In this document: positions 1-64,000 of the stretch, piece by piece
Numbering within the stretch: the stretch's first letter is position 1
Layout of the letters: each line of letters begins with the position of its first letter
Assembly (NCBI GenBank): GCA_038065555.1
Contig: JBBTQS010000001.1
Location: 741-64,740 of the forward strand
Origin: Patescibacteria group bacterium
GTDB lineage: Bacteria > Patescibacteriota > Patescibacteriia > Magasanikbacterales > JBBTQS01
DNA: 64,000 bases
Direction: 5' to 3'
The notes under the pieces: generated by a model
The model's database searches: none
The model's input: the letters and a program-made list of their open reading frames with translations, nothing else
What the model was told of the DNA's origin: nothing
Translations under genes and position numbers: made by a program

Positions 1-19
1 TCACAAGTATCACGCCGCA

Positions 20-1195
20 TTGGCAATGTCGGTTCTTGCGGCGCTTACGCGCCCTGAGGGACACATCTTTGTTCTTGTGGCGGCGGTGGCTACAATCGGC
101 TTCGTATTCAGGCATCAGCGATTTGTAGTGGCGATTTGGTCATTGTTGAAGTATGCAATGATCCCGATCGCGGTACTCACGTCGTACCATGCATGGCGAT
201 GGTCCTACTACGGTGATTTGTTGCCGAATACGTACTATATTAAGTCATCTAGTGGTGGGCTGATGAGTATGGGATTCGATGATCTGTTCAAAGTTTTCGA
301 CTTACAGGCTTTCATCTGGTTTCCACTACTTTCGCTTTTTGCTGTGATGCTTGTCACTGTGCAGAGTCCGAGGATCGGGTTGCGACTGGGTGCTCATTGG
401 CTTCTGGGTCTGTTTTTCTTCGCTTACCTTGTCTGGGTTGGAGGGGATGAAATGGCTCATGGGCGGATGCTTTTGCCAGGTTTGGCTATCATGGCTGCGC
501 TTGCAGGTGTAGCAATTTGGCTCGTACTCACTCGAGTGAGTAAAGCGTGGATAGTGCCTATATTCTCTCTGATGTTCGTCGGCGTTGTTTGTGCTAGTTT
601 GTACGAGACTCGTCGCGTTAGTGCTGAGTATCGTACCTGGTACGAAGACATGAAGGCGAGTCAGGGCGCATTGTGTCAGGATTTGGCCATGGCGCTCCCC
701 AAGGGAGCGTTGGTGGCGTATCAGGACATGGGGTTTTGTCCATATATTACGGAAGACCGGCTCCGGTTCATTGACTATATTGGATTAGTGACTCGGCCTG
801 TTGCAATGCTTCGTCACAAACTCCAGATCCCCATGTTCGGTGTCGTTCCTATAGCAGGGCAGGACAGCGGCAGTCGACGGCAGCAGTTTTGGGGTCAGAT
901 GTGTGATCTGATTTTTCAACAAGAGCCGTCTGCTATTGCGCTTCTGCTACGAGTTGACCAGCCACGACGAGAGATCATGATGCAGCGTGACATGCTCTCG
1001 GCAACAGAGTTCAAAGACTGGATAATACGAAACACGGGCAGCTTCGGGTTCTCGCCAGGACTGCAGTGGGATACCCGGTTCCAAGAGTACGAGATACGTG
1101 GTGTTTTCCCGCGTGACCAAGGTGGGGGGCATATATACCTCGTTTCGTTCGTTAGGCGAACGCCAATCATTGCGCAGGTGGGTAACTCACTGTGA
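20..1195 (+). CDS. Integral membrane protein, GT-C-like putative glycosyltransferase (5'-partial; ORF open to window start)
   Basis: No in-frame stop between nt 2 and 20, so the gene likely begins upstream of the window. Several hydrophobic helices are followed by a soluble C-terminal domain. That C-terminal region (DMKASQ..ALV..DMGF..DRLRFIDYIGLVTRP) resembles the C-terminus of the 55070..56668 membrane protein (DMVATAY..ARIAAF..YVLNSDGLVSHD), suggesting paralogs. Confidence 0.55.
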   Translation: MAMSVLAALTRPEGHIFVLVAAVATIGFVFRHQRFVVAIWSLLKYAMIPIAVLTSYHAWRWSYYGDLLPNTYYIKSSSGGLMSMGFDDLFKVFDLQAFIWFPLLSLFAVMLVTVQSPRIGLRLGAHWLLGLFFFAYLVWVGGDEMAHGRMLLPGLAIMAALAGVAIWLVLTRVSKAWIVPIFSLMFVGVVCASLYETRRVSAEYRTWYEDMKASQGALCQDLAMALPKGALVAYQDMGFCPYITEDRLRFIDYIGLVTRPVAMLRHKLQIPMFGVVPIAGQDSGSRRQQFWGQMCDLIFQQEPSAIALLLRVDQPRREIMMQRDMLSATEFKDWIIRNTGSFGFSPGLQWDTRFQEYEIRGVFPRDQGGGHIYLVSFVRRTPIIAQVGNSL

Positions 1196-1249
1196 CGTAA
1201 TGTCTGATCGTTTGCTGCAAAACAGAAAGGCGCACACCTCGAACGGGGA

Positions 1250-4200
1250 TTGCGCTTTTCTTTTTTTGTAGAAAATAGAACCATTTTTCTCTGCCTGACT
1301 GTTAGTTTTTGTGGTATACTAATAGCGCACATTCGTGCACGTTTTTTGCCTGTGAATTCACCTTTGTATTCCGGCATTTCCAGAATTTTTGCCCGATCTC
1401 TGATCGTGTGGCGTAGTTTTCTTATTGTATCGTTGCTCATGTGGACGAGCGCGTTGTCGCTGTGGATTCCAGGTTGGTTGTCGCGGTATGCGTATAGTGC
1501 GGCGATTAGTTGGGATGGGGGTGGAAGTACAACAGACTGGAATACAGCAGCGAATTGGAATCCAGATGGTGTACCAACAAGTGCAGATGATGTGACGATT
1601 AGCACGAGTGCAACGGTGTCCTCGACTGCTGCGGTATCCTTCAATTCACTGACCATCGGGGATGGCGCGGGATCAGTGACGTCAACGGTGCGCATTGCAA
1701 CACTCACGTCAGGTGGAAGTCTCACCGTGCGCCAAGGTGGAGTGTTTGAGCAGGCAAGTAGTAGCTCGACGCTGAGTTTTACTGGAAATATTGAAGTGCA
1801 AAGTGGTGGATATTTGACGCACAAGTTCAACAGCAGTACGCACACCGCGTCACTCAATATTTCGGCAGCAGGACTCGATATCCAGAGTGGTGGAATTCTA
1901 GATGCATCGTCACGTGGGTACGGTCCAACAGGGTATCCGAGTTGTGGGTCTTCTGGGGGCGCTGGTGGCCCAGGTGGTGGAATGGCAAGTAGTACAAATA
2001 GTGACTTGGGAACCTCTGGTGGTGGGTACGGTGGAGAAGGGGGTCATGGTAACACCAGTGGTATTAATTATTTGGCAGGCGGAACTGGGTATGGCTCGGC
2101 AAAAGCACCTGTTGATTTGGGTTCTTCGGGTGCAAATTCGAATGCTGGTGATAGCCGAGCCTGCGGTGGACGTGGTGGTGGCGCAGTCAAATTTACTATT
2201 ACTGGCGGTGGCACTGCCACTATTAATGGATTAGTTCGAGTCAATGGAGAGGTGGGAAGAGATTTTTCCTCATTCTATTCAGCTGGCGCTGGTTCTGCTG
2301 GTTCGGTTTGGATTGATTTTGCAGCAGGTGGAACATTCGCTGGGGCTGGAACAATTCAGGCAATTGGTGGAACAGGTGGTGGTGCAGGATATACACATGC
2401 GGGTGGTGGTGGAGGTGGCGGGCGTATCGCAATCACAGGGCACACCACCAAAACGTTCTCGGGTACCATGTCGTACTACGGAGGTACACGCGGCGATGGT
2501 GGATCAGCGACCGCCTATTACGGTGGACCTGGTACGCGATTTGAGAAGCTTTCGAGTGAAACAAATGGTAGGTTGTATTCGGATGGAAATAGTTTGAATG
2601 CGAGAGCACGAAGAGCAATCATCACGTCTGACAGTGCGTTGACGTTCGATGATATCTATCTCACTGCGAGTACGACGCTTGCGATCACAACCACAACGGC
2701 CGTGACTATTACGTCTACGACGTTGGGGTATTCCACTCCAACGTCGACTCTCGAAGTACTAGGAACGCTTGCGTTGCCGTCTTCGTTCACTGTTCCTGTG
2801 TTCAATACGTTCATTGCATCTTCGACGGGTATTAGTGGTGTGACAGATTTGCGAGTGAACGGTCAAATGGTTCTGAAGAACACGTCTACTTCGACAGCGC
2901 TGTCACTCACATCGCTCTACGTCGCTGGTGAGATGACACACTCGTTTGCGTCATCTACAAATACGTATTCAACACTGACGATCAGTGCTGTGTCGTCTAC
3001 GATCACAGGGCGATTGGGCGCAGACAACGTAGGATACATCGGTGGACGCAATGGAACATCAAATGGTGTGGGGTTAGGCGGTGGTACGTATGGATCGGAT
3101 TGGTATGGTGGCGGTGGTGCGTATGGTGGAACCGGTGGAACTGGAGGGGGTACTGGCGCTACGGGTGGAACCTCAAATGGTTCATCGACAACACCGCACT
3201 ATAGCGCTGGCTCAGGTGGTGCGAGTGGTCTCATTTCTGAGATTACTGGTGGTAATGGTGGTGGTATTGTGTATTTGACGACGAGCGCGACAACGACAAT
3301 TGCAAGCACAGGCTACATTAGCGCAAACGGTGGCGCAGGAACACATGGATGTGGTGGAACTGCGGGTGCAAGTGGTGGTGGATCAGGTGGTGGTGTGTAC
3401 TTGAATGTTGGCGGACTTGCGGGAAGTGGTGTGATCAGCGCTAACGGAGGTGCAGCAGGATCTAACGATGGGTCATGTTATGGAGGTACAGGTGGTGGTG
3501 GTCGTATTATGATCAGCGCTGGGTATTCTGCATTTTCTGGAACGGTAACAACCTCGCCTGGTGTGAACGCGGTTGCGACGCCCAATCGTGGTGGTGTTGG
3601 CTCGATTGTTTGGGCACCATCGGCACCATCGACGTTGTATGTGAATGCGACCAATGCGCAGGGGAGTTCGGTATCGTCATTGGTGTCATCAACGGCACCA
3701 CATTTCTCGGCGATTTTCGTTGATAGCGACACGAGCGATTCTGCAACAAAGGCGCGAATTCAAGTGAGCACTGTCTCAACATTCTTGAGCACATTGTGGG
3801 ATTCTGGGGCAGGTGGAACGACGATTACAACGTGTGCGAAGGATGCGCGATGTCAGGATTTGGTGTATGGATCATTTGGATCTGCGCCAACAGCACTCGC
3901 GCTCAATGATGACGTGGACGAGAATACACAGACCTCGTACTATTGGCGACTTAAATATTATGATGCGGCAGGTGCTGAGGGTGCGTATTCTGCGACAAAT
4001 AGCTTCACACTCCTCGACGCACCTAACGAGCCAACGACGCTCGTGACTTCGTCTGTTGCTACAACAGAGATTGGACTGACATGGGTAGATAATTCGTCGA
4101 TTGAGGACAACTATATTGTCGACTCTTCAACCGATGGTGTGACGTTCACAACATTCGCAACGTCGTCTGCCAACACGACCAGTGCAACGGTGACGGGACT

Positions 4201-7200
4201 CTCCGCGAATGTGCAATATACGTTCCGTGTTCGTGCGTATAATGTGGCGGGATATTCGGCAAATGCTACGTCATCTGCGGTGTACACATCGGCTGCTGTT
4301 CCAACGTCGCTCACTGCATCGGCAAATGGGAGTACGGGTGCTGTGTTGAGTTGGGGTTCCAATGGCAATGGTCCTTCGACTTCGTATCAAATTGAGAATG
4401 TCACAACAGCAGCGACTGTCTCGGGGATTTCAGTAACAAGTTATTCTGTGACTGGACTCTCGCCGGCAACAACATATGCATTCCGAGTGCGCGCGATCAA
4501 CGGTGATAACCAAGCATCTGCGTACACCGCAGAAGTAACGGTGACAACGGCTTCGGCGGGTGGCGCTGCAAATGGCGGGAGTGTGCCACCAACGAATTTG
4601 TCGTCTGCGATTGTTATCAACGATGAAGCTGCAACAACAACCAAGCGTCTGGTCAAAATTCGTGTGATCGATGCAAAGGCGTCTGAGGTTGCGCTGTCAA
4701 ACACAGGGGATTGGTCCAAGTCTGTGTGGATGCCCATTGCACAAGATCGAACAGTCTCATGGGAATTGTCTGCAGAGAGCGGGCTGAAGACTGTCTATGC
4801 GCGCGCGCAGACGCCAACAGGATTTGTCGGAGCAACAGAGACGGCGACGATCTTCCTCAATGAACTCTTGCCGCCAGATTATCGCCTGATCAATATCAAG
4901 GATGGCGATACGATTCCGATGAACTTGTCTGATCCATTCAAGCCGTCGTATCACCGATTGGATGTGACTGGTAAGGGATTATATGCAGGGTTCCCAGCAA
5001 CCCTGACGTTGGCGTATCTGCCGACTACTGGGTTGAATGCGGGGCGTGAGCTCGTGAAGACTCCGAAGGCGATTCCAATTGGGCCTGTCACGTTTGCAAA
5101 TAGTACATGGTCGATGCCTCAGTTGAATATTGGGTTGCCAGGAAATTACTGGTTGAAGATCGAAGCACGTGATGAGAAGACAGGTGAGATTGTACAGACG
5201 GTGAAATACAACTTCACCTTGGTGCCTGGTGGGTATGGGACAAGCGGTGACTACGTGAGTATTAACAACGAAAAGACGTTGTCTAATTCACGAGTGTTGC
5301 CAATCTATGCGTCGGTTCTGAATGCGAAGTCGTTCTGGGTTGCGTATGGATTTGAATTCCAGAACCCGATATACAATCCGGATAATCGCAAGTATGACGC
5401 CATGCCGTGGGATGGATCGATCACGGTTCCGTATGATGGGCAGCATACGATCGGATTCCGCGCGTTCAACCAAGTTGGCGAAGAAATCTACAAGCGCACA
5501 TTCTCCGTGTATGTAGACACGCAGCCACCAGCTCCACCGCAGCTGTCATTGAAGGTACAGAACAAAGACTTGCTAATCTCTGGTCAGGCGGAACCGCTTT
5601 CTACAGTCTTGTTGACCAAGGGATTCACACCTGCAGATTCGACTGCGATTCTTCCTACGACTGCAGCGTGGAGGTATAGCGCAACTGACGCGCCGATCTC
5701 TATTCCTGTTGGCACGAGTGGTCTCTGGTCGTATACATTCAAGGATCAACCGGTCGGATCATACCAATTTGTTGCAAGAGTGATAGACGACGCAGGGAAC
5801 ACAGGGGATCCTGCAGCAGTCTACACGATTCTTCGTGACGAACTTCCTCAGCCAGAGAACCTGGTTGCTGTGTCTATCGCGATTGATGGAGGTGCAATGT
5901 CTACATCCAAGAAGGAAGTGGTGCTCACCGTGAAGGCAACGGGTGCAACGCACATGCAGGTTGTGAACGGATTCTCGTTTGCGCAGAGTGCGTGGGTGCC
6001 GTATGTCACGTCGTATGCATGGAATCTAGCGCCGATTGCAGGGAGTCAGGATCGAACGGTGTGTGTGCGATTTCGCAATGCCGCGGGGCAAGTCACGGAT
6101 CCGATTTGCGACAGTATTTATGCGATGGATGATGGAGCGCCAAGAATTGTCTCGTTCAAGGTTACAAGTGGTGCCACAACAAAGTCTCGTACTGTGAATA
6201 TTCGTGTCGAGGTAGCCAACGCAGATACCTATTATTTGAGCAACACATTGGGCGCAAATCAGGGAATTCTTTATCCTGCGAAGACGAAGGATGTTAGCTG
6301 GTTGCTCACCAGTGGCTATGGAGTGAAGAAGGTAAATCTGTGGGCAGTGGGGAAGGGTGGAATTGGTGCTGCTGCGAAGTCTACGGTTACTGTCTTGTAT
6401 GCTTCGGGAGAGAGCGAGCCTGAACAGCCTGTTGATGAGCCTGCAAAACCAGACAAGCCAGCTGATGACAAACCAACAGATGATCCAAGTAAGCCAGGGG
6501 ACGAACCTGCGCAGCCAGATGATACGCCGGCGCAACCTGGGGATGATGGAGATGGCGAACCTGTTGATGGTCCAGCAGATGGAGATGCTGATAACGATGG
6601 TATTCCTGATAGTCAGGATCCTGATGCGGCGGGTGGGGATGATAGTGCTGGCGGTGATACTGCAGGTTCTGATGATTTCACTGGTCCTAATGGCGAACCA
6701 TTGACTCCCGAAGAGCAGGCAGCTGCAGCAGCGGCAGCAGCTGCGTCTCGTGCAGCAGGTGGTAGTCTCGAGGATCAGTTGGCAGCGGCAGCGCGAGCCG
6801 TTGCGCAATTGCGAGCACAAAAGACGCAGGCTCAAGAGTCAGTACCTGCGCAGATTGCACGCAGAACCAGAGAAGTGGCTCGCACTGCATTTGCAGGTGT
6901 AGCAACTGTCTCGCGCGAAACCGTTGCGATTGTGAGTGAGTTCGTGGACAATCCGACAGTTGAAGTTGCAACCGAACAAGTAGTTGCGCCAACTGCTGCA
7001 GTTGTCGCTGTTGCCAACGCTGCCGTCGCGGTTGCAGCAACCGGGTCGCTGCCTGCGTACTTGTACTTCATCTTCACGCAGCCATTCTTCTTGCTGCGCC
7101 GTCGCCGACGCGAAGGATGGGGTGTGGTGTATAACGCAGGTACCAAGTTGCCTGTTGATTTGGCACTCGTACGTCTGGTTGATGCCAACTCTGGACGCAT

Positions 7201-8029
7201 CGTGCAGACGCGCGTCAGTGATGTGCAAGGACGTTTTGCCTTCTTCGCTGCACCAGGACGATATCGCATTGAGGTGCGCAAGCCCAAGTTCGCATTCCCA
7301 GTTCCAGCGCTTGAAGGACGTCGTGAGGATGGAGCATTTGCAGCACTCTATCACGGTGAAATCATCGAAGTTGCTGGCGTTCCTGTGTATCTCACACCAT
7401 CAATTCCACTTGATCCAGAGGAAGATCGCCGTACTCCAGATATGATTGATCGCGCGCGAGTGAAGGGTGTGCTGCACAATGTTGTTTCGTTGGGTGGTGC
7501 GGTCGTAGCACTCGTGTCGCTTGTGATTTCGCCATCGTGGATTGTTGGCGGTGCGCTCGTGCTTCACGTTGGATCAACGTACCTGTTCCGTCGACTTGCG
7601 AAACGTCGCACAGCAACCGAGTGGGGAGTGGTGCAAAAATCTGGAGAGAAGAAGCATCCGCTGCAAAAGGCGATTGTGCGATTGTTCGATGCGCAGTACA
7701 ACAAGTTGCTCGAGACACAAGTGACAACGTCCGATGGTAAATATGCATTCCTCGTAGGTCCAAGTTCGTTCTATGTGACGTATGAGAAGATGGGATTTGA
7801 GAAGAAGAAAACTGAGATTATTGAGGTGACAAAATCGCAGGATGTTATTGCACGACTTGAAGTACTTGACGCAGCAGGAACCGCAGCTCCGACTGCTCCT
7901 CCTGTTGCGACTGACTCGTCAGCTGAGCCAGTGCAAGCTGCGTCTGCAACTCCTGCATTACACCTCGCAGCAGACACTTCTGCGGCTGCAATGCGTGATC
8001 GTGCGCTCTACGGAGAGAGGGATTCATAG
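1250..8029 (+). CDS. Giant (about 2259 aa) cell-surface protein: PATR-like N-terminal repeat, Gly-rich repeat region, FN3 domains, acidic Pro/Asp linker, internal TM+Arg cluster, two CarboxypepD_reg-like domains
   Basis: One uninterrupted frame. The N-terminus carries a W-x-GGG-x-W-NW-PxxDDV motif, as in autotransporter-associated beta-strand repeats. Long GGxGGxG tracts follow. FN3-like modules are present (LTWVDNS..YTFRVRAYN; LSWGSNG..YAFRVRAIN). An EPEQPVDEPAKPDKPADDKPTDDP acidic linker follows. An Ala-rich segment leads into a hydrophobic helix followed by LLRRRRRE. After that come two Cna-B/CarboxypepD_reg-like modules (VYNAGTKLPVDLALVRLVD..GRFAFFAAPGRYRIEV; VQKSGEKKHPLQKAIVRLFD..GKYAFLVGPSSFYVTYEK) separated by two TM helices. 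The true start is uncertain: 1250 is TTG; in-frame GTG at 1406 or ATG at 1439 are alternatives, and an extended -10-like TGgTATACT lies at 1312-1320. Confidence 0.85.
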   Translation: MRFSFFVENRTIFLCLTVSFCGILIAHIRARFLPVNSPLYSGISRIFARSLIVWRSFLIVSLLMWTSALSLWIPGWLSRYAYSAAISWDGGGSTTDWNTAANWNPDGVPTSADDVTISTSATVSSTAAVSFNSLTIGDGAGSVTSTVRIATLTSGGSLTVRQGGVFEQASSSSTLSFTGNIEVQSGGYLTHKFNSSTHTASLNISAAGLDIQSGGILDASSRGYGPTGYPSCGSSGGAGGPGGGMASSTNSDLGTSGGGYGGEGGHGNTSGINYLAGGTGYGSAKAPVDLGSSGANSNAGDSRACGGRGGGAVKFTITGGGTATINGLVRVNGEVGRDFSSFYSAGAGSAGSVWIDFAAGGTFAGAGTIQAIGGTGGGAGYTHAGGGGGGGRIAITGHTTKTFSGTMSYYGGTRGDGGSATAYYGGPGTRFEKLSSETNGRLYSDGNSLNARARRAIITSDSALTFDDIYLTASTTLAITTTTAVTITSTTLGYSTPTSTLEVLGTLALPSSFTVPVFNTFIASSTGISGVTDLRVNGQMVLKNTSTSTALSLTSLYVAGEMTHSFASSTNTYSTLTISAVSSTITGRLGADNVGYIGGRNGTSNGVGLGGGTYGSDWYGGGGAYGGTGGTGGGTGATGGTSNGSSTTPHYSAGSGGASGLISEITGGNGGGIVYLTTSATTTIASTGYISANGGAGTHGCGGTAGASGGGSGGGVYLNVGGLAGSGVISANGGAAGSNDGSCYGGTGGGGRIMISAGYSAFSGTVTTSPGVNAVATPNRGGVGSIVWAPSAPSTLYVNATNAQGSSVSSLVSSTAPHFSAIFVDSDTSDSATKARIQVSTVSTFLSTLWDSGAGGTTITTCAKDARCQDLVYGSFGSAPTALALNDDVDENTQTSYYWRLKYYDAAGAEGAYSATNSFTLLDAPNEPTTLVTSSVATTEIGLTWVDNSSIEDNYIVDSSTDGVTFTTFATSSANTTSATVTGLSANVQYTFRVRAYNVAGYSANATSSAVYTSAAVPTSLTASANGSTGAVLSWGSNGNGPSTSYQIENVTTAATVSGISVTSYSVTGLSPATTYAFRVRAINGDNQASAYTAEVTVTTASAGGAANGGSVPPTNLSSAIVINDEAATTTKRLVKIRVIDAKASEVALSNTGDWSKSVWMPIAQDRTVSWELSAESGLKTVYARAQTPTGFVGATETATIFLNELLPPDYRLINIKDGDTIPMNLSDPFKPSYHRLDVTGKGLYAGFPATLTLAYLPTTGLNAGRELVKTPKAIPIGPVTFANSTWSMPQLNIGLPGNYWLKIEARDEKTGEIVQTVKYNFTLVPGGYGTSGDYVSINNEKTLSNSRVLPIYASVLNAKSFWVAYGFEFQNPIYNPDNRKYDAMPWDGSITVPYDGQHTIGFRAFNQVGEEIYKRTFSVYVDTQPPAPPQLSLKVQNKDLLISGQAEPLSTVLLTKGFTPADSTAILPTTAAWRYSATDAPISIPVGTSGLWSYTFKDQPVGSYQFVARVIDDAGNTGDPAAVYTILRDELPQPENLVAVSIAIDGGAMSTSKKEVVLTVKATGATHMQVVNGFSFAQSAWVPYVTSYAWNLAPIAGSQDRTVCVRFRNAAGQVTDPICDSIYAMDDGAPRIVSFKVTSGATTKSRTVNIRVEVANADTYYLSNTLGANQGILYPAKTKDVSWLLTSGYGVKKVNLWAVGKGGIGAAAKSTVTVLYASGESEPEQPVDEPAKPDKPADDKPTDDPSKPGDEPAQPDDTPAQPGDDGDGEPVDGPADGDADNDGIPDSQDPDAAGGDDSAGGDTAGSDDFTGPNGEPLTPEEQAAAAAAAAASRAAGGSLEDQLAAAARAVAQLRAQKTQAQESVPAQIARRTREVARTAFAGVATVSRETVAIVSEFVDNPTVEVATEQVVAPTAAVVAVANAAVAVAATGSLPAYLYFIFTQPFFLLRRRRREGWGVVYNAGTKLPVDLALVRLVDANSGRIVQTRVSDVQGRFAFFAAPGRYRIEVRKPKFAFPVPALEGRREDGAFAALYHGEIIEVAGVPVYLTPSIPLDPEEDRRTPDMIDRARVKGVLHNVVSLGGAVVALVSLVISPSWIVGGALVLHVGSTYLFRRLAKRRTATEWGVVQKSGEKKHPLQKAIVRLFDAQYNKLLETQVTTSDGKYAFLVGPSSFYVTYEKMGFEKKKTEIIEVTKSQDVIARLEVLDAAGTAAPTAPPVATDSSAEPVQAASATPALHLAADTSAAAMRDRALYGERDS
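1312..1320 (+). promoter_or_regulatory. Extended -10-like element (TGgTATACT) inside the maximal ORF of the giant gene
   Basis: Sequence gtgGTATACT with a TG dinucleotide one nt upstream of TATACT. If functional, the giant gene would start at GTG 1406 or ATG 1439 rather than TTG 1250. Confidence 0.25.
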
Positions 8030-8099
8030 CGTGTTTGGCGGGTGGACAGAGGAGCTTTCGGATGCTATACTGGCTTGCAGCATTGTAGTCGCCATCATT

Positions 8100-8708
8100 A
8101 TGGATGAACAGAAACCATACACTCCTTACGAGCCTCCGCAGAGCCCCAATGGCGCTGCTGCGAGAATTGTGATTACCGAGCTCATTAAGATTGTCTGTGT
8201 AGTCGCAATTGTCGTGTGGTTGGTACAGTATTTCCTCTTCCGACCTTTCACCGTGAAGGGCGCGAGCATGGAGCCTAATTACGAGACGCGACAGTATTTG
8301 ATTATTGACAAGGTGACGTATCGATTCAACGAGCCACAGCGTGGAGATGTGGTTGTCTTGCGTCATAACGAGGACATTCGTGAGTATTTCCTCAAGCGTG
8401 TTGTCGCACTTCCTGGCGAGCGCATTCGTATTCAGCATGGCAAGGTGACAATCTACGATGGTGCACACCCTGATGGGGTGATTCTTGATGAACATGCATA
8501 CTTGGATCCGGCGATCTCGACCAATGGCGAGCTCATTATGACCATGGGGTCAGATGAATATTTTGTCCTGGGCGACAATCGTCCCGTGAGTCAGGACTCT
8601 CGTATTATTGGTCCGGTCAAACGCGCAGATATTATTGGACGTGTATGGCTTCGCGGATGGCCGCTTGACAAATTCGGTCGAATTGACCACCCTCTCTATA
8701 ACTTTTAA
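8100..8708 (+). CDS. lepB: Signal peptidase I (S26 family)
   Basis: One N-terminal TM segment (IVCVVAIVVWLVQYFLF). Contains the catalytic Ser motif GASMEP and the GDNR box, plus RIIGPV. The annotated ORF 7842.. begins with a TTG-started leader overlapping the end of the giant gene; the first ATG after the giant gene's stop is at 8100. Confidence 0.85.
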   Translation: MDEQKPYTPYEPPQSPNGAAARIVITELIKIVCVVAIVVWLVQYFLFRPFTVKGASMEPNYETRQYLIIDKVTYRFNEPQRGDVVVLRHNEDIREYFLKRVVALPGERIRIQHGKVTIYDGAHPDGVILDEHAYLDPAISTNGELIMTMGSDEYFVLGDNRPVSQDSRIIGPVKRADIIGRVWLRGWPLDKFGRIDHPLYNF

Positions 8709-8717
8709 TTGACTCGC

Positions 8718-10052
8718 ATGATCAAGAAACCAGCAGCAAAGGCAGCTCCAGTAGCGGCGCCAGAGGAGACTACGAAGAAGAAGATCAAAACACCGCAGGT
8801 GATTCGTGGCATGCGCGATATTTTGCCTGAGGACGAACCATATTGGCGACATGCGTATGAGACTGCACAGCGTGTTGCTGATGCGTATGGATTCTCGCGC
8901 ATTGAGACGCCAATTGTAGAGCCAGAAGAACTTTTTGTTCGCTCCGTTGGCAAGGCATCTGACATCGTAGAAAAAGAAATGTACTCGTTCCAGGATTCGG
9001 ACGGGGACAAGATTTGCTTGCGCCCAGAAGTAACAGCATCGTTGTGCCGCGCATACATTGCCAACGGAATGTTCGCAAAACCACAGCCGCAAAAGTTGTG
9101 GGTGTGGGGACCGATGTTCCGCCACGATCGTCCACAGGCCGGTCGATATCGCCAGTTCTATCAAGCAGACTTCGAGATCATTGGTAATGCGTCGCCAATC
9201 GTGGATGCACAGGTGATTCTCTTGACGTGGACGTTCTTCAAGGAACTTGGCATCAACGCAGAAATTCGCATCAACAGTATTGGATCTCCAGAAGACCGCA
9301 CACGATACAAAATGGAGCTCGTACAGTGGTATCGCACGCGCAAAAAGGAATTGTGCGAGAACTGTCTCAAGCGACTCGTGAAGAATCCGCTTCGATTGCT
9401 TGACTGCAAGGAGGCAGGTTGCCGTGCGCTGCGTGCTGACGCGCCACAGATTCTCGATTGGTTGAGCGCGCCATCGAAGGCGCACTTCATGGCAGTACTC
9501 GAGTACCTCGATGAGCTCGAGATCCCATATTTCCTCGATCCATTCATTGTGCGCGGACTCGATTACTACACGCACACTGTCTTTGAGTTCGTGGCAAATG
9601 ATGCAGACGATTCCAAGGCGCAGATTGCACTGTGCGGTGGTGGACGCTATGACTTGCTCGTAGAGCAGTTGGGTGGCAAGCCAACAGCAGCGTGTGGTGT
9701 GGCTCCTGGTATTGACCGTGCGGTGCTTGCGATGAAGGCGCAGAATGTTGTGCCGCCAGCTCAGCCCAAGCCACAGATTTTTGTGGCACAGCTCGGGGAG
9801 CAGGGTCGCCGTCGCGCGATCGCGCTTTATGAGAAGCTCCGCCAGGCTGGATTTGTGCTTACAGAGGCTTTTTCGAAGGAATCGTTGAAAACCCAGCTTG
9901 ACAGCGCCAACGAAAAAGGGGTACCATTTGTACTTCTGGTTGGTCAGCGCGAAGTTATGGATAATACCGTAATCATTCGTGACATGGAGTCGGGCAACCA
10001 AGAAGTCGTAGACTATCACAAAATTGTCTCCGAAATGAAAAAGAAAGTATAA
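8718..10052 (+). CDS. hisS: Histidine--tRNA ligase
   Basis: Class II aaRS motifs typical of HisRS: GMRDILPED, RYRQFYQADFEIIG, GGGRYD. ATG at 8718; the track ORF starts at TTG 8709. Confidence 0.9.
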   Translation: MIKKPAAKAAPVAAPEETTKKKIKTPQVIRGMRDILPEDEPYWRHAYETAQRVADAYGFSRIETPIVEPEELFVRSVGKASDIVEKEMYSFQDSDGDKICLRPEVTASLCRAYIANGMFAKPQPQKLWVWGPMFRHDRPQAGRYRQFYQADFEIIGNASPIVDAQVILLTWTFFKELGINAEIRINSIGSPEDRTRYKMELVQWYRTRKKELCENCLKRLVKNPLRLLDCKEAGCRALRADAPQILDWLSAPSKAHFMAVLEYLDELEIPYFLDPFIVRGLDYYTHTVFEFVANDADDSKAQIALCGGGRYDLLVEQLGGKPTAACGVAPGIDRAVLAMKAQNVVPPAQPKPQIFVAQLGEQGRRRAIALYEKLRQAGFVLTEAFSKESLKTQLDSANEKGVPFVLLVGQREVMDNTVIIRDMESGNQEVVDYHKIVSEMKKKV

Positions 10053-10078
10053 TTTTCTTGGAAAGTGAGGTGAACCCT

Positions 10079-10321
10079 ATGGTAGAAGTAAAACGCAAGA
10101 AAGGTGAAAGTTTTGAAGCGTTCATGCGCCGGTTCCGTACCGTCGTGAAGATGAGCGGTATTTCCCTCCAGGCCAAGAAGATTCAGTTCTTCGGTCGCGA
10201 GAAGAACAAAACAGCACGTAACAAATCAGCAGTCACACGCGTAGAACAGTCACAAAAGCGCGCTTGGCTCATGAAGACCGGTCAATTGAAAGAAGAAGAG
10301 CACAAAGGACGTCGCCGCTAA
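10079..10321 (+). CDS. rpsU: 30S ribosomal protein S21
   Basis: MVEVKRKKGESFEAFMRRFRT..KKIQFFGREKNKTARNKSAVTR is a basic S21-like sequence. ATG 10079 is preceded by GAGGTG 6 nt upstream. Confidence 0.8.
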   Translation: MVEVKRKKGESFEAFMRRFRTVVKMSGISLQAKKIQFFGREKNKTARNKSAVTRVEQSQKRAWLMKTGQLKEEEHKGRRR

Positions 10322-10344
10322 GGTACGTACGAGCTCTGGCTCAC

Positions 10345-10378
10345 GAAAAACAACTTCGCAAGAAGTTGTTTTTCGTTG
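10345..10378 (+). terminator. Rho-independent terminator after rpsU
   Basis: Hairpin GAAAAACAACTTC-gcaa-GAAGTTGTTTTTC followed by a T-rich tract. Confidence 0.5.
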
Positions 10379-10409
10379 TATACTAGTGCCATCATCTTTA
10401 TCCACTGCT

Positions 10410-10853
10410 ATGGCACTCCTCTTGCAGATCGAAACCGATATTGTTGCAGCGATGCGCGCAAAAAGTGAACAGGAACTCTCGACACTTCGCCTGATGAAGA
10501 CCTCACTCAAGAATCGCGAGATTGAATTGCGTGCGGCAGGCAAAGAACTCACCGACGAGGAAGCGATGAAGACACTCAAGACACAGGTGAAGCAATTGAA
10601 GGATGCGCAGAGTGAGTATGCAGCCGCAGGCCGCGCTGATTTGGCAGCACAAGCAACAACGGAGATTGCGCTTGTGCAAAAGTATCTTCCAGAGGAGCTG
10701 TCTGATGAAGCGATTCGTGGTATAATCTCAGAGGTGATCGCTGCAACCGCAACACCATCGATCGCAACATGTATGGGGCCAGTCATGGCTCGTACTGCAG
10801 GGCGAGCTGATGGTGCGCGAGTGCGCACACTCCTTGAGCAACTCCTCGCATGA
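10410..10853 (+). CDS. GatB/YqeY domain-containing protein
   Basis: MALLLQIETDIVAAMRAKSEQELSTLRLMKTSLKNREIEL...LVQKYLPEELSDEAIRGII resembles the YqeY / GatB C-terminal domain family. ATG at 10410. Confidence 0.75.
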   Translation: MALLLQIETDIVAAMRAKSEQELSTLRLMKTSLKNREIELRAAGKELTDEEAMKTLKTQVKQLKDAQSEYAAAGRADLAAQATTEIALVQKYLPEELSDEAIRGIISEVIAATATPSIATCMGPVMARTAGRADGARVRTLLEQLLA

Positions 10854-12727
10854 ATTCTATGCATCGCCTTCGTTCAGTGCTTTCCACGGGCCTCCTTGTT
10901 GTAGGTCTCGTGTTTCTTTTTTTACCAGATCCAACGCTCGCACAAATTGATACACAGCTCACAGGATTTCAAGAGGCAACAGGATTAGGGAATACAGATA
11001 TTCGCGTGACGATCGCGAATATTGTGCGCGTGATTCTCGGGTTCCTAGGTATCATCGCTATTTTGCTTGTGCTCTACGGTGGATTCCTGTGGATGACGGC
11101 GGCAGGGAATGAGGATCAAATCGGCAAAGCAAAGAAAGTACTCATCAATGCAGGTATTGGTTTGCTCATCATCATGTCCGCGTTCGCTATTACGCAATTT
11201 GTGCTCACGAAGTTGCAAGAGGCGACAGGTACTGATCTTCTAGGCGGCGGTGTGGGATCCGCGGGGGCAGGTGGAGGATTCCGGAGCTCTGCAGCATTGG
11301 GAACAACGATCGAATCGCACTATCCAGAACGCAATGAGAAGAATGTCCCACGCAACGCGCCTATTGTTATTACGTTCAAGATCGCAGTAGATCCTGCGTC
11401 GATCATGACGCTTGCGAAGGACAAGACAACGGCACTGGGCACTCCGCAGGATGCTGGTGCAGGATTGCCACCGAAGTATGATGATCTCAAAACAGACGTC
11501 ATTCGCATCTATCCAGTCACAGGCGCACTCAAGGACAAGAAGATCGAGGAGAAGTCTGTTGCAGCATTTGTATCCATGACTCCTGATCAGAAGACGTTCA
11601 TGTTCGAGCCAGTGGTGTTGCTCGGTTCGAGTGCAGAGCAGACCGAGTATCGTGTAGAGCTCTCAGGCGCGATCATGAACAGCAAGGGCAAACCACTTTT
11701 TGGCAATACAAAGAATCCATACGATTGGAACTTCACAGTTTCGACGCTTGTGGATAACACGCCACCAAAGGTGACTGGTGCTTTCCCAGCCATGAGCACC
11801 ACCAAAGACACTCCACGCAACATCGCAGTGATGATCAACTTCAACGAGCCTATTTTCCCAATCGCGGCTTCGGGCAAGGTTGCAGATGGGTTCAACAATC
11901 TCGTTGTTGGTGAAGTACAAGGAGGAAACACGATCAAGCCAACACTTGGAACCTTCCGAATCACGAACAATTACCGCACGATTGAATTCCAAGCAGACGA
12001 CGCGAGCAATTCGTGTGGCAAGAACACGTGTGGCAAAGAGATTTATTGCCTTCCAGGACCTGCACAGATGCAAGTACTTGCGCGCGCTGCAGAGCTGAAG
12101 TCTCCAGGGAGCACGGATCCAGCAGCAAAGATTAATTTGCTCGCATCTCCTGCAACGCTTGGACTCACGGGTGTTGTGGATATGGCGAAGAATTCGCTCG
12201 ATGGCGGTGGACTCAACGCTGCAAATGCAGATGGCAAGGCGCAAGGACCTACTGCGGACAACTTCTACTTCTTGTTCCGCACCTCTGGGGAGAAGGACGT
12301 TATTATTCCACGCATTCTCTCTGCAGATCCAGGCATTCTCAAGGATGGGGTAGCTGTGGATGCACAGCCCAAGATTCAGTTCAGTAAGCCGATGCTCTAC
12401 AGCACATTTAGTGATGTGATGTTGTACGCTGATCCTGTGAGCAATGGTGTTGGATTCTCTAAGAATTTCACCGAATCTGCTATGGGTGAGGACAATCCAG
12501 CGAGCAAGTTCTACGACACGCAAAGTGCGGTGACCCTCTACCACGGAACTGCATTTGCACCAGAGGCCAAATATTCTCCACACCTTCCATCGACCATCAT
12601 GGATGCAGCATACAATTGTATGTATCCAGCGGTGGACACCATGGGGTGTAAGGATACGGACGCAAGCAAGCCGTGGTGCTGCAACGGTAATGCGTCTGCG
12701 AGTGCGTGTATTCCATCAGGATCCTAG
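10850..12727 (+). CDS. Surface protein with N-terminal TrbC/VirB2-like (T4SS pilin-like) domain and Ig-like extracellular region
   Basis: Signal peptide (MNSMHRLRSVLSTGLLVVGLVFLFLPDPTLAQ). Pilin-like module LGFLGIIAILLVLYGGFLWMTAAGNEDQIGKAKKVLINAGIGLLIIMSAFAITQFVL with two TM helices. An extracellular domain of about 480 aa follows, with a Cys-rich C-terminus. The start overlaps the yqeY stop (ATGA). Confidence 0.85.
   Translation: MNSMHRLRSVLSTGLLVVGLVFLFLPDPTLAQIDTQLTGFQEATGLGNTDIRVTIANIVRVILGFLGIIAILLVLYGGFLWMTAAGNEDQIGKAKKVLINAGIGLLIIMSAFAITQFVLTKLQEATGTDLLGGGVGSAGAGGGFRSSAALGTTIESHYPERNEKNVPRNAPIVITFKIAVDPASIMTLAKDKTTALGTPQDAGAGLPPKYDDLKTDVIRIYPVTGALKDKKIEEKSVAAFVSMTPDQKTFMFEPVVLLGSSAEQTEYRVELSGAIMNSKGKPLFGNTKNPYDWNFTVSTLVDNTPPKVTGAFPAMSTTKDTPRNIAVMINFNEPIFPIAASGKVADGFNNLVVGEVQGGNTIKPTLGTFRITNNYRTIEFQADDASNSCGKNTCGKEIYCLPGPAQMQVLARAAELKSPGSTDPAAKINLLASPATLGLTGVVDMAKNSLDGGGLNAANADGKAQGPTADNFYFLFRTSGEKDVIIPRILSADPGILKDGVAVDAQPKIQFSKPMLYSTFSDVMLYADPVSNGVGFSKNFTESAMGEDNPASKFYDTQSAVTLYHGTAFAPEAKYSPHLPSTIMDAAYNCMYPAVDTMGCKDTDASKPWCCNGNASASACIPSGS
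10946..11232 (+). repeat. Paralogous pilin-domain module, copy 1 (about 78% nt identity to 12836..13122)
   Basis: Runs of identical nucleotides, e.g. gtgctctacggYggattcctStggatgacggc, ctcatcaatgcaggtat, attacgcaatttgtgct. Confidence 0.7.
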
Positions 12728-12739
12728 TCTCCGACTTCT

Positions 12740-15700
12740 ATGCTTCGATCATTTTTCCGTCAACTCGCATTCCTCGGTATAGCCGCGACATTGGTCGCGG
12801 CAACTGCCGTTTTCACCGAGCCAACTGCAGTGTATGCGCAGGTGGACACTGAGCTGACCAACTTCCAGGAGTCTACGGGGTTAGGTAACACCGACATTCG
12901 CGTTACAATTGGTAATGTGGTGCGTGTAGTACTCGGATTCCTCGGTATTATTGCAGTGTGTCTCGTGCTCTACGGCGGATTCCTCTGGATGACGGCTGCG
13001 GGAAATGAGGACCAGGTAGCGAGTGCGAAGAAGGTGCTCATCAATGCAGGTATCGGACTGGTTATTATCATGTCCTCATTTGCGATTACGCAATTTGTGC
13101 TTTCGAATTTGCAAGAAGCTACGGGAACTGGGACAGGATCTGGTTCGAGTGATGGTATCGGGGGTTCTGGTGGCTCTGGCGGATCGGGGAGTGGCTCGGG
13201 TGGACTCAAATCGTTTGTCGTTCGTTCTATCAGCCCTCGCGAGACGCTGCCGAACAAGAACGTCACCTTGCATATTGTTTTTTCAGAAAATGTTGCAAAT
13301 ACGAATCTCGAGAAGAGCATCACGGTTCGCAAGAATGGTGAGACGACACTCGTTCCAGTGACGGTGAATGCGCAGGGATCCAGAGTAACCGTGAAGGCAA
13401 CAACGCCGTGTGCTGAAGCACGTGGATCATTCTGCTTTGACGGTGACACGCAGTACACAATTGAAATCGCTGGGGGCAAAGATGGTGTGCAAAGCAGCAG
13501 TGGCAAGGCCCTTCTTTGTGGCGTAGGAAATGAGTGTAACGCGCGTTTCAAAACCGGAAATGCGGTTGATACCCAAGCACCAACGGTTACCATCACCTCA
13601 CCAACAGGCGGCGCACTTGTAGCACAGGCACCTGCAACCAACATTCAGGCGCTGGTGGGCGATGATCTCGGTATTTCGTTAGTAGAATTCATGGTGGATG
13701 GAACGGTTGTCGACAGCAAGGCCGTAGTTGCAATGCAGTCATTGCCAGTAACCGTGAGCAGTAATGCGTGGGACGCAAGTGCACTCGCACTCAACTCCAG
13801 TCACACCATTACAGTGCGTGTCTACGATGTAAATGATCACAACACGCTTTCGTCATCTGTTACCGTTCGCATCGTGCCATCATATTGCTTTGATGGTCAG
13901 CAAACACCGAACACTGATGAAATTGGTCGCGATTGCAGCCCTAAGGGCGGTGCATGTGGACAGTGTGATGGTGGCTGTACTGACAACACGCAGTGCGCAA
14001 GCGGTACGTGTGCAGTTCCTGCTGCAGGTGGCGACAAACAATGTCTCAATCTCCCGACGATCACAGGTGTGAGCCCAGGAAATGGCGGAGAAGGACAGTG
14101 GGTCACAGTACAGGGCAAATTTTTTGGAAATTCTGGAACAGTGAGTTTCTTGAACCCCGATGGTTCGGCAGCAAAAATTGTTGCTCCGCTTGCACAGTGT
14201 ACAGGCGGGAGTTCTGCATGGACTGACCGCGCCATTGTCCTCGAAGTTCCGAAGGGGCTGACTCCAGGAACTGCGTATCCAATTCTCGTAGAGACTTCAG
14301 CATCATCCGATGCGACCAATGATGATCGTGGACCGAAGTTTGACGGCGTGTTCATGGTCAAGGAACAGTCGGGTCCTACGCCAGGAATTTGTTCGATCAC
14401 TCCAGCATCGGGCAAAGCAGGTTCGACCGTGATGATCCATGGCAAGAATTTCCCTGCAGATCAGGCAACAATGAAATTGCGATTCGGTGGAGTAGAAGGA
14501 ACGCTCGCACCACGTCAGCAGCAGACAACATTCGCAAGTGGTCAGGTTCCTAACGTTGCTCCGGGTACGTATGCAACGGATTTCGTTGTTGGTGGTGTAG
14601 CGAGTAACGCGGTTCCATTCACCGTGAGTGGCGATGGAGCAAAGCCTGCACCAAGTATTATTTCGTTGAGTTTGGACAAGGGTGCGGTGAGACAGTACAT
14701 CACCATTAAGGGAAGTAATTTCGGTGAGTTCCAGAATTTGATCAAGTTCATTCGTCTCAATGACCAACTCGTGCCAACAGACGAAGTGACCTACGGTGAT
14801 TTCAGTTTTCCAAAACAGTGTGCGACGGTTGGTACGTGGAGTGACGCGTCTGTTGTCGTGAAGGTGCCACAGGTTGTGGATGGTAAGTATCATATAGTCG
14901 TTGTGCGCTCAGATAGCGACAACGACGTGAGCAACAATGAGAGTAATCGCGTTGTATTCACAGTGAATCGTGATCCACTCACGCCAGGTTTGTGTGCACT
15001 TGTTCCAGATAACGGACCAACAGGTCTTGCGGTTTCGCTCTACGGTGATGGATTTGGTGCTACTCCTGGAGCCGTTCTCTTCCAGAAAGACAGTATCTAT
15101 AATGGCGTTGCATCTCGTTGGTCGCAGAGTACTGTCGGTGCAGCAGTGCCTTCTTCTGCTACAACAGGCGAAGTCGTAGTACGCTCGGATGCTGGTACAA
15201 GGAGCAACCCACAGATTTTCACGGTCCAGAACTGTAACCAAAAGCCAGGGGTGTGTGGTGGGAACGAACAGTGCTGTGGCAATGGTGCATGTATTCCGCG
15301 CACCGACGCATCCACAGGCAAGGCACTCTCGTGTACGTCATACAACGTTCCAGAAGCCAGCTATACATTCTCATTCTACACAGGCAAGGGAGACTTCGAT
15401 CCGAATAATTATCCACCAGCAGTTGTTGAGGAGTGTGTGGGTGGCAAACTCCCATCTCCAACGCCATGGATCAAGCATCCAGGTGGCGATGGTGCGTGCG
15501 TGAATGCGCTTCTTGGTGTGAAGTTCACGATTCCACTTGACCAGGCGACGCTCACGTACGATCGTGGTCGCAACTCGACAGTCTTGTTGTTCGCGTGTAA
15601 GGACGCAGCATGTGCTGAGGTGGAGGATGCGCCAGTTGCTATCGATCCAACGACATTCAATTACAGCGATCTTGCTGACAGCGATGGTTCGAAGAACAGC

Positions 15701-18700
15701 ATTCAGAGTTACTTGAGCTTTGCGCCCAAGTCACCACTCACGCCACGCACAACCTACATGGTAGTGCTGACAGACAAGATCACAGGTCAGATGAACGGAA
15801 TGTCTATGGTGCCAAACCCTGCGAAGTGTGGTGGCACTGCAGCAGCGTCTTTTGGTGCGTACTGCTATACGTTCAAGGTTTCGGATACTGGACTCTCATG
15901 TACACTCGGTGCAGTAGATGTTTCACCAGCGAAGTTCAATGTCGGTGATCCAAACATGATTTCGGAGAGTAGTAAATATGCATTGTCACCTGTACCATTC
16001 TGGGAAGTCGCAGAGGACGGAACCAAGACCAAGAAGTTCGGTCCACTCGAGTGGTCAGCACTGGGTATTGCAAAGAACTCCAAGTGTATTCTTGTGAACG
16101 CGTGTGGTGCAGATTCGAGCTGGACATGGGCGAGCCAACATACTGATGTTGGTGTGCCTTCTGGTGTTCCATCTGGCGCACAGTGCAAGCGGTATATGAA
16201 GGTAACAGGTGAGAGCGCAAAGACAGTTTCGGAGACTGGTGCTGTAAGTGTTGTTCCAACAGAGGTCACGGCAACGGAGAACACAAGCAAGCTCGCAGAC
16301 AAATCACTCTTCACCGTCAACTACGGAGCACCAACAGTGCTCGAGCAGTGTGGCGGAACCATTCAGAGCCCATCTCCATGGGACAAGCGCCAGGGTGGTA
16401 CTAATGTGTGTGTTAACGCGATCGTGAACATCGTGTTCTCACAGCGCATGGACCAGTCGTCATTTGCTGGCAACCCCGTTGAGATCCGCAAGTGTACTGG
16501 TACTGGAGCAAATCCATGTGCAACAACGAGTGAGCCGCTCTCAACAGTAGCAACATTCAAGACCAAGGACGATCAGCACGATGGACTCTCTGTAGCACTT
16601 GTTGGCAATCAGTTTTTCGACAAAGCAACAACATATCGTGTTGGCGTTCGTTCGACGCTCAAGGGTGCAACGGGAGTGCAAATGGAACAGCGCCCAGGAT
16701 GTAATCCAGGCGAGTCCTATTGCTATAGTTTCCGCACACGAGACGACGACAAGGCGTGTGAAGTAGACAAGGTGCAAGTGGCTCCTGATACGCAATCCAC
16801 CTACGCACTTGGATTAGTGCGCGACAAGAAAGGTGTGGCTGTGCCTTACGAGGCAGAAGCTGTTTCGTCTGATTCCTGTGTACTGCTCAACGCAAACGCA
16901 TACCAGTGGAACTGGGCTGCACAAGCGCCATACGCTGCTGTGTACGCAGTTGCAGAACAAAAAACATACACCACGCTCACCAACAGCGGTCCTTCGCAGC
17001 AAATGTGGGCACAGTTGCCAACCACTGGTCGCGCACCAGCAGAAATTCAAGTCGCGCTTGCTGGGAGCACCAAAGTTGCCAACAGCACACTTGCTATCAA
17101 TCTCTTGCCTCCAACAATTTTGAGCAATGAGCCTTCTTGCACAAGCGCATGTTCCAACGTGCAGATCAGCGCGACATTCAGTCAAGAAATGGACACAGCG
17201 TCATTTGGCTTGGGAACAGCGACACCTTCTGTTGCAGTGCTCAAGTGTACAAATGAATCCTGCTTGTTCCCAACTGACGCCGCTGGTGCGCTCACAGCAG
17301 AAGCGTTTGCTGCACAGATTCCACTGCAACTCGAGCCACAATCTGGTGTGTATGATGATCTTACGACGCAGACAGGAACCTCATATTTGATGGCACTCGC
17401 ACATGAGACACTACTTCCAAATACGTATTATCGTGCAGTTGTTCGCGTGGGTGATAAGGGTGTATTTACGAGCGATACCAAATCGACAATCGCTCTCACA
17501 TCACTCAATGAATCGCGCCGCTATCCAGCAGGAATGGCTGCGTATTACTCATGGACATTCAAGACACGTCCAGATGGTAGTGTTTGTACGGTAGCAAACG
17601 CAGAACTTCGTCCGAAGGAAACAGTAGTGCAGGCCTCGGGTCTCATCAGTGAAGTGGCAGTGTTTGCGAAGAGTGCTGCTGATGTGTGCAGCGCTGGCGG
17701 TCAGACACTTCAGGCAAGCGATTACTCGTGGCAGTGGAACATTGCTAATACTTCTGTTGCGCAATTCCTCAACGGCACAGCAGCTGACACTGCAGACGCA
17801 ACCGCAGGCGGCGCATGTACTGCACGCTGTGTTGCGCGCGGAACCGTTGCGGCAGGAACACCAGTATGTGGTAACAGTGTGAAGGAGTCTGGCGAATCAT
17901 GTGATGACAGTAATGCACTCTCCGGTGATGGCTGCAGCAACCGATGTCTTGTAGAACCTTCGGTGCGCATTCAGCAAGGAGGAACGTGTGGTAACAACAA
18001 GGTAGAGTCTGGTGAGTTGTGTGATGGTCAGCCTGGATGTAACCAAGGAACGTGTACATGGATGGGAGCATCTGCGGGGCTTGCGGTGTGTGGCAACGGA
18101 GATATTGGCGCAGGTGAGGAATGTGATGGTGGCTTGTATTGCACCAGCTCCTGTCTCTTGAAGGGGTCTACTCCAGGTGCGGCAGTGTGTGGTGACGGCA
18201 ACCTTCAGCCTGGTGAGGATGCATATTGTGAAGAATTCTGGCACGCAAATGGTCCTGGCGCTACAAGTTCCGCATGTACCAATACGTGTGTGTTGCGCGG
18301 CGGACTCACCGAGGAGAACAAGCAAGGCGGAGCGTTTTGTGGCAATGGCACAGTCGAGCCACAAACAGGCGAAGCGTGTGATGATGGCAATGCGCTCTCC
18401 GGCGATGGATGCTCGCTCAAGTGTTTGCACGAAGGTGCAGCAACCACATATGCGCAACCATCTGTCTGTGGCAACGGCTCGGCAGAAACCGGCGAATCAC
18501 CAAGTTGTGAGATCGTAGGAGCCAATGCAACAGCGGGGGATGGTAAGATTGATGCAACACAGTTCATCCGCGGACTTTCTGGTGGGGCTGTCAGCAAGAA
18601 TAATCGTCGCGAAACTGCAATTACCGCTGCGGTAGCACAGACAAATGCAGTAGCCGAAGGAACCTACGCAATTCAGTGTGGTTACACTGCTGATTCACAG

Positions 18701-21700
18701 TGCCCAGCAGGCGCTGGAGTTGGTGCTGATTCCTGCTGCTACGCACGTCCACGCGTACTCACAGAGACAGCATTACCTGCTTCTGGTTCGGCTGCAGTAT
18801 GTCGCAACGCGCTCATCACGATTGAGTTCAACGAGCAAATTGATCCTGCGACAGTGAACACGTCGACCGTTCGACTCTTTGTGCAGAGTGCGACAGCAGA
18901 CGCGTGTACAAAGAATGGCGGAACGGTTATTGCACAATCACTCATCAATCCAGATGATCCATGGTACCGACGTGCGTGGTTTACCATGGTCAATGAAGTA
19001 CGTGGATGGTTCGATGCAGCGCCTGCGTACGCAGCAGTGAATTGCGGATATTATTTCAACGCTGAGCTCGCAGACTTGCAGAACATTGGCAGTGGCAGCG
19101 TCGGTGTACGCTCCAAGCTCTTCATCACGCCAACTGAGCTGTTGGGTGAGAAGCAAGTGTATACTGTCGAAATCACACAAGCTGTTCGCAACATGATGGG
19201 TGTGCGTATCGCTGAGGCGTACACATGGAAGTTCACTACAGGCAAGACATTGTGCACACTTGCTGCTGTTGACGTAGAACCAGCAACGCACGTGTTCACA
19301 AGCACTGGTCCTTCGAGTAATGCAAATATGATTGCAACTGCATACGCGAAGCAGGGAAATGATTTCACGCCAATTGTTTCGACAAGCAAGTATGCATGGT
19401 CGTGGGCGTGGAAGGTGACTCATGCTGATCGCGCTGTGATCACTTCCCAGAACAACACGAAGGCAGTAGCAGCTCCTGGACCAAAGCGTGGTGAAACCAC
19501 GATTCGCGCAACTGCAACAGTAACAACAGACTTGATTAGTCCTGCGCCAACAACTGGCGGCTCGTTGCAGGGATTTGGTGCCCTGGTGAATGCAAATTGT
19601 GATGTCCCATGGCCAGATGCAACAACGAAGATTGGCAATAATCCAGTTTCGTTCCCATACGCAGATCGAGACATGCACTTCTCGCTGTGGTACTGCCGTG
19701 GCAATTTGCCAACGACAGATACTCCAGCTCCGAAGGTGTTGCCAGCATTCCAGCTCTATCGTCCAACAGAAAAGGTCACAGCAGGAACAGAACTCTTGTC
19801 CTCACTCTTGTTGCGCCATCCAAGTGCAGGGGACGCTATTGGGTTGCGCGTGTACAGCAACGTAGAAGGATTGTCTCCAATGGACTGGTACGCAAAGCAA
19901 GGATTCAGTGGCAAGCCATCAGCAACAACGCTTGCAGGATACGAAGCAATTCAAGATGGTACGACGTATTACATTGCATTCGTGAATGTGAGCAATCCTA
20001 CTGGCAGTTACGTATGGCCTGAGACGATACATCCGCGCAATCGCAATTCGAAGTACGTCAACATCTTGGCGATTTCGCACAATCAGGACGCAACTCCAGA
20101 GACAAAAGCAGTGTTCGCACAGCTCCTCGAGAACCTCAAGTTCTCAACTAATATCGAGGCGAAGTGGAATCAGGGTGTGTGTGCTGTGGTGGGCGCAAAT
20201 GGTGCCGTTGGTCAGACAACATTCGGTACTAATCCTGCACGCGAGATCTCGTGCTCCTCACGCCTCGACTGTGTGAACAACAAGGAAAAGATTGCAGTCC
20301 CTGCAGCAGTAGAATGTCTTGCATTCAACGAGCAGTTGAGCCGAGACGCTGTGCGTTGGTCTGATCTGCGTGAAATTCAAGGTGCCGTCACTGGATTCAA
20401 GGCGCAGTATGGATCCGCACCAACCCTTGGCCAAGGAACGTATGTTCCATCCATGGCGGTGAGTGCGTGGGATTCGTGGAACACGGTGTTTGGAAAGCAA
20501 ATTGGCGATTCTTCGCTTCCTCAGGATCCAATCAACGCGTTCGCTGCTGGGTGTGAAGGTGACGCTGCAACCTGTTGGAATGGCGCGACGTCCAAGTACA
20601 TGTGTACTGCAGGTTCGCATGTGTATTCCTACACAACATCGAAGAATGCAGCAGGGTTCAAGCTCGGTGTCGATTTCGAAACCATCAAGGATTCTTCGCA
20701 GCGTTGGAATAACGTTGTTGCAAGTGCGTACCAGGTGTACGGCAATTGCACGGGTGTTCCAATGGCAGCAGGCGGCATCTGTGGAGATGGAATTCTCAAT
20801 CTCACTGAGCAGTGTGAAGCGGGACAAATGATCGGAGCAGTGGGTGGTATTACAGATCCAAATGCGCAGACGTGTACGGTGTCTGACGCAAAGGGTAATA
20901 CATACCCAGGTGCGTATATCTACAGCTGTCCGAAGTCCTGTCAGTACTATTCTGCAGCAGAACTCAAGAGTAACAAGATTGCGTGTCAGCCACTGGGTAG
21001 CTGTGGTGATGGTGTGATGAACGGCAACGAAATGTGTGACGATGGATCACTCAACGGATCATACAACCACTGCGCGAGTGATTGCCGCTCCAAGATGAGT
21101 GCGGCAGGTCGTTGTGGTGATGGTGTTCTCCAAAAAGAGCAAGGTGAAATGTGTGATGTTACACGCTGTGAATACACGAATGTACAGTGCTCGACGACAG
21201 AAACGAGCAACTCGTGTCCAGTGGTGATGGCACATATGTCGAGTACTATTTATCCAGGGATGGTGTACTTGCGGTACGGCGCCAATGGCAAGGCACAGGG
21301 TGAAACGCTCAAATATTTCTCGAAGTCCACTGCGACAAAAGATTTCCCTGTCGGCACACAGTTGAAATGCCTAGGTGCACAGACAACATATGCACCGACT
21401 CAGGCCAAGTCTTGTAACTGGGACTGTCTCTCCTATGGACCGTACTGTGGAGATGGTGTGAAGAATGGAACGGAGAAGTGTGATGGAACACAAATGTCTG
21501 ATGAAGCGTGTACAACTGCACAAGGATTGCCTGGAACCGTTGCGTACACCTGTACCGCGTCATGCTCTGCGAGGAGCAAGACGTGCGTAGCGAAGCCACT
21601 TGCTGGTGGCGCATCGAGCGCTCCAGTGTGTGGTGATGGCGTGAGACAGGGGGATGAAGGTTGTGATAGTGGTACGAACAATGGTGATGGATGTACGGCG

Positions 21701-21910
21701 CAATACGGAGGTTCGTGTCAGTTCTGCTCCAAGCAGTGCAAGATCCAAACACAATCTGGTGGATCATGTGGTGATGGCAAGCGTCAGATCGCCGAGCAGT
21801 GTGACGGAACAGATTTGGGTAGCAAGACCTGTAAGGATTTTGTGAGCAGTTCGTCGAAGAAGCTCACGTGTAATACCAACTGCACGTACAATCAGAATGC
21901 ATGTAAGTAA
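12740..21910 (+). CDS. Giant (3056 aa) surface protein: T4SS pilin-like N-terminal domain, Gly/Ser linker, IPT/TIG-like domains, multiple Myxococcus-type Cys-rich repeats
   Basis: The N-terminal 120 aa are a near-identical paralog of the 10850 gene product (VLYGGFLWMTAAGNEDQVASAKKVLINAGIGLVIIMSSFAITQFVL). A GSGSSDGIGGSGGSGGSG linker follows. IPT/TIG-like modules are present (ITGVSPGNGGEGQWVTVQGKFFG..). At least 12 repeats of the form CG(N/D)G..E.CD(D/G)(GN)..SGDGCS..C occur at about aa 1715-1900 and 2690-3050. Confidence 0.9.
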   Translation: MLRSFFRQLAFLGIAATLVAATAVFTEPTAVYAQVDTELTNFQESTGLGNTDIRVTIGNVVRVVLGFLGIIAVCLVLYGGFLWMTAAGNEDQVASAKKVLINAGIGLVIIMSSFAITQFVLSNLQEATGTGTGSGSSDGIGGSGGSGGSGSGSGGLKSFVVRSISPRETLPNKNVTLHIVFSENVANTNLEKSITVRKNGETTLVPVTVNAQGSRVTVKATTPCAEARGSFCFDGDTQYTIEIAGGKDGVQSSSGKALLCGVGNECNARFKTGNAVDTQAPTVTITSPTGGALVAQAPATNIQALVGDDLGISLVEFMVDGTVVDSKAVVAMQSLPVTVSSNAWDASALALNSSHTITVRVYDVNDHNTLSSSVTVRIVPSYCFDGQQTPNTDEIGRDCSPKGGACGQCDGGCTDNTQCASGTCAVPAAGGDKQCLNLPTITGVSPGNGGEGQWVTVQGKFFGNSGTVSFLNPDGSAAKIVAPLAQCTGGSSAWTDRAIVLEVPKGLTPGTAYPILVETSASSDATNDDRGPKFDGVFMVKEQSGPTPGICSITPASGKAGSTVMIHGKNFPADQATMKLRFGGVEGTLAPRQQQTTFASGQVPNVAPGTYATDFVVGGVASNAVPFTVSGDGAKPAPSIISLSLDKGAVRQYITIKGSNFGEFQNLIKFIRLNDQLVPTDEVTYGDFSFPKQCATVGTWSDASVVVKVPQVVDGKYHIVVVRSDSDNDVSNNESNRVVFTVNRDPLTPGLCALVPDNGPTGLAVSLYGDGFGATPGAVLFQKDSIYNGVASRWSQSTVGAAVPSSATTGEVVVRSDAGTRSNPQIFTVQNCNQKPGVCGGNEQCCGNGACIPRTDASTGKALSCTSYNVPEASYTFSFYTGKGDFDPNNYPPAVVEECVGGKLPSPTPWIKHPGGDGACVNALLGVKFTIPLDQATLTYDRGRNSTVLLFACKDAACAEVEDAPVAIDPTTFNYSDLADSDGSKNSIQSYLSFAPKSPLTPRTTYMVVLTDKITGQMNGMSMVPNPAKCGGTAAASFGAYCYTFKVSDTGLSCTLGAVDVSPAKFNVGDPNMISESSKYALSPVPFWEVAEDGTKTKKFGPLEWSALGIAKNSKCILVNACGADSSWTWASQHTDVGVPSGVPSGAQCKRYMKVTGESAKTVSETGAVSVVPTEVTATENTSKLADKSLFTVNYGAPTVLEQCGGTIQSPSPWDKRQGGTNVCVNAIVNIVFSQRMDQSSFAGNPVEIRKCTGTGANPCATTSEPLSTVATFKTKDDQHDGLSVALVGNQFFDKATTYRVGVRSTLKGATGVQMEQRPGCNPGESYCYSFRTRDDDKACEVDKVQVAPDTQSTYALGLVRDKKGVAVPYEAEAVSSDSCVLLNANAYQWNWAAQAPYAAVYAVAEQKTYTTLTNSGPSQQMWAQLPTTGRAPAEIQVALAGSTKVANSTLAINLLPPTILSNEPSCTSACSNVQISATFSQEMDTASFGLGTATPSVAVLKCTNESCLFPTDAAGALTAEAFAAQIPLQLEPQSGVYDDLTTQTGTSYLMALAHETLLPNTYYRAVVRVGDKGVFTSDTKSTIALTSLNESRRYPAGMAAYYSWTFKTRPDGSVCTVANAELRPKETVVQASGLISEVAVFAKSAADVCSAGGQTLQASDYSWQWNIANTSVAQFLNGTAADTADATAGGACTARCVARGTVAAGTPVCGNSVKESGESCDDSNALSGDGCSNRCLVEPSVRIQQGGTCGNNKVESGELCDGQPGCNQGTCTWMGASAGLAVCGNGDIGAGEECDGGLYCTSSCLLKGSTPGAAVCGDGNLQPGEDAYCEEFWHANGPGATSSACTNTCVLRGGLTEENKQGGAFCGNGTVEPQTGEACDDGNALSGDGCSLKCLHEGAATTYAQPSVCGNGSAETGESPSCEIVGANATAGDGKIDATQFIRGLSGGAVSKNNRRETAITAAVAQTNAVAEGTYAIQCGYTADSQCPAGAGVGADSCCYARPRVLTETALPASGSAAVCRNALITIEFNEQIDPATVNTSTVRLFVQSATADACTKNGGTVIAQSLINPDDPWYRRAWFTMVNEVRGWFDAAPAYAAVNCGYYFNAELADLQNIGSGSVGVRSKLFITPTELLGEKQVYTVEITQAVRNMMGVRIAEAYTWKFTTGKTLCTLAAVDVEPATHVFTSTGPSSNANMIATAYAKQGNDFTPIVSTSKYAWSWAWKVTHADRAVITSQNNTKAVAAPGPKRGETTIRATATVTTDLISPAPTTGGSLQGFGALVNANCDVPWPDATTKIGNNPVSFPYADRDMHFSLWYCRGNLPTTDTPAPKVLPAFQLYRPTEKVTAGTELLSSLLLRHPSAGDAIGLRVYSNVEGLSPMDWYAKQGFSGKPSATTLAGYEAIQDGTTYYIAFVNVSNPTGSYVWPETIHPRNRNSKYVNILAISHNQDATPETKAVFAQLLENLKFSTNIEAKWNQGVCAVVGANGAVGQTTFGTNPAREISCSSRLDCVNNKEKIAVPAAVECLAFNEQLSRDAVRWSDLREIQGAVTGFKAQYGSAPTLGQGTYVPSMAVSAWDSWNTVFGKQIGDSSLPQDPINAFAAGCEGDAATCWNGATSKYMCTAGSHVYSYTTSKNAAGFKLGVDFETIKDSSQRWNNVVASAYQVYGNCTGVPMAAGGICGDGILNLTEQCEAGQMIGAVGGITDPNAQTCTVSDAKGNTYPGAYIYSCPKSCQYYSAAELKSNKIACQPLGSCGDGVMNGNEMCDDGSLNGSYNHCASDCRSKMSAAGRCGDGVLQKEQGEMCDVTRCEYTNVQCSTTETSNSCPVVMAHMSSTIYPGMVYLRYGANGKAQGETLKYFSKSTATKDFPVGTQLKCLGAQTTYAPTQAKSCNWDCLSYGPYCGDGVKNGTEKCDGTQMSDEACTTAQGLPGTVAYTCTASCSARSKTCVAKPLAGGASSAPVCGDGVRQGDEGCDSGTNNGDGCTAQYGGSCQFCSKQCKIQTQSGGSCGDGKRQIAEQCDGTDLGSKTCKDFVSSSSKKLTCNTNCTYNQNACK
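12836..13122 (+). repeat. Paralogous pilin-domain module, copy 2
   Basis: Direct comparison with 10946..11232; both copies are in the same orientation. Confidence 0.7.
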
Positions 21911-21917
21911 TCAAATG

Positions 21918-21926
21918 TGGTACAAT
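21918..21926 (+). promoter_or_regulatory. Extended -10-like element TGgTACAAT
   Basis: tgTGgTACAATag lies immediately downstream of the giant gene's stop and 26 nt upstream of ATG 21952. Confidence 0.3.
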
Positions 21927-21951
21927 AGTGCCATCACGTTTAACGCGTCGT

Positions 21952-22677
21952 ATGTTCGATACAACACCTAATGCGCAGCAGCCTGGCACTGTGCCACAGC
22001 CTGAGAATGCGCCAGCGACTTTTGAGAGTGCGGAGTTCGGTGCTACTGCGATTCAGGCAGGCAAGCTCAAGCCTATCAGTGAAAAATCTGAAAAGGATAT
22101 GGGTGTACCAGGGGATGATGTTGGGGCATACGAATTTCAGGCGCCGCATGCGCAGAACAAATGGTTCTTGATCACGTTTGCCATTCTCGGAGTTGCAGCA
22201 CTCGGAGGACTTTCGTGGTGGGCATACAATGCGTATACCGCATCGATGGACACCGCAGTTCCAGCTGCAGCAACTGATGTGGTTCCTGCCGAAGAGGCGG
22301 TGGTTGAGGAGGAGGTAAGTCCTTATGATGATGTGATTGCTCCTACTACCACGACAACACCAGTACTCACAAGTCCTGTAGCCACGAGTACTCCTTCGCA
22401 AGAACCAAGTGAGGTAATTGCGGCGACAGATATTGACAATGATGGTCTCTCAGATGTAGACGAAGTACGCGATGGATCAGATCCACGCGACGCGGACTCA
22501 GATGATGACGGACTTACAGATGCACAAGAAGTACTTCAGTACGGTACGAGCCCAACGAATCCAGATTCAGACGGGGATACGTACTCTGACGGTACAGAAG
22601 TGAAGAACGGATACAATCCTAAGGGTAATGGAATGCTCCCTGCTGCTGCAACGAGCACTGCTCCGTTTGCACAATAG
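21952..22677 (+). CDS. Single-pass membrane protein with Asp-rich Ca-binding-like repeats
   Basis: Cytoplasmic N-terminus, one TM helix (WFLITFAILGVAALGGLSWWAY), a Thr/Pro-rich linker, then DIDNDGLSDVDE, DSDDDGLTDAQE and DSDGDTYSDGTE repeats of thrombospondin-type-3-like DxDxDG form. Confidence 0.7.
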   Translation: MFDTTPNAQQPGTVPQPENAPATFESAEFGATAIQAGKLKPISEKSEKDMGVPGDDVGAYEFQAPHAQNKWFLITFAILGVAALGGLSWWAYNAYTASMDTAVPAAATDVVPAEEAVVEEEVSPYDDVIAPTTTTTPVLTSPVATSTPSQEPSEVIAATDIDNDGLSDVDEVRDGSDPRDADSDDDGLTDAQEVLQYGTSPTNPDSDGDTYSDGTEVKNGYNPKGNGMLPAAATSTAPFAQ

Positions 22678-22692
22678 TCACACACGACACGC

Positions 22693-23919
22693 ATGTTTGG
22701 TTCCAAGCAATCACCAACGGGCCCAGCAACCTCATCCGAGATTCCGGATGAGTCGTTGCGCATCCATACCATCCCCAAGGCGTTCTATGGCAAAACCATC
22801 AGCGCTGCTGATGCTGCGCCAACTCCAGATCAGATGAATCCGCAGATGGGTGCAACGCCTCGCGTTGCTACTGCGCCAGTTGCTGCACAGGCGACGACAG
22901 CTGGGTCGGTTTTTGACACTCCAGGTCCTGGAGCTAGCGCGCAGATTGCACACGCACCGACACATGCATCAAAGATGAAAATCGTGTTGTGGAGTGGACT
23001 CGGTGTACTCGTGCTCGCAGTTGCAGGAACTGCAACGTGGATGTACACACGCACACCAGATCCATCACCGGTTATTGATGTGCCGCCAGTTGTGGTGCTG
23101 CAAGATACCGAAGATACAACCCCGCAGGACTCCATTACCACACCAACGAGCACCGTAGACATTGTGACGCCACCACCAGTAGATCCCGACATGTTGTTGG
23201 CAATCGCACCAGTGGGCGACACCATCGACTTCGACGGTGATGGACTCACAGACATCGAAGAAGAACTCTACAAAACAGACCCAGCCATTGCTGACACTGA
23301 TTTGGATACATTTACCGACGGTGTTGAGCTCACGAATTTGTTCGATCCACTTGTAGAAGCGCCTGCGATGCTCATGGAGTCACCCAATATTCAGCAGTAC
23401 ACCAATCCCGTGCACAACTACACCGTTGTTCACCCAAGTGACTGGTTGGCAGCTCCTGTTGATGAACGAACTAGTGATGAGCTCACATTCACATCTCTCA
23501 CCGGCGAGTTCGTGACAATCCAGTCATTCCCGCTGAAGGAGAACGAGCTATTTGTTTCGTGGTTTGCAGCGCACAATCAGTCATACCAGTACAGTGGTCT
23601 CACGTCATGGGCGAATCGTCGCGGGGTTACTGGTTGGTACGAGGCGTCGTTCATGCGATTCTATTTTGTGAATGCAAAAGGGGTGTATGTCATGGAGTAT
23701 CATCCTGGGATTCGTAATGCAGTCAACTTCCGTCGCAGTGTGCGTATGATGGCAGAGAGCTTTGCGTTCACTGAGGAGCTTATGGAAGGACCTGAAGAGG
23801 TCGTAGAGCCGGTGACAACTTCTACCCCAGCAACCACCACGACAACCACCACCACGAGTACTCCGTCTGCACCAGTACAGGAGGCGATCGAGCCGACCGC
23901 AACGTCCACCACACCTTGA
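22693..23919 (+). CDS. Single-pass membrane protein with Asp-rich repeats and C-terminal globular domain (paralog of preceding gene)
   Basis: Same N-terminal architecture as the preceding gene: TM helix KIVLWSGLGVLVLAVAGTATWMY, repeats DFDGDGLTDIEE and DTDLDTFTDGVE, then a soluble domain of about 150 aa and a poly-Thr tail. Confidence 0.7.
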   Translation: MFGSKQSPTGPATSSEIPDESLRIHTIPKAFYGKTISAADAAPTPDQMNPQMGATPRVATAPVAAQATTAGSVFDTPGPGASAQIAHAPTHASKMKIVLWSGLGVLVLAVAGTATWMYTRTPDPSPVIDVPPVVVLQDTEDTTPQDSITTPTSTVDIVTPPPVDPDMLLAIAPVGDTIDFDGDGLTDIEEELYKTDPAIADTDLDTFTDGVELTNLFDPLVEAPAMLMESPNIQQYTNPVHNYTVVHPSDWLAAPVDERTSDELTFTSLTGEFVTIQSFPLKENELFVSWFAAHNQSYQYSGLTSWANRRGVTGWYEASFMRFYFVNAKGVYVMEYHPGIRNAVNFRRSVRMMAESFAFTEELMEGPEEVVEPVTTSTPATTTTTTTTSTPSAPVQEAIEPTATSTTP

Positions 23920-23924
23920 GCCCC

Positions 23925-24380
23925 ATGACTATCGAGACGGTTTCATATGTTCGAACAGGAGGTATTTCGCGTGCACTTGTCACGCGAGTTGTTGGTGCTG
24001 CCGCGCGTGCACTGCGCGTTCCTGAGAATCGAACCATTGCAGTGGTTCTTGCTGGAGATGAGCGCATGAAGACATTGCACGCCAAGTACTCAGGCGAAGC
24101 AACGGTCACAGACGTGCTTTCATTTCCTGCACATGAATCACACGGGGCGAAATGGCCGCGTCGTGGTGAGGACGAAGTTGCGCTAGGCGAGTTGGTCCTG
24201 TGTGTGCCGCAGATAGTGCGGCAAGCGCGTACGCACAAGGTGACAATTCGTGAGGAAGCAACGCGCATGCTCGTACATGGACTGCTGCATCTTCTGGGCC
24301 ACGACCACGGCAAGAAGTCGCAGGCAGACAAAATGTATGCGCTGCAGGAGAAAATAGTGTATACTATCAGCAAATCTTGA
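23925..24380 (+). CDS. ybeY: rRNA maturation endoribonuclease YbeY
   Basis: HGLLHLLGHDH metal-binding motif and typical length. Confidence 0.85.
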   Translation: MTIETVSYVRTGGISRALVTRVVGAAARALRVPENRTIAVVLAGDERMKTLHAKYSGEATVTDVLSFPAHESHGAKWPRRGEDEVALGELVLCVPQIVRQARTHKVTIREEATRMLVHGLLHLLGHDHGKKSQADKMYALQEKIVYTISKS

Positions 24381-24386
24381 AATCCC

Positions 24387-25655
24387 ATGCGTGCAAAGAT
24401 GCGTGAAGAATACATCTGTGGACTTGATGTCGGCTCGACCGCCGTCCGCATTGCTGTTGGGCAGCCAATGGTGCGCGCAGAAGGTGATGAAACCATGCAC
24501 ATTATTGGTGCAGCAGAAGTCCAGTCCGAAGGAGTGCACAAAGGCATTGTCACAAGCATCGAAGACACGGTGTCTTGTATTAGTGCATGTCTCGAGCGCG
24601 CCGAACGCATGATCGGTGGACCAGTAGAACATATGTGGGTTGCCATTTCTGGCAGCCATATTTTGTCACAGGATAGCAAAGGTGTGGTTGCAGTCTCTCG
24701 CAACGATGGTGAGATTGCCGAAGAAGATGTGCAGCGCGCTATCGAAGCAGCTCGCACCGTTGCAACACCGATCAACTACGAAATTCTCCACGTGCTACCT
24801 AAGAGCTTCACGGTCGATGGTCAGTCAGGGATCAAGGATCCTGTGGGCATGACAGGTGTTCGACTCGAGGTAGATGCACAAATAATCCAAGGCGTTTCGT
24901 CGCAGATCAAGAATCTCACTCGCTCGGTGTATCGCACGGGCGTGGATATCGATGATCTAGTACTCGGCATCCTCGCAACAGGCGAAGCCGTGATTACGCG
25001 CAGACAAAAAGAACTCGGCGCAGTGGTTGTGAATCTCGGCGGATCAACGACGAGTGTTGCGATCTACGAAGAAGGAGATGTGATCCACTCAGCTGTGTTA
25101 CCTGTTGGATCTGAGCACATCACCAATGACATTGCACTCGGGCTGCGCACATCCATCGATGTCGCAGAGCGTGTGAAGATCGAATACGGAACCGCCGTAT
25201 CCGAAGGTGTGCACAAGAAGGAAGTAATTAATCTCGCAGATCTCGGGTCGGAGAACGCTGAGGAAGTCTCGCGCAAATATGTTGCGGAGATTATCGAAGC
25301 ACGTGTCCAAGAAATTTTTGAAATGGTTGATGCTGAGCTCAAGAAGGTTGGTCGCAGCAGACTCTTGCCTGCCGGGATCATTCTCACCGGTGGCGGCTCG
25401 AAGTTGCCGGGAATCGTTGAGGCTGCGAAGGAATCACTCTACCTTCCAGCAACACTCGGCTATCCGTTGGAAGTCAGCTCGGTAACTGACAAGGTCAACG
25501 ATCTCGCGTTCTCCACAGCGATCGGACTCGTGCAGTGGGGGATGTCGGTGAAGAGTAGCGGCAGCGGCACCATGGGTAGCGTCATTTCCAAATTCAAGAC
25601 CGTAGACAAAGTAAGTAAACAAGTCAGAAAGTGGTTCAAATCGTTGATTCCGTAG
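24387..25655 (+). CDS. ftsA: Cell division protein FtsA
   Basis: Actin-like ATPase motifs GLDVGSTAVRIAVG and GGGSKLPGIVE. Lies immediately upstream of ftsZ. Confidence 0.9.
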   Translation: MRAKMREEYICGLDVGSTAVRIAVGQPMVRAEGDETMHIIGAAEVQSEGVHKGIVTSIEDTVSCISACLERAERMIGGPVEHMWVAISGSHILSQDSKGVVAVSRNDGEIAEEDVQRAIEAARTVATPINYEILHVLPKSFTVDGQSGIKDPVGMTGVRLEVDAQIIQGVSSQIKNLTRSVYRTGVDIDDLVLGILATGEAVITRRQKELGAVVVNLGGSTTSVAIYEEGDVIHSAVLPVGSEHITNDIALGLRTSIDVAERVKIEYGTAVSEGVHKKEVINLADLGSENAEEVSRKYVAEIIEARVQEIFEMVDAELKKVGRSRLLPAGIILTGGGSKLPGIVEAAKESLYLPATLGYPLEVSSVTDKVNDLAFSTAIGLVQWGMSVKSSGSGTMGSVISKFKTVDKVSKQVRKWFKSLIP

Positions 25656-25724
25656 GGCATATCCTTGTATTCCCAGGCGGTTTTGCGGTACACTTCTCCT
25701 GTACTCAACCATTGAAGTTCCTGT

Positions 25725-27002
25725 ATGCCCGAAGTCAAACCTGCCCTCGAAACATTCGCGAAAATCAAAGTGATCGGTGTTGGTGGATCTGGTAATTCAG
25801 CCGTCAACCGCATGGTCGCCGCGAAGATTAGAGGAGTAGATTTTGTTGCAATCAATACGGATGTGCAGGCATTGCACCATGCGCTTGCACCAACGAAGCT
25901 CCACATCGGCAAGTCCATCACACGAGGACTCGGTGCAGGAATGGACCCCAACATGGGACGCGCCGCAGCCGAGGAATCGCAGCAGGAAGTGCGCGATCTC
26001 ATCAAGGGAACGGACATGGTGTTCATCACCTGCGGACTGGGTGGCGGAACCGGAACAGGTGCTGCACCAGAAGTAGCAAAGATCGCACGCGAACTTGGCA
26101 TCCTCACGGTTGCTGTAGTAACGAAGCCTTTCACATTCGAAGGCGCACAGCGTCGCGCAATTGCAGAGCAAGGCTACGCGGATCTCGAGAAGAATGTAGA
26201 CACGATCATTAGCATTCCTAATGATCGCATTTTGCAAATTATCGACAAGAAGACTTCGCTTCTGGACGCGTTTAAGATTGTAGATGATGTATTGCGTCAG
26301 GGTGTACAAGGTATTTCGGAGATTATTACATTGCCAGGACTCATCAACGTCGACTTTGCTGATGTGAAGGCGATTATGCGTGATGCGGGCAGCGCACTCA
26401 TGGGCATTGGTCGCGCAACAGGCGAGAACCGCGCCGTGGATGCTGCCAAGGCTGCTATTGCCAGCCCGCTTCTGGAAGTATCGATCGAAGGCGCGCGTGG
26501 CGTACTCTTCACTATCACTGGAGGACTTGATCTTGCGATGCAAGAAGTCAATGAGGCAGCTCGTGTGATCACCGAGAATACAGATGAAGACGCAAAGATT
26601 ATTTTTGGTGCCAATGTTGACGAGAACATGAAGGACGAAATCAAGATCACGGTGGTTGCAACAGGATTTGGCGAACGACGTGCACCTCGTGTCGAAGCAC
26701 AGCCAGAACGTCAGGGATATTTCCAGCAGCAGCAACCTCGCTCAAGTTATTTCCAATCACCACCTCAGCCGCAACAGCAAGCTCCGGTATACGCGAGCAC
26801 ACCGCCCGCACGTCCTGTGACGCCAGCGGTAGAGATGCCTGATCGCTCAGCAGATCTCATGGATCGTAATAAGAAGACGGTTCCTGCGCAGCCCAACAAG
26901 CCAGCAGTGCGTCGTGGTATGGAGGAGACTCCAGAGCTCCCAGCAGCGGACGAAGAGCTCGAGATTCCAGCATTCATTCGCCGCAAAATGGGTGGATCCT
27001 AA
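25725..27002 (+). CDS. ftsZ: Cell division protein FtsZ
   Basis: GGGTGTG tubulin signature; [15 protein letters not shown]; NTDVQAL; disordered Q/P-rich C-terminal tail. Confidence 0.95.
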
Positions 27003-27014
27003 GGACGCGCTGGT

Positions 27015-27506
27015 ATGCACTGTCCAGTCTGTCGCAGCAAAGAGACAAAGGTTGTAGATTCACGTGTCTCTCCAGACGGGTTGAGCATTCGTCGACGTCG
27101 TGAGTGTGAGAAGTGTGAGTATCGTTTCTCCACCAGTGAAGAAACCGAAATCCTCGATGTCATTGTTGTGAAGAATAATGGCACGCGCGAGGCATATTCA
27201 CGCGACAAGCTCGCACGAGGGCTCCACAAGTCACTTGAGAAGCGACCATTCACCGCAGATGCATTCAAATCCCTCCTGCATCGTATCGAGCAAGATATCC
27301 AAAAGAAGAAAAAGCGAGAAATCACCAGCCTTGAGTTAGGTGAACTCGTAATGAAACATTTGCAGAAGTTCGACTCGATCGCGTATATCCGGTTCGCAAG
27401 TGTGTACCGACAGTTCCAGGATGTAGACAGCTTCCAACGAGAACTCAACAAGATCGCGCGCAACAAACCCGCAGCGCGACCATCCACCAAACGCAAAAGT
27501 CTATGA
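27015..27506 (+). CDS. nrdR: Transcriptional repressor NrdR
   Basis: MHCPVCRSKETKVVDSRVSPDG zinc ribbon plus ATP-cone. AAGGA Shine-Dalgarno 9 nt upstream. Confidence 0.9.
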   Translation: MHCPVCRSKETKVVDSRVSPDGLSIRRRRECEKCEYRFSTSEETEILDVIVVKNNGTREAYSRDKLARGLHKSLEKRPFTADAFKSLLHRIEQDIQKKKKREITSLELGELVMKHLQKFDSIAYIRFASVYRQFQDVDSFQRELNKIARNKPAARPSTKRKSL

Positions 27507-27820
27507 CCGATGATCAGTTCAACGAGCTCAAGAAATTGCTGCAAAAGAATAACGAGTTGCTCGCAGAGAACACACGTCTCACGCACAACATCCGAAAAAT
27601 GCAGATCATCGGTTCGATCTGGACCTGGATCAAGATTGTGATTCTTGTTGCTACGATTCTCGCAGGTTTTATTTACTTGCCTCCTTTTATCAATGACCGG
27701 CTCAATAGTATCAGCACGTCCATTCGCACCGAAGGACCTGGTGCGATTCTTGAGCGATTTGGTGTTCATTTCGGTCAAGATGAAGTGAATCCCAATGACC
27801 CCACTCCAGCGAATCGCTGA
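27503..27820 (+). CDS. Small membrane protein (hypothetical)
   Basis: 105 aa. One TM helix (IWTWIKIVILVATILAGFIYL). Start overlaps the nrdR stop (ATGA); its 3' end overlaps the MGMT-like gene by 26 nt. Confidence 0.5.
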   Translation: MTDDQFNELKKLLQKNNELLAENTRLTHNIRKMQIIGSIWTWIKIVILVATILAGFIYLPPFINDRLNSISTSIRTEGPGAILERFGVHFGQDEVNPNDPTPANR

Positions 27821-28118
27821 TCTCTCGCCATTTACGCGTAGTGTATTGATCGCCTGTAGCAAGGTGCCGGCAGGCAAGGTGACGACGTATGCGCGATTGG
27901 CTGCAGTAATTGGTCGTCCACGTGCGCTGCGCGCTGTAGGAACAGCGCTTGGTGCTAATCCATGCATCGGCGAAATCCCGTGTCATCGTGTGGTGAAATC
28001 AAATGGGAGTGTCGGAGGATTTGCGCGCGGAACCGAAGACAAGGTCAAGCGGCTCACCCGCGAAGGCATACCCGTCAAGAACGGCCGTGTGGTACAATTA
28101 GACCAGTACCTCTTTTGA
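27795..28118 (+). CDS. ogt: Methylated-DNA--protein-cysteine methyltransferase, DNA-binding/active-site domain protein (Ogt/MGMT family)
   Basis: Active-site motif IPCHRVV. 107 aa, corresponding to the C-terminal MGMT domain only. Confidence 0.8.
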   Translation: MTPLQRIADLSPFTRSVLIACSKVPAGKVTTYARLAAVIGRPRALRAVGTALGANPCIGEIPCHRVVKSNGSVGGFARGTEDKVKRLTREGIPVKNGRVVQLDQYLF

Positions 28119-28125
28119 AATTTCT

Positions 28126-29373
28126 ATGTCTGAACACGAACATCGAGCTCCTGCACTCGCTGCTGGAACTATTGTTGTGTCTGCAATTGTTGGCGCGGTT
28201 GCCGCATCGATTGTGGTGCTTGCATGGCAGCCAATGGATGCATGGCTCGATCGCAATCATCATTCGCGTACATCGCTTGCTGCTCCTGATCCCGCACAGG
28301 TCGCTGATGGGTTGCGTGCGTTGCAAGACGAAGAAGCAGCGACCATCAGTGTGGTGCGCGCAGTGAATGCATCAGTGGTGAGTATTGGTGTATACCAGGA
28401 TGAGACACGCGTCCTTTCGCGTTCCACGGGGTCAATTCCTTTTATTGATGATCTTCTGCGCAGTCGCGCAACGTCTAGTGCCACTACGTCAACGCCACGC
28501 AAGGTGCAGATCGGCGGTGGTACAGGCTTCATCATTAGTGCTGATGGGCTGATCCTCACCAACAGACATGTGGTGGATACGGAGAATGTGGAATATCGCG
28601 TGTTGCTGGCAACAGGCAAGAGCTACACTGCGCGTGTGGTGGGACGTGATGCAATCAATGACGTAGCGATCATTCAGATCGACGCGCCAGATCTCCAGCC
28701 TGCGACCATCGGGGACTCTGATTCGATTCAGATTGGTCAGACTGTGCTTGCGGTGGGCAATGCTTTTTCGGAATTTGATAACAGTGTGACGCGCGGCATT
28801 ATCTCTGGCGTGAATCGTCGTGTCGTTGCTGGAGACGCATCAGGATCCAGCGAAATTATCGAAGAAGCAATTCAGACTGATGCGGCTATTAATCCTGGCA
28901 ACTCCGGTGGACCGCTGATTAACTTGCGAGGCGAAGTGATCGGCATGAATACTGCGGTCAGTCAGCAAGGACAGTCCGTAGGATTTGCGATTCCAATTAA
29001 CGTTGCGAAGCGTTCTATGGAATCCGTGCGCAAGCACGGCCGCATCGTACGCACATGGCTAGGTGTTCGCTATCTCACCATCACACAAGAGCTCCAGGAA
29101 ATGAATAGTCTCCCTGTAGCCGAAGGCGCGCTCATCAACACAGGTACGCGCAGCAGCGACGCTGCAGTGATCCCTGGTTCGCCTGCAGCAAGAGCTGGAC
29201 TGCGCAGTGGCGATATCATCACGCGTATCAACGATGATGTGCTCACCACACGCAATTCACTCCCACGTGTCCTCTCCAAGTATTGGCCCGGTGACACCAT
29301 CTCCATCACGTTCTTGCGCGAAGGCAAGACGCTGGAGGTGAAGGTTGTTGTAGAAGAGTTCAAAGAACAATAA
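28126..29373 (+). CDS. htrA: HtrA/DegP-family serine protease with PDZ domain
   Basis: N-terminal TM helix. Trypsin-like motifs TNRHVV, DVAIIQI and GNSGGPLIN. C-terminal PDZ (ITRINDDVLTT). Confidence 0.9.
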   Translation: MSEHEHRAPALAAGTIVVSAIVGAVAASIVVLAWQPMDAWLDRNHHSRTSLAAPDPAQVADGLRALQDEEAATISVVRAVNASVVSIGVYQDETRVLSRSTGSIPFIDDLLRSRATSSATTSTPRKVQIGGGTGFIISADGLILTNRHVVDTENVEYRVLLATGKSYTARVVGRDAINDVAIIQIDAPDLQPATIGDSDSIQIGQTVLAVGNAFSEFDNSVTRGIISGVNRRVVAGDASGSSEIIEEAIQTDAAINPGNSGGPLINLRGEVIGMNTAVSQQGQSVGFAIPINVAKRSMESVRKHGRIVRTWLGVRYLTITQELQEMNSLPVAEGALINTGTRSSDAAVIPGSPAARAGLRSGDIITRINDDVLTTRNSLPRVLSKYWPGDTISITFLREGKTLEVKVVVEEFKEQ

Positions 29374-29375
29374 GT

Positions 29376-30497
29376 ATGTTCCAAAGGCAAAATCGATTTG
29401 AACAGCAGCGTCGTGCAGAGATCCCAATGGGACCACGTCCTGTAGAACGCAGGGCTACACCTGAAGTCGCAAAACCCACCTTTCCAGAAAAATGTGAATT
29501 GTTGATTTCTCGTTACGAGAAGCAACGGCCAACTATTGAGGAGATCGCACATCATGCGCCAAGAGGGCTCTACACCCCTGCGGAAATTGAACAGCACCTC
29601 GCATATACGCAAAGATTGGAGAGTAAATTTCGTGGAGTGCCACAGACACCAGAGGATGTATCTATTTTGAAGCGATCACAGTTTGCTGAAGCATTTTTGG
29701 CAACGCGTATTGAGGATGAAGGTTGGTTTGGGGAAGAGTGTGTGGTTTTTGTAACTACGAGACATGATGATGTGGGTAACGGTGTTGATTTTGTTCTGGA
29801 GTGGCAGTCGGGAGATGAGGAGGATGTACAGCACTACCAGTTGGCGGTGGATGTTACCACCGCGACTTCCAGATCTATACTCGACGGGAAATCTAGCGCC
29901 ATAGCAGATTCTATTCGCGGCAAAGCAGGTGGACCTCGAGGGCCTAAGTATCTCTCAGAGGTCGCATATTATCGTTCACCACACACGGATGAGGTGCAAC
30001 GTCTCACCTTCTTACCCAAAGTGACAGTAGCATTATCACCAGACCAAGTGGATCGTGCGATTCACTTGGTTGGTGCGAAGCAGTCTATGTCACAGGCAGA
30101 GCAAAAGGAAATGGTGTTGCCCTTGATTGCTGAGACGCTAGCGCAATTACAAGAACAAGTAGTGATGGCAATACGAGAGGTCTGTAATAAGTACACAGCG
30201 TTTTTGCCTCTCGTTGGAGAAAAAGTAGCTACACCATTCTTACAAGAGTTAGCTGTGATAGGAGAGCAATTGCGTCACGCGGCAGCGACAGGAAAGGCTG
30301 AGGATCTTTTCGCAGTGTATGATGCATTTACGGAATTGACAGATGGTCCGTTGCGCGAGATACCAGTTCCAGAGGCGTACAAGGATTCTATTTTTGTGGT
30401 TCATGCACTTGTGCCTGTAACTGCTCGCGTGCATCAGGCATTCTTGGAACAGAAAAAGCGCTTCGCTCAACCAAGGTCGTTAACCAAGGGTAAGTAA
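29376..30497 (+). CDS. Hypothetical protein (373 aa), co-directional with htrA
   Basis: Long ORF starting 3 nt after the htrA stop. No recognisable motif; acidic and predicted soluble. Confidence 0.65.
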   Translation: MFQRQNRFEQQRRAEIPMGPRPVERRATPEVAKPTFPEKCELLISRYEKQRPTIEEIAHHAPRGLYTPAEIEQHLAYTQRLESKFRGVPQTPEDVSILKRSQFAEAFLATRIEDEGWFGEECVVFVTTRHDDVGNGVDFVLEWQSGDEEDVQHYQLAVDVTTATSRSILDGKSSAIADSIRGKAGGPRGPKYLSEVAYYRSPHTDEVQRLTFLPKVTVALSPDQVDRAIHLVGAKQSMSQAEQKEMVLPLIAETLAQLQEQVVMAIREVCNKYTAFLPLVGEKVATPFLQELAVIGEQLRHAAATGKAEDLFAVYDAFTELTDGPLREIPVPEAYKDSIFVVHALVPVTARVHQAFLEQKKRFAQPRSLTKGK

Positions 30498-30518
30498 AGC
30501 GCTTTTGTCTCGGTGTTG

Positions 30519-30532
30519 CTCACCTAGGTGAG
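30519..30532. promoter_or_regulatory. Perfect 14-bp palindrome CTCACCTAGGTGAG
   Basis: Seen directly. Lies in the 200-nt gap between the hypothetical gene and pyk. No T-tract follows, so it is more likely a dimeric-protein site than a terminator. Confidence 0.2.
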
Positions 30533-30699
30533 TCCGAGAGCCTTGAGGTTGAGATCTCGCAGGCGTGAGCTGATGCTGCGCCGCCGGCTCGAACGGGGAA
30601 ATCGCGAAGTACGACGTGAACGATGCATGAGAACCTCCTCAGATCGTTGGGAGCACACCATAGCACATATTCAGCGTCTTGTCAATCACCTCATTTTCT

Positions 30700-32082
30700 A
30701 TGAAACGCACCAAAATTGTTTGCACGATCGGCCCCTCTAGTAGCACCACTGCCACGCTTGTGAAGATGATAAAGGCGGGGATGAATGTGTGCCGCCTTAA
30801 TTTCTCGCACGGGACGTATGCGCAGCATCTCAAGCTCATGCGTGCGGTGCGCGCAGCAGCAAAGAAAACAGGCGAACCTGTGGCGCTCCTGCAGGACCTG
30901 TCAGGCCCCAAGATTCGTGTGGGCGAGCTCGGTGACGGCGTGACACTCACGCGTGGTGCAACTGCCGTGTTCTCGTGTGACACCAAGCCACGCAAGAACA
31001 CTATCCCTGTACAACTCCTCTCACTGTACAAAGACGTGAAGAAGGGTGATCGCATGTTGCTCGATGACGGACTGCTCGAAGTAGAAGTCACGCATGTCAA
31101 AGGCAAAGAGATCACAGCTATCGTACGAGTGGGCGGACTTCTCAAGAGTCACAAAGGGCTCAATGTTCCTAGTGCGCGTCTCTCGATCGACACCATTACA
31201 CCAAAGGACAAGAAGGATTTGCAATTTGGTCTCAAGAACGGTGTAGATATTGTTTCACTTTCCTTTGTGCGCAGTGCAGCAGATGTGCATCAGTTGCGAG
31301 CGCTGGTGAAACGCGGTCTTCCCAAGGGCGCACGCATGCCGCTGCTTGTTGCGAAGATCGAAATGCACGAAGCAGTCGAAGATCTCGATGCGATTATCGA
31401 GTCTGTGGATGCAGTAATGGTTGCGCGAGGAGATCTCGCACTCGAGATCGACAGCGCTCAAGTACCAATCATCCAGAAGACGATCATCAAGAAAGCAATC
31501 GAACAAAACCGTGCAGTTATCGTCGCAACAGAGATGCTCGGCAGCATGGTAACCAATCCTCGTCCCACACGCGCAGAGATCAGCGACGTAGCCAACGCTG
31601 TGATTGATCACACAGACGCCACAATGCTCTCTGGTGAGTCTGCAAGCGGCAAGTACCCCGTAGAAGCCGTCTCGATCATGGGACGCATTATTGCAGCAAC
31701 AGAGGACTCCGTATTTGATGACTACGTATTTGATGCAACACACCCACTGCCACATCACGAAGAGTTGGGCGCAGTGTCGTCGCTCCTGGCGCGCGTCACC
31801 ACCATCAGTGCCATCATGGTAGACAAGAGCGCTGCGCATCTTGCACCGATGATCCGCAGATTCCGCCCCGAACTTCCTATTATTGTGTCTGTCACCGATG
31901 CGGCACAGGCTCGACAGCTCAATCTCTATTGGGGTGTAGTACCGCGCGTGTTCCCAGGCAAGAATGAGTCACAGGCTATGCAACGATTTCTGCGCACACA
32001 CAAATTGGTCAAGAAAGGTGCGTCAGTTATTCTCTTCTCTCTCGTGCAAGGCGCACCAGAAGTGCGTGAAATCAAGCTCTAA
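30700..32082 (+). CDS. pyk: Pyruvate kinase
   Basis: MKRTKIVCTIGPSS start and NFSHG motif, with other conserved PK regions. The track ORF starts at TTG 30679. Confidence 0.9.
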   Translation: MKRTKIVCTIGPSSSTTATLVKMIKAGMNVCRLNFSHGTYAQHLKLMRAVRAAAKKTGEPVALLQDLSGPKIRVGELGDGVTLTRGATAVFSCDTKPRKNTIPVQLLSLYKDVKKGDRMLLDDGLLEVEVTHVKGKEITAIVRVGGLLKSHKGLNVPSARLSIDTITPKDKKDLQFGLKNGVDIVSLSFVRSAADVHQLRALVKRGLPKGARMPLLVAKIEMHEAVEDLDAIIESVDAVMVARGDLALEIDSAQVPIIQKTIIKKAIEQNRAVIVATEMLGSMVTNPRPTRAEISDVANAVIDHTDATMLSGESASGKYPVEAVSIMGRIIAATEDSVFDDYVFDATHPLPHHEELGAVSSLLARVTTISAIMVDKSAAHLAPMIRRFRPELPIIVSVTDAAQARQLNLYWGVVPRVFPGKNESQAMQRFLRTHKLVKKGASVILFSLVQGAPEVREIKL

Positions 32083-32134
32083 ATTGGTTATCCACAGTGC
32101 GTGAACTAGTCTTTCGGTTTTGTTTCGGGTATAC

Positions 32135-32156
32135 TACGGATATAATCAAATCCGTA
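32135..32156 (+). promoter_or_regulatory. Candidate LexA operator/promoter: inverted repeat TACGGA-N10-TCCGTA enclosing a perfect TATAAT
   Basis: tACGGAtataatcaaaTCCGTatg. The 3' arm abuts the lexA ATG. A TATAAT hexamer sits at 32141-32146. Confidence 0.35.
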
Positions 32157-32764
32157 TGCTTACCCCAAAGCAAAAAGCCATACTCGAGTACATCGTGAAC
32201 GCGAGTTTGCAGACTGGTTACGCGCCATCGCTGCCGGAGATTGCGAAGGAATTCGGACTCAAGTCTGTCGCAACGGTCCATGAGCATCTGACGACACTTG
32301 AGGCCAAGGGGTATATTCGTCGCAACCCGAATCAGCCGCGCGGTATTGAGCTCACGCGCCAATCTGCACGCACTGGCCGGACTATTTTGTTGCCGCTCTC
32401 GGGGTTCATTACGGCAGGACAACCTATTGAGGCACTCGAGACGCATGAGACATTCGCTGTCCCTGCGCAATTTGTTGTCGACAGCTTCAACTCATATGTA
32501 TTGCGCGTGCGTGGAGAGTCTATGATCGAGGAAGGGATCTTCGATGGAGATTATGTTGTAGTAGAGCGTAATCCATCGCCGAGTAATGGGGATGTTGTTG
32601 TTGCACTGCTCGACAATGCGTACGCAACACTCAAGAAGTTCTATCGCGAGAAGACGCGCATCAGATTGCAGCCAGCCAATCGCACAATGAAGCCGATTTA
32701 TGCGCGGCATGTGAACATTCAGGGGATTGTTCGCGCAGTAATTCGACGATTCGGCACTGCATGA
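32156..32764 (+). CDS. lexA: LexA repressor
   Basis: N-terminal winged-HTH (LTPKQKAILEYI..). S24 peptidase core with the Ser/Lys dyad (VRGESM..ATLKKF). Confidence 0.9.
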   Translation: MLTPKQKAILEYIVNASLQTGYAPSLPEIAKEFGLKSVATVHEHLTTLEAKGYIRRNPNQPRGIELTRQSARTGRTILLPLSGFITAGQPIEALETHETFAVPAQFVVDSFNSYVLRVRGESMIEEGIFDGDYVVVERNPSPSNGDVVVALLDNAYATLKKFYREKTRIRLQPANRTMKPIYARHVNIQGIVRAVIRRFGTA

Positions 32765-32900
32765 AATTCTTTTGAACGAAAAATACCGTGCGATACATGG
32801 CCGCCCCGGTATTTTTCTGTCCCAAGTGAATTGTGACATTCGAAAGTATATAAGAGAGCGCGCGGTCCATCAAGAAAAATTTGTGGATAACTCACATCGT

Positions 32901-34097
32901 ATGATCATGCACATCGACATGAATTCTTTTTTTGCGTCTGTTGAACAACAATTGGATCCGTCGTTGCGCGGCAAACCAGTGGTTGTACTTGCGTATGTTG
33001 CACCACGTGGTTGCGTACTCGCATCTTCAATCGAAGCAAAGCGTCTCTATGGTATCAAGACAGGCATGACCTATGCCGAAGCACTCGAGCGCTGTCCGCA
33101 CGTCATCGCGCGTGCAAGTAATGCTGCGAAGTATCGTGAGTACTCCCAGAAGTTCATTGCGCTTTGTCGCACGTACTCGCCAGCGATTGAACAGTACAGT
33201 ATTGATGAGGCGTTCCTCGATATTGATTGGGCTGCACGAAATCTCCAGGACGCAGTTGGACTTGCGAAGGAGTTCAAGCAACGATTGCATGACGAGGTGG
33301 GTGAGTGGATTCGTTGCAGTATTGGTATTGCGCCCACGCGATTCCTCAGCAAGCTCGCAGGAGACTCCATGAAGCCTGATGGACTCACCGTACTCACGAA
33401 GGATGATTTGCCTGCGTGGTATGTAGGACGGGAAGTGCAAAGTGCATGGGGGATCGGTGGAGCGAGCGCGCGCAAGTTGCGCGAATCGGGGATCAACACA
33501 CTGGATCAGTTGTATGCCGCAGATCCAGTGCAACTCGTGCGCCTCTTTGGACGCACCGGATATGGATGGTGGGCGAAGTTGCGCGGTGTGGAGTTCGAAG
33601 AGCTCGACACAGATCGCGTCGCAGATCAGAAATCTATCAGCGCGCAATACTCATTACCATTTCGCACCCGTGACGCGCGCGCACTGCGTCCTGTGCTCAT
33701 GAAGATGTGCGAGCGCGTAGGACGACGGTTGCGTCAGCAGAACAAGATTGCAGGACGAGTCTTCGTCTTTTGGCGCAACTGGGATGGGAGCGGGGATGCG
33801 GCACATGCAGATAGTGTTCCGGCGGTAGAGGATTCATTCGCGCTTTTTACTCTGGCCTCCAGGATGCTCGGCGCTACCAGGCCGTTGTCTCCATTTCGTC
33901 TCATTGGTATTGGGGTTTCACGTCTTGCACCACGGGGGACACAAGAGAGCTTGTTCGAGCCAGTGCGGGTGGAGTCTATTATTCCTGCGTTAGATAGGCT
34001 CAATGACCGTTATGGGGAGTACACCGTGTACCGCGGAGCCATGGCTGGCGTGCGGGAATTGGTCCCGGAGACTGCCGGATTTCGCAAAACCGCCTAA
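32901..34097 (+). CDS. dinB: DNA polymerase IV (Y-family)
   Basis: MIMHIDMNSFFASVEQ, YSIDEAFLDI and IGIAPTRFLSKLA. Sits downstream of lexA. Confidence 0.9.
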   Translation: MIMHIDMNSFFASVEQQLDPSLRGKPVVVLAYVAPRGCVLASSIEAKRLYGIKTGMTYAEALERCPHVIARASNAAKYREYSQKFIALCRTYSPAIEQYSIDEAFLDIDWAARNLQDAVGLAKEFKQRLHDEVGEWIRCSIGIAPTRFLSKLAGDSMKPDGLTVLTKDDLPAWYVGREVQSAWGIGGASARKLRESGINTLDQLYAADPVQLVRLFGRTGYGWWAKLRGVEFEELDTDRVADQKSISAQYSLPFRTRDARALRPVLMKMCERVGRRLRQQNKIAGRVFVFWRNWDGSGDAAHADSVPAVEDSFALFTLASRMLGATRPLSPFRLIGIGVSRLAPRGTQESLFEPVRVESIIPALDRLNDRYGEYTVYRGAMAGVRELVPETAGFRKTA

Positions 34098-34128
34098 AAA
34101 AGCCTTATTTTGTGCCTTCTCACAGCTC

Positions 34129-34157
34129 TTGACAGGATTTGAGATATCTGATATGGT
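34129..34157 (+). promoter_or_regulatory. Sigma70-like promoter candidate (TTGACA-N17-TATGGT)
   Basis: Seen directly. Lies upstream of the GC-rich lipoprotein gene and leaves a 5' UTR of about 250 nt. Confidence 0.3.
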
Positions 34158-34405
34158 GCTCACTCGACGTCACGACATTGTCGCGACGCCGTGTTGAACA
34201 TTGCAAATTCTGCTCAACATCATTTGATAGGCACGCGACACATGTGTTCCACCACATGCATATGTGGCGCGCGCCTATCGATTTGGGGATTTCCTCATCG
34301 AACCGGCAATGGCGCGCGTCTGGTCCCGCAGTGGGGCCAGTGCACGACTGGAATGTGGATTACCGCGAACGCAATGAGGTGTTCGCGCTTGAGGAGAGTA
34401 TCCCG

Positions 34406-35353
34406 ATGAAGAGCAAGATGATGAAGAACGGCGCCATGTTGGCGTTCCTGTGCCTGTTCGCCGTCGCCTGCGGCAGCGATCCCTCGGCCACCGGCGCGAT
34501 CGGCTCCCCGCCGACCGCGACCAACGACGAGTGCCCCTCCGGGGAGTGCAACAGCGGCACCAACCTGGCCACCAACGAGATCGCGCTGCAAGGCGTCGAT
34601 TGCGCGGGTGAGACGCCGGAAGAGGCCGACGCGATGTGCGCCGAGGCTCTGGACGCGGCCATGCTGAGTGGTCAAGTCCAAGGCATCTGCGTGGACGAAG
34701 GTTCAGCGCGCTGCGGCGAGGGGTCCTGTTGGATCACCGTCGAGCTCGGCTGCTTCGTCGAAGAGTGCAAGGTGCCCGAGGAGTGCGACGACGGCAACCC
34801 CTGCACGGCGGACTTCTGTCTGTCGAGCAACACGTGCTACAACCCGGCGGCGGTCAATGACGGCATGTCATGCGACGACGGCGACGCGTGTACGGAAGGC
34901 GACGCGTGTGAGGCTGGCTCCTGTTCGTGGAGCACGCCGAAGAACTGTGCGGACGGCAACGTCTGCGACGGTATGGAGACCTGTTCGTCGCCCAGCGGAG
35001 CGTGCATCGAAGGCACTCCGCCGGTCGTCGACGACGGCAACACCTGCACGACGGACTCGTGCGATCCGGTGACGGGCGTCACGAACACGCCGCTCGCGGA
35101 CGGGACCGGCTGCATGACCGACGAGCACGGCTGCACGACGCAGCAGTGCTGGGACGGTGCGTGCAAGGTGACGTCCAAGGACGACGCCGCCTGCGCCGAC
35201 GACAACACCTGCACGCTCGACTACTGCCACTCGGTCGACGGGTGCAAGTGGACGAGCCTCGCCGGTTCGGTCTGCGGGGAGAACATGACGTGCATGGAGG
35301 CGGCCGAAGAGGGAGCCGCTCCCATTTGCACCGAAGACCTCCCCCCGGCCTGA
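34406..35353 (+). CDS. Cys-rich lipoprotein, compositionally foreign (about 68% GC)
   Basis: GAGGAG Shine-Dalgarno 8 nt upstream. Lipoprotein signal MKSKMMKNGAMLAFLCLFAVAC|GSD. Repeats of the form CDDGNPCT.D.C, CDDGDACTEGDAC, DDGNTCTTDSCD and ADDNTCTLDYC. GC3-biased codons, unlike flanking genes. Confidence 0.8.
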   Translation: MKSKMMKNGAMLAFLCLFAVACGSDPSATGAIGSPPTATNDECPSGECNSGTNLATNEIALQGVDCAGETPEEADAMCAEALDAAMLSGQVQGICVDEGSARCGEGSCWITVELGCFVEECKVPEECDDGNPCTADFCLSSNTCYNPAAVNDGMSCDDGDACTEGDACEAGSCSWSTPKNCADGNVCDGMETCSSPSGACIEGTPPVVDDGNTCTTDSCDPVTGVTNTPLADGTGCMTDEHGCTTQQCWDGACKVTSKDDAACADDNTCTLDYCHSVDGCKWTSLAGSVCGENMTCMEAAEEGAAPICTEDLPPA

Positions 35354-35424
35354 AGCCCTGCAACGAGTGAGTGATCCGGCGTGACAACGCCGGGCACTCA
35401 CCCGAAGTAGCGGTGGTCGATTAA

Positions 35425-35483
35425 CCCCCGAAGTGTATATCGTGTCAAAACTGACACGAAGACACTTTGGGGGTTCTTTTTTT
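35425..35483 (+). terminator. Rho-independent terminator (long hairpin + T7)
   Basis: CCCCCGAAGTGT..(inner CGTGTCA/TGACACG)..ACACTTTGGGGG followed by TTCTTTTTTT. Confidence 0.65.
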
Positions 35484-35657
35484 ATCCACATTTTGCAACT
35501 ATAAATAAAAGGTTTTTGCTCTGGACAGGGAAGGGGCTTTGCGTTATAGTAGGCCTCGTTAGCGATGTGTGACGCAGTGGGACCTGTCTGGCTTCGCCAG
35601 ACCGATCCTTCTCGCTCAGGAATGCTTGGCCTTCGGCCTGCATTCTACTCGCTCGTC

Positions 35658-35731
35658 GGACCGGTAGTTCAGCTGGTTAGAATGCCGCCCTGTCACGGCG
35701 GAGGTCGCGGGTTCGAGTCCCGTCCGGTCCG
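35658..35731 (+). tRNA. tRNA-Asp (anticodon GTC)
   Basis: Manual cloverleaf: acceptor GGACCGG/CCGGTCC; D-arm GTTC-AGCTGGTTA-GAAT; anticodon stem CCGCC/GGCGG with loop CTGTCAC; T-arm GCGGG-TTCGAGT-CCCGT; discriminator G. No encoded CCA. Confidence 0.9.
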
Positions 35732-35738
35732 CACATGT

Positions 35739-35762
35739 GTCCACCCGAGAGGGTGGACTTTT
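35739..35762 (+). terminator. Rho-independent terminator after tRNA-Asp
   Basis: GTCCACCC-gaga-GGGTGGAC followed by TTTT. Confidence 0.6.
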
Positions 35763-35766
35763 GCTT

Positions 35767-36261
35767 TGTTGATTGCTCGGACGAGACTACGATCGAAGGC
35801 AACGTGGAAATGGATGAGGCTTTTATTGGCGGACGTTCAGATAGAGCACACAAGGTTACATCCAAAACCATTGTAATTGCCGCTCTAGAACGTGAGGGGG
35901 ATTTGCGAGCGCAGACGAGCCAGATACCACTGCTTCATCTATCGGTTAATTTTTGCGGGACGATATAGAAAAGGAAGAAACTCGTTTGTTCACGGACAAG
36001 AGTAATAGTTATGGACGCACAGGTAAGGAGTACGATCGCTTCTCCGTCAATCACTCACGAGGCGAGTACGTTCGTGGTGATGTGTATGTAAACAATGTGG
36101 AGAGCTTTTGGTCTCATTTCAAGCGTAGCCTTACAGGAACGCACAAGACTATTTCGAAGAAGTATTTGCAGACGTATTTGGACGGGTTTGTTTTCCATTA
36201 TAACAACCGACACAGCGACAGACTGCGCTTTGAGACTTTGCTCGGTGCTTTGGTGAGATAA
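35767..36261 (+). pseudogene. Transposase pseudogene (IS1595 family), frameshift near 35953-35968
   Basis: Same evidence as the mobile-element entry. The two ORF pieces 35735..35968 and 35953..36261 are in different frames. Confidence 0.7.
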
Positions 36262-36296
36262 CGCGACGGAGGGTGGAAAGAAATGAGGTTTTAGTA

Positions 36297-36328
36297 TTGT
36301 TGTTGGCCATATAGAGGCATGGTATAGT
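36297..36328 (+). promoter_or_regulatory. Promoter candidate with extended -10 (TTGTTG..TGgTATAGT) for the small-gene operon
   Basis: Seen directly. An AAGGA Shine-Dalgarno follows, 7 nt before ATG 36352. Confidence 0.4.
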
Positions 36329-36351
36329 AACGATGAAGTAAGGACAATTTT

Positions 36352-36579
36352 ATGGCCATAGAACTAACGTTTCCTAAAGATGATGAGATGGACGCCCACA
36401 TTGACAATGGGCATCTTGTTGCATTAAGAAAAATAGCGACTGATTACAACCTCAAAAGTGAAAAAGAAGCACTGAGTTTCTTGCTTGCTATTATATCACA
36501 AGCAAATGGCTTACCTATCGAAATAAATGGTAGCAAATATTTGCCTTCTGATTCGCTTAAAAAGGAACAGCCAAAATAG
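36352..36579 (+). CDS. Hypothetical small protein (75 aa), AT-rich island gene 1
   Basis: Good SD/ATG context. Acidic and soluble. Its stop is 1 nt before the next ATG. Confidence 0.5.
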   Translation: MAIELTFPKDDEMDAHIDNGHLVALRKIATDYNLKSEKEALSFLLAIISQANGLPIEINGSKYLPSDSLKKEQPK

Positions 36580-36580
36580 T

Positions 36581-36829
36581 ATGGCGAAAGGAGATTTTGA
36601 TGCGCCCGGTGAGCTAAAAAGAATCGAGGACGCAAATGAAGGTGTTAATTTTGATAAGAAGGTTGGAGAATCGGTACGGAGATCTACAGACGTACAAACG
36701 CAAATTAAGGCCGTTGTTTGGTGTTTGCTAAAAGAAAAGATAATCTGGATTGTTCTTGGTGCATCAGCTTTTGCTGTGCTAGAAATTTTGAAAGAATTGG
36801 GTACAGCTTTAATAAAAAAAATACCGTAA
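36581..36829 (+). CDS. Hypothetical small tail-anchored membrane protein (82 aa), AT-rich island gene 2
   Basis: Translationally coupled to gene 1. C-terminal TM helix IIWIVLGASAFAVLEIL. Confidence 0.5.
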   Translation: MAKGDFDAPGELKRIEDANEGVNFDKKVGESVRRSTDVQTQIKAVVWCLLKEKIIWIVLGASAFAVLEILKELGTALIKKIP

Positions 36830-36854
36830 AATTTTTATTCTCAATTGTGTCCCT

Positions 36855-37055
36855 ATGTACTGGAAAGTTTTGGCAACCACCGCACTCCTTTTTGCAGTCC
36901 TTTCTGCCTGCTTTTCTGCATACATTGCGGTAAAAAAATACGATTTAAGCGTACTCGATGCTGCGACAATAAGATGCTCTCAAGCATTCAACGGTGCGAA
37001 TTTAGAGTTCTGTGTAAAAGTCATGGTGGAACAACGTATCTTGATGAATCGGTAG
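36855..37055 (+). CDS. Hypothetical small membrane/lipoprotein-like protein (66 aa), AT-rich island gene 3
   Basis: N-terminal hydrophobic segment ending LSAC. No clear SD. Confidence 0.35.
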   Translation: MYWKVLATTALLFAVLSACFSAYIAVKKYDLSVLDAATIRCSQAFNGANLEFCVKVMVEQRILMNR

Positions 37056-37096
37056 CAAAGGTGACTCACACTTGTGTTTGGGTGTTGACAAACATC

Positions 37097-37126
37097 TTGC
37101 AACCCAGAGTCGACATGGTGTACAAT
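37097..37126 (+). promoter_or_regulatory. Sigma70-like promoter candidate TTGCAA-N18-TACAAT
   Basis: Seen directly. The predicted TSS is near 37134. Confidence 0.35.
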
Positions 37127-37133
37127 CAATACA

Positions 37134-37316
37134 GATCAGTGTGAATTCAATTCTCTGTTTCTAGCCAGAGAGAGCGTCATTCAATCCAATGCACACGGAT
37201 TGACCATCAAGAGTGCTACCTTGCCGAAACGAAAGTTTCGTCAGGTGCTAGAACCACTGCTGACGGACTGTGAAAGCAGACGTAGGCAGGGTAGACGCTC
37301 TTGGTGGTTTTTATTA
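37134..37316 (+). ncRNA. Candidate structured non-coding RNA (identity unknown)
   Basis: No credible ORF. A promoter-like element lies upstream. Internal hairpins include CGAAAC-GAAA-GTTTCG (GNRA tetraloop), TTCTCTG..CAGAGAG and CGTCAG..CTGACG. A long-range closing stem AGAGCGTC(37172-79)/GACGCTCT(37291-98) is followed by UGGUGGUUUUUAUUAU. The segment GUGAAAGCAGACGUAGGCAG loosely resembles the SRP-RNA helix-8 3' strand GGAAGCAGCCAAGGCAG. Confidence 0.3.
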
Positions 37317-37381
37317 TCTGCTTAGCAAATCAGTTCTCTGCACCAGCTGGTCAATGCTAAGTACCAGATAACGAGACACGT

Positions 37382-37546
37382 ATGACAAAGATTTGTCGTC
37401 CGTGGATCACCTTGCGCAACGGGAAGCGGCTTTACGCATCCCAGCGAGGCAAGCGTGTGTTCTGCTTCTTTGTTGAGGACAAAATCCTCGATAAAAAAGA
37501 AGAACCAGTGGTTACCGCCACTGATCCCGCCATTTAGCGATGGTAC
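37382..37546 (+). CDS. Possible small ORF (54 aa; MTKICRPWITLRNGKRLYASQRGKRVFCFFVEDKILDKKEEPVVTATDPAI)
   Basis: ATG-started, basic N-terminus, ends immediately before an intrinsic terminator. Below the 60-aa track cutoff, so found by manual translation. No SD. Confidence 0.25.
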
Positions 37547-37548
37547 TG

Positions 37549-37578
37549 GAACCCCGAGCAATCGGGGTTTTCAGTTTT
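37549..37578 (+). terminator. Rho-independent terminator
   Basis: CCCCGA-gcaa-TCGGGG followed by TTTTCAGTTTTTA. Confidence 0.6.
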
Positions 37579-37764
37579 TATCACCTCTAGGGCGATATGT
37601 CAATATCATACCATACTCACTTGTGGATAGATTGTTATGTCTTGAGGGGATATGTCCTTTCTGACTGGCAGGTTGTTGAAAAAAACACCACCCCGACCAC
37701 CATCTCCCGCGTGAAGCAGAAGTTGGTGATCGGGGTGAGTTGTTTTTCGTTTGGCTTTCTCGAG

Positions 37765-38283
37765 CTACTCCTCGAGCGCACGCGGGACGTCGATGCCCCA
37801 CTGCATCCCGTACCGCCCCAGATCGCCGGTGAGCTGGGTCCACAATTCGTACTCGCCCGCGGGGAACTCGACGCCGCAGTGCTTGAACAGCTCGCGCCAG
37901 GGGGCGAAGTGTCTCTCGTTTCGCTCGTTGGAGAGCTTGATGAGGGACTTCCTCTCACGCACCTCCAACTCGGCCCGTGACAGGGTCTCGAGATTGATCT
38001 CGGGCGGGGTCGTGAACACGTGGTCCTCGCCCACGAGCTGGATCCACCACTGGTCGTGGGAACCGAGCTGAGCCTTCGTCCGGGTGGTCACGACGTAGAC
38101 CGTGTATCCCTCCTGGAGGGCGTACTCCAGCGCCCCGCGGGAGTACATGTTGCTCTCCTTCACGCCGCGGCTCGCCTGCTCCTCCGTCGGCCGGAATACG
38201 GACGCGGGCTCGGAGGGGTGTTGTGGGGTGAGATCGCTCTGAATGTCGCTCGTGGAAAGAACAACGACAGTCTGCTTTGACAT
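37765..38283 (-). CDS. Hypothetical protein (172 aa), GC-rich (about 62%) orphan gene
   Basis: ATG at 38283 with GGAGCGAAGG upstream. Compositionally unlike its neighbours. No recognisable motif. Confidence 0.6.
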   Translation of the reverse strand: MSKQTVVVLSTSDIQSDLTPQHPSEPASVFRPTEEQASRGVKESNMYSRGALEYALQEGYTVYVVTTRTKAQLGSHDQWWIQLVGEDHVFTTPPEINLETLSRAELEVRERKSLIKLSNERNERHFAPWRELFKHCGVEFPAGEYELWTQLTGDLGRYGMQWGIDVPRALEE

Positions 38284-38406
38284 GTACCTTCGCTCCTGTG
38301 GGACTTTGCCCACGGTGATCTTTTCCGCAGGGATTGCAGAAAACAATAAATAATAACACAAAAATGGTCTTTTGTCAAGTTGTTGGGGGTGGTGTACCAT
38401 TGCCCC

Positions 38407-39447
38407 ATGCGTATAGCAGTAGTTGGCGGCGGAATATTTGGTGTAACCGCTGCATACAAATTAGCTGAGGCTGGACACCAGGTTGAACTCTTCGAGAAAG
38501 AGCGCGATATTCTTCAGGCTGCGTCGGGCATCAATCAGATGCGATTGCATCGCGGGTATCATTATCCGCGCAGTAGCGAGACAGTGTTGTCTTGTTTGCG
38601 TGCAGAGCAATCATTTCGTGCGACGTATGCGCCGGCGGTTATCGATGGCGCTGCACATTACTACTGCATCGCGGCACAGGGGAGTCTGGTGAGCGCATCT
38701 CAATTCTTGGATTTTTGTGATACACACGGGCTGGAGTACGCCGAAGAGTATCCGACGTTCGTTGCGCGTGAGAGCGTGGAGCTCTCTGTGCGTGTGAAGG
38801 AAGGGTGTCTGGATCCTGTCGTGCTGCGCGCGCTGTGCATGGAGCGACTCGCGGCACACGGAGTACAAGTGCACTTGGGTGTCGAGGTAACTGCTGCACA
38901 ATTGGAGTCGTACGAAAAAGTAGTCGTCGCAACGTATGCGTCGATCAATGGTCTGGTTCCAGATGGTGTAGGGCGACAGTATCAATTCGAAGTGTGTGAG
39001 AAGCCAGTGGTGCGATTGCCTGAGTCCTTGCGGTCATCGTCTGTAGTTATCATGGACGGACCATTCATGTGTGTGGATCGATATGGGCGTAGTGATCTGG
39101 CACTCATGGGCAATGTTGTGCACGCAATTCATCACACGAATACCGGACTAAGCGCAGTGGTGCCCTCGGCGTTGCAGCCACTCTTGAATCAAGGAATTAT
39201 CACTGATCCACCCGTGACTAACTACGCGGCATTTCGTGAATCTGCTGTGCAGTTCATTCCTGAGATTGCTGAGGCGCAGCACGTCGGGTCGATGTTCACT
39301 GTTCGTACTGTGTTGCCACATCTCGAGGCAACAGATGCACGACCTACGATGGTCGAGTCATTGGACGAACGGACGATTGTTATATTTTCGGGCAAGATTG
39401 GCAATTGCGTGGACGCGGCTGACCAAGTCGTGCGACTTATCGCGTGA
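38407..39447 (+). CDS. FAD-dependent oxidoreductase (DAO-like)
   Basis: MRIAVVGGGIFGVTAAYKLAEAGHQVELFEK is a Rossmann GxGxxG FAD-binding start. Confidence 0.75.
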   Translation: MRIAVVGGGIFGVTAAYKLAEAGHQVELFEKERDILQAASGINQMRLHRGYHYPRSSETVLSCLRAEQSFRATYAPAVIDGAAHYYCIAAQGSLVSASQFLDFCDTHGLEYAEEYPTFVARESVELSVRVKEGCLDPVVLRALCMERLAAHGVQVHLGVEVTAAQLESYEKVVVATYASINGLVPDGVGRQYQFEVCEKPVVRLPESLRSSSVVIMDGPFMCVDRYGRSDLALMGNVVHAIHHTNTGLSAVVPSALQPLLNQGIITDPPVTNYAAFRESAVQFIPEIAEAQHVGSMFTVRTVLPHLEATDARPTMVESLDERTIVIFSGKIGNCVDAADQVVRLIA

Positions 39448-40351
39448 GGCGTTCGATGGTTGCGACAACAGCAGCGCCAAATGTTGCATCTGTGAGCGGT
39501 TGTTTGCGGGTCTGAACACAGCGCAAGAATGTGCGGACCTCTGTCTCGAGTGCCGTAGTCTTTGCAGTGAAGAGTGTTGTAGTGGATTGTGTTGCTTCGT
39601 TCCACGTGTAGAGACTCTCATCGTCCCAAATCAGGAGTTTGCCACTCTTGGTTCGGATGGTGAGGATTTTTTGTTTTGCTCCTCCGGCGGTCTCGCGTGG
39701 GAGGGTGATGCGGTTGGTACTGATGATTGCTTCGCGACCTCCGGGGAATGTGAGGCGTGCGACAATACTATCTTCCTTGGTGAGTGCGCCAAGCGAGCTC
39801 AGGAGTGTCGCGGTGCGTGGCGTGCCCATGAGCAGCTGTGCGAGCGCCACGTCATGGCATGTGAGATTCCAATAGATAGATTCGTTGAATGTGCCCCACT
39901 TGTTCCAGGTGAATTGCGCGTGGGTGACTGGGTCGTTCTTCACGAATGACTGGAGCTTCGTGAATGCTTCGTGATAGCAAAAGACATGTCCGACGTTGAC
40001 GATGCGCTGCGATCTTGTTGCGAGTGCGGCGAGTGTTCTTGCTTCGCGTGCTGTGTTGGTGAGTGGCTTCTCTACGAACACGTCTTTGCCTGCCAGGAGT
40101 GCGGACTTGGTGAGTTCGAAGTGAGTTGCAATGGGGGTAGCAATGACCACGACTTGGATCGAGTTGTCATGCAAAATATCCTGGATGTTCGTTGTTGTGC
40201 GTAGCGCAGGGAATTCGTGTTGCAGCCATTCTTGCGTTGCAGGTGATCCTTGGTGACACGCGGCTACAACGTTGCCATGTTCTGCAAATGTTGCGAGCAA
40301 CTTCTTGCCCCAGCGGCCAACGCCTACAATAGCTATGTTCGGTTTGCGCAT
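39437..40351 (-). CDS. Gfo/Idh/MocA-family NAD(P)-dependent oxidoreductase
   Basis: MRKPNIAIVGVGRWG N-terminal Rossmann fold. Has the EKP motif (VFVEKPL). Confidence 0.75.
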   Translation of the reverse strand: MRKPNIAIVGVGRWGKKLLATFAEHGNVVAACHQGSPATQEWLQHEFPALRTTTNIQDILHDNSIQVVVIATPIATHFELTKSALLAGKDVFVEKPLTNTAREARTLAALATRSQRIVNVGHVFCYHEAFTKLQSFVKNDPVTHAQFTWNKWGTFNESIYWNLTCHDVALAQLLMGTPRTATLLSSLGALTKEDSIVARLTFPGGREAIISTNRITLPRETAGGAKQKILTIRTKSGKLLIWDDESLYTWNEATQSTTTLFTAKTTALETEVRTFLRCVQTRKQPLTDATFGAAVVATIERLTR

Positions 40352-41472
40352 AGAGATGTGATGAGCGCGATGTGCGCGTCGGTGACGGATTCCCAGGGGA
40401 TATCGAGTGGGAGCTGATTCACCATTGCAACGGCAGCTGCGTACGATTCTGGCTCGAAGAATTGCGCAAATGCGCGCTGCATATCAGCAGGGTCCATGGT
40501 GTCGAACAAGTACTGATCAGGGATTTGCACCGAGAGCCCGTGATTCTTCGTGAGTGTGACAGGCTTGCCCAGAGACAGTGACTCGAGGATGAAATTGGGA
40601 TTGAATTCAGTGAGCGCAGGGCCGATGCTCACCGAGGACGAGCGAATACGGTCGAAGAGCGCGGCCTGTGGGAGCGATGGGAGAATTGAGACTGTATCAC
40701 TTGTGTGCGTCTGCGCGATGCGCTCGCGAAGTCGTGATTCGTCTGGTCCTGCACCGATGAGTGTGAGTGTGCCACGGCCGAATTGTTCTCGTAGTGTTGC
40801 AAATACAGAGATCACTTGTTCGAGATTCTTGTAGCGCACGAATCGTCCGGCGAAGAGAATGTGCGGGCCATCAGCAGCAAGTGTTGTGTCGGCAGTCTCG
40901 CGGCGCGACACTGGATTCTTGATGATGGTAATAGAGTCACTAGCAACGCTGAAGTAGCGCTCGTAGATTGCAGCGAGCATGGGTGTGTACGTGATGACAC
41001 GCTGCGCACCACGCAACACGAATCGGATGAGCTTGAATGTGAACGGTTTGTCCTGGAGATGGAGATTCTGTTGGTAGTAGTCGGTGATAGAGATGAACCG
41101 CTTGCCCTTTTCTACCGTGCGTTCCCAGATAGGATCTCCGCCGATGCGGATGATGAACTTCTTGGAGAGTAATGCGGCTGCGATGCGTGCTGGGAGTCCC
41201 GCGGCAGAGGGGTCAAATGCGTAGATCAAATCAGAGCTCCAAGCCGTGCGAATGAGTACGCAAAAATACGCCAACCAGTGCAGTGGCTTGGGCCATCGGC
41301 GTGAGGCGCGGCGCACCTCGAATGGAAATGTGTCAGGTTCAGTGGTGTCACCGTAGGCAACAACCGTGACCGACCAGCCATTGGCCACAGCAGCCTCTGC
41401 GATTTTGCGCACATGAATTGCTGGACCGCCGACATCCGGATAGAAGATCCCTGCTGCGAGTGTAATATGCAT
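40333..41472 (-). CDS. Glycosyltransferase family 4
   Basis: GT-B fold. Contains E..G.P..EA-type C-terminal motif region (NFILESLSLGKPVTLT). The track ORF extends to a non-ATG start at 41520. Confidence 0.75.
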   Translation of the reverse strand: MHITLAAGIFYPDVGGPAIHVRKIAEAAVANGWSVTVVAYGDTTEPDTFPFEVRRASRRWPKPLHWLAYFCVLIRTAWSSDLIYAFDPSAAGLPARIAAALLSKKFIIRIGGDPIWERTVEKGKRFISITDYYQQNLHLQDKPFTFKLIRFVLRGAQRVITYTPMLAAIYERYFSVASDSITIIKNPVSRRETADTTLAADGPHILFAGRFVRYKNLEQVISVFATLREQFGRGTLTLIGAGPDESRLRERIAQTHTSDTVSILPSLPQAALFDRIRSSSVSIGPALTEFNPNFILESLSLGKPVTLTKNHGLSVQIPDQYLFDTMDPADMQRAFAQFFEPESYAAAVAMVNQLPLDIPWESVTDAHIALITSLCANRT

Positions 41473-41537
41473 AGCATTGACGATGGGGGTATCATACCGT
41501 ATCGTGAGACCAGTAATCAACTCGTGAAATTGGATCT

Positions 41538-42665
41538 ATGCGCGTGTTGAGCATTAGTACTGACGCAGAGATTTTGCGTCCGGAGTCGCCCGCAGCGAAG
41601 CGTATGGCAGCATATGCGCAGCAGGTAGAGGCGCTCCACGTCATTGTGTACACCAAATCACGCGACAATGGACCTGCGTGCGTCGAGCACTCGCCGCGCC
41701 TTTTTGTGTACCCGACGCGAACGCCACAGCGATTCGCTTTTTTTCGTGCTGCGTACACCCGCGGTATGCAGGTGTTGCGTGAGGGCGCAGGCGCGTCGTG
41801 GATTCTTACTACGCAGGATCCATTTGAGACAGGATTAGTGGGTGCGATGATTCGACGCTCTGTTCGTATTCCATGGCAAATACAAGTACATACTGATTTT
41901 TTGAATCCTGCGTTTCGAACTTCGGCATTGCAGCGAATGCGTGCGTGGATGGGGCGCGTGCTCATTGCGCGTGCAGACACGATTCGTGTTGTCTCGGATC
42001 GGATCAAGCAGTCGCTGATTGCGGTAGCGCCACATCTGGAATCTCGTATCACAGTATTGCCGATTTTTGTGGATACAGAGGCGATTGCGAAGCATCCCGG
42101 CGTGGTAGATGTGCATGCAGACTATCCAGATCGATTTCCTATTATTCTCATGGCGTCGCGTATTACGAGTGAGAAGCAAATTCCTTTGGCAATCGCTGCT
42201 GTGGCGCGATTTGCTACAGAGTATCCGCGCGCGTTGCTCCTGATTGTTGGAGAAGGAGCTGAGAAGGAGCGATTGCAGTCATTTGTGCGCAACACGGGAG
42301 CACCGGCGGTTTTTGCGCCATGGGTTGACGGCGTATTCACACACTACAAATCCGCAGATATCTTCTTGAACGCTTCGGCGTTCGAGGGGTATGGACGGAC
42401 GCTTGTAGAGGCGCATGCTGCCGGCATGACCATTGTAAGTACGGATGTTGGTGTGGCGCGAGATGTTGTTGCGGCGGATGCTGATGGTGTCGTCGTTGAA
42501 CAGTCGACGGTTGCGTCGCTTGCGGAAGGGTTGCGTCGTGTTACCACACGATTACAAAAAGGCGTGCGGCCCAAGGCCATGGCACGCCATCAAACATTCG
42601 CTCCCTACGTCGAGAAATTCGTTGCGTGCTGGCAAGCAACGTTAGACGCAGCGAACCACAAGTAA
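41538..42665 (+). CDS. Glycosyltransferase family 4
   Basis: GT4 C-terminal motif FLNASAFEGYGRTLVEAHAAGMTIVSTDVG. Confidence 0.8.
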   Translation: MRVLSISTDAEILRPESPAAKRMAAYAQQVEALHVIVYTKSRDNGPACVEHSPRLFVYPTRTPQRFAFFRAAYTRGMQVLREGAGASWILTTQDPFETGLVGAMIRRSVRIPWQIQVHTDFLNPAFRTSALQRMRAWMGRVLIARADTIRVVSDRIKQSLIAVAPHLESRITVLPIFVDTEAIAKHPGVVDVHADYPDRFPIILMASRITSEKQIPLAIAAVARFATEYPRALLLIVGEGAEKERLQSFVRNTGAPAVFAPWVDGVFTHYKSADIFLNASAFEGYGRTLVEAHAAGMTIVSTDVGVARDVVAADADGVVVEQSTVASLAEGLRRVTTRLQKGVRPKAMARHQTFAPYVEKFVACWQATLDAANHK

Positions 42666-43712
42666 TTATTTTTTCTTTGGCGACATAGCGTCGAGCAATT
42701 TGCGCAGGAGGCAATCGAGACTTTCGGTTGCCTCTATTGTTGCGCGTGTTTGTGTTGTGTGACGCTTGCGTGCTTCGGTGGAGAGGGAGAGGATTTGTTC
42801 GAGCTTGTTTGCCATGTCTTGCGCATCACCCTTCTTGAAGAGTGAGACTGGGGGGAGAATGTCGCGCATTGCCGTGTTGGCAACCAGTACCATGCAGCCA
42901 CTGGCGATTCCTTCGATGATTGTTTTGTCGTAGAGCCCGTCTGGACTCATATTCGCAACAATCGCATGGCTCTGGAAGAGTGGCGGTGTGAGGCGATTAG
43001 CAACTGATCCATTGAATTTCACGTATCCGGCGTTCTCCAATGGCTTGGCTTGCTCGCGCAGATGGCGGTAGTACGCAATGTCTTGCACCTGGGCGCTGCC
43101 GTAGATGTCGAGCGTGCATTTGATATCGCGATCTTTGAGTATCGAAATAGCTTCGACGAGAATCTCGAGTTGTTTGATCGGCGCGATGCGGCCGATGCAA
43201 AGAATGGAACTCGGATCAACTGCCGTTGTTGGGTCTGGGTGGAAGAGATGTGTATCCACGCCAACAGGCATGCGTACCGCACGCGTGAATCGTGCGCTAT
43301 ATGCGTGAGGTGAAGTGTGGAAGACGTGGTGCGTGAACCATGACGCAATACGCAGCCGCTTGCCGCCCATGGCGTGGTTGTACCAGAGGAAGACGCGCTT
43401 GCCTGTGAGGCGCCACAGCCATCCTGCGAGCAAAATATATTCTACATTCATGTGCACGAGCACTGTGTCGTAGGTTCCGCGAGCACGCCACAGCGCGCCG
43501 AAGAATCGTCGCAAGTATTGGACGCGCGATCGACGCTCTTCCTTGCCCAGCGAGTAAACTGTCACGTTTGCAGGTACGTCTACCGATCCTTTGTAGAGAC
43601 AAATCACGGTCACATGCTCCACCTGTGATGCAAGTGTCGTGACCCAGCCGTGCATGAATCCGAGAATATCGTCGTCTTGGTCGAGTTTTTGGGTGATGAG
43701 GAGGAGTCGCAT
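42666..43712 (-). CDS. Glycosyltransferase family 4
   Basis: IIEGIASGCMVLVANT resembles the GT4 EX7E region. ATG at 43712. Confidence 0.75.
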   Translation of the reverse strand: MRLLLITQKLDQDDDILGFMHGWVTTLASQVEHVTVICLYKGSVDVPANVTVYSLGKEERRSRVQYLRRFFGALWRARGTYDTVLVHMNVEYILLAGWLWRLTGKRVFLWYNHAMGGKRLRIASWFTHHVFHTSPHAYSARFTRAVRMPVGVDTHLFHPDPTTAVDPSSILCIGRIAPIKQLEILVEAISILKDRDIKCTLDIYGSAQVQDIAYYRHLREQAKPLENAGYVKFNGSVANRLTPPLFQSHAIVANMSPDGLYDKTIIEGIASGCMVLVANTAMRDILPPVSLFKKGDAQDMANKLEQILSLSTEARKRHTTQTRATIEATESLDCLLRKLLDAMSPKKK

Positions 43713-43714
43713 AT

Positions 43715-44869
43715 TCAGGCGAGAAGGGAATGGTAGAGTGCGAAGATGGTGTCTGCTGCATTGTCCCACGAGTAGTCCTTCGCACGCGCAGCGCCACGTT
43801 GGACGCGAGACGCGCGTGGAGCATCATCGTGAAGAGAGGAGAGTATGCCATCAATAATGCTCTGTGTCGATGTTGGGTCAACGAAGAGCGCTGCATCATC
43901 CGCCACTTCATGGAATGCGGGAATTGCTGATGCTACCACTGGTGTGTGACAGGCAAATGCCTCCAAGATCGGCAACCCAAATCCTTCGTGCAGAGATGGG
44001 AAGACCAGCAATTCCGCGCACCCATACACAAGTGGCATATGCTCATCCTTGATAAATGGTGCACGAATGACGTGTGAAGTGAGGTGGAGTTGCTCGATGC
44101 ATTTCGTTACTTGTTGACTATACTCAGGGAGATGGTCTCCACCGACAAGAACAAGGGGGAGTTGTACATTGTGCTGTGTGCGCAAGGTTGCGTATGCCTC
44201 GAGCAGTCGGAGTATATTCTTGTGTGGATCGAGTCGGCTGACACACAACAGATACGCTGATGGCAAAGCGTATTCGTGTTGGAGTGTTGCGATGGCTGCC
44301 GCGCGATCGGTGAGCGGACGATACTGCGGATCCACGCCGTTTGGGATCACGTGGATGCGTGATTCTGGGATGTGATAGGTGCTTGCGATTTCTCGCTTGC
44401 CATACGCTGAGACTGCAAGGAGTGCGTCCATGCGACCGTGCATCCATCGATTAGTAATCTGAAACGCTCTCTCACCTGCGCCAATGGCGTGCAAGCTCTT
44501 CATGATGCCTGCTTCGTGTGGCGTTACGACAATCTTGCGACTGTTGGTGAGGAGATAGGAGGGCCACACACGAGGTTGGAGATAATGCACAATGTCGAAT
44601 CGATTGCCTCGCATCCACTCATGGATCCAGAAGAGGCTCTCATTGATCATGGTTCTCCCTACAGGCCATTTGGTCTGAGGAAATCGCATTTCAGGCCACT
44701 GTGTGTACAGAGGATCAGACGTCTTTTCGTGGTGGATGAGTGTGAAATCAAAAGCACTCGAGCCGCGGTCGAGCCGCTCTAGGAATCGTCGTGCTACGAG
44801 TGCTGTTCCACGTGCAGGACGGTTGTCGATGCAACTGGTGACAAGTCCTACACGTATGCGGTGGTTCAT
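43715..44869 (-). CDS. Glycosyltransferase family 4
   Basis: LVFPSLHEGFGLPILEAFACHTPVVAS is a canonical GT4 motif. Confidence 0.85.
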   Translation of the reverse strand: MNHRIRVGLVTSCIDNRPARGTALVARRFLERLDRGSSAFDFTLIHHEKTSDPLYTQWPEMRFPQTKWPVGRTMINESLFWIHEWMRGNRFDIVHYLQPRVWPSYLLTNSRKIVVTPHEAGIMKSLHAIGAGERAFQITNRWMHGRMDALLAVSAYGKREIASTYHIPESRIHVIPNGVDPQYRPLTDRAAAIATLQHEYALPSAYLLCVSRLDPHKNILRLLEAYATLRTQHNVQLPLVLVGGDHLPEYSQQVTKCIEQLHLTSHVIRAPFIKDEHMPLVYGCAELLVFPSLHEGFGLPILEAFACHTPVVASAIPAFHEVADDAALFVDPTSTQSIIDGILSSLHDDAPRASRVQRGAARAKDYSWDNAADTIFALYHSLLA

Positions 44870-46089
44870 GCGGTATGAGATTTCATGAATTCTGCGATCG
44901 TATCCATCAAGTAGGTGAGATGTGCGTCGGTCATACCGTGGTGGCAGCCGATGAGCATCGCCTGTGTGAGGATCGTGTCGGCATTATCAAGTGTTCCGTG
45001 CACGCGGTGCGGAATATTCTGATACGCAGGATGTCGCAAGATGTTACCGGAGAACAGTACTCGAGTCTGAATCTTGCGTGATTCTAGGAAGCGCATGAAT
45101 GTGGATCGGTCGATCGACGATTCCTTGCGAATGAGAACAGGGAAGGCGAGCCAGCGTACATCTGCACCTGGTAATTCACGCGCAGGCATGAAGTGCTCTG
45201 GATACTGGTTCAGGAATGTCTGCAACGTGGTGTAGTTGTGCTTGCGTGTGACGTAGAACTCCTCGAGTCGTTCGAGCTGCACCAGTCCAAATGCTGCCTG
45301 TAAGTCGATTGGCTTGAGGTTGAATCCGAGTTTGGTGAACATGAATTTGCCGTCGTGTGGCTTCTCGTTGAGTGTGTAGGCAAATCGCTTGTCTGGATCT
45401 TCGTCGAAGTGCTCTGGAAGCGCGCGGCCCCAGTCACGCAACACTTTGCCTTCTTCTGCTAACTTCTTGTCCTTGAACATAACCATGCCACCGCCACCTG
45501 CTGCCGTGATGATGTGTGATGCGTAGAAGCTCGTGGTGCTAGCATCTGCGTACATTCCTGTTGGCTCACCATTGATCGTGCCACCAATGGTGTCGCACGA
45601 ATCTTCGATGAGACGCAAGTTGTGACGATCTGCGATTGCGCGCAGTCGGCGCATGTCGTTGAGGTTACCAACAAGATGTGGAATGAAGAGTGCAACCGTC
45701 TTGTCCGTAATTGCTGCTTCGACTGCATCGATATCTACGTTGAATGTGTCGAGTTCAACATCGACAAAAACAGGAACAAGTCCGAGCTGCAACAGGGGGT
45801 TCACTGTAGTCGAAAATGTACATGCGGGCGTGATCACTTCGCCCCCTGGTGGGAAGTTGAACACGTGTGCAGCGATCAAGTTAGCCGATGATCCCGAGTT
45901 CACGAAAAGTCCTGTTTCTTGTCCAAATTTAGCAGCAACTGCAGCCTCGAATTTGCGGCTGTATTCTCCAGGAACGAGCCAGTCTGATCGCAGTGATTCG
46001 TTGACAGCGGCGATTTCGCGCTCGCCGTACACAGCGCGTGAGTACCAGACCCAGTCTGTGCCAGGGGTGAAAGGTGTTTGTTCTGCCAT
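44866..46089 (-). CDS. DegT/DnrJ/EryC1/StrS-family PLP-dependent enzyme, RfbH-like (NDP-hexulose 3-dehydratase/aminotransferase class)
   Basis: 407 aa. Has the DegT-family N-terminus (SDWLVPGEYSRKFEAAVAAKFG) and the LIEDSCDTIGG motif. Length and context resemble RfbH/DdhC. Confidence 0.75.
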   Translation of the reverse strand: MAEQTPFTPGTDWVWYSRAVYGEREIAAVNESLRSDWLVPGEYSRKFEAAVAAKFGQETGLFVNSGSSANLIAAHVFNFPPGGEVITPACTFSTTVNPLLQLGLVPVFVDVELDTFNVDIDAVEAAITDKTVALFIPHLVGNLNDMRRLRAIADRHNLRLIEDSCDTIGGTINGEPTGMYADASTTSFYASHIITAAGGGGMVMFKDKKLAEEGKVLRDWGRALPEHFDEDPDKRFAYTLNEKPHDGKFMFTKLGFNLKPIDLQAAFGLVQLERLEEFYVTRKHNYTTLQTFLNQYPEHFMPARELPGADVRWLAFPVLIRKESSIDRSTFMRFLESRKIQTRVLFSGNILRHPAYQNIPHRVHGTLDNADTILTQAMLIGCHHGMTDAHLTYLMDTIAEFMKSHTA

Positions 46090-46093
46090 ACAG

Positions 46094-47266
46094 TTAGTTG
46101 AGAGAAAGTAATGCGGTGTAGAGACCTTCGGTCTGTTCCATCATGCGGTCGAGCGAATAACGCTCAGTTGCGCGGATGCGAGCTGCGGCGCTCATGCGCG
46201 TCGCGTCTTGGGAGGATTCTACCATTCGGGAGATTTGTGCAGCAAGGTCAGCAGGGTCGTTCTCGTTTGCGAGTAATCCTGTCTTCTCGTGCTCGATGAG
46301 TGACTCAATAAGGGGCACACGAGTCGCCACAATAGGAACGCCTGCAGCTGCGGCTTCGATCACGCTCGTGTTGGGACCGATCCATTGGTTGCCCTTCGCA
46401 TCTCGTGAGAATGTCTGTACGTAGACGTCGCTTGCAGCGAGCAATTCGTACACGTCGGTGCGTGCGCCGAGGAAGTGAATGCGATCTGCGATTCCGAGTG
46501 TCTTGGCTTGTTCGCGCAACTGTGATTCGAGCGGCCCCCAGCCAGCGAGCATGAGATGCGCGCGCGGAACCTGCGCCATCGCTGCAATGAGTTCATCATG
46601 CCCCTTCCACGAAATAAGTCGCGCGGTCATGAGGACTAGTGGTACATCTGTCGGAATGCCGAGCTCTTCGCGCTTCTTCGTGCGGTTAGTGTCTGCATGA
46701 ACCGCTGCGATCTTCGCAACGTCAACGCCTGCAACAATGGTGAAATGTCGGCGGCCTTTGTCCCATTCTTCGCGAGTAAATGGTGCTGACGATCCGCCGT
46801 AATGTTGTTCGATTCCTTCGGTTGCACCAGTCCATGCCTGTGCCAGCGGCAGCGTGAGACGATCGAGCCAGTACACACGCTTGGTGTATGCAACGGGCAA
46901 GTTGCACTGCGTGCTGATGGTGTGTCGAATTCCAGCGATGCGCGCGGCAACGCGACCTACCGTTCCAGCGTAGGGGAGATATGTGTGTACGATTGCTGGT
47001 TTTTCGCGACGCAAGAATGCAACGAGTCTCTTGAACTCATTGCGCGTGAATCGCTGTTCGCCGCCGATGGATGTCACTCGAGCGCCAGTCTGGAGAATTT
47101 CATCCAGAACGGTTTTGGTTTCAGGTGGGAAGATGCGCTCAGATTTGAGGAATACAACGTGGAGCGAGAATTTGGACTTGTCCAGACGCGCCGCAATGTC
47201 GAGAATGATGCGCTGTGCTCCGCCGCGCAGGAGTTCGTTCACGATGATGACAACGGATTTGGGCAT
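46094..47266 (-). CDS. Glycosyltransferase family 4
   Basis: FSRDAKGNQWIGPNTSVIEAAAAGVPIVATR is a GT4 motif region. Confidence 0.8.
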   Translation of the reverse strand: MPKSVVIIVNELLRGGAQRIILDIAARLDKSKFSLHVVFLKSERIFPPETKTVLDEILQTGARVTSIGGEQRFTRNEFKRLVAFLRREKPAIVHTYLPYAGTVGRVAARIAGIRHTISTQCNLPVAYTKRVYWLDRLTLPLAQAWTGATEGIEQHYGGSSAPFTREEWDKGRRHFTIVAGVDVAKIAAVHADTNRTKKREELGIPTDVPLVLMTARLISWKGHDELIAAMAQVPRAHLMLAGWGPLESQLREQAKTLGIADRIHFLGARTDVYELLAASDVYVQTFSRDAKGNQWIGPNTSVIEAAAAGVPIVATRVPLIESLIEHEKTGLLANENDPADLAAQISRMVESSQDATRMSAAARIRATERYSLDRMMEQTEGLYTALLSLN

Positions 47267-47275
47267 AGATTGAAA

Positions 47276-48193
47276 TTAGCGCAACGACTTCACTGCGTCG
47301 GCAATGCCTGTAGCAGTGAGACGATATCGCTCGAGGAAATGGTCTTGCATTCCGACACCTTTCGGGAATTCGTCGGTGATTGCGATGCGTGTGAATGCTG
47401 CGGGAGACACGCCAGCGTCAGCAAGTGCTTCAAGTACCGCGCTACCAAATCCACCGTGCGTAAGATGCTCTTCCACTGTCACGATGCCGCCAGTTTCGCG
47501 AGCGGCACTGATGACTGCGTCTGTGTCGAGCGGCTTCCAGGTGTGCATGCTCACAACGCGGCAGTGAATACCTTCGGCAGCAAGCGAATCTGCAGCCGCA
47601 ATAGCATTGGGCAATTGGCGACCTGTTACCAGAATCGTCGCGTCTTTGCCATCGCGAACTGGGAGTGCGCGGCCCAGTGTCACAGGAACATCAGCTGCGT
47701 GCACCACAGGTTCACCGCGCTTTGCAATGCGCATGTATGCTGGCTTGCCTCTGGTGTACATGGCGCGGGTGAGCGCAGCTACTTCGTGTGGATCGCCAGG
47801 CGAGAGCACTGCCATATTGGGCAAAATGCGCATGATTCCTAGGTCTTCCAGAGGGAAGTGTGTACAGCCAAATGTGCTGTAGCTGAACGTGCTTCCAGAT
47901 CCAATAATGAAGACTGGCAAATCTTGGTACGCAATATCGTTGCGGATTTGTTCGTAGCAGCGCATGGTCGCAAATGTCGCGATCGAGTAGGCAAAAACCT
48001 TCTTGCCAGCGAGCGCAAGTCCCGCTGCAACGCCCATGAGATTCTGCTCGGCGACACCAACATTGAGATACTGGCGTGGAAATTGCTTCATGAAATCCTC
48101 GAACACAGAGTAGCCCAAGTCGCCAGTCAACAAAAAGACGTTGGGATCTTCGGCAGCAAGTTGTGTGAGCGTGCGGACAAATGTTGGGCGCAT
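47276..48193 (-). CDS. Transketolase, C-terminal (pyrimidine-binding) subunit
   Basis: EQNLMGVAAGLALAGKKVF, THFPLEDLGIMRILPNMAV and TVEEHLTHGGFGS. It is the split-TK C-terminal half. Alternative TTG start at 48202. Confidence 0.85.
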   Translation of the reverse strand: MRPTFVRTLTQLAAEDPNVFLLTGDLGYSVFEDFMKQFPRQYLNVGVAEQNLMGVAAGLALAGKKVFAYSIATFATMRCYEQIRNDIAYQDLPVFIIGSGSTFSYSTFGCTHFPLEDLGIMRILPNMAVLSPGDPHEVAALTRAMYTRGKPAYMRIAKRGEPVVHAADVPVTLGRALPVRDGKDATILVTGRQLPNAIAAADSLAAEGIHCRVVSMHTWKPLDTDAVISAARETGGIVTVEEHLTHGGFGSAVLEALADAGVSPAAFTRIAITDEFPKGVGMQDHFLERYRLTATGIADAVKSLR

Positions 48194-48194
48194 A

Positions 48195-49022
48195 TTAACC
48201 AAGTTCAGCTACAGCCGCGGCAAGATCCTCGGGCTTGAGATTTTTGTAATGCCAGTCTACGGTGTTCTCCATGTAGGAGACGCCTTTGCCCTTCACCGTG
48301 TGTGCGATGAGGACGAGCGGCTTGTCAGTGAGTCTGGGAGACTCGAGTGCTGTCACGATTTCGGTGAAGTCGTGGCCATTCACTTCGCGGACTTCCCAAC
48401 CCATCGATTCCCACTTGGTTGTGAAGGGTTCGAGATCAATGACGTCCTTGGTCATGCCAAATCCCTGACTCTTGTTGTAATCCACGAGTGCGATGAGATT
48501 GTTTGCACGCAAATGTCCTGCAAGCATTGCTGCTTCCCAGGTTGATCCTTCGTCGCATTCGCCGTCGCTCAAGACGACGAACGTTCGCCATGGCGCGCTG
48601 TCGTGTCGTGCAGCGAGTGCAAGTCCGAGTCCCATCGGCAGTCCGTGTCCAAGTGCTCCAGAAGTTGCTTCAATTCCTGGCGCAGAACCGTGCACAGGAT
48701 GCACCGCAAGTACGGTGTTGTCCTTTCCGTACACGTCGAGATGTGACGCAGGGAAGAATCCGCGTGTCTCAAGTGTTGCATAGAGTCCAAGTGCGCCGTG
48801 TCCTTTGCTCAGAATACAGCGATCGCGTTGTGGATTCTGAGGTTGCGTCGGATCAATGCGCATGACGCGGAAGTACAGTGCAACGAGAAGGTCAACTGGA
48901 GAGAGCGACGATCCAATGTGGCAGCAACCGCTCTGACTTGCAACCGTCAGGATGCGCGCGCGAATCGTGCGAGCAGTCTCTTGCAACTGCATGATTTCGT
49001 TAGAGGAAAGTGGGGTGTTCAT
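48195..49022 (-). CDS. Transketolase, N-terminal (ThDP-binding) subunit
   Basis: GHIGSSLS, VLSDGECDEGSTWEA and LIALVDYN are ThDP-binding fold motifs. The start could alternatively be the internal ATG at 48992. Confidence 0.85.
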   Translation of the reverse strand: MNTPLSSNEIMQLQETARTIRARILTVASQSGCCHIGSSLSPVDLLVALYFRVMRIDPTQPQNPQRDRCILSKGHGALGLYATLETRGFFPASHLDVYGKDNTVLAVHPVHGSAPGIEATSGALGHGLPMGLGLALAARHDSAPWRTFVVLSDGECDEGSTWEAAMLAGHLRANNLIALVDYNKSQGFGMTKDVIDLEPFTTKWESMGWEVREVNGHDFTEIVTALESPRLTDKPLVLIAHTVKGKGVSYMENTVDWHYKNLKPEDLAAAVAELG

Positions 49023-49935
49023 AAAACCAGGAAAGTGTTCGTGTAATACCAGCTTCGAGTGTGATCTTGGGCGACCACCCGAGGACTTCGCGCGTGTGTG
49101 TCATGTCTGCTTGCCAGAATGGAACATCGGCATTGCGTGCTGCAATTGCACCCACAGCTGTCTTGATCTCTTTGCCACTTACGCGCGCAATGGTGTCCAC
49201 CATTTCGCTAATAGGAATTTGTACTCCAGAGCCGAGATTGAAAATCGCTCCGGCGTGTACGTGTGTGCTCGCGAAGAGCATTGCATCAATAACATCGTCC
49301 ACATGAATGAAATCGCGTGGAGTAGTCGGGTCTGAAATCGGCAACTCTGTGCCTTGCATCGCTGCACGCACTGCTGCAGGAACAAGACGTGTTGGCGCTT
49401 CGTACGCGCCGTAAACAGAGAAGGGTCGCACCGTCACAATCGGCATCTGTGCTTCGCGAGCAAGTCGCTGGCCGTGCAGTGTGGCCCACGCCTTTGCAAC
49501 GCCGTATGCGGTGTGTGGCTCGAGCACCATGTCCTCGCGCATTGGCGCGGATTTGACTCCGTATTCTGATGAGCTGCCAGTGTGGATGATCGCGCGAATA
49601 CTCTCGACCCCACGGCACGCTTCGTAGAGCGCAGCAGTTCCATCAATAATCACGTGACGGATCTGCGTCTCGTCGTTTTGTCCGCGATTGCCGCCGTAGT
49701 GGGCGAGATGGAAGACGCGCTCGGGTGCAACAGACGTAATGATCTCGCGCAAGCGCGCAGCATCCGTGATATCGCATGTGTGGAATGTCACGCGGCCGTC
49801 GAGTTCTGTGTTGCGCGCTGCATTTGCTGAGTCTGGTCGCACGATCGCGTGGACTGTGTCGCCCACAGCCAATAACGCGCGCACAAGATTGGCGCCAATG
49901 AATCCGTGTGCACCGGTAACAATCGACGCTGACAT
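49000..49935 (-). CDS. NAD-dependent sugar epimerase/dehydratase (SDR family)
   Basis: VTGAHGFIGANLVRAL Rossmann start and YGVAKAW catalytic YxxxK. Confidence 0.8.
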   Translation of the reverse strand: MSASIVTGAHGFIGANLVRALLAVGDTVHAIVRPDSANAARNTELDGRVTFHTCDITDAARLREIITSVAPERVFHLAHYGGNRGQNDETQIRHVIIDGTAALYEACRGVESIRAIIHTGSSSEYGVKSAPMREDMVLEPHTAYGVAKAWATLHGQRLAREAQMPIVTVRPFSVYGAYEAPTRLVPAAVRAAMQGTELPISDPTTPRDFIHVDDVIDAMLFASTHVHAGAIFNLGSGVQIPISEMVDTIARVSGKEIKTAVGAIAARNADVPFWQADMTHTREVLGWSPKITLEAGITRTLSWFYEHPTFL

Positions 49936-49951
49936 ACGCGCGCGAGTGAAA

Positions 49952-51037
49952 TTAATGAAGCTCGACTTTGCCCTCAGCTGTCATGATCGGTACATGACGC
50001 ATCCAGACTTTGCGCTCCCACCATGGGCGATTTTGTACATACCACGCGATGGTGCGCTCGAGATTTTCTTCGAATGAGTGCTCTGGCTGCCAGCCGAGGC
50101 GTTCGGTGATCTTTGCAGCATTACCGATGTGCTTGAATACTTGTCCTGGGCGATCGCCGATGTTGATCGTGTGTGATGTGAACTGGAGTTCGCTCGCATT
50201 CTTGCGCAACATCGATGTGATGAGATTCGCGATTTCGAGCACAGAAATTGCTCGACCACTTGCGACGTTGAACACTTCGCCGTTGACCTTGTCATCAGGT
50301 GCAAGAATGATGAGCTCAAGTGCGCGTGCGAGATCCGTTGCATACGTGAAGTCGCGCATGGATTCACCGCGACCATGCACCGTCATTGGTTCTTCCAGAA
50401 GTGCGCTTGTTGCAAAACGTGGAATCAACTTCTCGAGATGTTGGTTCGGACCGAACACGTTGAATGGACGTACAATCACTGCTGGGATTTGGTACGTTGC
50501 AATATAGGAGTAGACGAGACGGTCAGCTCCTGCCTTCGCTGCAGCGTATGGCGATTGTGGCTCGAGAGGATGGACTTCATCCATCGGTTCGTAGCGCGCT
50601 GTTCCGTATACTTCGGAAGTTGAGATGTGGATGAAGCGGCGAATCGTCTTGCGATGGCGCAATACCGCATTGGCGATAGCGCGCGTACCCATGACATCTG
50701 TCTCGAAGAATTCCGCGTCACCGTAGATGGAGCGTGCAACGTGTGTTTCTGCGGCGAAGTGAATGATTACTTCGGACTGCGCAACCAATGTATCGACGAG
50801 GCGCTCGTTGCGCACATCGCCGTACCAAAATGTAAATCGAGAAGACTGGTGGAACTCGTCATCAATATTCTTGATGTCTCCTGCATAGGTGAGGAGATCG
50901 AGCACGTGAAAATGCGCTTCTGGGAATCGATTCCACAGATAGCGCAACGTGTTGCTGCCAATGAATCCCGCACCGCCAGTAATGAGAATCGATCGCGGTG
51001 CTGTTCCAGGGGTAAATCGCTCGTTTTGCTCTGACAT
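49952..51037 (-). CDS. NDP-sugar 4,6-dehydratase (RfbB-like)
   Basis: ITGGAGFIGSN..DLLTYAGD..YAAAKAG matches the dTDP-glucose 4,6-dehydratase pattern (DKLTYAGN-like). Confidence 0.8.
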   Translation of the reverse strand: MSEQNERFTPGTAPRSILITGGAGFIGSNTLRYLWNRFPEAHFHVLDLLTYAGDIKNIDDEFHQSSRFTFWYGDVRNERLVDTLVAQSEVIIHFAAETHVARSIYGDAEFFETDVMGTRAIANAVLRHRKTIRRFIHISTSEVYGTARYEPMDEVHPLEPQSPYAAAKAGADRLVYSYIATYQIPAVIVRPFNVFGPNQHLEKLIPRFATSALLEEPMTVHGRGESMRDFTYATDLARALELIILAPDDKVNGEVFNVASGRAISVLEIANLITSMLRKNASELQFTSHTINIGDRPGQVFKHIGNAAKITERLGWQPEHSFEENLERTIAWYVQNRPWWERKVWMRHVPIMTAEGKVELH

Positions 51038-51112
51038 GCTGTACTTTTATTGATCTGATGGGTATGATAGCCACGGATGTAAAAAAACGCAAGGGTTACA
51101 GACGAATCGACT

Positions 51113-51745
51113 ATGCCAAGTATTTTTCGAACCAAAACACATGACGCGTTGCGTGGCCTCCCGCTGACAGGTCGAGTGGTTGATTTGGGCGGTGAACGCG
51201 GTGATCCGTATCACGCGCTTTTTGCAGGAACATTCACCGTAGAAACAGTGAATCTCAACACCAAGACTGCTCCAGACGTACTCGCTGATCTTGAGGCTCC
51301 ACTTCCATTCAAGGACGAGGAGTATGACGGCGCAATACTCATGAATGTACTCGAGCATGTGCTCGAAGCGCAGCAACTCGTGCGCGAGACGCATCGCGTG
51401 CTCAAGACGGGGAGTGTGGCGTACGCTGTCGTGCCATTTTTGTTTCCCATTCACCCAAGTCCAAAAGATTTTCATCGATTTACTTCTGATGCGCTCGTGC
51501 ATCTCTTTGCGCGCGGCGGATTCAAGAGTGTGAAGGTGCAGGTTATTGGCGGAGGCGTGTTCACGGTGCGCCATCTCCTGATTTCGAGATTGTATCCACG
51601 TCCGTTGGCCGCGGTCATAGAACCGATTGGTGCATGGTGTGCTCAAATGTGTGATCGGATCTTCGCTGCGCTTGCGCGAAGCTCTGGCAAAGGATATCGA
51701 CCAGAGCATTACCCGCTCGGGTATCTTGTCGAAGCAAAGAAATAA
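51113..51745 (+). CDS. Class I SAM-dependent methyltransferase
   Basis: VVDLGGERG and MNVLEHV are methyltransferase motifs I and post-I. Confidence 0.7.
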   Translation: MPSIFRTKTHDALRGLPLTGRVVDLGGERGDPYHALFAGTFTVETVNLNTKTAPDVLADLEAPLPFKDEEYDGAILMNVLEHVLEAQQLVRETHRVLKTGSVAYAVVPFLFPIHPSPKDFHRFTSDALVHLFARGGFKSVKVQVIGGGVFTVRHLLISRLYPRPLAAVIEPIGAWCAQMCDRIFAALARSSGKGYRPEHYPLGYLVEAKK

Positions 51746-51747
51746 CT

Positions 51748-52716
51748 ATGCAGTGTGGCGTTTGTTTGCGTGAGACTGCGTGTACACAACGAGAGACATA
51801 TCGTGAATTTTCGTTGTGGGAATGTGCACAGTGTTCTGGTCAATTCTGGAATCCGATGACCAATCCTGGAGCCGCGTGGTATGAGAAGGACGAACGCTAC
51901 AGTGATCGCAACGCTGCGCCACTGCGCAGACCTGTGCATACGCATCGCGCATTTCTGGACGAGAATCCAGCGCCAGGTGGTCGTGTGCTTGATGTGGGCA
52001 TGGGAACGGGTAATTTTCTCTCAGCAGCAAAGCAAAAGGGATATGAAGTTTGGGGGATTGATTTCGATCGCGACGCTATTGCGGTTGCACGAGAGCAATT
52101 CGGGCTCGAGCATGTGCATGTGGCGTCCCTCGAGCAGTTGCGTGAGCAATTTCCTGACAAACAATTCAACGCGATTACATTGTTTGAAGTGCTCGAGCAT
52201 GTAGAATCTCCGTCGGCGCTCATGCAGTCGATCCACAGCGCGCTTGCTGATGGCGGATATGTGGCAATTAGCGTGCCATATCGTCGTGGTTCGCGTCTTT
52301 TGATGCCAGCAGATTTGCCTCCGCGCCATCTCACGCGTTGGAATCGAGCGGCAATGCGTAATCTATTAGAACAACATGGATTTGAAGTGGTGCGGTTTCG
52401 TTGTTTTGCAGCGTCACTCACGTATGTGGTGACGAAATTTCATTTTTGGACGCGCGGATATCTGAGCTTTGGGTTAGTGAACAAGTTGAAGCGGCGTACG
52501 ATGGCGTCGTCCACTACCGGAGCAGCTGCACCGCAGTCTGCTGGTGCGACATCTGTGCGTCCTGCGCGCAGTGTCAGCGCGCTCTTCATCCTTGCGAAGA
52601 CAAAGGATTACGTATTGTTCACAATCCCTGCGCTTGTGCTCATGGCGTATTTGGCGATGCGCGGTGAATTGCGTATCAGTCTCTACGCACTTGCACGCAA
52701 GAAATCAACCGTATGA
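51748..52716 (+). CDS. Class I SAM-dependent methyltransferase with N-terminal Cys4 zinc ribbon
   Basis: CGVC..CAQC ribbon; VLDVGMGTGNF motif I; FEVLEHV. Confidence 0.75.
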   Translation: MQCGVCLRETACTQRETYREFSLWECAQCSGQFWNPMTNPGAAWYEKDERYSDRNAAPLRRPVHTHRAFLDENPAPGGRVLDVGMGTGNFLSAAKQKGYEVWGIDFDRDAIAVAREQFGLEHVHVASLEQLREQFPDKQFNAITLFEVLEHVESPSALMQSIHSALADGGYVAISVPYRRGSRLLMPADLPPRHLTRWNRAAMRNLLEQHGFEVVRFRCFAASLTYVVTKFHFWTRGYLSFGLVNKLKRRTMASSTTGAAAPQSAGATSVRPARSVSALFILAKTKDYVLFTIPALVLMAYLAMRGELRISLYALARKKSTV

Positions 52717-53981
52717 TGCAAGGTCTTCGACAATGGGCGTACCGGTTGCTGCGACGCACGGAGATCTATTTCAAAACAGATATGGTCTCGCTCACGAAGA
52801 GTGGGTTTTGGCTCGCCGCAGCGCAAGGCGTTGCTGCAGTTACGTCATTTCTGTTGTCGATTGCATTTGCGTATTTCCTTCCACAAGAAGTGTACGGTCA
52901 CTACAAATTCTTTCTCTCGATTGCGGCAATTATCAGCGCCGTATCTCTCACAGGTCTGAGCATCCCAGTGACACAACTAGTTGCACAGGGCAAAGAGCGC
53001 GCGTTGCGCATTGCATTTCGACAGAACATTCGCTGGAGTATTCCACTTATGCTCGTGGCTGCTGCTGGCGTGGTGTATTACCTGCTGCAAGACAATATAT
53101 TGTTGGCGTATGGCGTCGGCGTGATTGGATTGTGCGCGCCATTTATCAATGGTGGCGGACTCTACAGTGCGTACTGGTCGGGCAAATCTGACTTCCGTAC
53201 GTATGCGCTCTATTGGGTGGCGGTCAATAGCACGACAGCACTTGCGATTCTCATGTGCATGTTCCTCACGCACTCTGAGTATGCGCTGGTTACCACGTAC
53301 TTTGTAGTGAGTGCAGTGACAAATATGATTGCGTATCTCATGGCATCGCGCAGCATCAGCGCGCACAAAGCCACAGCTGACGAAGACAAAATTGTTTCGT
53401 ACAGTCTGCATTTGAGCGCGATCAATCTCTTGCAGACAATCACGAGTCAAATCGATCGCATTCTCGTATTCCATTATGTGGGAGCAGCTGGAATGGCAGT
53501 GTACGCATTTGCTATCGCGATTCCAGATCAAGTGCGTGCGGTACTCAAGGGTGCGGCTCGCATCGCATTGCCCAAGTTCGCGACCCGCAGTCTCGATTCG
53601 ATTCAGCAAACGCTCACCGCAAAACTGTTGCGATTCGGTGTTGTAATACTTGTGCTCACGGCACTCTATGTCGTTGCTGCACCGTATATCTTCACGTGGT
53701 TGTTCCCGAAGTATATGGAGTCTGTGCCGTATTCGCAGTTGCTCGCGGCAACGATTATCACAGTGCTTGGATCAATGCCACTGGCTGCGCTACAGGCGCA
53801 TAGCGCAACGCGCGAGCTATACCAGCACGCGATTTTCATGAATATTATCCAGATCGTGCTCACGGTGACGCTCATTGCCAACTACGGACTCATGGGCGCG
53901 GTATGGGCAACGATTGCAACACGATTTATTTCTCTGGTTGTTCCGAGTGTGCTCCTAGCGATTCGAAAAGAGCGCTCATAA
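52713..53981 (+). CDS. wzx: Oligosaccharide flippase (Wzx/MOP superfamily)
   Basis: About 12 predicted TM helices. Family-typical length and composition. Confidence 0.7.
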   Translation: MMQGLRQWAYRLLRRTEIYFKTDMVSLTKSGFWLAAAQGVAAVTSFLLSIAFAYFLPQEVYGHYKFFLSIAAIISAVSLTGLSIPVTQLVAQGKERALRIAFRQNIRWSIPLMLVAAAGVVYYLLQDNILLAYGVGVIGLCAPFINGGGLYSAYWSGKSDFRTYALYWVAVNSTTALAILMCMFLTHSEYALVTTYFVVSAVTNMIAYLMASRSISAHKATADEDKIVSYSLHLSAINLLQTITSQIDRILVFHYVGAAGMAVYAFAIAIPDQVRAVLKGAARIALPKFATRSLDSIQQTLTAKLLRFGVVILVLTALYVVAAPYIFTWLFPKYMESVPYSQLLAATIITVLGSMPLAALQAHSATRELYQHAIFMNIIQIVLTVTLIANYGLMGAVWATIATRFISLVVPSVLLAIRKERS

Positions 53982-54996
53982 ATCGATCGTAGCGCAGCTG
54001 CGTGCGGAAGAGCTCGCGAGCGCGTTCTTGTCGTGCACGCCACGATTCGGGTGTGTGACTTGCGTAGTAATTGGCAACGCGGTCGGGGAGTGTGTGCAGC
54101 TCTGTATAGGGCACGCGCAAGATGACTGATTCGTAGTCGATCACGTCTTCGCGTGGCAATACACAGTCCGTATCAATGAGAATCGGCACGCGCCCGAGCG
54201 CCAATGCTTCGTAGAATCGAACTGAGAAATTGCCGTCACCCTTGGGTGCGAGCACGAAGTCGCTGTTGATCATAGAATCAACATATTCTTTGCGCGCTAC
54301 AACAGGATCCATTGAAATCGTTTTCTTACTCGCTGAGAACGTCTGGCGAATGATGAAATTCGTACGAACATGTGGTGAATTTGCAAGTGCACGCATTGCT
54401 GCACAACGGAAATAGATTCCTTTGCGGTGTACTTCCAAATGCGCATCGCGTGTTATCAATTTTCGCAGCGAAAGAAGGAGGTTCTTTATCTGATATTTCA
54501 CGTAAGCACTGTGTGAAGCAAATCCCGCCCATCCGCAAAAGCTAACGACAGGTGTATCGGATTTCTCACGCAGGTGTACGCCGAATTGCTCGCCGAGGTC
54601 TTCGACCAGAGGCGGCACGATGATTTCATTTGGTTGGCGCAAGTATCCGTACTGTGATCCTTTGCACAGTACGACGTCTGGTACAAAAACATCGTGTGAG
54701 AGGTCGCCACGCGTAAATACCACCACAGGCTTGCCAGCAGCGCGCGCTGCAGCAACCTGTACATCCAGATACGCGCGGATTGCAGGCGTCACGCGTCTGA
54801 TAGGTTGTGGTACGAGCACAATGTCAGCGTCCTCGTAATTCTCTACAAGCGTGAACCCTGTATAGCTGTAATCACTAGGAAGCGCCTGAGTGAAGAGTGT
54901 ATTCTCATGTGCCTGCGCCGCATTGCCGCGTGCTGATTGCACCAAGAATAATTCTGGTGATTCGTCGAACTTGGGCGCAAGCCACACGTGTTTCAT
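53926..54996 (-). CDS. Exostosin-like glycosyltransferase (GT47-like)
   Basis: FVLAPKGDGNFSVRFYEALALGRVPILIDTD matches the exostosin C-terminal motif (PRGDG..R..EAL..G.IPVI). ATG at 54996; the track ORF starts at GTG 55002. Confidence 0.7.
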   Translation of the reverse strand: MKHVWLAPKFDESPELFLVQSARGNAAQAHENTLFTQALPSDYSYTGFTLVENYEDADIVLVPQPIRRVTPAIRAYLDVQVAAARAAGKPVVVFTRGDLSHDVFVPDVVLCKGSQYGYLRQPNEIIVPPLVEDLGEQFGVHLREKSDTPVVSFCGWAGFASHSAYVKYQIKNLLLSLRKLITRDAHLEVHRKGIYFRCAAMRALANSPHVRTNFIIRQTFSASKKTISMDPVVARKEYVDSMINSDFVLAPKGDGNFSVRFYEALALGRVPILIDTDCVLPREDVIDYESVILRVPYTELHTLPDRVANYYASHTPESWRARQERARELFRTQLRYDRFMSALFESLGAHSEQPEK

Positions 54997-55069
54997 ATGC
55001 ACCTATCCTACCGTGGACCGACCCGTTCTTGCAAAAAGCATCTTTTTCGCGGCATACTACCCAAAACCT

Positions 55070-56668
55070 ATGTACCACCATCTGAAATCGCTTTTTGGGT
55101 CCACTCGTTTGGATCGCATTGCACTTGCGCTCATTGGCATCGCGTTTGCCATTCGTCTGATCATCGCTTGTTTGCCTGTTACAGCGCTTGCGGTGTGGTT
55201 TGTTCCTGACGATTCGTTCTATTATTTCAAAATCAGTCAGCATGTTGCGACTGGCGTTGGGTCGACATTTGATGGCGAACATCTGACCAACGGATACCAT
55301 CCGCTCTGGATGCTTATCGTCGCGGGCAGTATGGCAATCTTTGGCGGGCTTGGTGAAATGGCGCCAGTACATGCAGCACTCATTCTCAGCGCGATTCTCG
55401 ATACAGCTACGCTTGTGTTGGTGTATGCCATTGCGCGCAAGGTATTTGCGCATCCCGCGCCGCGAATTGCTGTGCTCGCTCTCGTAGCGCTGAGTCCGGT
55501 GCAAATTGGTTGGGCGGTGAATGGACTCGAGACGAGTCTTGCGGGATTGCTCGCTGTCACTCTTGCAGCATTCCCGATTTTTTATGGTGCTGGTCGCTGG
55601 CCGCTTCGCCGACTCATTATCTGGGGCGTACTTGGTGGCCTCATGATTCTTGCGCGTACTGATTACGGTCTCTATCCGTTTTTGCTCTCGACATGGTATC
55701 TGTGGCGCAACCGAACGGAATTCATGCGTACCGCGCTCGCACTCGCGCTTCCAGCAATTGCAGTTGTCCTTCCGTGGGTACTCTGGAGCTGGTCAGCTGT
55801 TGGAACACCTGTGCAGGAGAGTGGTCTTGCGCTGACACACACCAATCGCGAACTCTTCTTCTACAAGCCGCGTGACGTGGGGACACTCATTCTCTGGTCC
55901 ACATATCAGTTCTTGTTGGCGCTCAAGATGGCGATCGAACAGACAGGTGTCGCAGCCCTTACTATCGCCACAGCGCTCGTTGTTGCGGTGCGTGTGACTC
56001 TGCGTCGTGCGTATCTCTCACAGCTGCGTGCAGCAATTGCAACAGATACAGCGCAAGTTGCGTGGGTGATCGCTGGAGCATCGCTCTTACTCATCTTTGT
56101 GCACGGTGCACTACGTTGGACACCACGTGATTGGTACTTCATCGCGCCTGCGATACTCATGACATTTCTCATGGTTGCAGGATTGCGAAGTCTCTTGGAA
56201 TCAGCACCACGTCGCACACTTGCAATGCTCGGAGTGATTGCCGTTGCATTGTTCATACTCACCGCTGTCGAGATCTATCCCAAGCATCCCGCTGCCAGAG
56301 ACATGGTCGCAACTGCGTACTGGTTGCGTGAGCATACGCCAGCCGACGCACGCATCGCTGCATTTAACAGTGGCATCTACGGCTATCTTTCGCAGCGCTA
56401 TGTACTCAACAGCGATGGGCTCGTGAGTCACGACACATTCCGCGCGATTCGCAATCGTGAGTTACTCGCATTCTGGCAGCGCACAGGGATCACGCATTTC
56501 CTCGACTTCGATATTGCGCGCACCTATCGCTACCGCACATTCTTCGGTGTGCCAGAAATCGAGCGCTACCTCAATGAAGTGACAACGCGATCAGCACCTG
56601 ACAGCGGATATCATGGTTCACAATTGCGTCTTTACACTGTGGACTACGCGCCACCGATGATCCGTTGA
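55070..56668 (+). CDS. Large polytopic membrane protein, GT-C-like putative glycosyltransferase
   Basis: More than 10 TM helices. DDSFYYF loop motif near the N-terminus. The C-terminal soluble domain resembles the product of the window's first ORF. Confidence 0.7.
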   Translation: MYHHLKSLFGSTRLDRIALALIGIAFAIRLIIACLPVTALAVWFVPDDSFYYFKISQHVATGVGSTFDGEHLTNGYHPLWMLIVAGSMAIFGGLGEMAPVHAALILSAILDTATLVLVYAIARKVFAHPAPRIAVLALVALSPVQIGWAVNGLETSLAGLLAVTLAAFPIFYGAGRWPLRRLIIWGVLGGLMILARTDYGLYPFLLSTWYLWRNRTEFMRTALALALPAIAVVLPWVLWSWSAVGTPVQESGLALTHTNRELFFYKPRDVGTLILWSTYQFLLALKMAIEQTGVAALTIATALVVAVRVTLRRAYLSQLRAAIATDTAQVAWVIAGASLLLIFVHGALRWTPRDWYFIAPAILMTFLMVAGLRSLLESAPRRTLAMLGVIAVALFILTAVEIYPKHPAARDMVATAYWLREHTPADARIAAFNSGIYGYLSQRYVLNSDGLVSHDTFRAIRNRELLAFWQRTGITHFLDFDIARTYRYRTFFGVPEIERYLNEVTTRSAPDSGYHGSQLRLYTVDYAPPMIR

Positions 56669-56709
56669 CCCGTCCCAGACCTTCTGGTACGATTCGGGCA
56701 CACAAATAT

Positions 56710-57426
56710 ATGGAGAAGCTGGCTGTTTCGGTAATTGTTCCGGTAATGAATGAAACGATCTCGTTGCGCAAGACCGTCCGCATTCTTGTTGCCGAAAACG
56801 CTCCGTCTATTCACGAGATTCTCATTGCAGTCTCGCCCAAGTTCACCACACCAGAGAGTCGCGCCGTGATCAGTGATCTCCAGAAGGAGTATAAGCACAT
56901 CCGCGTTGTGGAGCAGCAAAAACCATATCTGGGCGGTGCACTCCAAGACACGTTCGAAGTGGCCACAGGAACGCATTTCCTCCTCATGGCATCAGACCTC
57001 GAAACCAATCCGTCGCACGTGAAGCATCTCATCGCACGCATGCGCACGGGGAACGTCGATATTGTCGCAACAACGCGTTGGTCCAAGCGCGGCGGGTTCC
57101 GTGGGTACAATCCTGTGAAGTGGCTGCTCAACTGGGTGTTCCAGAAGATGGTTGCTGTACTTTACGGCGCACGCCTGACTGATCTCACGTTTGGGTTCCG
57201 TCTCTATCGCCGTGAAGCCCTCCAGGGATTTCATTGGACTGAGTTGCGCCACCCATTCCTTCTCGAATGTATTCTCAAGCCGCTGCGCGCAGGATTCACG
57301 GTGACGGAGATTCCTAGTGACTGGACTGCGCGTACCGAAGGTGTTTCGCAGAACACGTTCCTTGCGAATTTTGCGTATGTGAAGACCGCGTGGCGCATCC
57401 GTTTCGCGCCGCGCAAATCAATATAA
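56710..57426 (+). CDS. Glycosyltransferase family 2 (polyprenol-phosphate sugar synthase-like)
   Basis: VSVIVPVMNE start and DLET (DxD-like) motif. DPM1-like length. Confidence 0.8.
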   Translation: MEKLAVSVIVPVMNETISLRKTVRILVAENAPSIHEILIAVSPKFTTPESRAVISDLQKEYKHIRVVEQQKPYLGGALQDTFEVATGTHFLLMASDLETNPSHVKHLIARMRTGNVDIVATTRWSKRGGFRGYNPVKWLLNWVFQKMVAVLYGARLTDLTFGFRLYRREALQGFHWTELRHPFLLECILKPLRAGFTVTEIPSDWTARTEGVSQNTFLANFAYVKTAWRIRFAPRKSI

Positions 57427-57429
57427 TGT

Positions 57430-58482
57430 ATGGACAAGAAGCCAGCACTCGTTACCGGTGGATGCGGATTTGTAGGACGACACCTCGTTCGCGCGCTTTT
57501 GGAGCGTGGCGATTCGATTTATATTATTGATAACCTCTCCACGGGCAAGCATCCAGATCAGTGGCTCGGTGGTGACAAGTTGTCTGATGCCGATGGACGA
57601 CTTGAGTATCGCGTAGGGGAACAGACAGTGACGTTCATTCGCGCTGATCTCTTGTCTTACTTGCATGCGCGTGTTGACGGCGGTGTTGTGGATGAGCTGC
57701 CAGCATTTGGCGATGTGTTCCATCTCGCATCTATTGTTGGTGGTCGCGCGCTGATCGATGGTGATCCGATGCGTGTGGCAACAGATCTCGGTATCGACGC
57801 GATCTTCTTCCTCTGGGCAACGCGTCGCAAGGACAAGATTGACCGATTGCTTTACGCGAGCTCGAGCGCTGCATATCCAACACAGCTCCAAGCCGAAGGA
57901 AATGTCATCAGACTCCAGGAGCCGATGATTACATTTGATGGTACGACGCTCGGTCAGCCAGATATGACATACGGTTGGAGCAAACTCACCGGCGAATACC
58001 TCGCCACCATCGCCGCGCGCCAGTACGGCATGTCTGTTGCATGTGTGCGACCATTTTCCGGCTACGGCGAAGATCAGGACCCGAGCTACCCAGTTCCAGC
58101 TATTGCGCTGCGTGTTGCGCGCCGCGAGAATCCAATGACCGTGTGGGGGACAGGCGAGCAAGGCCGCGACTTCATCCACATTGATGACTGCGTTGCTTTC
58201 ATGCTCTACATTCTCGATCACGTGCATGATGGTCGTGGAGTGAATATCGGCACTGGTGTGCTCACGAGCTTCAATCAGCTCATCGCGCTCCTCTCGCGCA
58301 TCGAGGGTTACTCTGCAGAGATCCAGCAACTGCTCGACAAGCCAGTCGGCGTGCACAATCGTGTGTGCGATCCAGTAGTCATGCAGTGGCTCGGCTGGAA
58401 ACCAAAAATTACTATCGAAGAAGGAATGCGTCGCGTGCTTGCACATGCGCATGTTCGAATTACTGACATCAACGCACTATGA
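57430..58482 (+). CDS. NAD-dependent epimerase/dehydratase (UDP-sugar decarboxylase/dehydratase-like)
   Basis: LVTGGCGFVGRHLVRAL; YGWSKLTGE (YxxxK). Confidence 0.8.
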   Translation: MDKKPALVTGGCGFVGRHLVRALLERGDSIYIIDNLSTGKHPDQWLGGDKLSDADGRLEYRVGEQTVTFIRADLLSYLHARVDGGVVDELPAFGDVFHLASIVGGRALIDGDPMRVATDLGIDAIFFLWATRRKDKIDRLLYASSSAAYPTQLQAEGNVIRLQEPMITFDGTTLGQPDMTYGWSKLTGEYLATIAARQYGMSVACVRPFSGYGEDQDPSYPVPAIALRVARRENPMTVWGTGEQGRDFIHIDDCVAFMLYILDHVHDGRGVNIGTGVLTSFNQLIALLSRIEGYSAEIQQLLDKPVGVHNRVCDPVVMQWLGWKPKITIEEGMRRVLAHAHVRITDINAL

Positions 58483-59585
58483 TCACCCGCAAGATCGCAC
58501 TCATTACTACGACCATTAATGTTCCGAAGTTGCTCAGCGAGTATTGCGCCCAAGCACGTGCTGTTGGACTTACGGATTTCACGGTCATTGTCATTGGCGA
58601 CCGCAAGACACCACCGGAGGCTGCGACATTTTGTGCTGAGCTCGCGACACTGACGAGTTACACCGTTGAGTACTTTGATTGCGATCGCCAGATGGAGTAC
58701 CTCGCTGCAGTTCCACGACTTCGCGATCATCTCACGTGGAACTCGATCCAGCGCCGCAATATCGGCATCTTGCGCGCGTATGAACTCGGCGCCGAGATCG
58801 TGATTACGATCGACGACGACAACTTCATTGCCGAGGATAATTACTTCTCTCACTACGCACAACTCGGAGAACAGATCGAACTTGAGCAGGTGAGCAGTGA
58901 GTCTGGTTGGTTCAATGTGTGCAGCACGCTTGCTGCCCGTCAGAACTCGTACTTCTATCACCGCGGCTATTCTCCAGCTCACCGCACGACCGCAGATATT
59001 CCAACGACGTGGTCAAAGGCTACAACAACACCAGTTGTAATTGCTGGATTCTGGCTCGATGATCCAGATATCGATGCAGTGCAGCGACTCACAAGTCCGA
59101 TCGAGGTCACGGCGTACAATCGTGCAGAGAATTTCGCGCTTGCGTCTGGGACATGGTCGCCATTCAACTCCCAGAACACCGCGCTCCATCGCAGTATCAT
59201 CCCTGCGTATTTCCTCAGTCCGTACATGGGCCGCTACGATGATATCTGGGCAAGCTATTTGATTCGCGCGATCACGGATCATCTCGGCCACTCGATTTCC
59301 TTCGGCCACCCAATGGTCCGCCAGGTTCGCAACCCGCACAACTACTTCAAAGATTTCGAAGCAGAACGTCTCGGCATGCAAATGACCGATCGCGTCTGCG
59401 ATCGCCTGCGCAAGATCGCATTCACGGGCACAGACTACACCACGTGCATGCGCGAGGTCATCACTGCAATGGACGCCTGGATCGCCGAGGAAGGTGTCTG
59501 GACCGAAGTCGAGCTCGAGTGCCTCAAGAAATGGCGCGAAGGCTGCGACATCTGGGCCGAATCCATCGCACACTTCACACGCTAG
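58479..59585 (+). CDS. Reversibly-glycosylated-polypeptide (GT75) / UDP-arabinopyranose-mutase-like protein
   Basis: VITIDDDNFIAED...HRGYSPAHR...IAGFWLDDPDIDAVQRL aligns by eye with the plant RGP/UAM core (FTIDDDCFVAKD..VRGYPFSLR..HGLWLNIPDYDA). Confidence 0.55.
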   Translation: MITRKIALITTTINVPKLLSEYCAQARAVGLTDFTVIVIGDRKTPPEAATFCAELATLTSYTVEYFDCDRQMEYLAAVPRLRDHLTWNSIQRRNIGILRAYELGAEIVITIDDDNFIAEDNYFSHYAQLGEQIELEQVSSESGWFNVCSTLAARQNSYFYHRGYSPAHRTTADIPTTWSKATTTPVVIAGFWLDDPDIDAVQRLTSPIEVTAYNRAENFALASGTWSPFNSQNTALHRSIIPAYFLSPYMGRYDDIWASYLIRAITDHLGHSISFGHPMVRQVRNPHNYFKDFEAERLGMQMTDRVCDRLRKIAFTGTDYTTCMREVITAMDAWIAEEGVWTEVELECLKKWREGCDIWAESIAHFTR

Positions 59586-59599
59586 TACTATCTATAAAA

Positions 59600-59652
59600 A
59601 CACAATGCCCCGGTCGCAGCTCCTCGTTCTGAGAAGTCTGCGCCGGGGCGTT
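59600..59652. terminator. Bidirectional intrinsic terminator between convergent genes
   Basis: GCCCCGGTCGCAG..CTGCGCCGGGGC hairpin with T/GT-rich tracts on both strands. Confidence 0.55.
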
Positions 59653-59677
59653 GTTGTTGGGGAGCCGAAGCTCGTGA

Positions 59678-60559
59678 TCAGCGAGGTCTTTGGTACCTTG
59701 TGATCATCGGAGCTCGGTCTCGCCAGAGTTCGTCAGAGCACGCTTGGTCCTTTTCCAGTGACTGGATCGCCAGGACCTTCCACTCGGACCATGAGTGTGG
59801 CTCTGTGGGGTCTGGCGCATCTGACTCCTCTGCATCGTGGACCATGTCTGCGACGTTGCGCAATGCTTCTGATCCGAGGTTGTACCGGCATGCGATGAGT
59901 GCGGCACGTGCGTACTGCCGGTTTTCGACGAGGATCTGGTAGAAGGTGAGCGCGAAGAGACGGTTGTGGACGGTGGATAGTCCTGAGCGGTGCTCAATCC
60001 ACGCGAGCTGTTCTGCCTGTATGTACAGGACCGAACCAGGTGTAGTCTCGGGAGCGAGTTTGCTCAAGTCCTCCCTGAACCACGCGTTCGATCTCACGTA
60101 CTCGATGAGCTTTTCGCCAGCTTTCACTCGAGCTCGAGCATTCTTTGTGTCGAAGTGTTCGGTGTGCTCGAGTGTGTAGAGGAGCGCAAAGAGCGCGCCG
60201 ATGTGCAGTCGAATCATGGTGACAGTGTCGTCTGCACCAGATCGCACATCCTCGACAGATGGTTCGTCAGCTCGCTTGTTGTGCGGGTTGTGTACCCACG
60301 TGGGCATCTTCAGGCGACGTTGGCTACAGCGCACGATGTAGCGGCAGGTGTACGCGAACTTCTGCTCCCAGTACGCCGCAGCATCCTCCTTGCCGAGCTT
60401 CTCGCCCAGCGACCAGTGCAGCGCGATCGATTCGAGGTCACCCTCGAGTAACCGTTCGAACTCCCGATCGTGTGGGTGCAGGATCGTGGTCTGGGCGCTC
60501 GCGGTGTTACTGAGCAACACTGCGAGGACACTCACGACCATCAACATCTTTTTTCGCAT
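59678..60559 (-). CDS. Secreted hypothetical protein (signal peptide MRKKMLMVVSVLAVLLSNTASA|QT)
   Basis: Strong promoter and SD upstream. Predicted all-alpha. No known motif. Confidence 0.7.
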   Translation of the reverse strand: MRKKMLMVVSVLAVLLSNTASAQTTILHPHDREFERLLEGDLESIALHWSLGEKLGKEDAAAYWEQKFAYTCRYIVRCSQRRLKMPTWVHNPHNKRADEPSVEDVRSGADDTVTMIRLHIGALFALLYTLEHTEHFDTKNARARVKAGEKLIEYVRSNAWFREDLSKLAPETTPGSVLYIQAEQLAWIEHRSGLSTVHNRLFALTFYQILVENRQYARAALIACRYNLGSEALRNVADMVHDAEESDAPDPTEPHSWSEWKVLAIQSLEKDQACSDELWRDRAPMITRYQRPR

Positions 60560-60632
60560 TTGTGATCTCCATTGTGATGAACGAAATCGCGCAACATGCG
60601 CGACGGTAGAACCCCATACCAGGGGACGGACT

Positions 60633-60661
60633 AGCATATACCGATCCGCCAGAAATGTCAA
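60633..60661 (-). promoter_or_regulatory. Sigma70 promoter TTGACA-N17-TATGCT (minus strand)
   Basis: Reverse complement of 60633-60661. A GGAGAT SD lies 8 nt before ATG 60559. Confidence 0.45.
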
Positions 60662-60672
60662 GGTAACAAACA

Positions 60673-60707
60673 ACGACACACCTTGAGTTATTCAGTGTGT
60701 GTCGTTG
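60673..60707 (-). terminator. Hairpin terminator candidate downstream of the 60730..61332 gene
   Basis: ACGACACAC..GTGTGTGTCGT inverted repeat followed (minus strand) by a T-rich tract. Confidence 0.35.
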
Positions 60708-60729
60708 AGAGTTTTCATCGTGCGTATTG

Positions 60730-61332
60730 CTACGCGCCTCCTTTCCAGACGTTGGGCATTTGATTCGCAGGATCTGCGAAATAGCGCGAGACCCATCCAG
60801 GCGGTGGCATCTCGTCGTTGAGTCGTGCTGCGAGATGCTCGTACGCATCTGCGCCACTGCCGAATGTTGGACTGTCGAGTTCGCGTAGATACGCCGCCGC
60901 TTGCTCGTGTGTGATGAGATTGTTCTTGAGCGCGATCCAGACTGCGTGGAGTACGTCGTACTCTTCCCACCAGCCAGAGACTGCGAGTCCGTGCAACAGC
61001 TCCTTGAGCCTGATTGCGCCGGCAAAGCGTCCTCGATCTGGGTCGCGACTTTGTGCACTGCTGTTGTGATCGAGGCGTACCATGCGCTCGAGTTTCTCGA
61101 TGCTGTACTGCTCACACTTGGGTGCCATTTCGAACGGCATGTTCACGATGGTGAGCCCGCCGTGCACTTTTGGATACCCAGGTCCTGGAGCAAACAGTGC
61201 GAGTCGGACTACGCACCCGGTTTGGATGCGATTGGGATTGAGTTCGTTCAGGTACTTGATGAGTTTGGGGACGGAGCTTTTGATCGTTGAGGCCAGAGTC
61301 CACAATTCATCTGCGGTTTTGATGAGGAACAT
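60730..61332 (-). CDS. Hypothetical cytoplasmic protein (201 aa)
   Basis: ATG at 61332 with GGAGG 7-8 nt upstream. No recognisable motif. Confidence 0.65.
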   Translation of the reverse strand: MFLIKTADELWTLASTIKSSVPKLIKYLNELNPNRIQTGCVVRLALFAPGPGYPKVHGGLTIVNMPFEMAPKCEQYSIEKLERMVRLDHNSSAQSRDPDRGRFAGAIRLKELLHGLAVSGWWEEYDVLHAVWIALKNNLITHEQAAAYLRELDSPTFGSGADAYEHLAARLNDEMPPPGWVSRYFADPANQMPNVWKGGA

Positions 61333-61393
61333 CTCGCTACCTCCTTGGCGAATCGCCATGTGAGACTACAGGCATCCTAGCAGTCTCGAGCCC

Positions 61394-61422
61394 ATTGTCA
61401 ACAAGGTTCTGATCTGCTATTC
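61394..61422 (+). promoter_or_regulatory. Promoter candidate TTGTCA-N17-TATTCT
   Basis: Seen directly upstream of the ABC-F gene. Confidence 0.3.
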
Positions 61423-61446
61423 TTGTGTCACTTTGTTCACAACACT

Positions 61447-62943
61447 ATGGCTACAGAAAACCACGGCAACGTCATCATCCGGTTCGACAACGTGAACTTC
61501 GCGTATACAGAAGATCGCCCCATTCTCGAAGAGGCGAATGCTTCGGTGCGCGAAAATGCAAAAGTCACCGTTATCGGTCAGAACGGCGCCGGCAAATCGA
61601 CGATTTTCAAAATGCTCATGCACGCGGCGCATCCTGAGACATACACCGAGTATGTACCGCAGCAAGGTGCGGTGAACGTCCGTCAGGGAGCAAGTCTCGC
61701 CATGGCTGAACAGGTGATGCGTCCAGAGTTCCTCGATCTCACGATTCTCGAATACTTTGCAACGGCGTTCAAGGAACAGAAGTACAACCTGCCCAAGCTC
61801 GCGCAAGAGGTGATGGATGTAGTGCATCTCGATCTTCCACAAGATCGCGTGATTCGTGCGCTCTCTGGTGGCCAGCAAGCGCGCGTGCTCCTGGCGTATG
61901 CACTCATCCAGAAGCCAGACATTCTCCTCCTGGACGAGCCTACCAACAACCTCGACGCTGAGGGCATCGGCAACCTCACCATGTTCCTCATCTTGTACGA
62001 CAAGACGGTACTCGTTATTTCGCACGACTCCGAATTCCTCAACTCGTTCACAGACGGCGTGTTGCAGCTCGACGTGCGCACACAGAAGCTCGAGCAGTAT
62101 GTTGGTAACTACAACGATGTAACCGAGCAGATCGCTGCACAGATCGAACGCGAAGAACATAAGAACGCACAGCTGCGCAAGAATATCCAAGACCGCAAAG
62201 ACAAGGTCAACTTCTTTGCCAACAAAGGAGGTAAGATGCGCAAGCTCGCCAGCAAACTCCGCGAAGAAATCGAAGAAGACGAAGAGAATGTGATTGATGT
62301 GAAGCGTGATGACCGCACGATGCGTGAGTTCACGATTCCATCACAGTCTTGGTCTGCGCCTATTGCGACCATCACGAGCCTCGGCATCATGGTCAACGGT
62401 GCACCACAACAGCGACCAGTAGATATCAAGCTCTGGCGTCGCGATCGTCTCCAGATTGTCGGACCAAATGGTATCGGCAAATCCACACTCCTCACCACAC
62501 TCGCATCTGGCCACGCCGAAGGATGTCAGATTGATCCAGAAGTGCGCGTAGGATTCTATCGTCAAGATTTTTCTGGACTGGATTACAATCAGACAGTGTA
62601 TGAGTCACTTGTGAAAGTACTGGGTAACGTAGGGGAGCCTGATCCGAAATTGATTTACGGCACCGCAGCGCAGTTCCTCCTCCCATCGTGGCTTCTCCAG
62701 AATCGCGTGGGCACACTTTCCGAAGGACAGAAGGGTTTGCTCTGCTACGCACGATTCGTACTCCAAGAACCAGGCTTGCTCATTCTCGACGAGCCTACCA
62801 ACCACATCAACTTCCGTCATTTGCCTGTCATTGCAAAAGCGATCGAAGAATTCCAGGGTGCAATTATTCTCGTGTCGCACATGCCTGAATTTGTATCGCA
62901 GATCAAGTTCACGCAGACACTCGATCTCGAACGGTTGATCTAA
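61447..62943 (+). CDS. ABC-F family ATPase (two tandem ABC domains, no TM domain)
   Basis: Walker A GQNGAGKST and GPNGIGKST; signatures LSGGQQARV and LSEGQKGLL; inter-domain linker with a charged coiled coil. Confidence 0.85.
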   Translation: MATENHGNVIIRFDNVNFAYTEDRPILEEANASVRENAKVTVIGQNGAGKSTIFKMLMHAAHPETYTEYVPQQGAVNVRQGASLAMAEQVMRPEFLDLTILEYFATAFKEQKYNLPKLAQEVMDVVHLDLPQDRVIRALSGGQQARVLLAYALIQKPDILLLDEPTNNLDAEGIGNLTMFLILYDKTVLVISHDSEFLNSFTDGVLQLDVRTQKLEQYVGNYNDVTEQIAAQIEREEHKNAQLRKNIQDRKDKVNFFANKGGKMRKLASKLREEIEEDEENVIDVKRDDRTMREFTIPSQSWSAPIATITSLGIMVNGAPQQRPVDIKLWRRDRLQIVGPNGIGKSTLLTTLASGHAEGCQIDPEVRVGFYRQDFSGLDYNQTVYESLVKVLGNVGEPDPKLIYGTAAQFLLPSWLLQNRVGTLSEGQKGLLCYARFVLQEPGLLILDEPTNHINFRHLPVIAKAIEEFQGAIILVSHMPEFVSQIKFTQTLDLERLI

Positions 62944-62975
62944 GGGCGCGTCTCAATAATGAAATAAAAAAGCGA

Positions 62976-63027
62976 AGAGGGCGGTCGACGGTGCACACGT
63001 GATGTGTGTTCCGTCGCCGCCCTCTCG
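62976..63027 (-). terminator. Intrinsic terminator for the minus-strand lipoprotein gene (stem shared by convergent genes)
   Basis: GAAGAGGGCGGTCGACGG..CCGTCGCCGCCCTCTC hairpin. An A-run on the plus strand gives a T-run on the minus strand. Confidence 0.5.
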
Positions 63028-63032
63028 TTGGT

Positions 63033-64000
63033 TCAGTCCGCGTTCTCCGGCGCGAACTTCATCTCCTTGTCGCTGGTCCCGTCGCTGGCTTCGCCACCGT
63101 CGGTACCTTCCTCTGCCGGTTCCCCCAGATCACAGCCGAGCAGCGCGATCTGCTCGGTGTCTAGCTCGGTGGAGAGGTCGTCGCACAGATGCTCCGCGAA
63201 CGCCGTCTTGCTCAAGTCGGTCTCATCGTCCATGGCGACCTCCCATGACTCCATGAGCTCCTTGACGCCGGATTTGATCTTTTGCTCTAGGGCATCCTTT
63301 GTGAGCCCAGAAGCGATCTCTTCCAGCGCGATGTGCTCGATGTCGCTCAGGTAGAGGATCTCCGATGCCAAGGACGCGCGACTTTGCAACCCACAGATGG
63401 AATGCGATCGACTGCACGCCGGTTGGAACACCACGAGGTCCTCCGGTCCGTGGACGACGTACGAGTGAGCCACCTTGAGGTAGTGCCTCGCCACGTCCAT
63501 CCGCTTGGCCCACGTCTTCTCCAGGCCGTACGCCGTTCCTTTGGGGAAACGGTTCGCGACCTCGGCAGCGTTGTTCGTTGCTGCGAAATCTCGATACGCA
63601 GAGATCGGAGCAAGACACATCCGCCATGCAGTCTCTGCCTGGTGGAGCGCAGCGATGACCTCATCTTCGGTGGTCAGGTCGCCGGGGAGGGGGACGATTT
63701 CGTGCTTCATGCACTCATCGATTTCGCTGTCCCGGTAGTCGACGAAGTTGGGCGATGGCTCCTCGCACTTCCAGTCCTCGAGCTTCTTCTCGGCACTGAG
63801 CGCGCGAGCCTTCCAGTCGATGATCGGGTCTTGCGTGTCCACGACCGGCCCGACGTACTTGATCTCCGTAGGCGGCAGCTCGATCGGGTTCTGCTTGATC
63901 TGCACCTCTGGCACGCGCCGTGGCGCAGGATCGAGCACCTGCTCCTCTCTGCCGCAGCCGACCAGGCTGCTCCAGAGGATTGCCACGAGCAGCACCCACA
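63033..64000 (-). CDS. GC-rich lipoprotein (5'-partial; start at or beyond window end)
   Basis: N-terminus ..LLVAILWSSLVGC|GREE (lipobox LVGC). Acidic C-terminus. About 60% GC. The ORF is still open at nt 64000. Confidence 0.65.
   Translation of the reverse strand, partial: WVLLVAILWSSLVGCGREEQVLDPAPRRVPEVQIKQNPIELPPTEIKYVGPVVDTQDPIIDWKARALSAEKKLEDWKCEEPSPNFVDYRDSEIDECMKHEIVPLPGDLTTEDEVIAALHQAETAWRMCLAPISAYRDFAATNNAAEVANRFPKGTAYGLEKTWAKRMDVARHYLKVAHSYVVHGPEDLVVFQPACSRSHSICGLQSRASLASEILYLSDIEHIALEEIASGLTKDALEQKIKSGVKELMESWEVAMDDETDLSKTAFAEHLCDDLSTELDTEQIALLGCDLGEPAEEGTDGGEASDGTSDKEMKFAPENAD

Follow-up and report, generated by a model that had tools for sequence, protein, structure and literature searches.

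The window analysed here is a stretch of 64,000 nucleotides from a member of the Patescibacteria (candidate phyla radiation). It contains a cassette, carried by the minus strand from 51037 to 44866, that is set in a cell-surface glycan gene cluster and encodes an RmlB-like 4,6-dehydratase, a GalE-like SDR, the two subunits of a split transketolase (TK-N and TK-C), a GT4 glycosyltransferase and an RfbH-like enzyme. The dehydratase, SDR, transketolase and RfbH/DegT-class genes all lie where an earlier note on this DNA had placed them. The cassette and its neighbours are as follows.

49952-51037, minus strand: RmlB-like NDP-hexose 4,6-dehydratase, 361 aa (TIGR01181, E=7e-91)
49000-49935, minus strand: GalE/MoeE5-like extended SDR, 311 aa (Epimerase PF01370, E=8e-48)
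48195-49022, minus strand: transketolase N-terminal (ThDP diphosphate-binding) subunit TK-N, 275 aa (PF00456, E=1e-40)
47276-48193, minus strand: transketolase pyrimidine-binding and C-terminal subunit TK-C, 305 aa (PF02779, E=6e-30; PF02780, E=6e-27)
46094-47266, minus strand: GT4 glycosyltransferase inside the cassette, 390 aa (PF00534, E=8e-32)
44866-46089, minus strand: RfbH/E1-like protein, putative PMP-dependent NDP-4-keto-6-deoxyhexose 3-dehydratase, 407 aa (DegT family, E=8e-91)
43715-44869, minus strand: GT4 glycosyltransferase, 384 aa (PF00534, E=3e-30)
42666-43769, minus strand: GT1-family glycosyltransferase, last gene of the co-directional run (PF13692, E=2e-13)
51113-51745, plus strand: methyltransferase-like protein, 210 aa, divergent from the cassette (PF08241, E=7e-9)
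51748-52716, plus strand: class I SAM methyltransferase, 322 aa (PF13489, E=2e-30)
52713-53981, plus strand: Wzx-type polysaccharide flippase, 422 aa (PF13440 and PF01943)

The end of the SDR gene overlaps the start of TK-N by 23 nt, the true TK-C start is the ATG at 48193, one base past the TK-N stop, and the start of the 384-aa GT4 gene overlaps the RfbH-like stop. The same gene order was found at related loci (L003, L005, L009 and L011) despite a TK identity of only 58-64%, which indicated that these genes did not come together by chance. The 390-aa GT4 protein has orthologues (43-57% identity) at the corresponding place in L003, L005, L009, L010 and L011; the 384-aa GT4 gene is also kept in L001, L003, L005 and L011, and the GT1-family gene in L001 and L003. 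On the divergent side, the 210-aa methyltransferase-like gene was called and is conserved in L001, L003, L010 and L011, and the 322-aa SAM methyltransferase stays beside the cassette in relatives. We regard the 390-aa GT4 protein as a candidate transferase for the modified sugar and the 322-aa methyltransferase as a candidate O-methylase of it. An ORF next to the dehydratase on the minus strand (51047-51709) is probably spurious, the conserved gene there being the one at 51113-51745 on the plus strand.

Nucleotide-sugar enzymes of the cassette

The best PDB matches of the 361-aa dehydratase were dTDP-glucose 4,6-dehydratases (2HUN, E=3e-63; 6BI4; 1BXK), and it keeps the GGAGFIG sequence and the Tyr/Lys motif YAAAK. 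It carries STSEVYG where RmlB has STDEVYG, that is, a Ser at the position of the RmlB catalytic Asp. This Thr-Ser-Glu triad, fixed in all clade members (62-96% identity), is that of GDP-mannose dehydratase and UXS, unlike the Thr-Asp-Glu of RmlB. The TIGR01181 (dTDP-glucose 4,6-dehydratase) score was 304.7 bits, under the equivalog cut-off of 365.1. The proposed 4,6-dehydratase was thus recovered as an RmlB-like protein, with a triad and a score that depart from RmlB itself, and both departures were counted against the sugar-branching reading developed below.

For the 407-aa DegT-family protein, RfbH was the best NCBIfam match (E=1e-115), with 386.8 bits against the NF011936 (RfbH) cut-off of 423, and PDB 3BCX was matched at E=2e-87. 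Scores were 297 bits for E1/RfbH, 179 for ColD and at most 136 for aminotransferases. Its SFYASHIIT stretch stands against SFYPAHHIT in E1, with a His, not the aminotransferase Lys, at E1 position 220, which was located through the H220K mutant structure 3BB8. This answered the concern that the protein might cluster with simple aminotransferases. Its placement in the RfbH class held for the catalytic His and for the proximity to E1, but not for the iron-sulfur centre. Indeed, the C-X57-C-X1-C-X7-C motif is absent: of the four cysteines that hold the [2Fe-2S] cluster in E1, the loop residues C251, C253 and C261 are missing, and the E1 loop RDCYCAPGCDNTCKKRF aligns with RALPEHFDEDPDKRF, which has no Cys. 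Neither was a ferredoxin-reductase-type protein that could act as an E3 (RfbI/AscD) partner found among the cluster ORFs scanned with Pfam. The protein is, on these residues, not a canonical E1. Given the catalytic His, the loss of three out of four cluster cysteines and the lack of an E3 partner, it probably works by a ColD-like mechanism. E1 (RfbH/AscC/DdhC) and ColD share with it the DegT fold and a catalytic His in place of the Schiff-base Lys. E1 needs its cluster and an E3 reductase, whereas ColD has no cluster, like the window protein, but is further away in sequence and acts on a GDP-sugar.

Active site of the split transketolase

The ThDP enzyme of the window consists of Transketolase_N, Transket_pyr and Transketolase_C domains, and each subunit covers only half of the model NF004559 (252.9 bits for TK-N and 202.9 for TK-C, cut-off 488). 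TK-N matched chain A of PDB 6YAK (E=2e-71), and TK-C scored 214 bits against split transketolase and only ~53 against PDH E1 beta. The canonical split transketolase of Carboxydothermus hydrogenoformans (6YAK/6YAJ) is likewise encoded by two genes, is ~50% identical to the window subunits and shares their cofactor-binding residues.

Active-site residues of TK-C were read from the alignment to 6YAJ and are given in human and E. coli numbering. The ThDP motif of TK-N is SDG...DYN where GDG...N is usual: Ser has taken the place of the first Gly, with Asp and Asn unchanged. The cofactor-activating Glu lies in the AEQN sequence of TK-C, completing the ThDP-binding motif of a canonical transketolase. 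On the donor side, TK-N retains the counterparts of human His37, His77, His110 and His258, and the subunits also carry that of E. coli His473. Across 82 family members, His37, His77 and His110 show little or no variation, and His258 is present in 65. A possibility was that the pair is the ordinary pentose-phosphate transketolase, located in a glycan cluster by accident. The intact ThDP and donor-site residues fit this possibility, as do the ~50% identity to a split enzyme of a kind active as transketolase in some bacteria (6YAK/6YAJ), the small size of Patescibacteria genomes and the plain name 'transketolase' given by NCBI to a near-identical protein. The identity to the active C. hydrogenoformans enzyme was also counted against the branching reading.

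In contrast, the acceptor site has diverged. The phosphate-binding His of canonical TK-C (human His416, E. coli His461) is replaced by Gly103, and the Asp that binds the acceptor C2 hydroxyl (human Asp424, E. coli Asp469) by Phe111. The motif GSGSTFSYSTFGCTHFPLED, invariant in the clade, stands where the canonical enzyme has ATHAGLTVGEDGASHQAIED; the C. hydrogenoformans enzyme reads THAG...GEDG..H and that of the window GSGS...STFG..H. The two also differ by SDG for GDG, by H-I for H-P and in genomic context. The acceptor-site residues of canonical transketolase (EC 2.2.1.1) are therefore not conserved, both replacements being fixed in the clade and frequent in the family at large. What TK-C does retain is the cofactor Glu together with two Arg and one Ser. 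In canonical transketolases this Arg/Ser/Arg set binds the substrate phosphate; its presence is also compatible with a sugar-phosphate substrate, which counted against branching of a nucleotide sugar. It left room for a second alternative, in which the enzyme performs a canonical or near-canonical sugar-phosphate reaction for the pathway, supplying an unusual ketose phosphate or heptulose phosphate for later activation and incorporation, and does not act on an NDP-ketosugar.

Of the 150 nearest cluster representatives at 50% identity, ~140 show the non-canonical form, which, judged from these sequences, defines a large family. A TK pair next to a DegT gene on a Streptomyces parvulus plasmid keeps the His, and the Asp is absent there too.

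Neighbourhoods of the variant transketolase family

A genome scan selected on TK-C alone gave 80 loci, in 80 genomes of many phyla. A His-type 3-dehydratase lies within 10 kb in 33 of them; the E1 Cys motif is present in 17 of these 33 and absent from the other 16. An extended SDR occurs in 59 loci. An RfbG-type dehydratase was found in 20 and an RfbF cytidylyltransferase in 14, such that 28/80 have rfbF and/or rfbG. In Microcystis aeruginosa LEGE 91341, RfbF, RfbG and RfbH, all over their NCBIfam equivalog cut-offs, are followed by SDR-MT-TKN-TKC. Plasmid pHY1 of Methylovirgula sp. HY1 bears an rfbF-rfbG-SDR-rfbH-TKN-TKC operon with the variant TK-C motif, and Paenibacillus cellulosilyticus has rfbF-rfbG-MT, then a 635-aa SDR::TK-N fusion, then TK-C. 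No YerE/AHAS-type ThDP enzyme was found in three loci that were checked for one. Some relatives, a Yanofskybacteria locus (L007) among them, have SDR-TKN-TKC without any 3-dehydratase; the acceptor is thus not always a 3,6-dideoxy sugar, which counted against the branching reading.

These neighbourhoods bear on both alternatives above. The pair stays among sugar-nucleotide genes in Patescibacteria, DPANN archaea, Alphaproteobacteria, Cyanobacteria and Firmicutes, is translationally coupled to the SDR in the window, and is present twice in some loci (L045, L073 and L084). Microcystis, Bradyrhizobium and Paenibacillus both need and possess a canonical tkt, which was counted against a housekeeping reading of the variant. 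Together with the clade-wide replacement of the acceptor-site His and Asp, this embedding across phyla argues against a pentose-phosphate role, which we consider very improbable. As for a sugar-phosphate reaction, no kinase, isomerase or heptose-type (GmhA/HddA/HddC-like) genes were seen among the cluster ORFs, the family goes with 3-dehydratases and rfbF/rfbG, the makers of NDP-ketosugars, and the SDR::TK-N fusion ties the transketolase to an SDR of the nucleotide-sugar type. We judge this alternative improbable, even though the window does not define the entry point of the pathway. Indeed, a motif scan of the 64 kb disclosed no sugar nucleotidyltransferase and tblastn with five different nucleotidyltransferases gave no real match (best E=0.46), as the earlier note had reported for the window.

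The best PDB matches of the 311-aa SDR were MoeE5 and UDP-glucose 4-epimerases, and a homologue lies immediately upstream of TK-N in 24 of 82 TK pairs. We propose that it reduces the ketone of the newly added branch or, failing that, works as a partner of the transketolase. The 4,6-dehydratase, 3-dehydratase and an SDR reductase would however suffice for an ordinary, unbranched 3,6-dideoxyhexose, with the SDR as an abequose/paratose synthase-like C4 ketoreductase and the transketolase engaged elsewhere, for example in making or removing a non-sugar substituent or in extending a chain at an aldehyde. Relatives of the transketolase next to NRPS (L091) and B12-radical-SAM (L088) genes indicate that substrates are not uniform within the family. 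Yet, no other gene is as tightly coupled to the transketolase as the SDR, by overlap here and by fusion in Paenibacillus, which makes unrelated steps for the two hard to explain, and the Methylovirgula operon contains no other substrate-generating genes. We find the unbranched product unlikely.

Proposed pathway and known sugar-branching systems

We lean towards a reading in which the product of the cassette is a C-branched, nucleotide-activated 3,6-dideoxyhexose destined for the Patescibacteria surface glycan, the transketolase adding a C2 unit at the C4 ketone. The observations behind it come from comparative genomics and active-site analysis, namely what the genes encode, which active-site residues they keep, and how synteny and gene fusion tie them together. 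The scheme that we infer from them, in each chemical step, would run as follows. The RmlB-like SDR (361 aa) would turn NDP-glucose, supplied by a nucleotidyltransferase encoded elsewhere, into NDP-4-keto-6-deoxyglucose. The RfbH-like PMP enzyme would then take off the C3 hydroxyl, in ColD-like manner by glutamate amination, dehydration and enamine hydrolysis, to give NDP-3,6-dideoxy-4-ketohexose. Third, the split transketolase-like enzyme, in the role that YerE has in yersiniose synthesis, would put a two-carbon unit on the C4 ketone, leaving a tertiary alcohol; the unit may be hydroxyethyl derived from pyruvate, or dihydroxyethyl with a ketose phosphate or hydroxypyruvate as its donor. Fourth, in an order of these two steps that is likewise tentative, the translationally coupled 311-aa SDR would reduce the side-chain ketone in a YerF-like manner. 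Finally, the sugar may be decorated by methyltransferases, and its transfer would fall to the embedded GT4 enzymes. The identity of the nucleotide is not fixed by the cassette, the window having no nucleotidyltransferase, and this was counted against the branching reading.

The transketolase thus most likely builds an unusual two-carbon-branched sugar and is not an enzyme of central metabolism, as far as gene context and active-site residues tell. More tentatively, the whole two-subunit family with SDG for GDG and loss of the acceptor His and Asp may have C-C branching of nucleotide-activated ketosugars as its job. If true, this would be a third, independent ThDP branching solution beside YerE and the PDH-E1-like enzymes, spread over Patescibacteria, DPANN archaea, cyanobacteria, rhizobia and Firmicutes. 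Cell surfaces would bear still-undescribed 4-C-(hydroxyacetyl or dihydroxyethyl)-3,6-dideoxyhexoses, and many of the 'transketolase' calls behind the inference of a pentose phosphate pathway in CPR/DPANN genomes would be misassigned.

In yersiniose synthesis, a 4,6-dehydratase and a PMP-dependent 3-dehydrase produce a 3,6-dideoxy-4-ketohexose, onto whose C4 ketone a ThDP enzyme places a C2 unit before a reductase completes the branch (PMC12247030). The CDP-yersiniose A pathway of Yersinia pseudotuberculosis (RfbF/DdhA, RfbG/DdhB, E1/E3, YerE and YerF) follows the same logic as the cassette, and distant relatives of the window transketolase occupy true rfbF-rfbG-rfbH operons. The earlier suggestion of a 4-keto-6-deoxyhexose, RfbH-class 3-deoxygenation and a ThDP-dependent two-carbon branch as in yersiniose is supported by the active-site residues and gene contexts described above. 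The window differs by a dehydratase that is RmlB-like and not RfbG-like, by a 3-dehydrase without an Fe-S cluster, and by having neither E3 nor cytidylyltransferase. YerE is moreover a single polypeptide of the decarboxylase/AHAS superfamily, whereas the window enzyme is a two-subunit transketolase-family protein outside the TPP_enzyme_N/M/C families, which may nonetheless do YerE-like work. Two-subunit PDH-E1-like (alpha-KADH2) ThDP enzymes add a C2 branch to NDP-ketosugars in aldgamycin, avilamycin and kibdelomycin synthesis (PMC12247030); they belong to another superfamily, use pyruvate and come from actinomycete antibiotic clusters. For miharamycin and amipurimycin biosynthesis, split-gene transketolases have been suggested as the enzymes that move a hydroxyacetyl unit onto a keto sugar, and another 13 Streptomycete gene clusters are counted with them (Krug et al. 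2024, as cited in PMC12247030). In that citing account, all are Streptomycete enzymes from secondary-metabolite clusters and their role is a proposed one. The window pair, in contrast, lies in a surface glycan locus of an uncultured Patescibacteria member, and its family spans many bacterial and archaeal phyla.

Layout of the cassette and its surroundings

The genes that the earlier note had assigned to 44866-51037 were confirmed in every particular, including the lack of any sugar nucleotidyltransferase in the entire 64-kb window. They belong to a tightly packed run, in which two SDRs, hereafter SDR361 and SDR311, precede the two subunits of a split transketolase (TK), TK-N and TK-C:

51037-49952, minus strand: RmlB-like SDR (SDR361, 361 aa), first gene of the run
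49935-49000, minus strand: GalE-like SDR (SDR311, 311 aa), overlapping TK-N by 23 nt
49022-48195, minus strand: TK-N
48193-47276, minus strand: TK-C, starting one base past the TK-N stop
47266-46094, minus strand: GT4 glycosyltransferase
46089-44866, minus strand: RfbH-like protein, followed in the run by two further glycosyltransferases

MEK7647442.1, annotated "MAG: transketolase [Patescibacteria group bacterium]", is a near-identical TK-N protein that shares a 90% cluster with a 99%-identical match. Promoter and terminator scans yielded site numbers not above those of shuffled controls. A 220-aa ORF at 51047-51709 (minus strand) was rejected as a cassette gene. The real gene of these two overlapping opposite-strand ORFs is the 210-aa methyltransferase-like one at 51113-51745 (plus strand), since it is called and conserved in relatives, whereas the minus-strand ORF has no family match.

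The glycan-assembly cluster spans ~38.4-59.6 kb of the window and contains six GT4/GT1 glycosyltransferases, a GT47-like enzyme, a GT2, a GT-C, a Wzx flippase, methyltransferases and several SDRs. Beside the cassette, a four-gene module (54890-59585, plus strand) encodes a GT-C (PMT_2-like, 592 aa), a GT2 resembling dolichyl-phosphate hexose transferases, a 350-aa SDR and an RGP/STELLO-family protein, and is conserved in four relatives' loci (L001, L003, L010 and L011). Plant RGP/STELLO-family proteins are UDP-arabinopyranose mutases, and the module may represent a lipid-phosphate-linked (arabino)furanose-type pathway; to our knowledge, such a module has no earlier description in CPR bacteria.

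The remainder of the window carries housekeeping and surface-protein genes, among them FtsA, FtsZ, HisRS, LexA, pyruvate kinase and giant pilin-associated proteins. Giant ORFs of 2259 and 3056 aa (1250-8029 and 12740-21910) flank a 625-aa protein with T4SS-pilin and Big_5 domains (10850-12727); large surface proteins of this sort are typical of CPR bacteria, and the glycosylation machinery nearby might act on them. A 404-aa ORF at 34139-35353 (plus strand) matches the cysteine-rich "Dictyostelium repeat" (PF00526), in a region whose G+C of 0.60 makes it the sole high-G+C stretch in the window. Following a tRNA-Asp (35658-35732), G+C drops for ~2 kb to 0.46, versus 0.52-0.55 around, and the ORFs there are all short. 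This stretch, at 35658-37700, directly precedes the glycan cluster and may be an integration scar or island boundary.

Active sites of the transketolase and its partners

Both TK subunits most resembled the split TK characterised from Carboxydothermus hydrogenoformans (6YAK/6YAJ; E=2e-71 and 2e-62) and were distant from PDH E1. In TK-N, the Asp and Asn that bind ThDP are conserved, as are the four active-site histidines, with GDG changed to SDG. TK-C retains the cofactor Glu, the counterpart of E. coli His473 and an Arg/Ser/Arg set that binds substrate phosphate in canonical transketolases. The TK-C motif reads "GSGS...STFG" instead of the canonical "THAG...GEDG": Gly stands in place of the phosphate-binding His (human 416, E. 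coli 461), and Phe in place of the Asp (human 424, E. coli 469) that forms a hydrogen bond with the C2 hydroxyl of the acceptor. These Gly/Phe substitutions were invariant among the cassette's relatives, and of the 150 nearest representatives of 50%-identity clusters, the best of 2010 matching at E<=1e-30, ~140 were non-canonical at these two positions. Judged by these residues, the variant TKs form a large, distinct subfamily in which the acceptor site is predicted to be remodelled and the donor and cofactor site to be intact. Because the phosphate-binding Arg/Ser/Arg is retained, the TK might instead catalyse a sugar-phosphate reaction dedicated to this pathway; we consider this quite unlikely.

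SDR361 is ~40% identical to solved dTDP-glucose 4,6-dehydratases and has the Tyr/Lys pair. It carries Thr-Ser-Glu in place of the Thr-Asp-Glu of RmlB, a change fixed in its clade. Dehydratase activity is still plausible, because GDP-mannose 4,6-dehydratase also uses Thr-Ser-Glu. A UXS/ArnA-type decarboxylase ("STSEVYG" motif) was rejected as the primary reading, the RmlB score being 304.7 versus 79.9 bits and the top PDB matches all being RmlB. The presence of an RmlB-like dehydratase in the window's clade suggests a dTDP or UDP nucleotide, unlike the many relatives whose TK pairs go with the CDP-specific RfbF and RfbG.

The RfbH-like protein best matched Yersinia E1, the RfbH-type 3-dehydrase with a [2Fe-2S] cluster (3BCX, E=2e-87), followed by ColD (~1e-51) and, more weakly, aminotransferases. 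It has a His at the E1 His220 position, where aminotransferases carry the Schiff-base Lys, which identifies it, by sequence, as a PMP-dependent dehydrase rather than a transaminase. The earlier note's choice of the RfbH class over a simple aminotransferase was thus upheld. The [2Fe-2S] cysteine motif of E1, which that note had raised as a check, was not found: the E1 loop bearing three of the four cysteines reads "RDCYCAPGCDNTCKKRF", and the window's protein, which reads "RALPEHFDEDPDKRF" there, lacks them. Its NCBIfam RfbH score (386.8) was under the equivalog cut-off of 423, and the glycan cluster contains no E3-type reductase, the partner of E1. Since the ColD mechanism requires neither Fe-S cluster nor reductase, we infer that it would be the most economical one for this enzyme.

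Neighbourhoods of the variant transketolases

We scanned one genome per species, selecting on TK-C alone with variant-family motifs as seeds, and retrieved 80 loci from Patescibacteria, DPANN archaea, Acidobacteriota, Myxococcota, Omnitrophota, Chloroflexota, Bradyrhizobium, Microcystis, Paenibacillus and Clostridium. All 80 had the variant TK-C motif. An extended SDR lay near the TK pair in 59 loci, a His-type 3-dehydratase in 33 (17 carrying the E1 cysteine motif and 16 lacking it) and a Lys-type DegT aminotransferase in 16; 65 of the 80 had at least one of these three, counts that describe the company kept by variant TKs alone, not by canonical split TKs. The 15 partnerless loci were mostly short contigs. 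An RfbG-type CDP-glucose 4,6-dehydratase signature was present in 20/80 and an RfbF-type cytidylyltransferase in 14/80. Where the SDR was absent, the genes directly upstream of TK-N were mixed in kind, and the three loci checked for an AHAS/YerE-type ThDP enzyme had none.

The full order SDR361-SDR311-TKN-TKC-GT4-RfbH-like-GT4 recurred in five metagenomic or MAG contigs (L003, L005, L009, L011 and L027), whose TKs are merely 54-64% identical to the window's. The representative set also held fusions of TK-C to a methyltransferase (P0213) and of TK-C, TK-N and an SDR (P0245). Taken with the active-site changes, this cross-phylum synteny and these fusions make a housekeeping transketolase very improbable; a second transketolase and pentose-phosphate genes were sought in the 64-kb window alone, and none was found.

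Cultured carriers exist, so that the branching idea is directly testable. Plasmid pHY1 of Methylovirgula sp. HY1 has an operon rfbF-rfbG-SDR-rfbH-TKN-TKC. Microcystis aeruginosa LEGE 91341 encodes RfbF, RfbG and RfbH, each above its equivalog cut-off, then an SDR, an FkbM methyltransferase, TK-N, TK-C and a polyprenol-phosphate GT2. In Paenibacillus cellulosilyticus KACC 14175, rfbF-rfbG-methyltransferase is followed by a 635-aa SDR::TK-N fusion, TK-C and a TylF-type O-methyltransferase. The fusion (L090 7100-9007, plasmid, NZ_CP054609.1), annotated merely "SDR family NAD(P)-dependent oxidoreductase", has an SDR311-like domain at residues 17-359 and TK-N at 373-629.

Some loci departed from this pattern. 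Two variant pairs lie <=10 kb apart in L045 (Wildermuthbacteria), L073 (a "Gammaproteobacteria" MAG) and L084 (a Microgenomates MAG), which suggests that specificity diversified within a single glycan locus. In Bradyrhizobium sp. 21 (L014, NZ_JADPJG010000002.1), SDR-TKN-TKC lies near lipid A acyltransferase-like and sulfotransferase-family genes, without rfbF, rfbG or rfbH. Bradyrhizobia produce unusual higher-carbon O-antigen sugars, and whether the two are linked is a worthwhile question. In Streptomyces parvulus pSPA1 (L091), a relative of the TK pair comes after a DegT gene, within an NRPS cluster that also contains BtrH-like, RimK-like and ArgB/ArgC genes; plasmid p5 of Azospirillum argentinense Az39 (L088) has one situated between B12-binding radical-SAM proteins, a kinase and a methyltransferase. 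Because these last two occur outside glycan loci, the substrates of the family are probably not uniform.

Proposed branching reaction and known systems

We give slightly better than an even chance to C2 branching at C4 with subsequent reduction of the side chain, because the TK is placed like YerE, the branching ThDP enzyme of yersiniose synthesis, is physically coupled to an SDR and has lost its acceptor residues. The TK would add a C2 unit at C4 of a 3,6-dideoxy-4-ketohexose, and the coupled SDR would then reduce the side chain. The acceptor would be a nucleotide-linked ketone instead of an aldose phosphate, a change that fits the loss of the residues reading the aldose phosphate while the donor machinery is kept; a speculative role for the retained arginines is binding of the nucleotide diphosphate. 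The donor might supply a dihydroxyethyl unit, the one carried by transketolases, as proposed for miharamycin, or be pyruvate, as in DXS, the next closest relative. Conservation of the histidines does not separate these two options. Alternatively, the cassette might make an ordinary 3,6-dideoxyhexose with the TK acting elsewhere, which we regard as unlikely in view of the SDR-TK coupling.

If C2 branching is true, it would add a third, widely distributed way of making branched-chain sugars for primary cell-envelope glycans, among which new ones would await discovery, and would offer biocatalysts for tertiary alcohols bearing a hydroxylated C2 arm. It would also call for caution in CPR/DPANN metabolic reconstructions that take "transketolase" genes as evidence of the pentose phosphate pathway.

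A 2025 review distinguishes three ThDP routes to sugar branching: YerE-like decarboxylase-family enzymes in LPS, PDH-E1-like alpha-KADH2 enzymes in actinomycete antibiotics, and split-gene transketolases, proposed for miharamycin, amipurimycin and 13 further Streptomycete clusters but in no case characterised in vitro (PMC12247030). This was the sole relevant paper, and we found no published description of genes of the transketolase type in glycan loci, whether rfb-type or CPR, nor one that bears out the split transketolase genes placed by the earlier note in the Coxiella phase-I LPS locus. For this reason, what appears new here is that a putative branch point of the transketolase type belongs to a primary surface-glycan locus, bears a defined signature in its active site and is very widely distributed. 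The likeness is to the yersiniose pathway: variant TKs take the place of YerE, directly after the enzymes predicted to make the 3,6-dideoxy-4-ketohexose, and the SDR coupled to them could fill the role of the reductase YerF.
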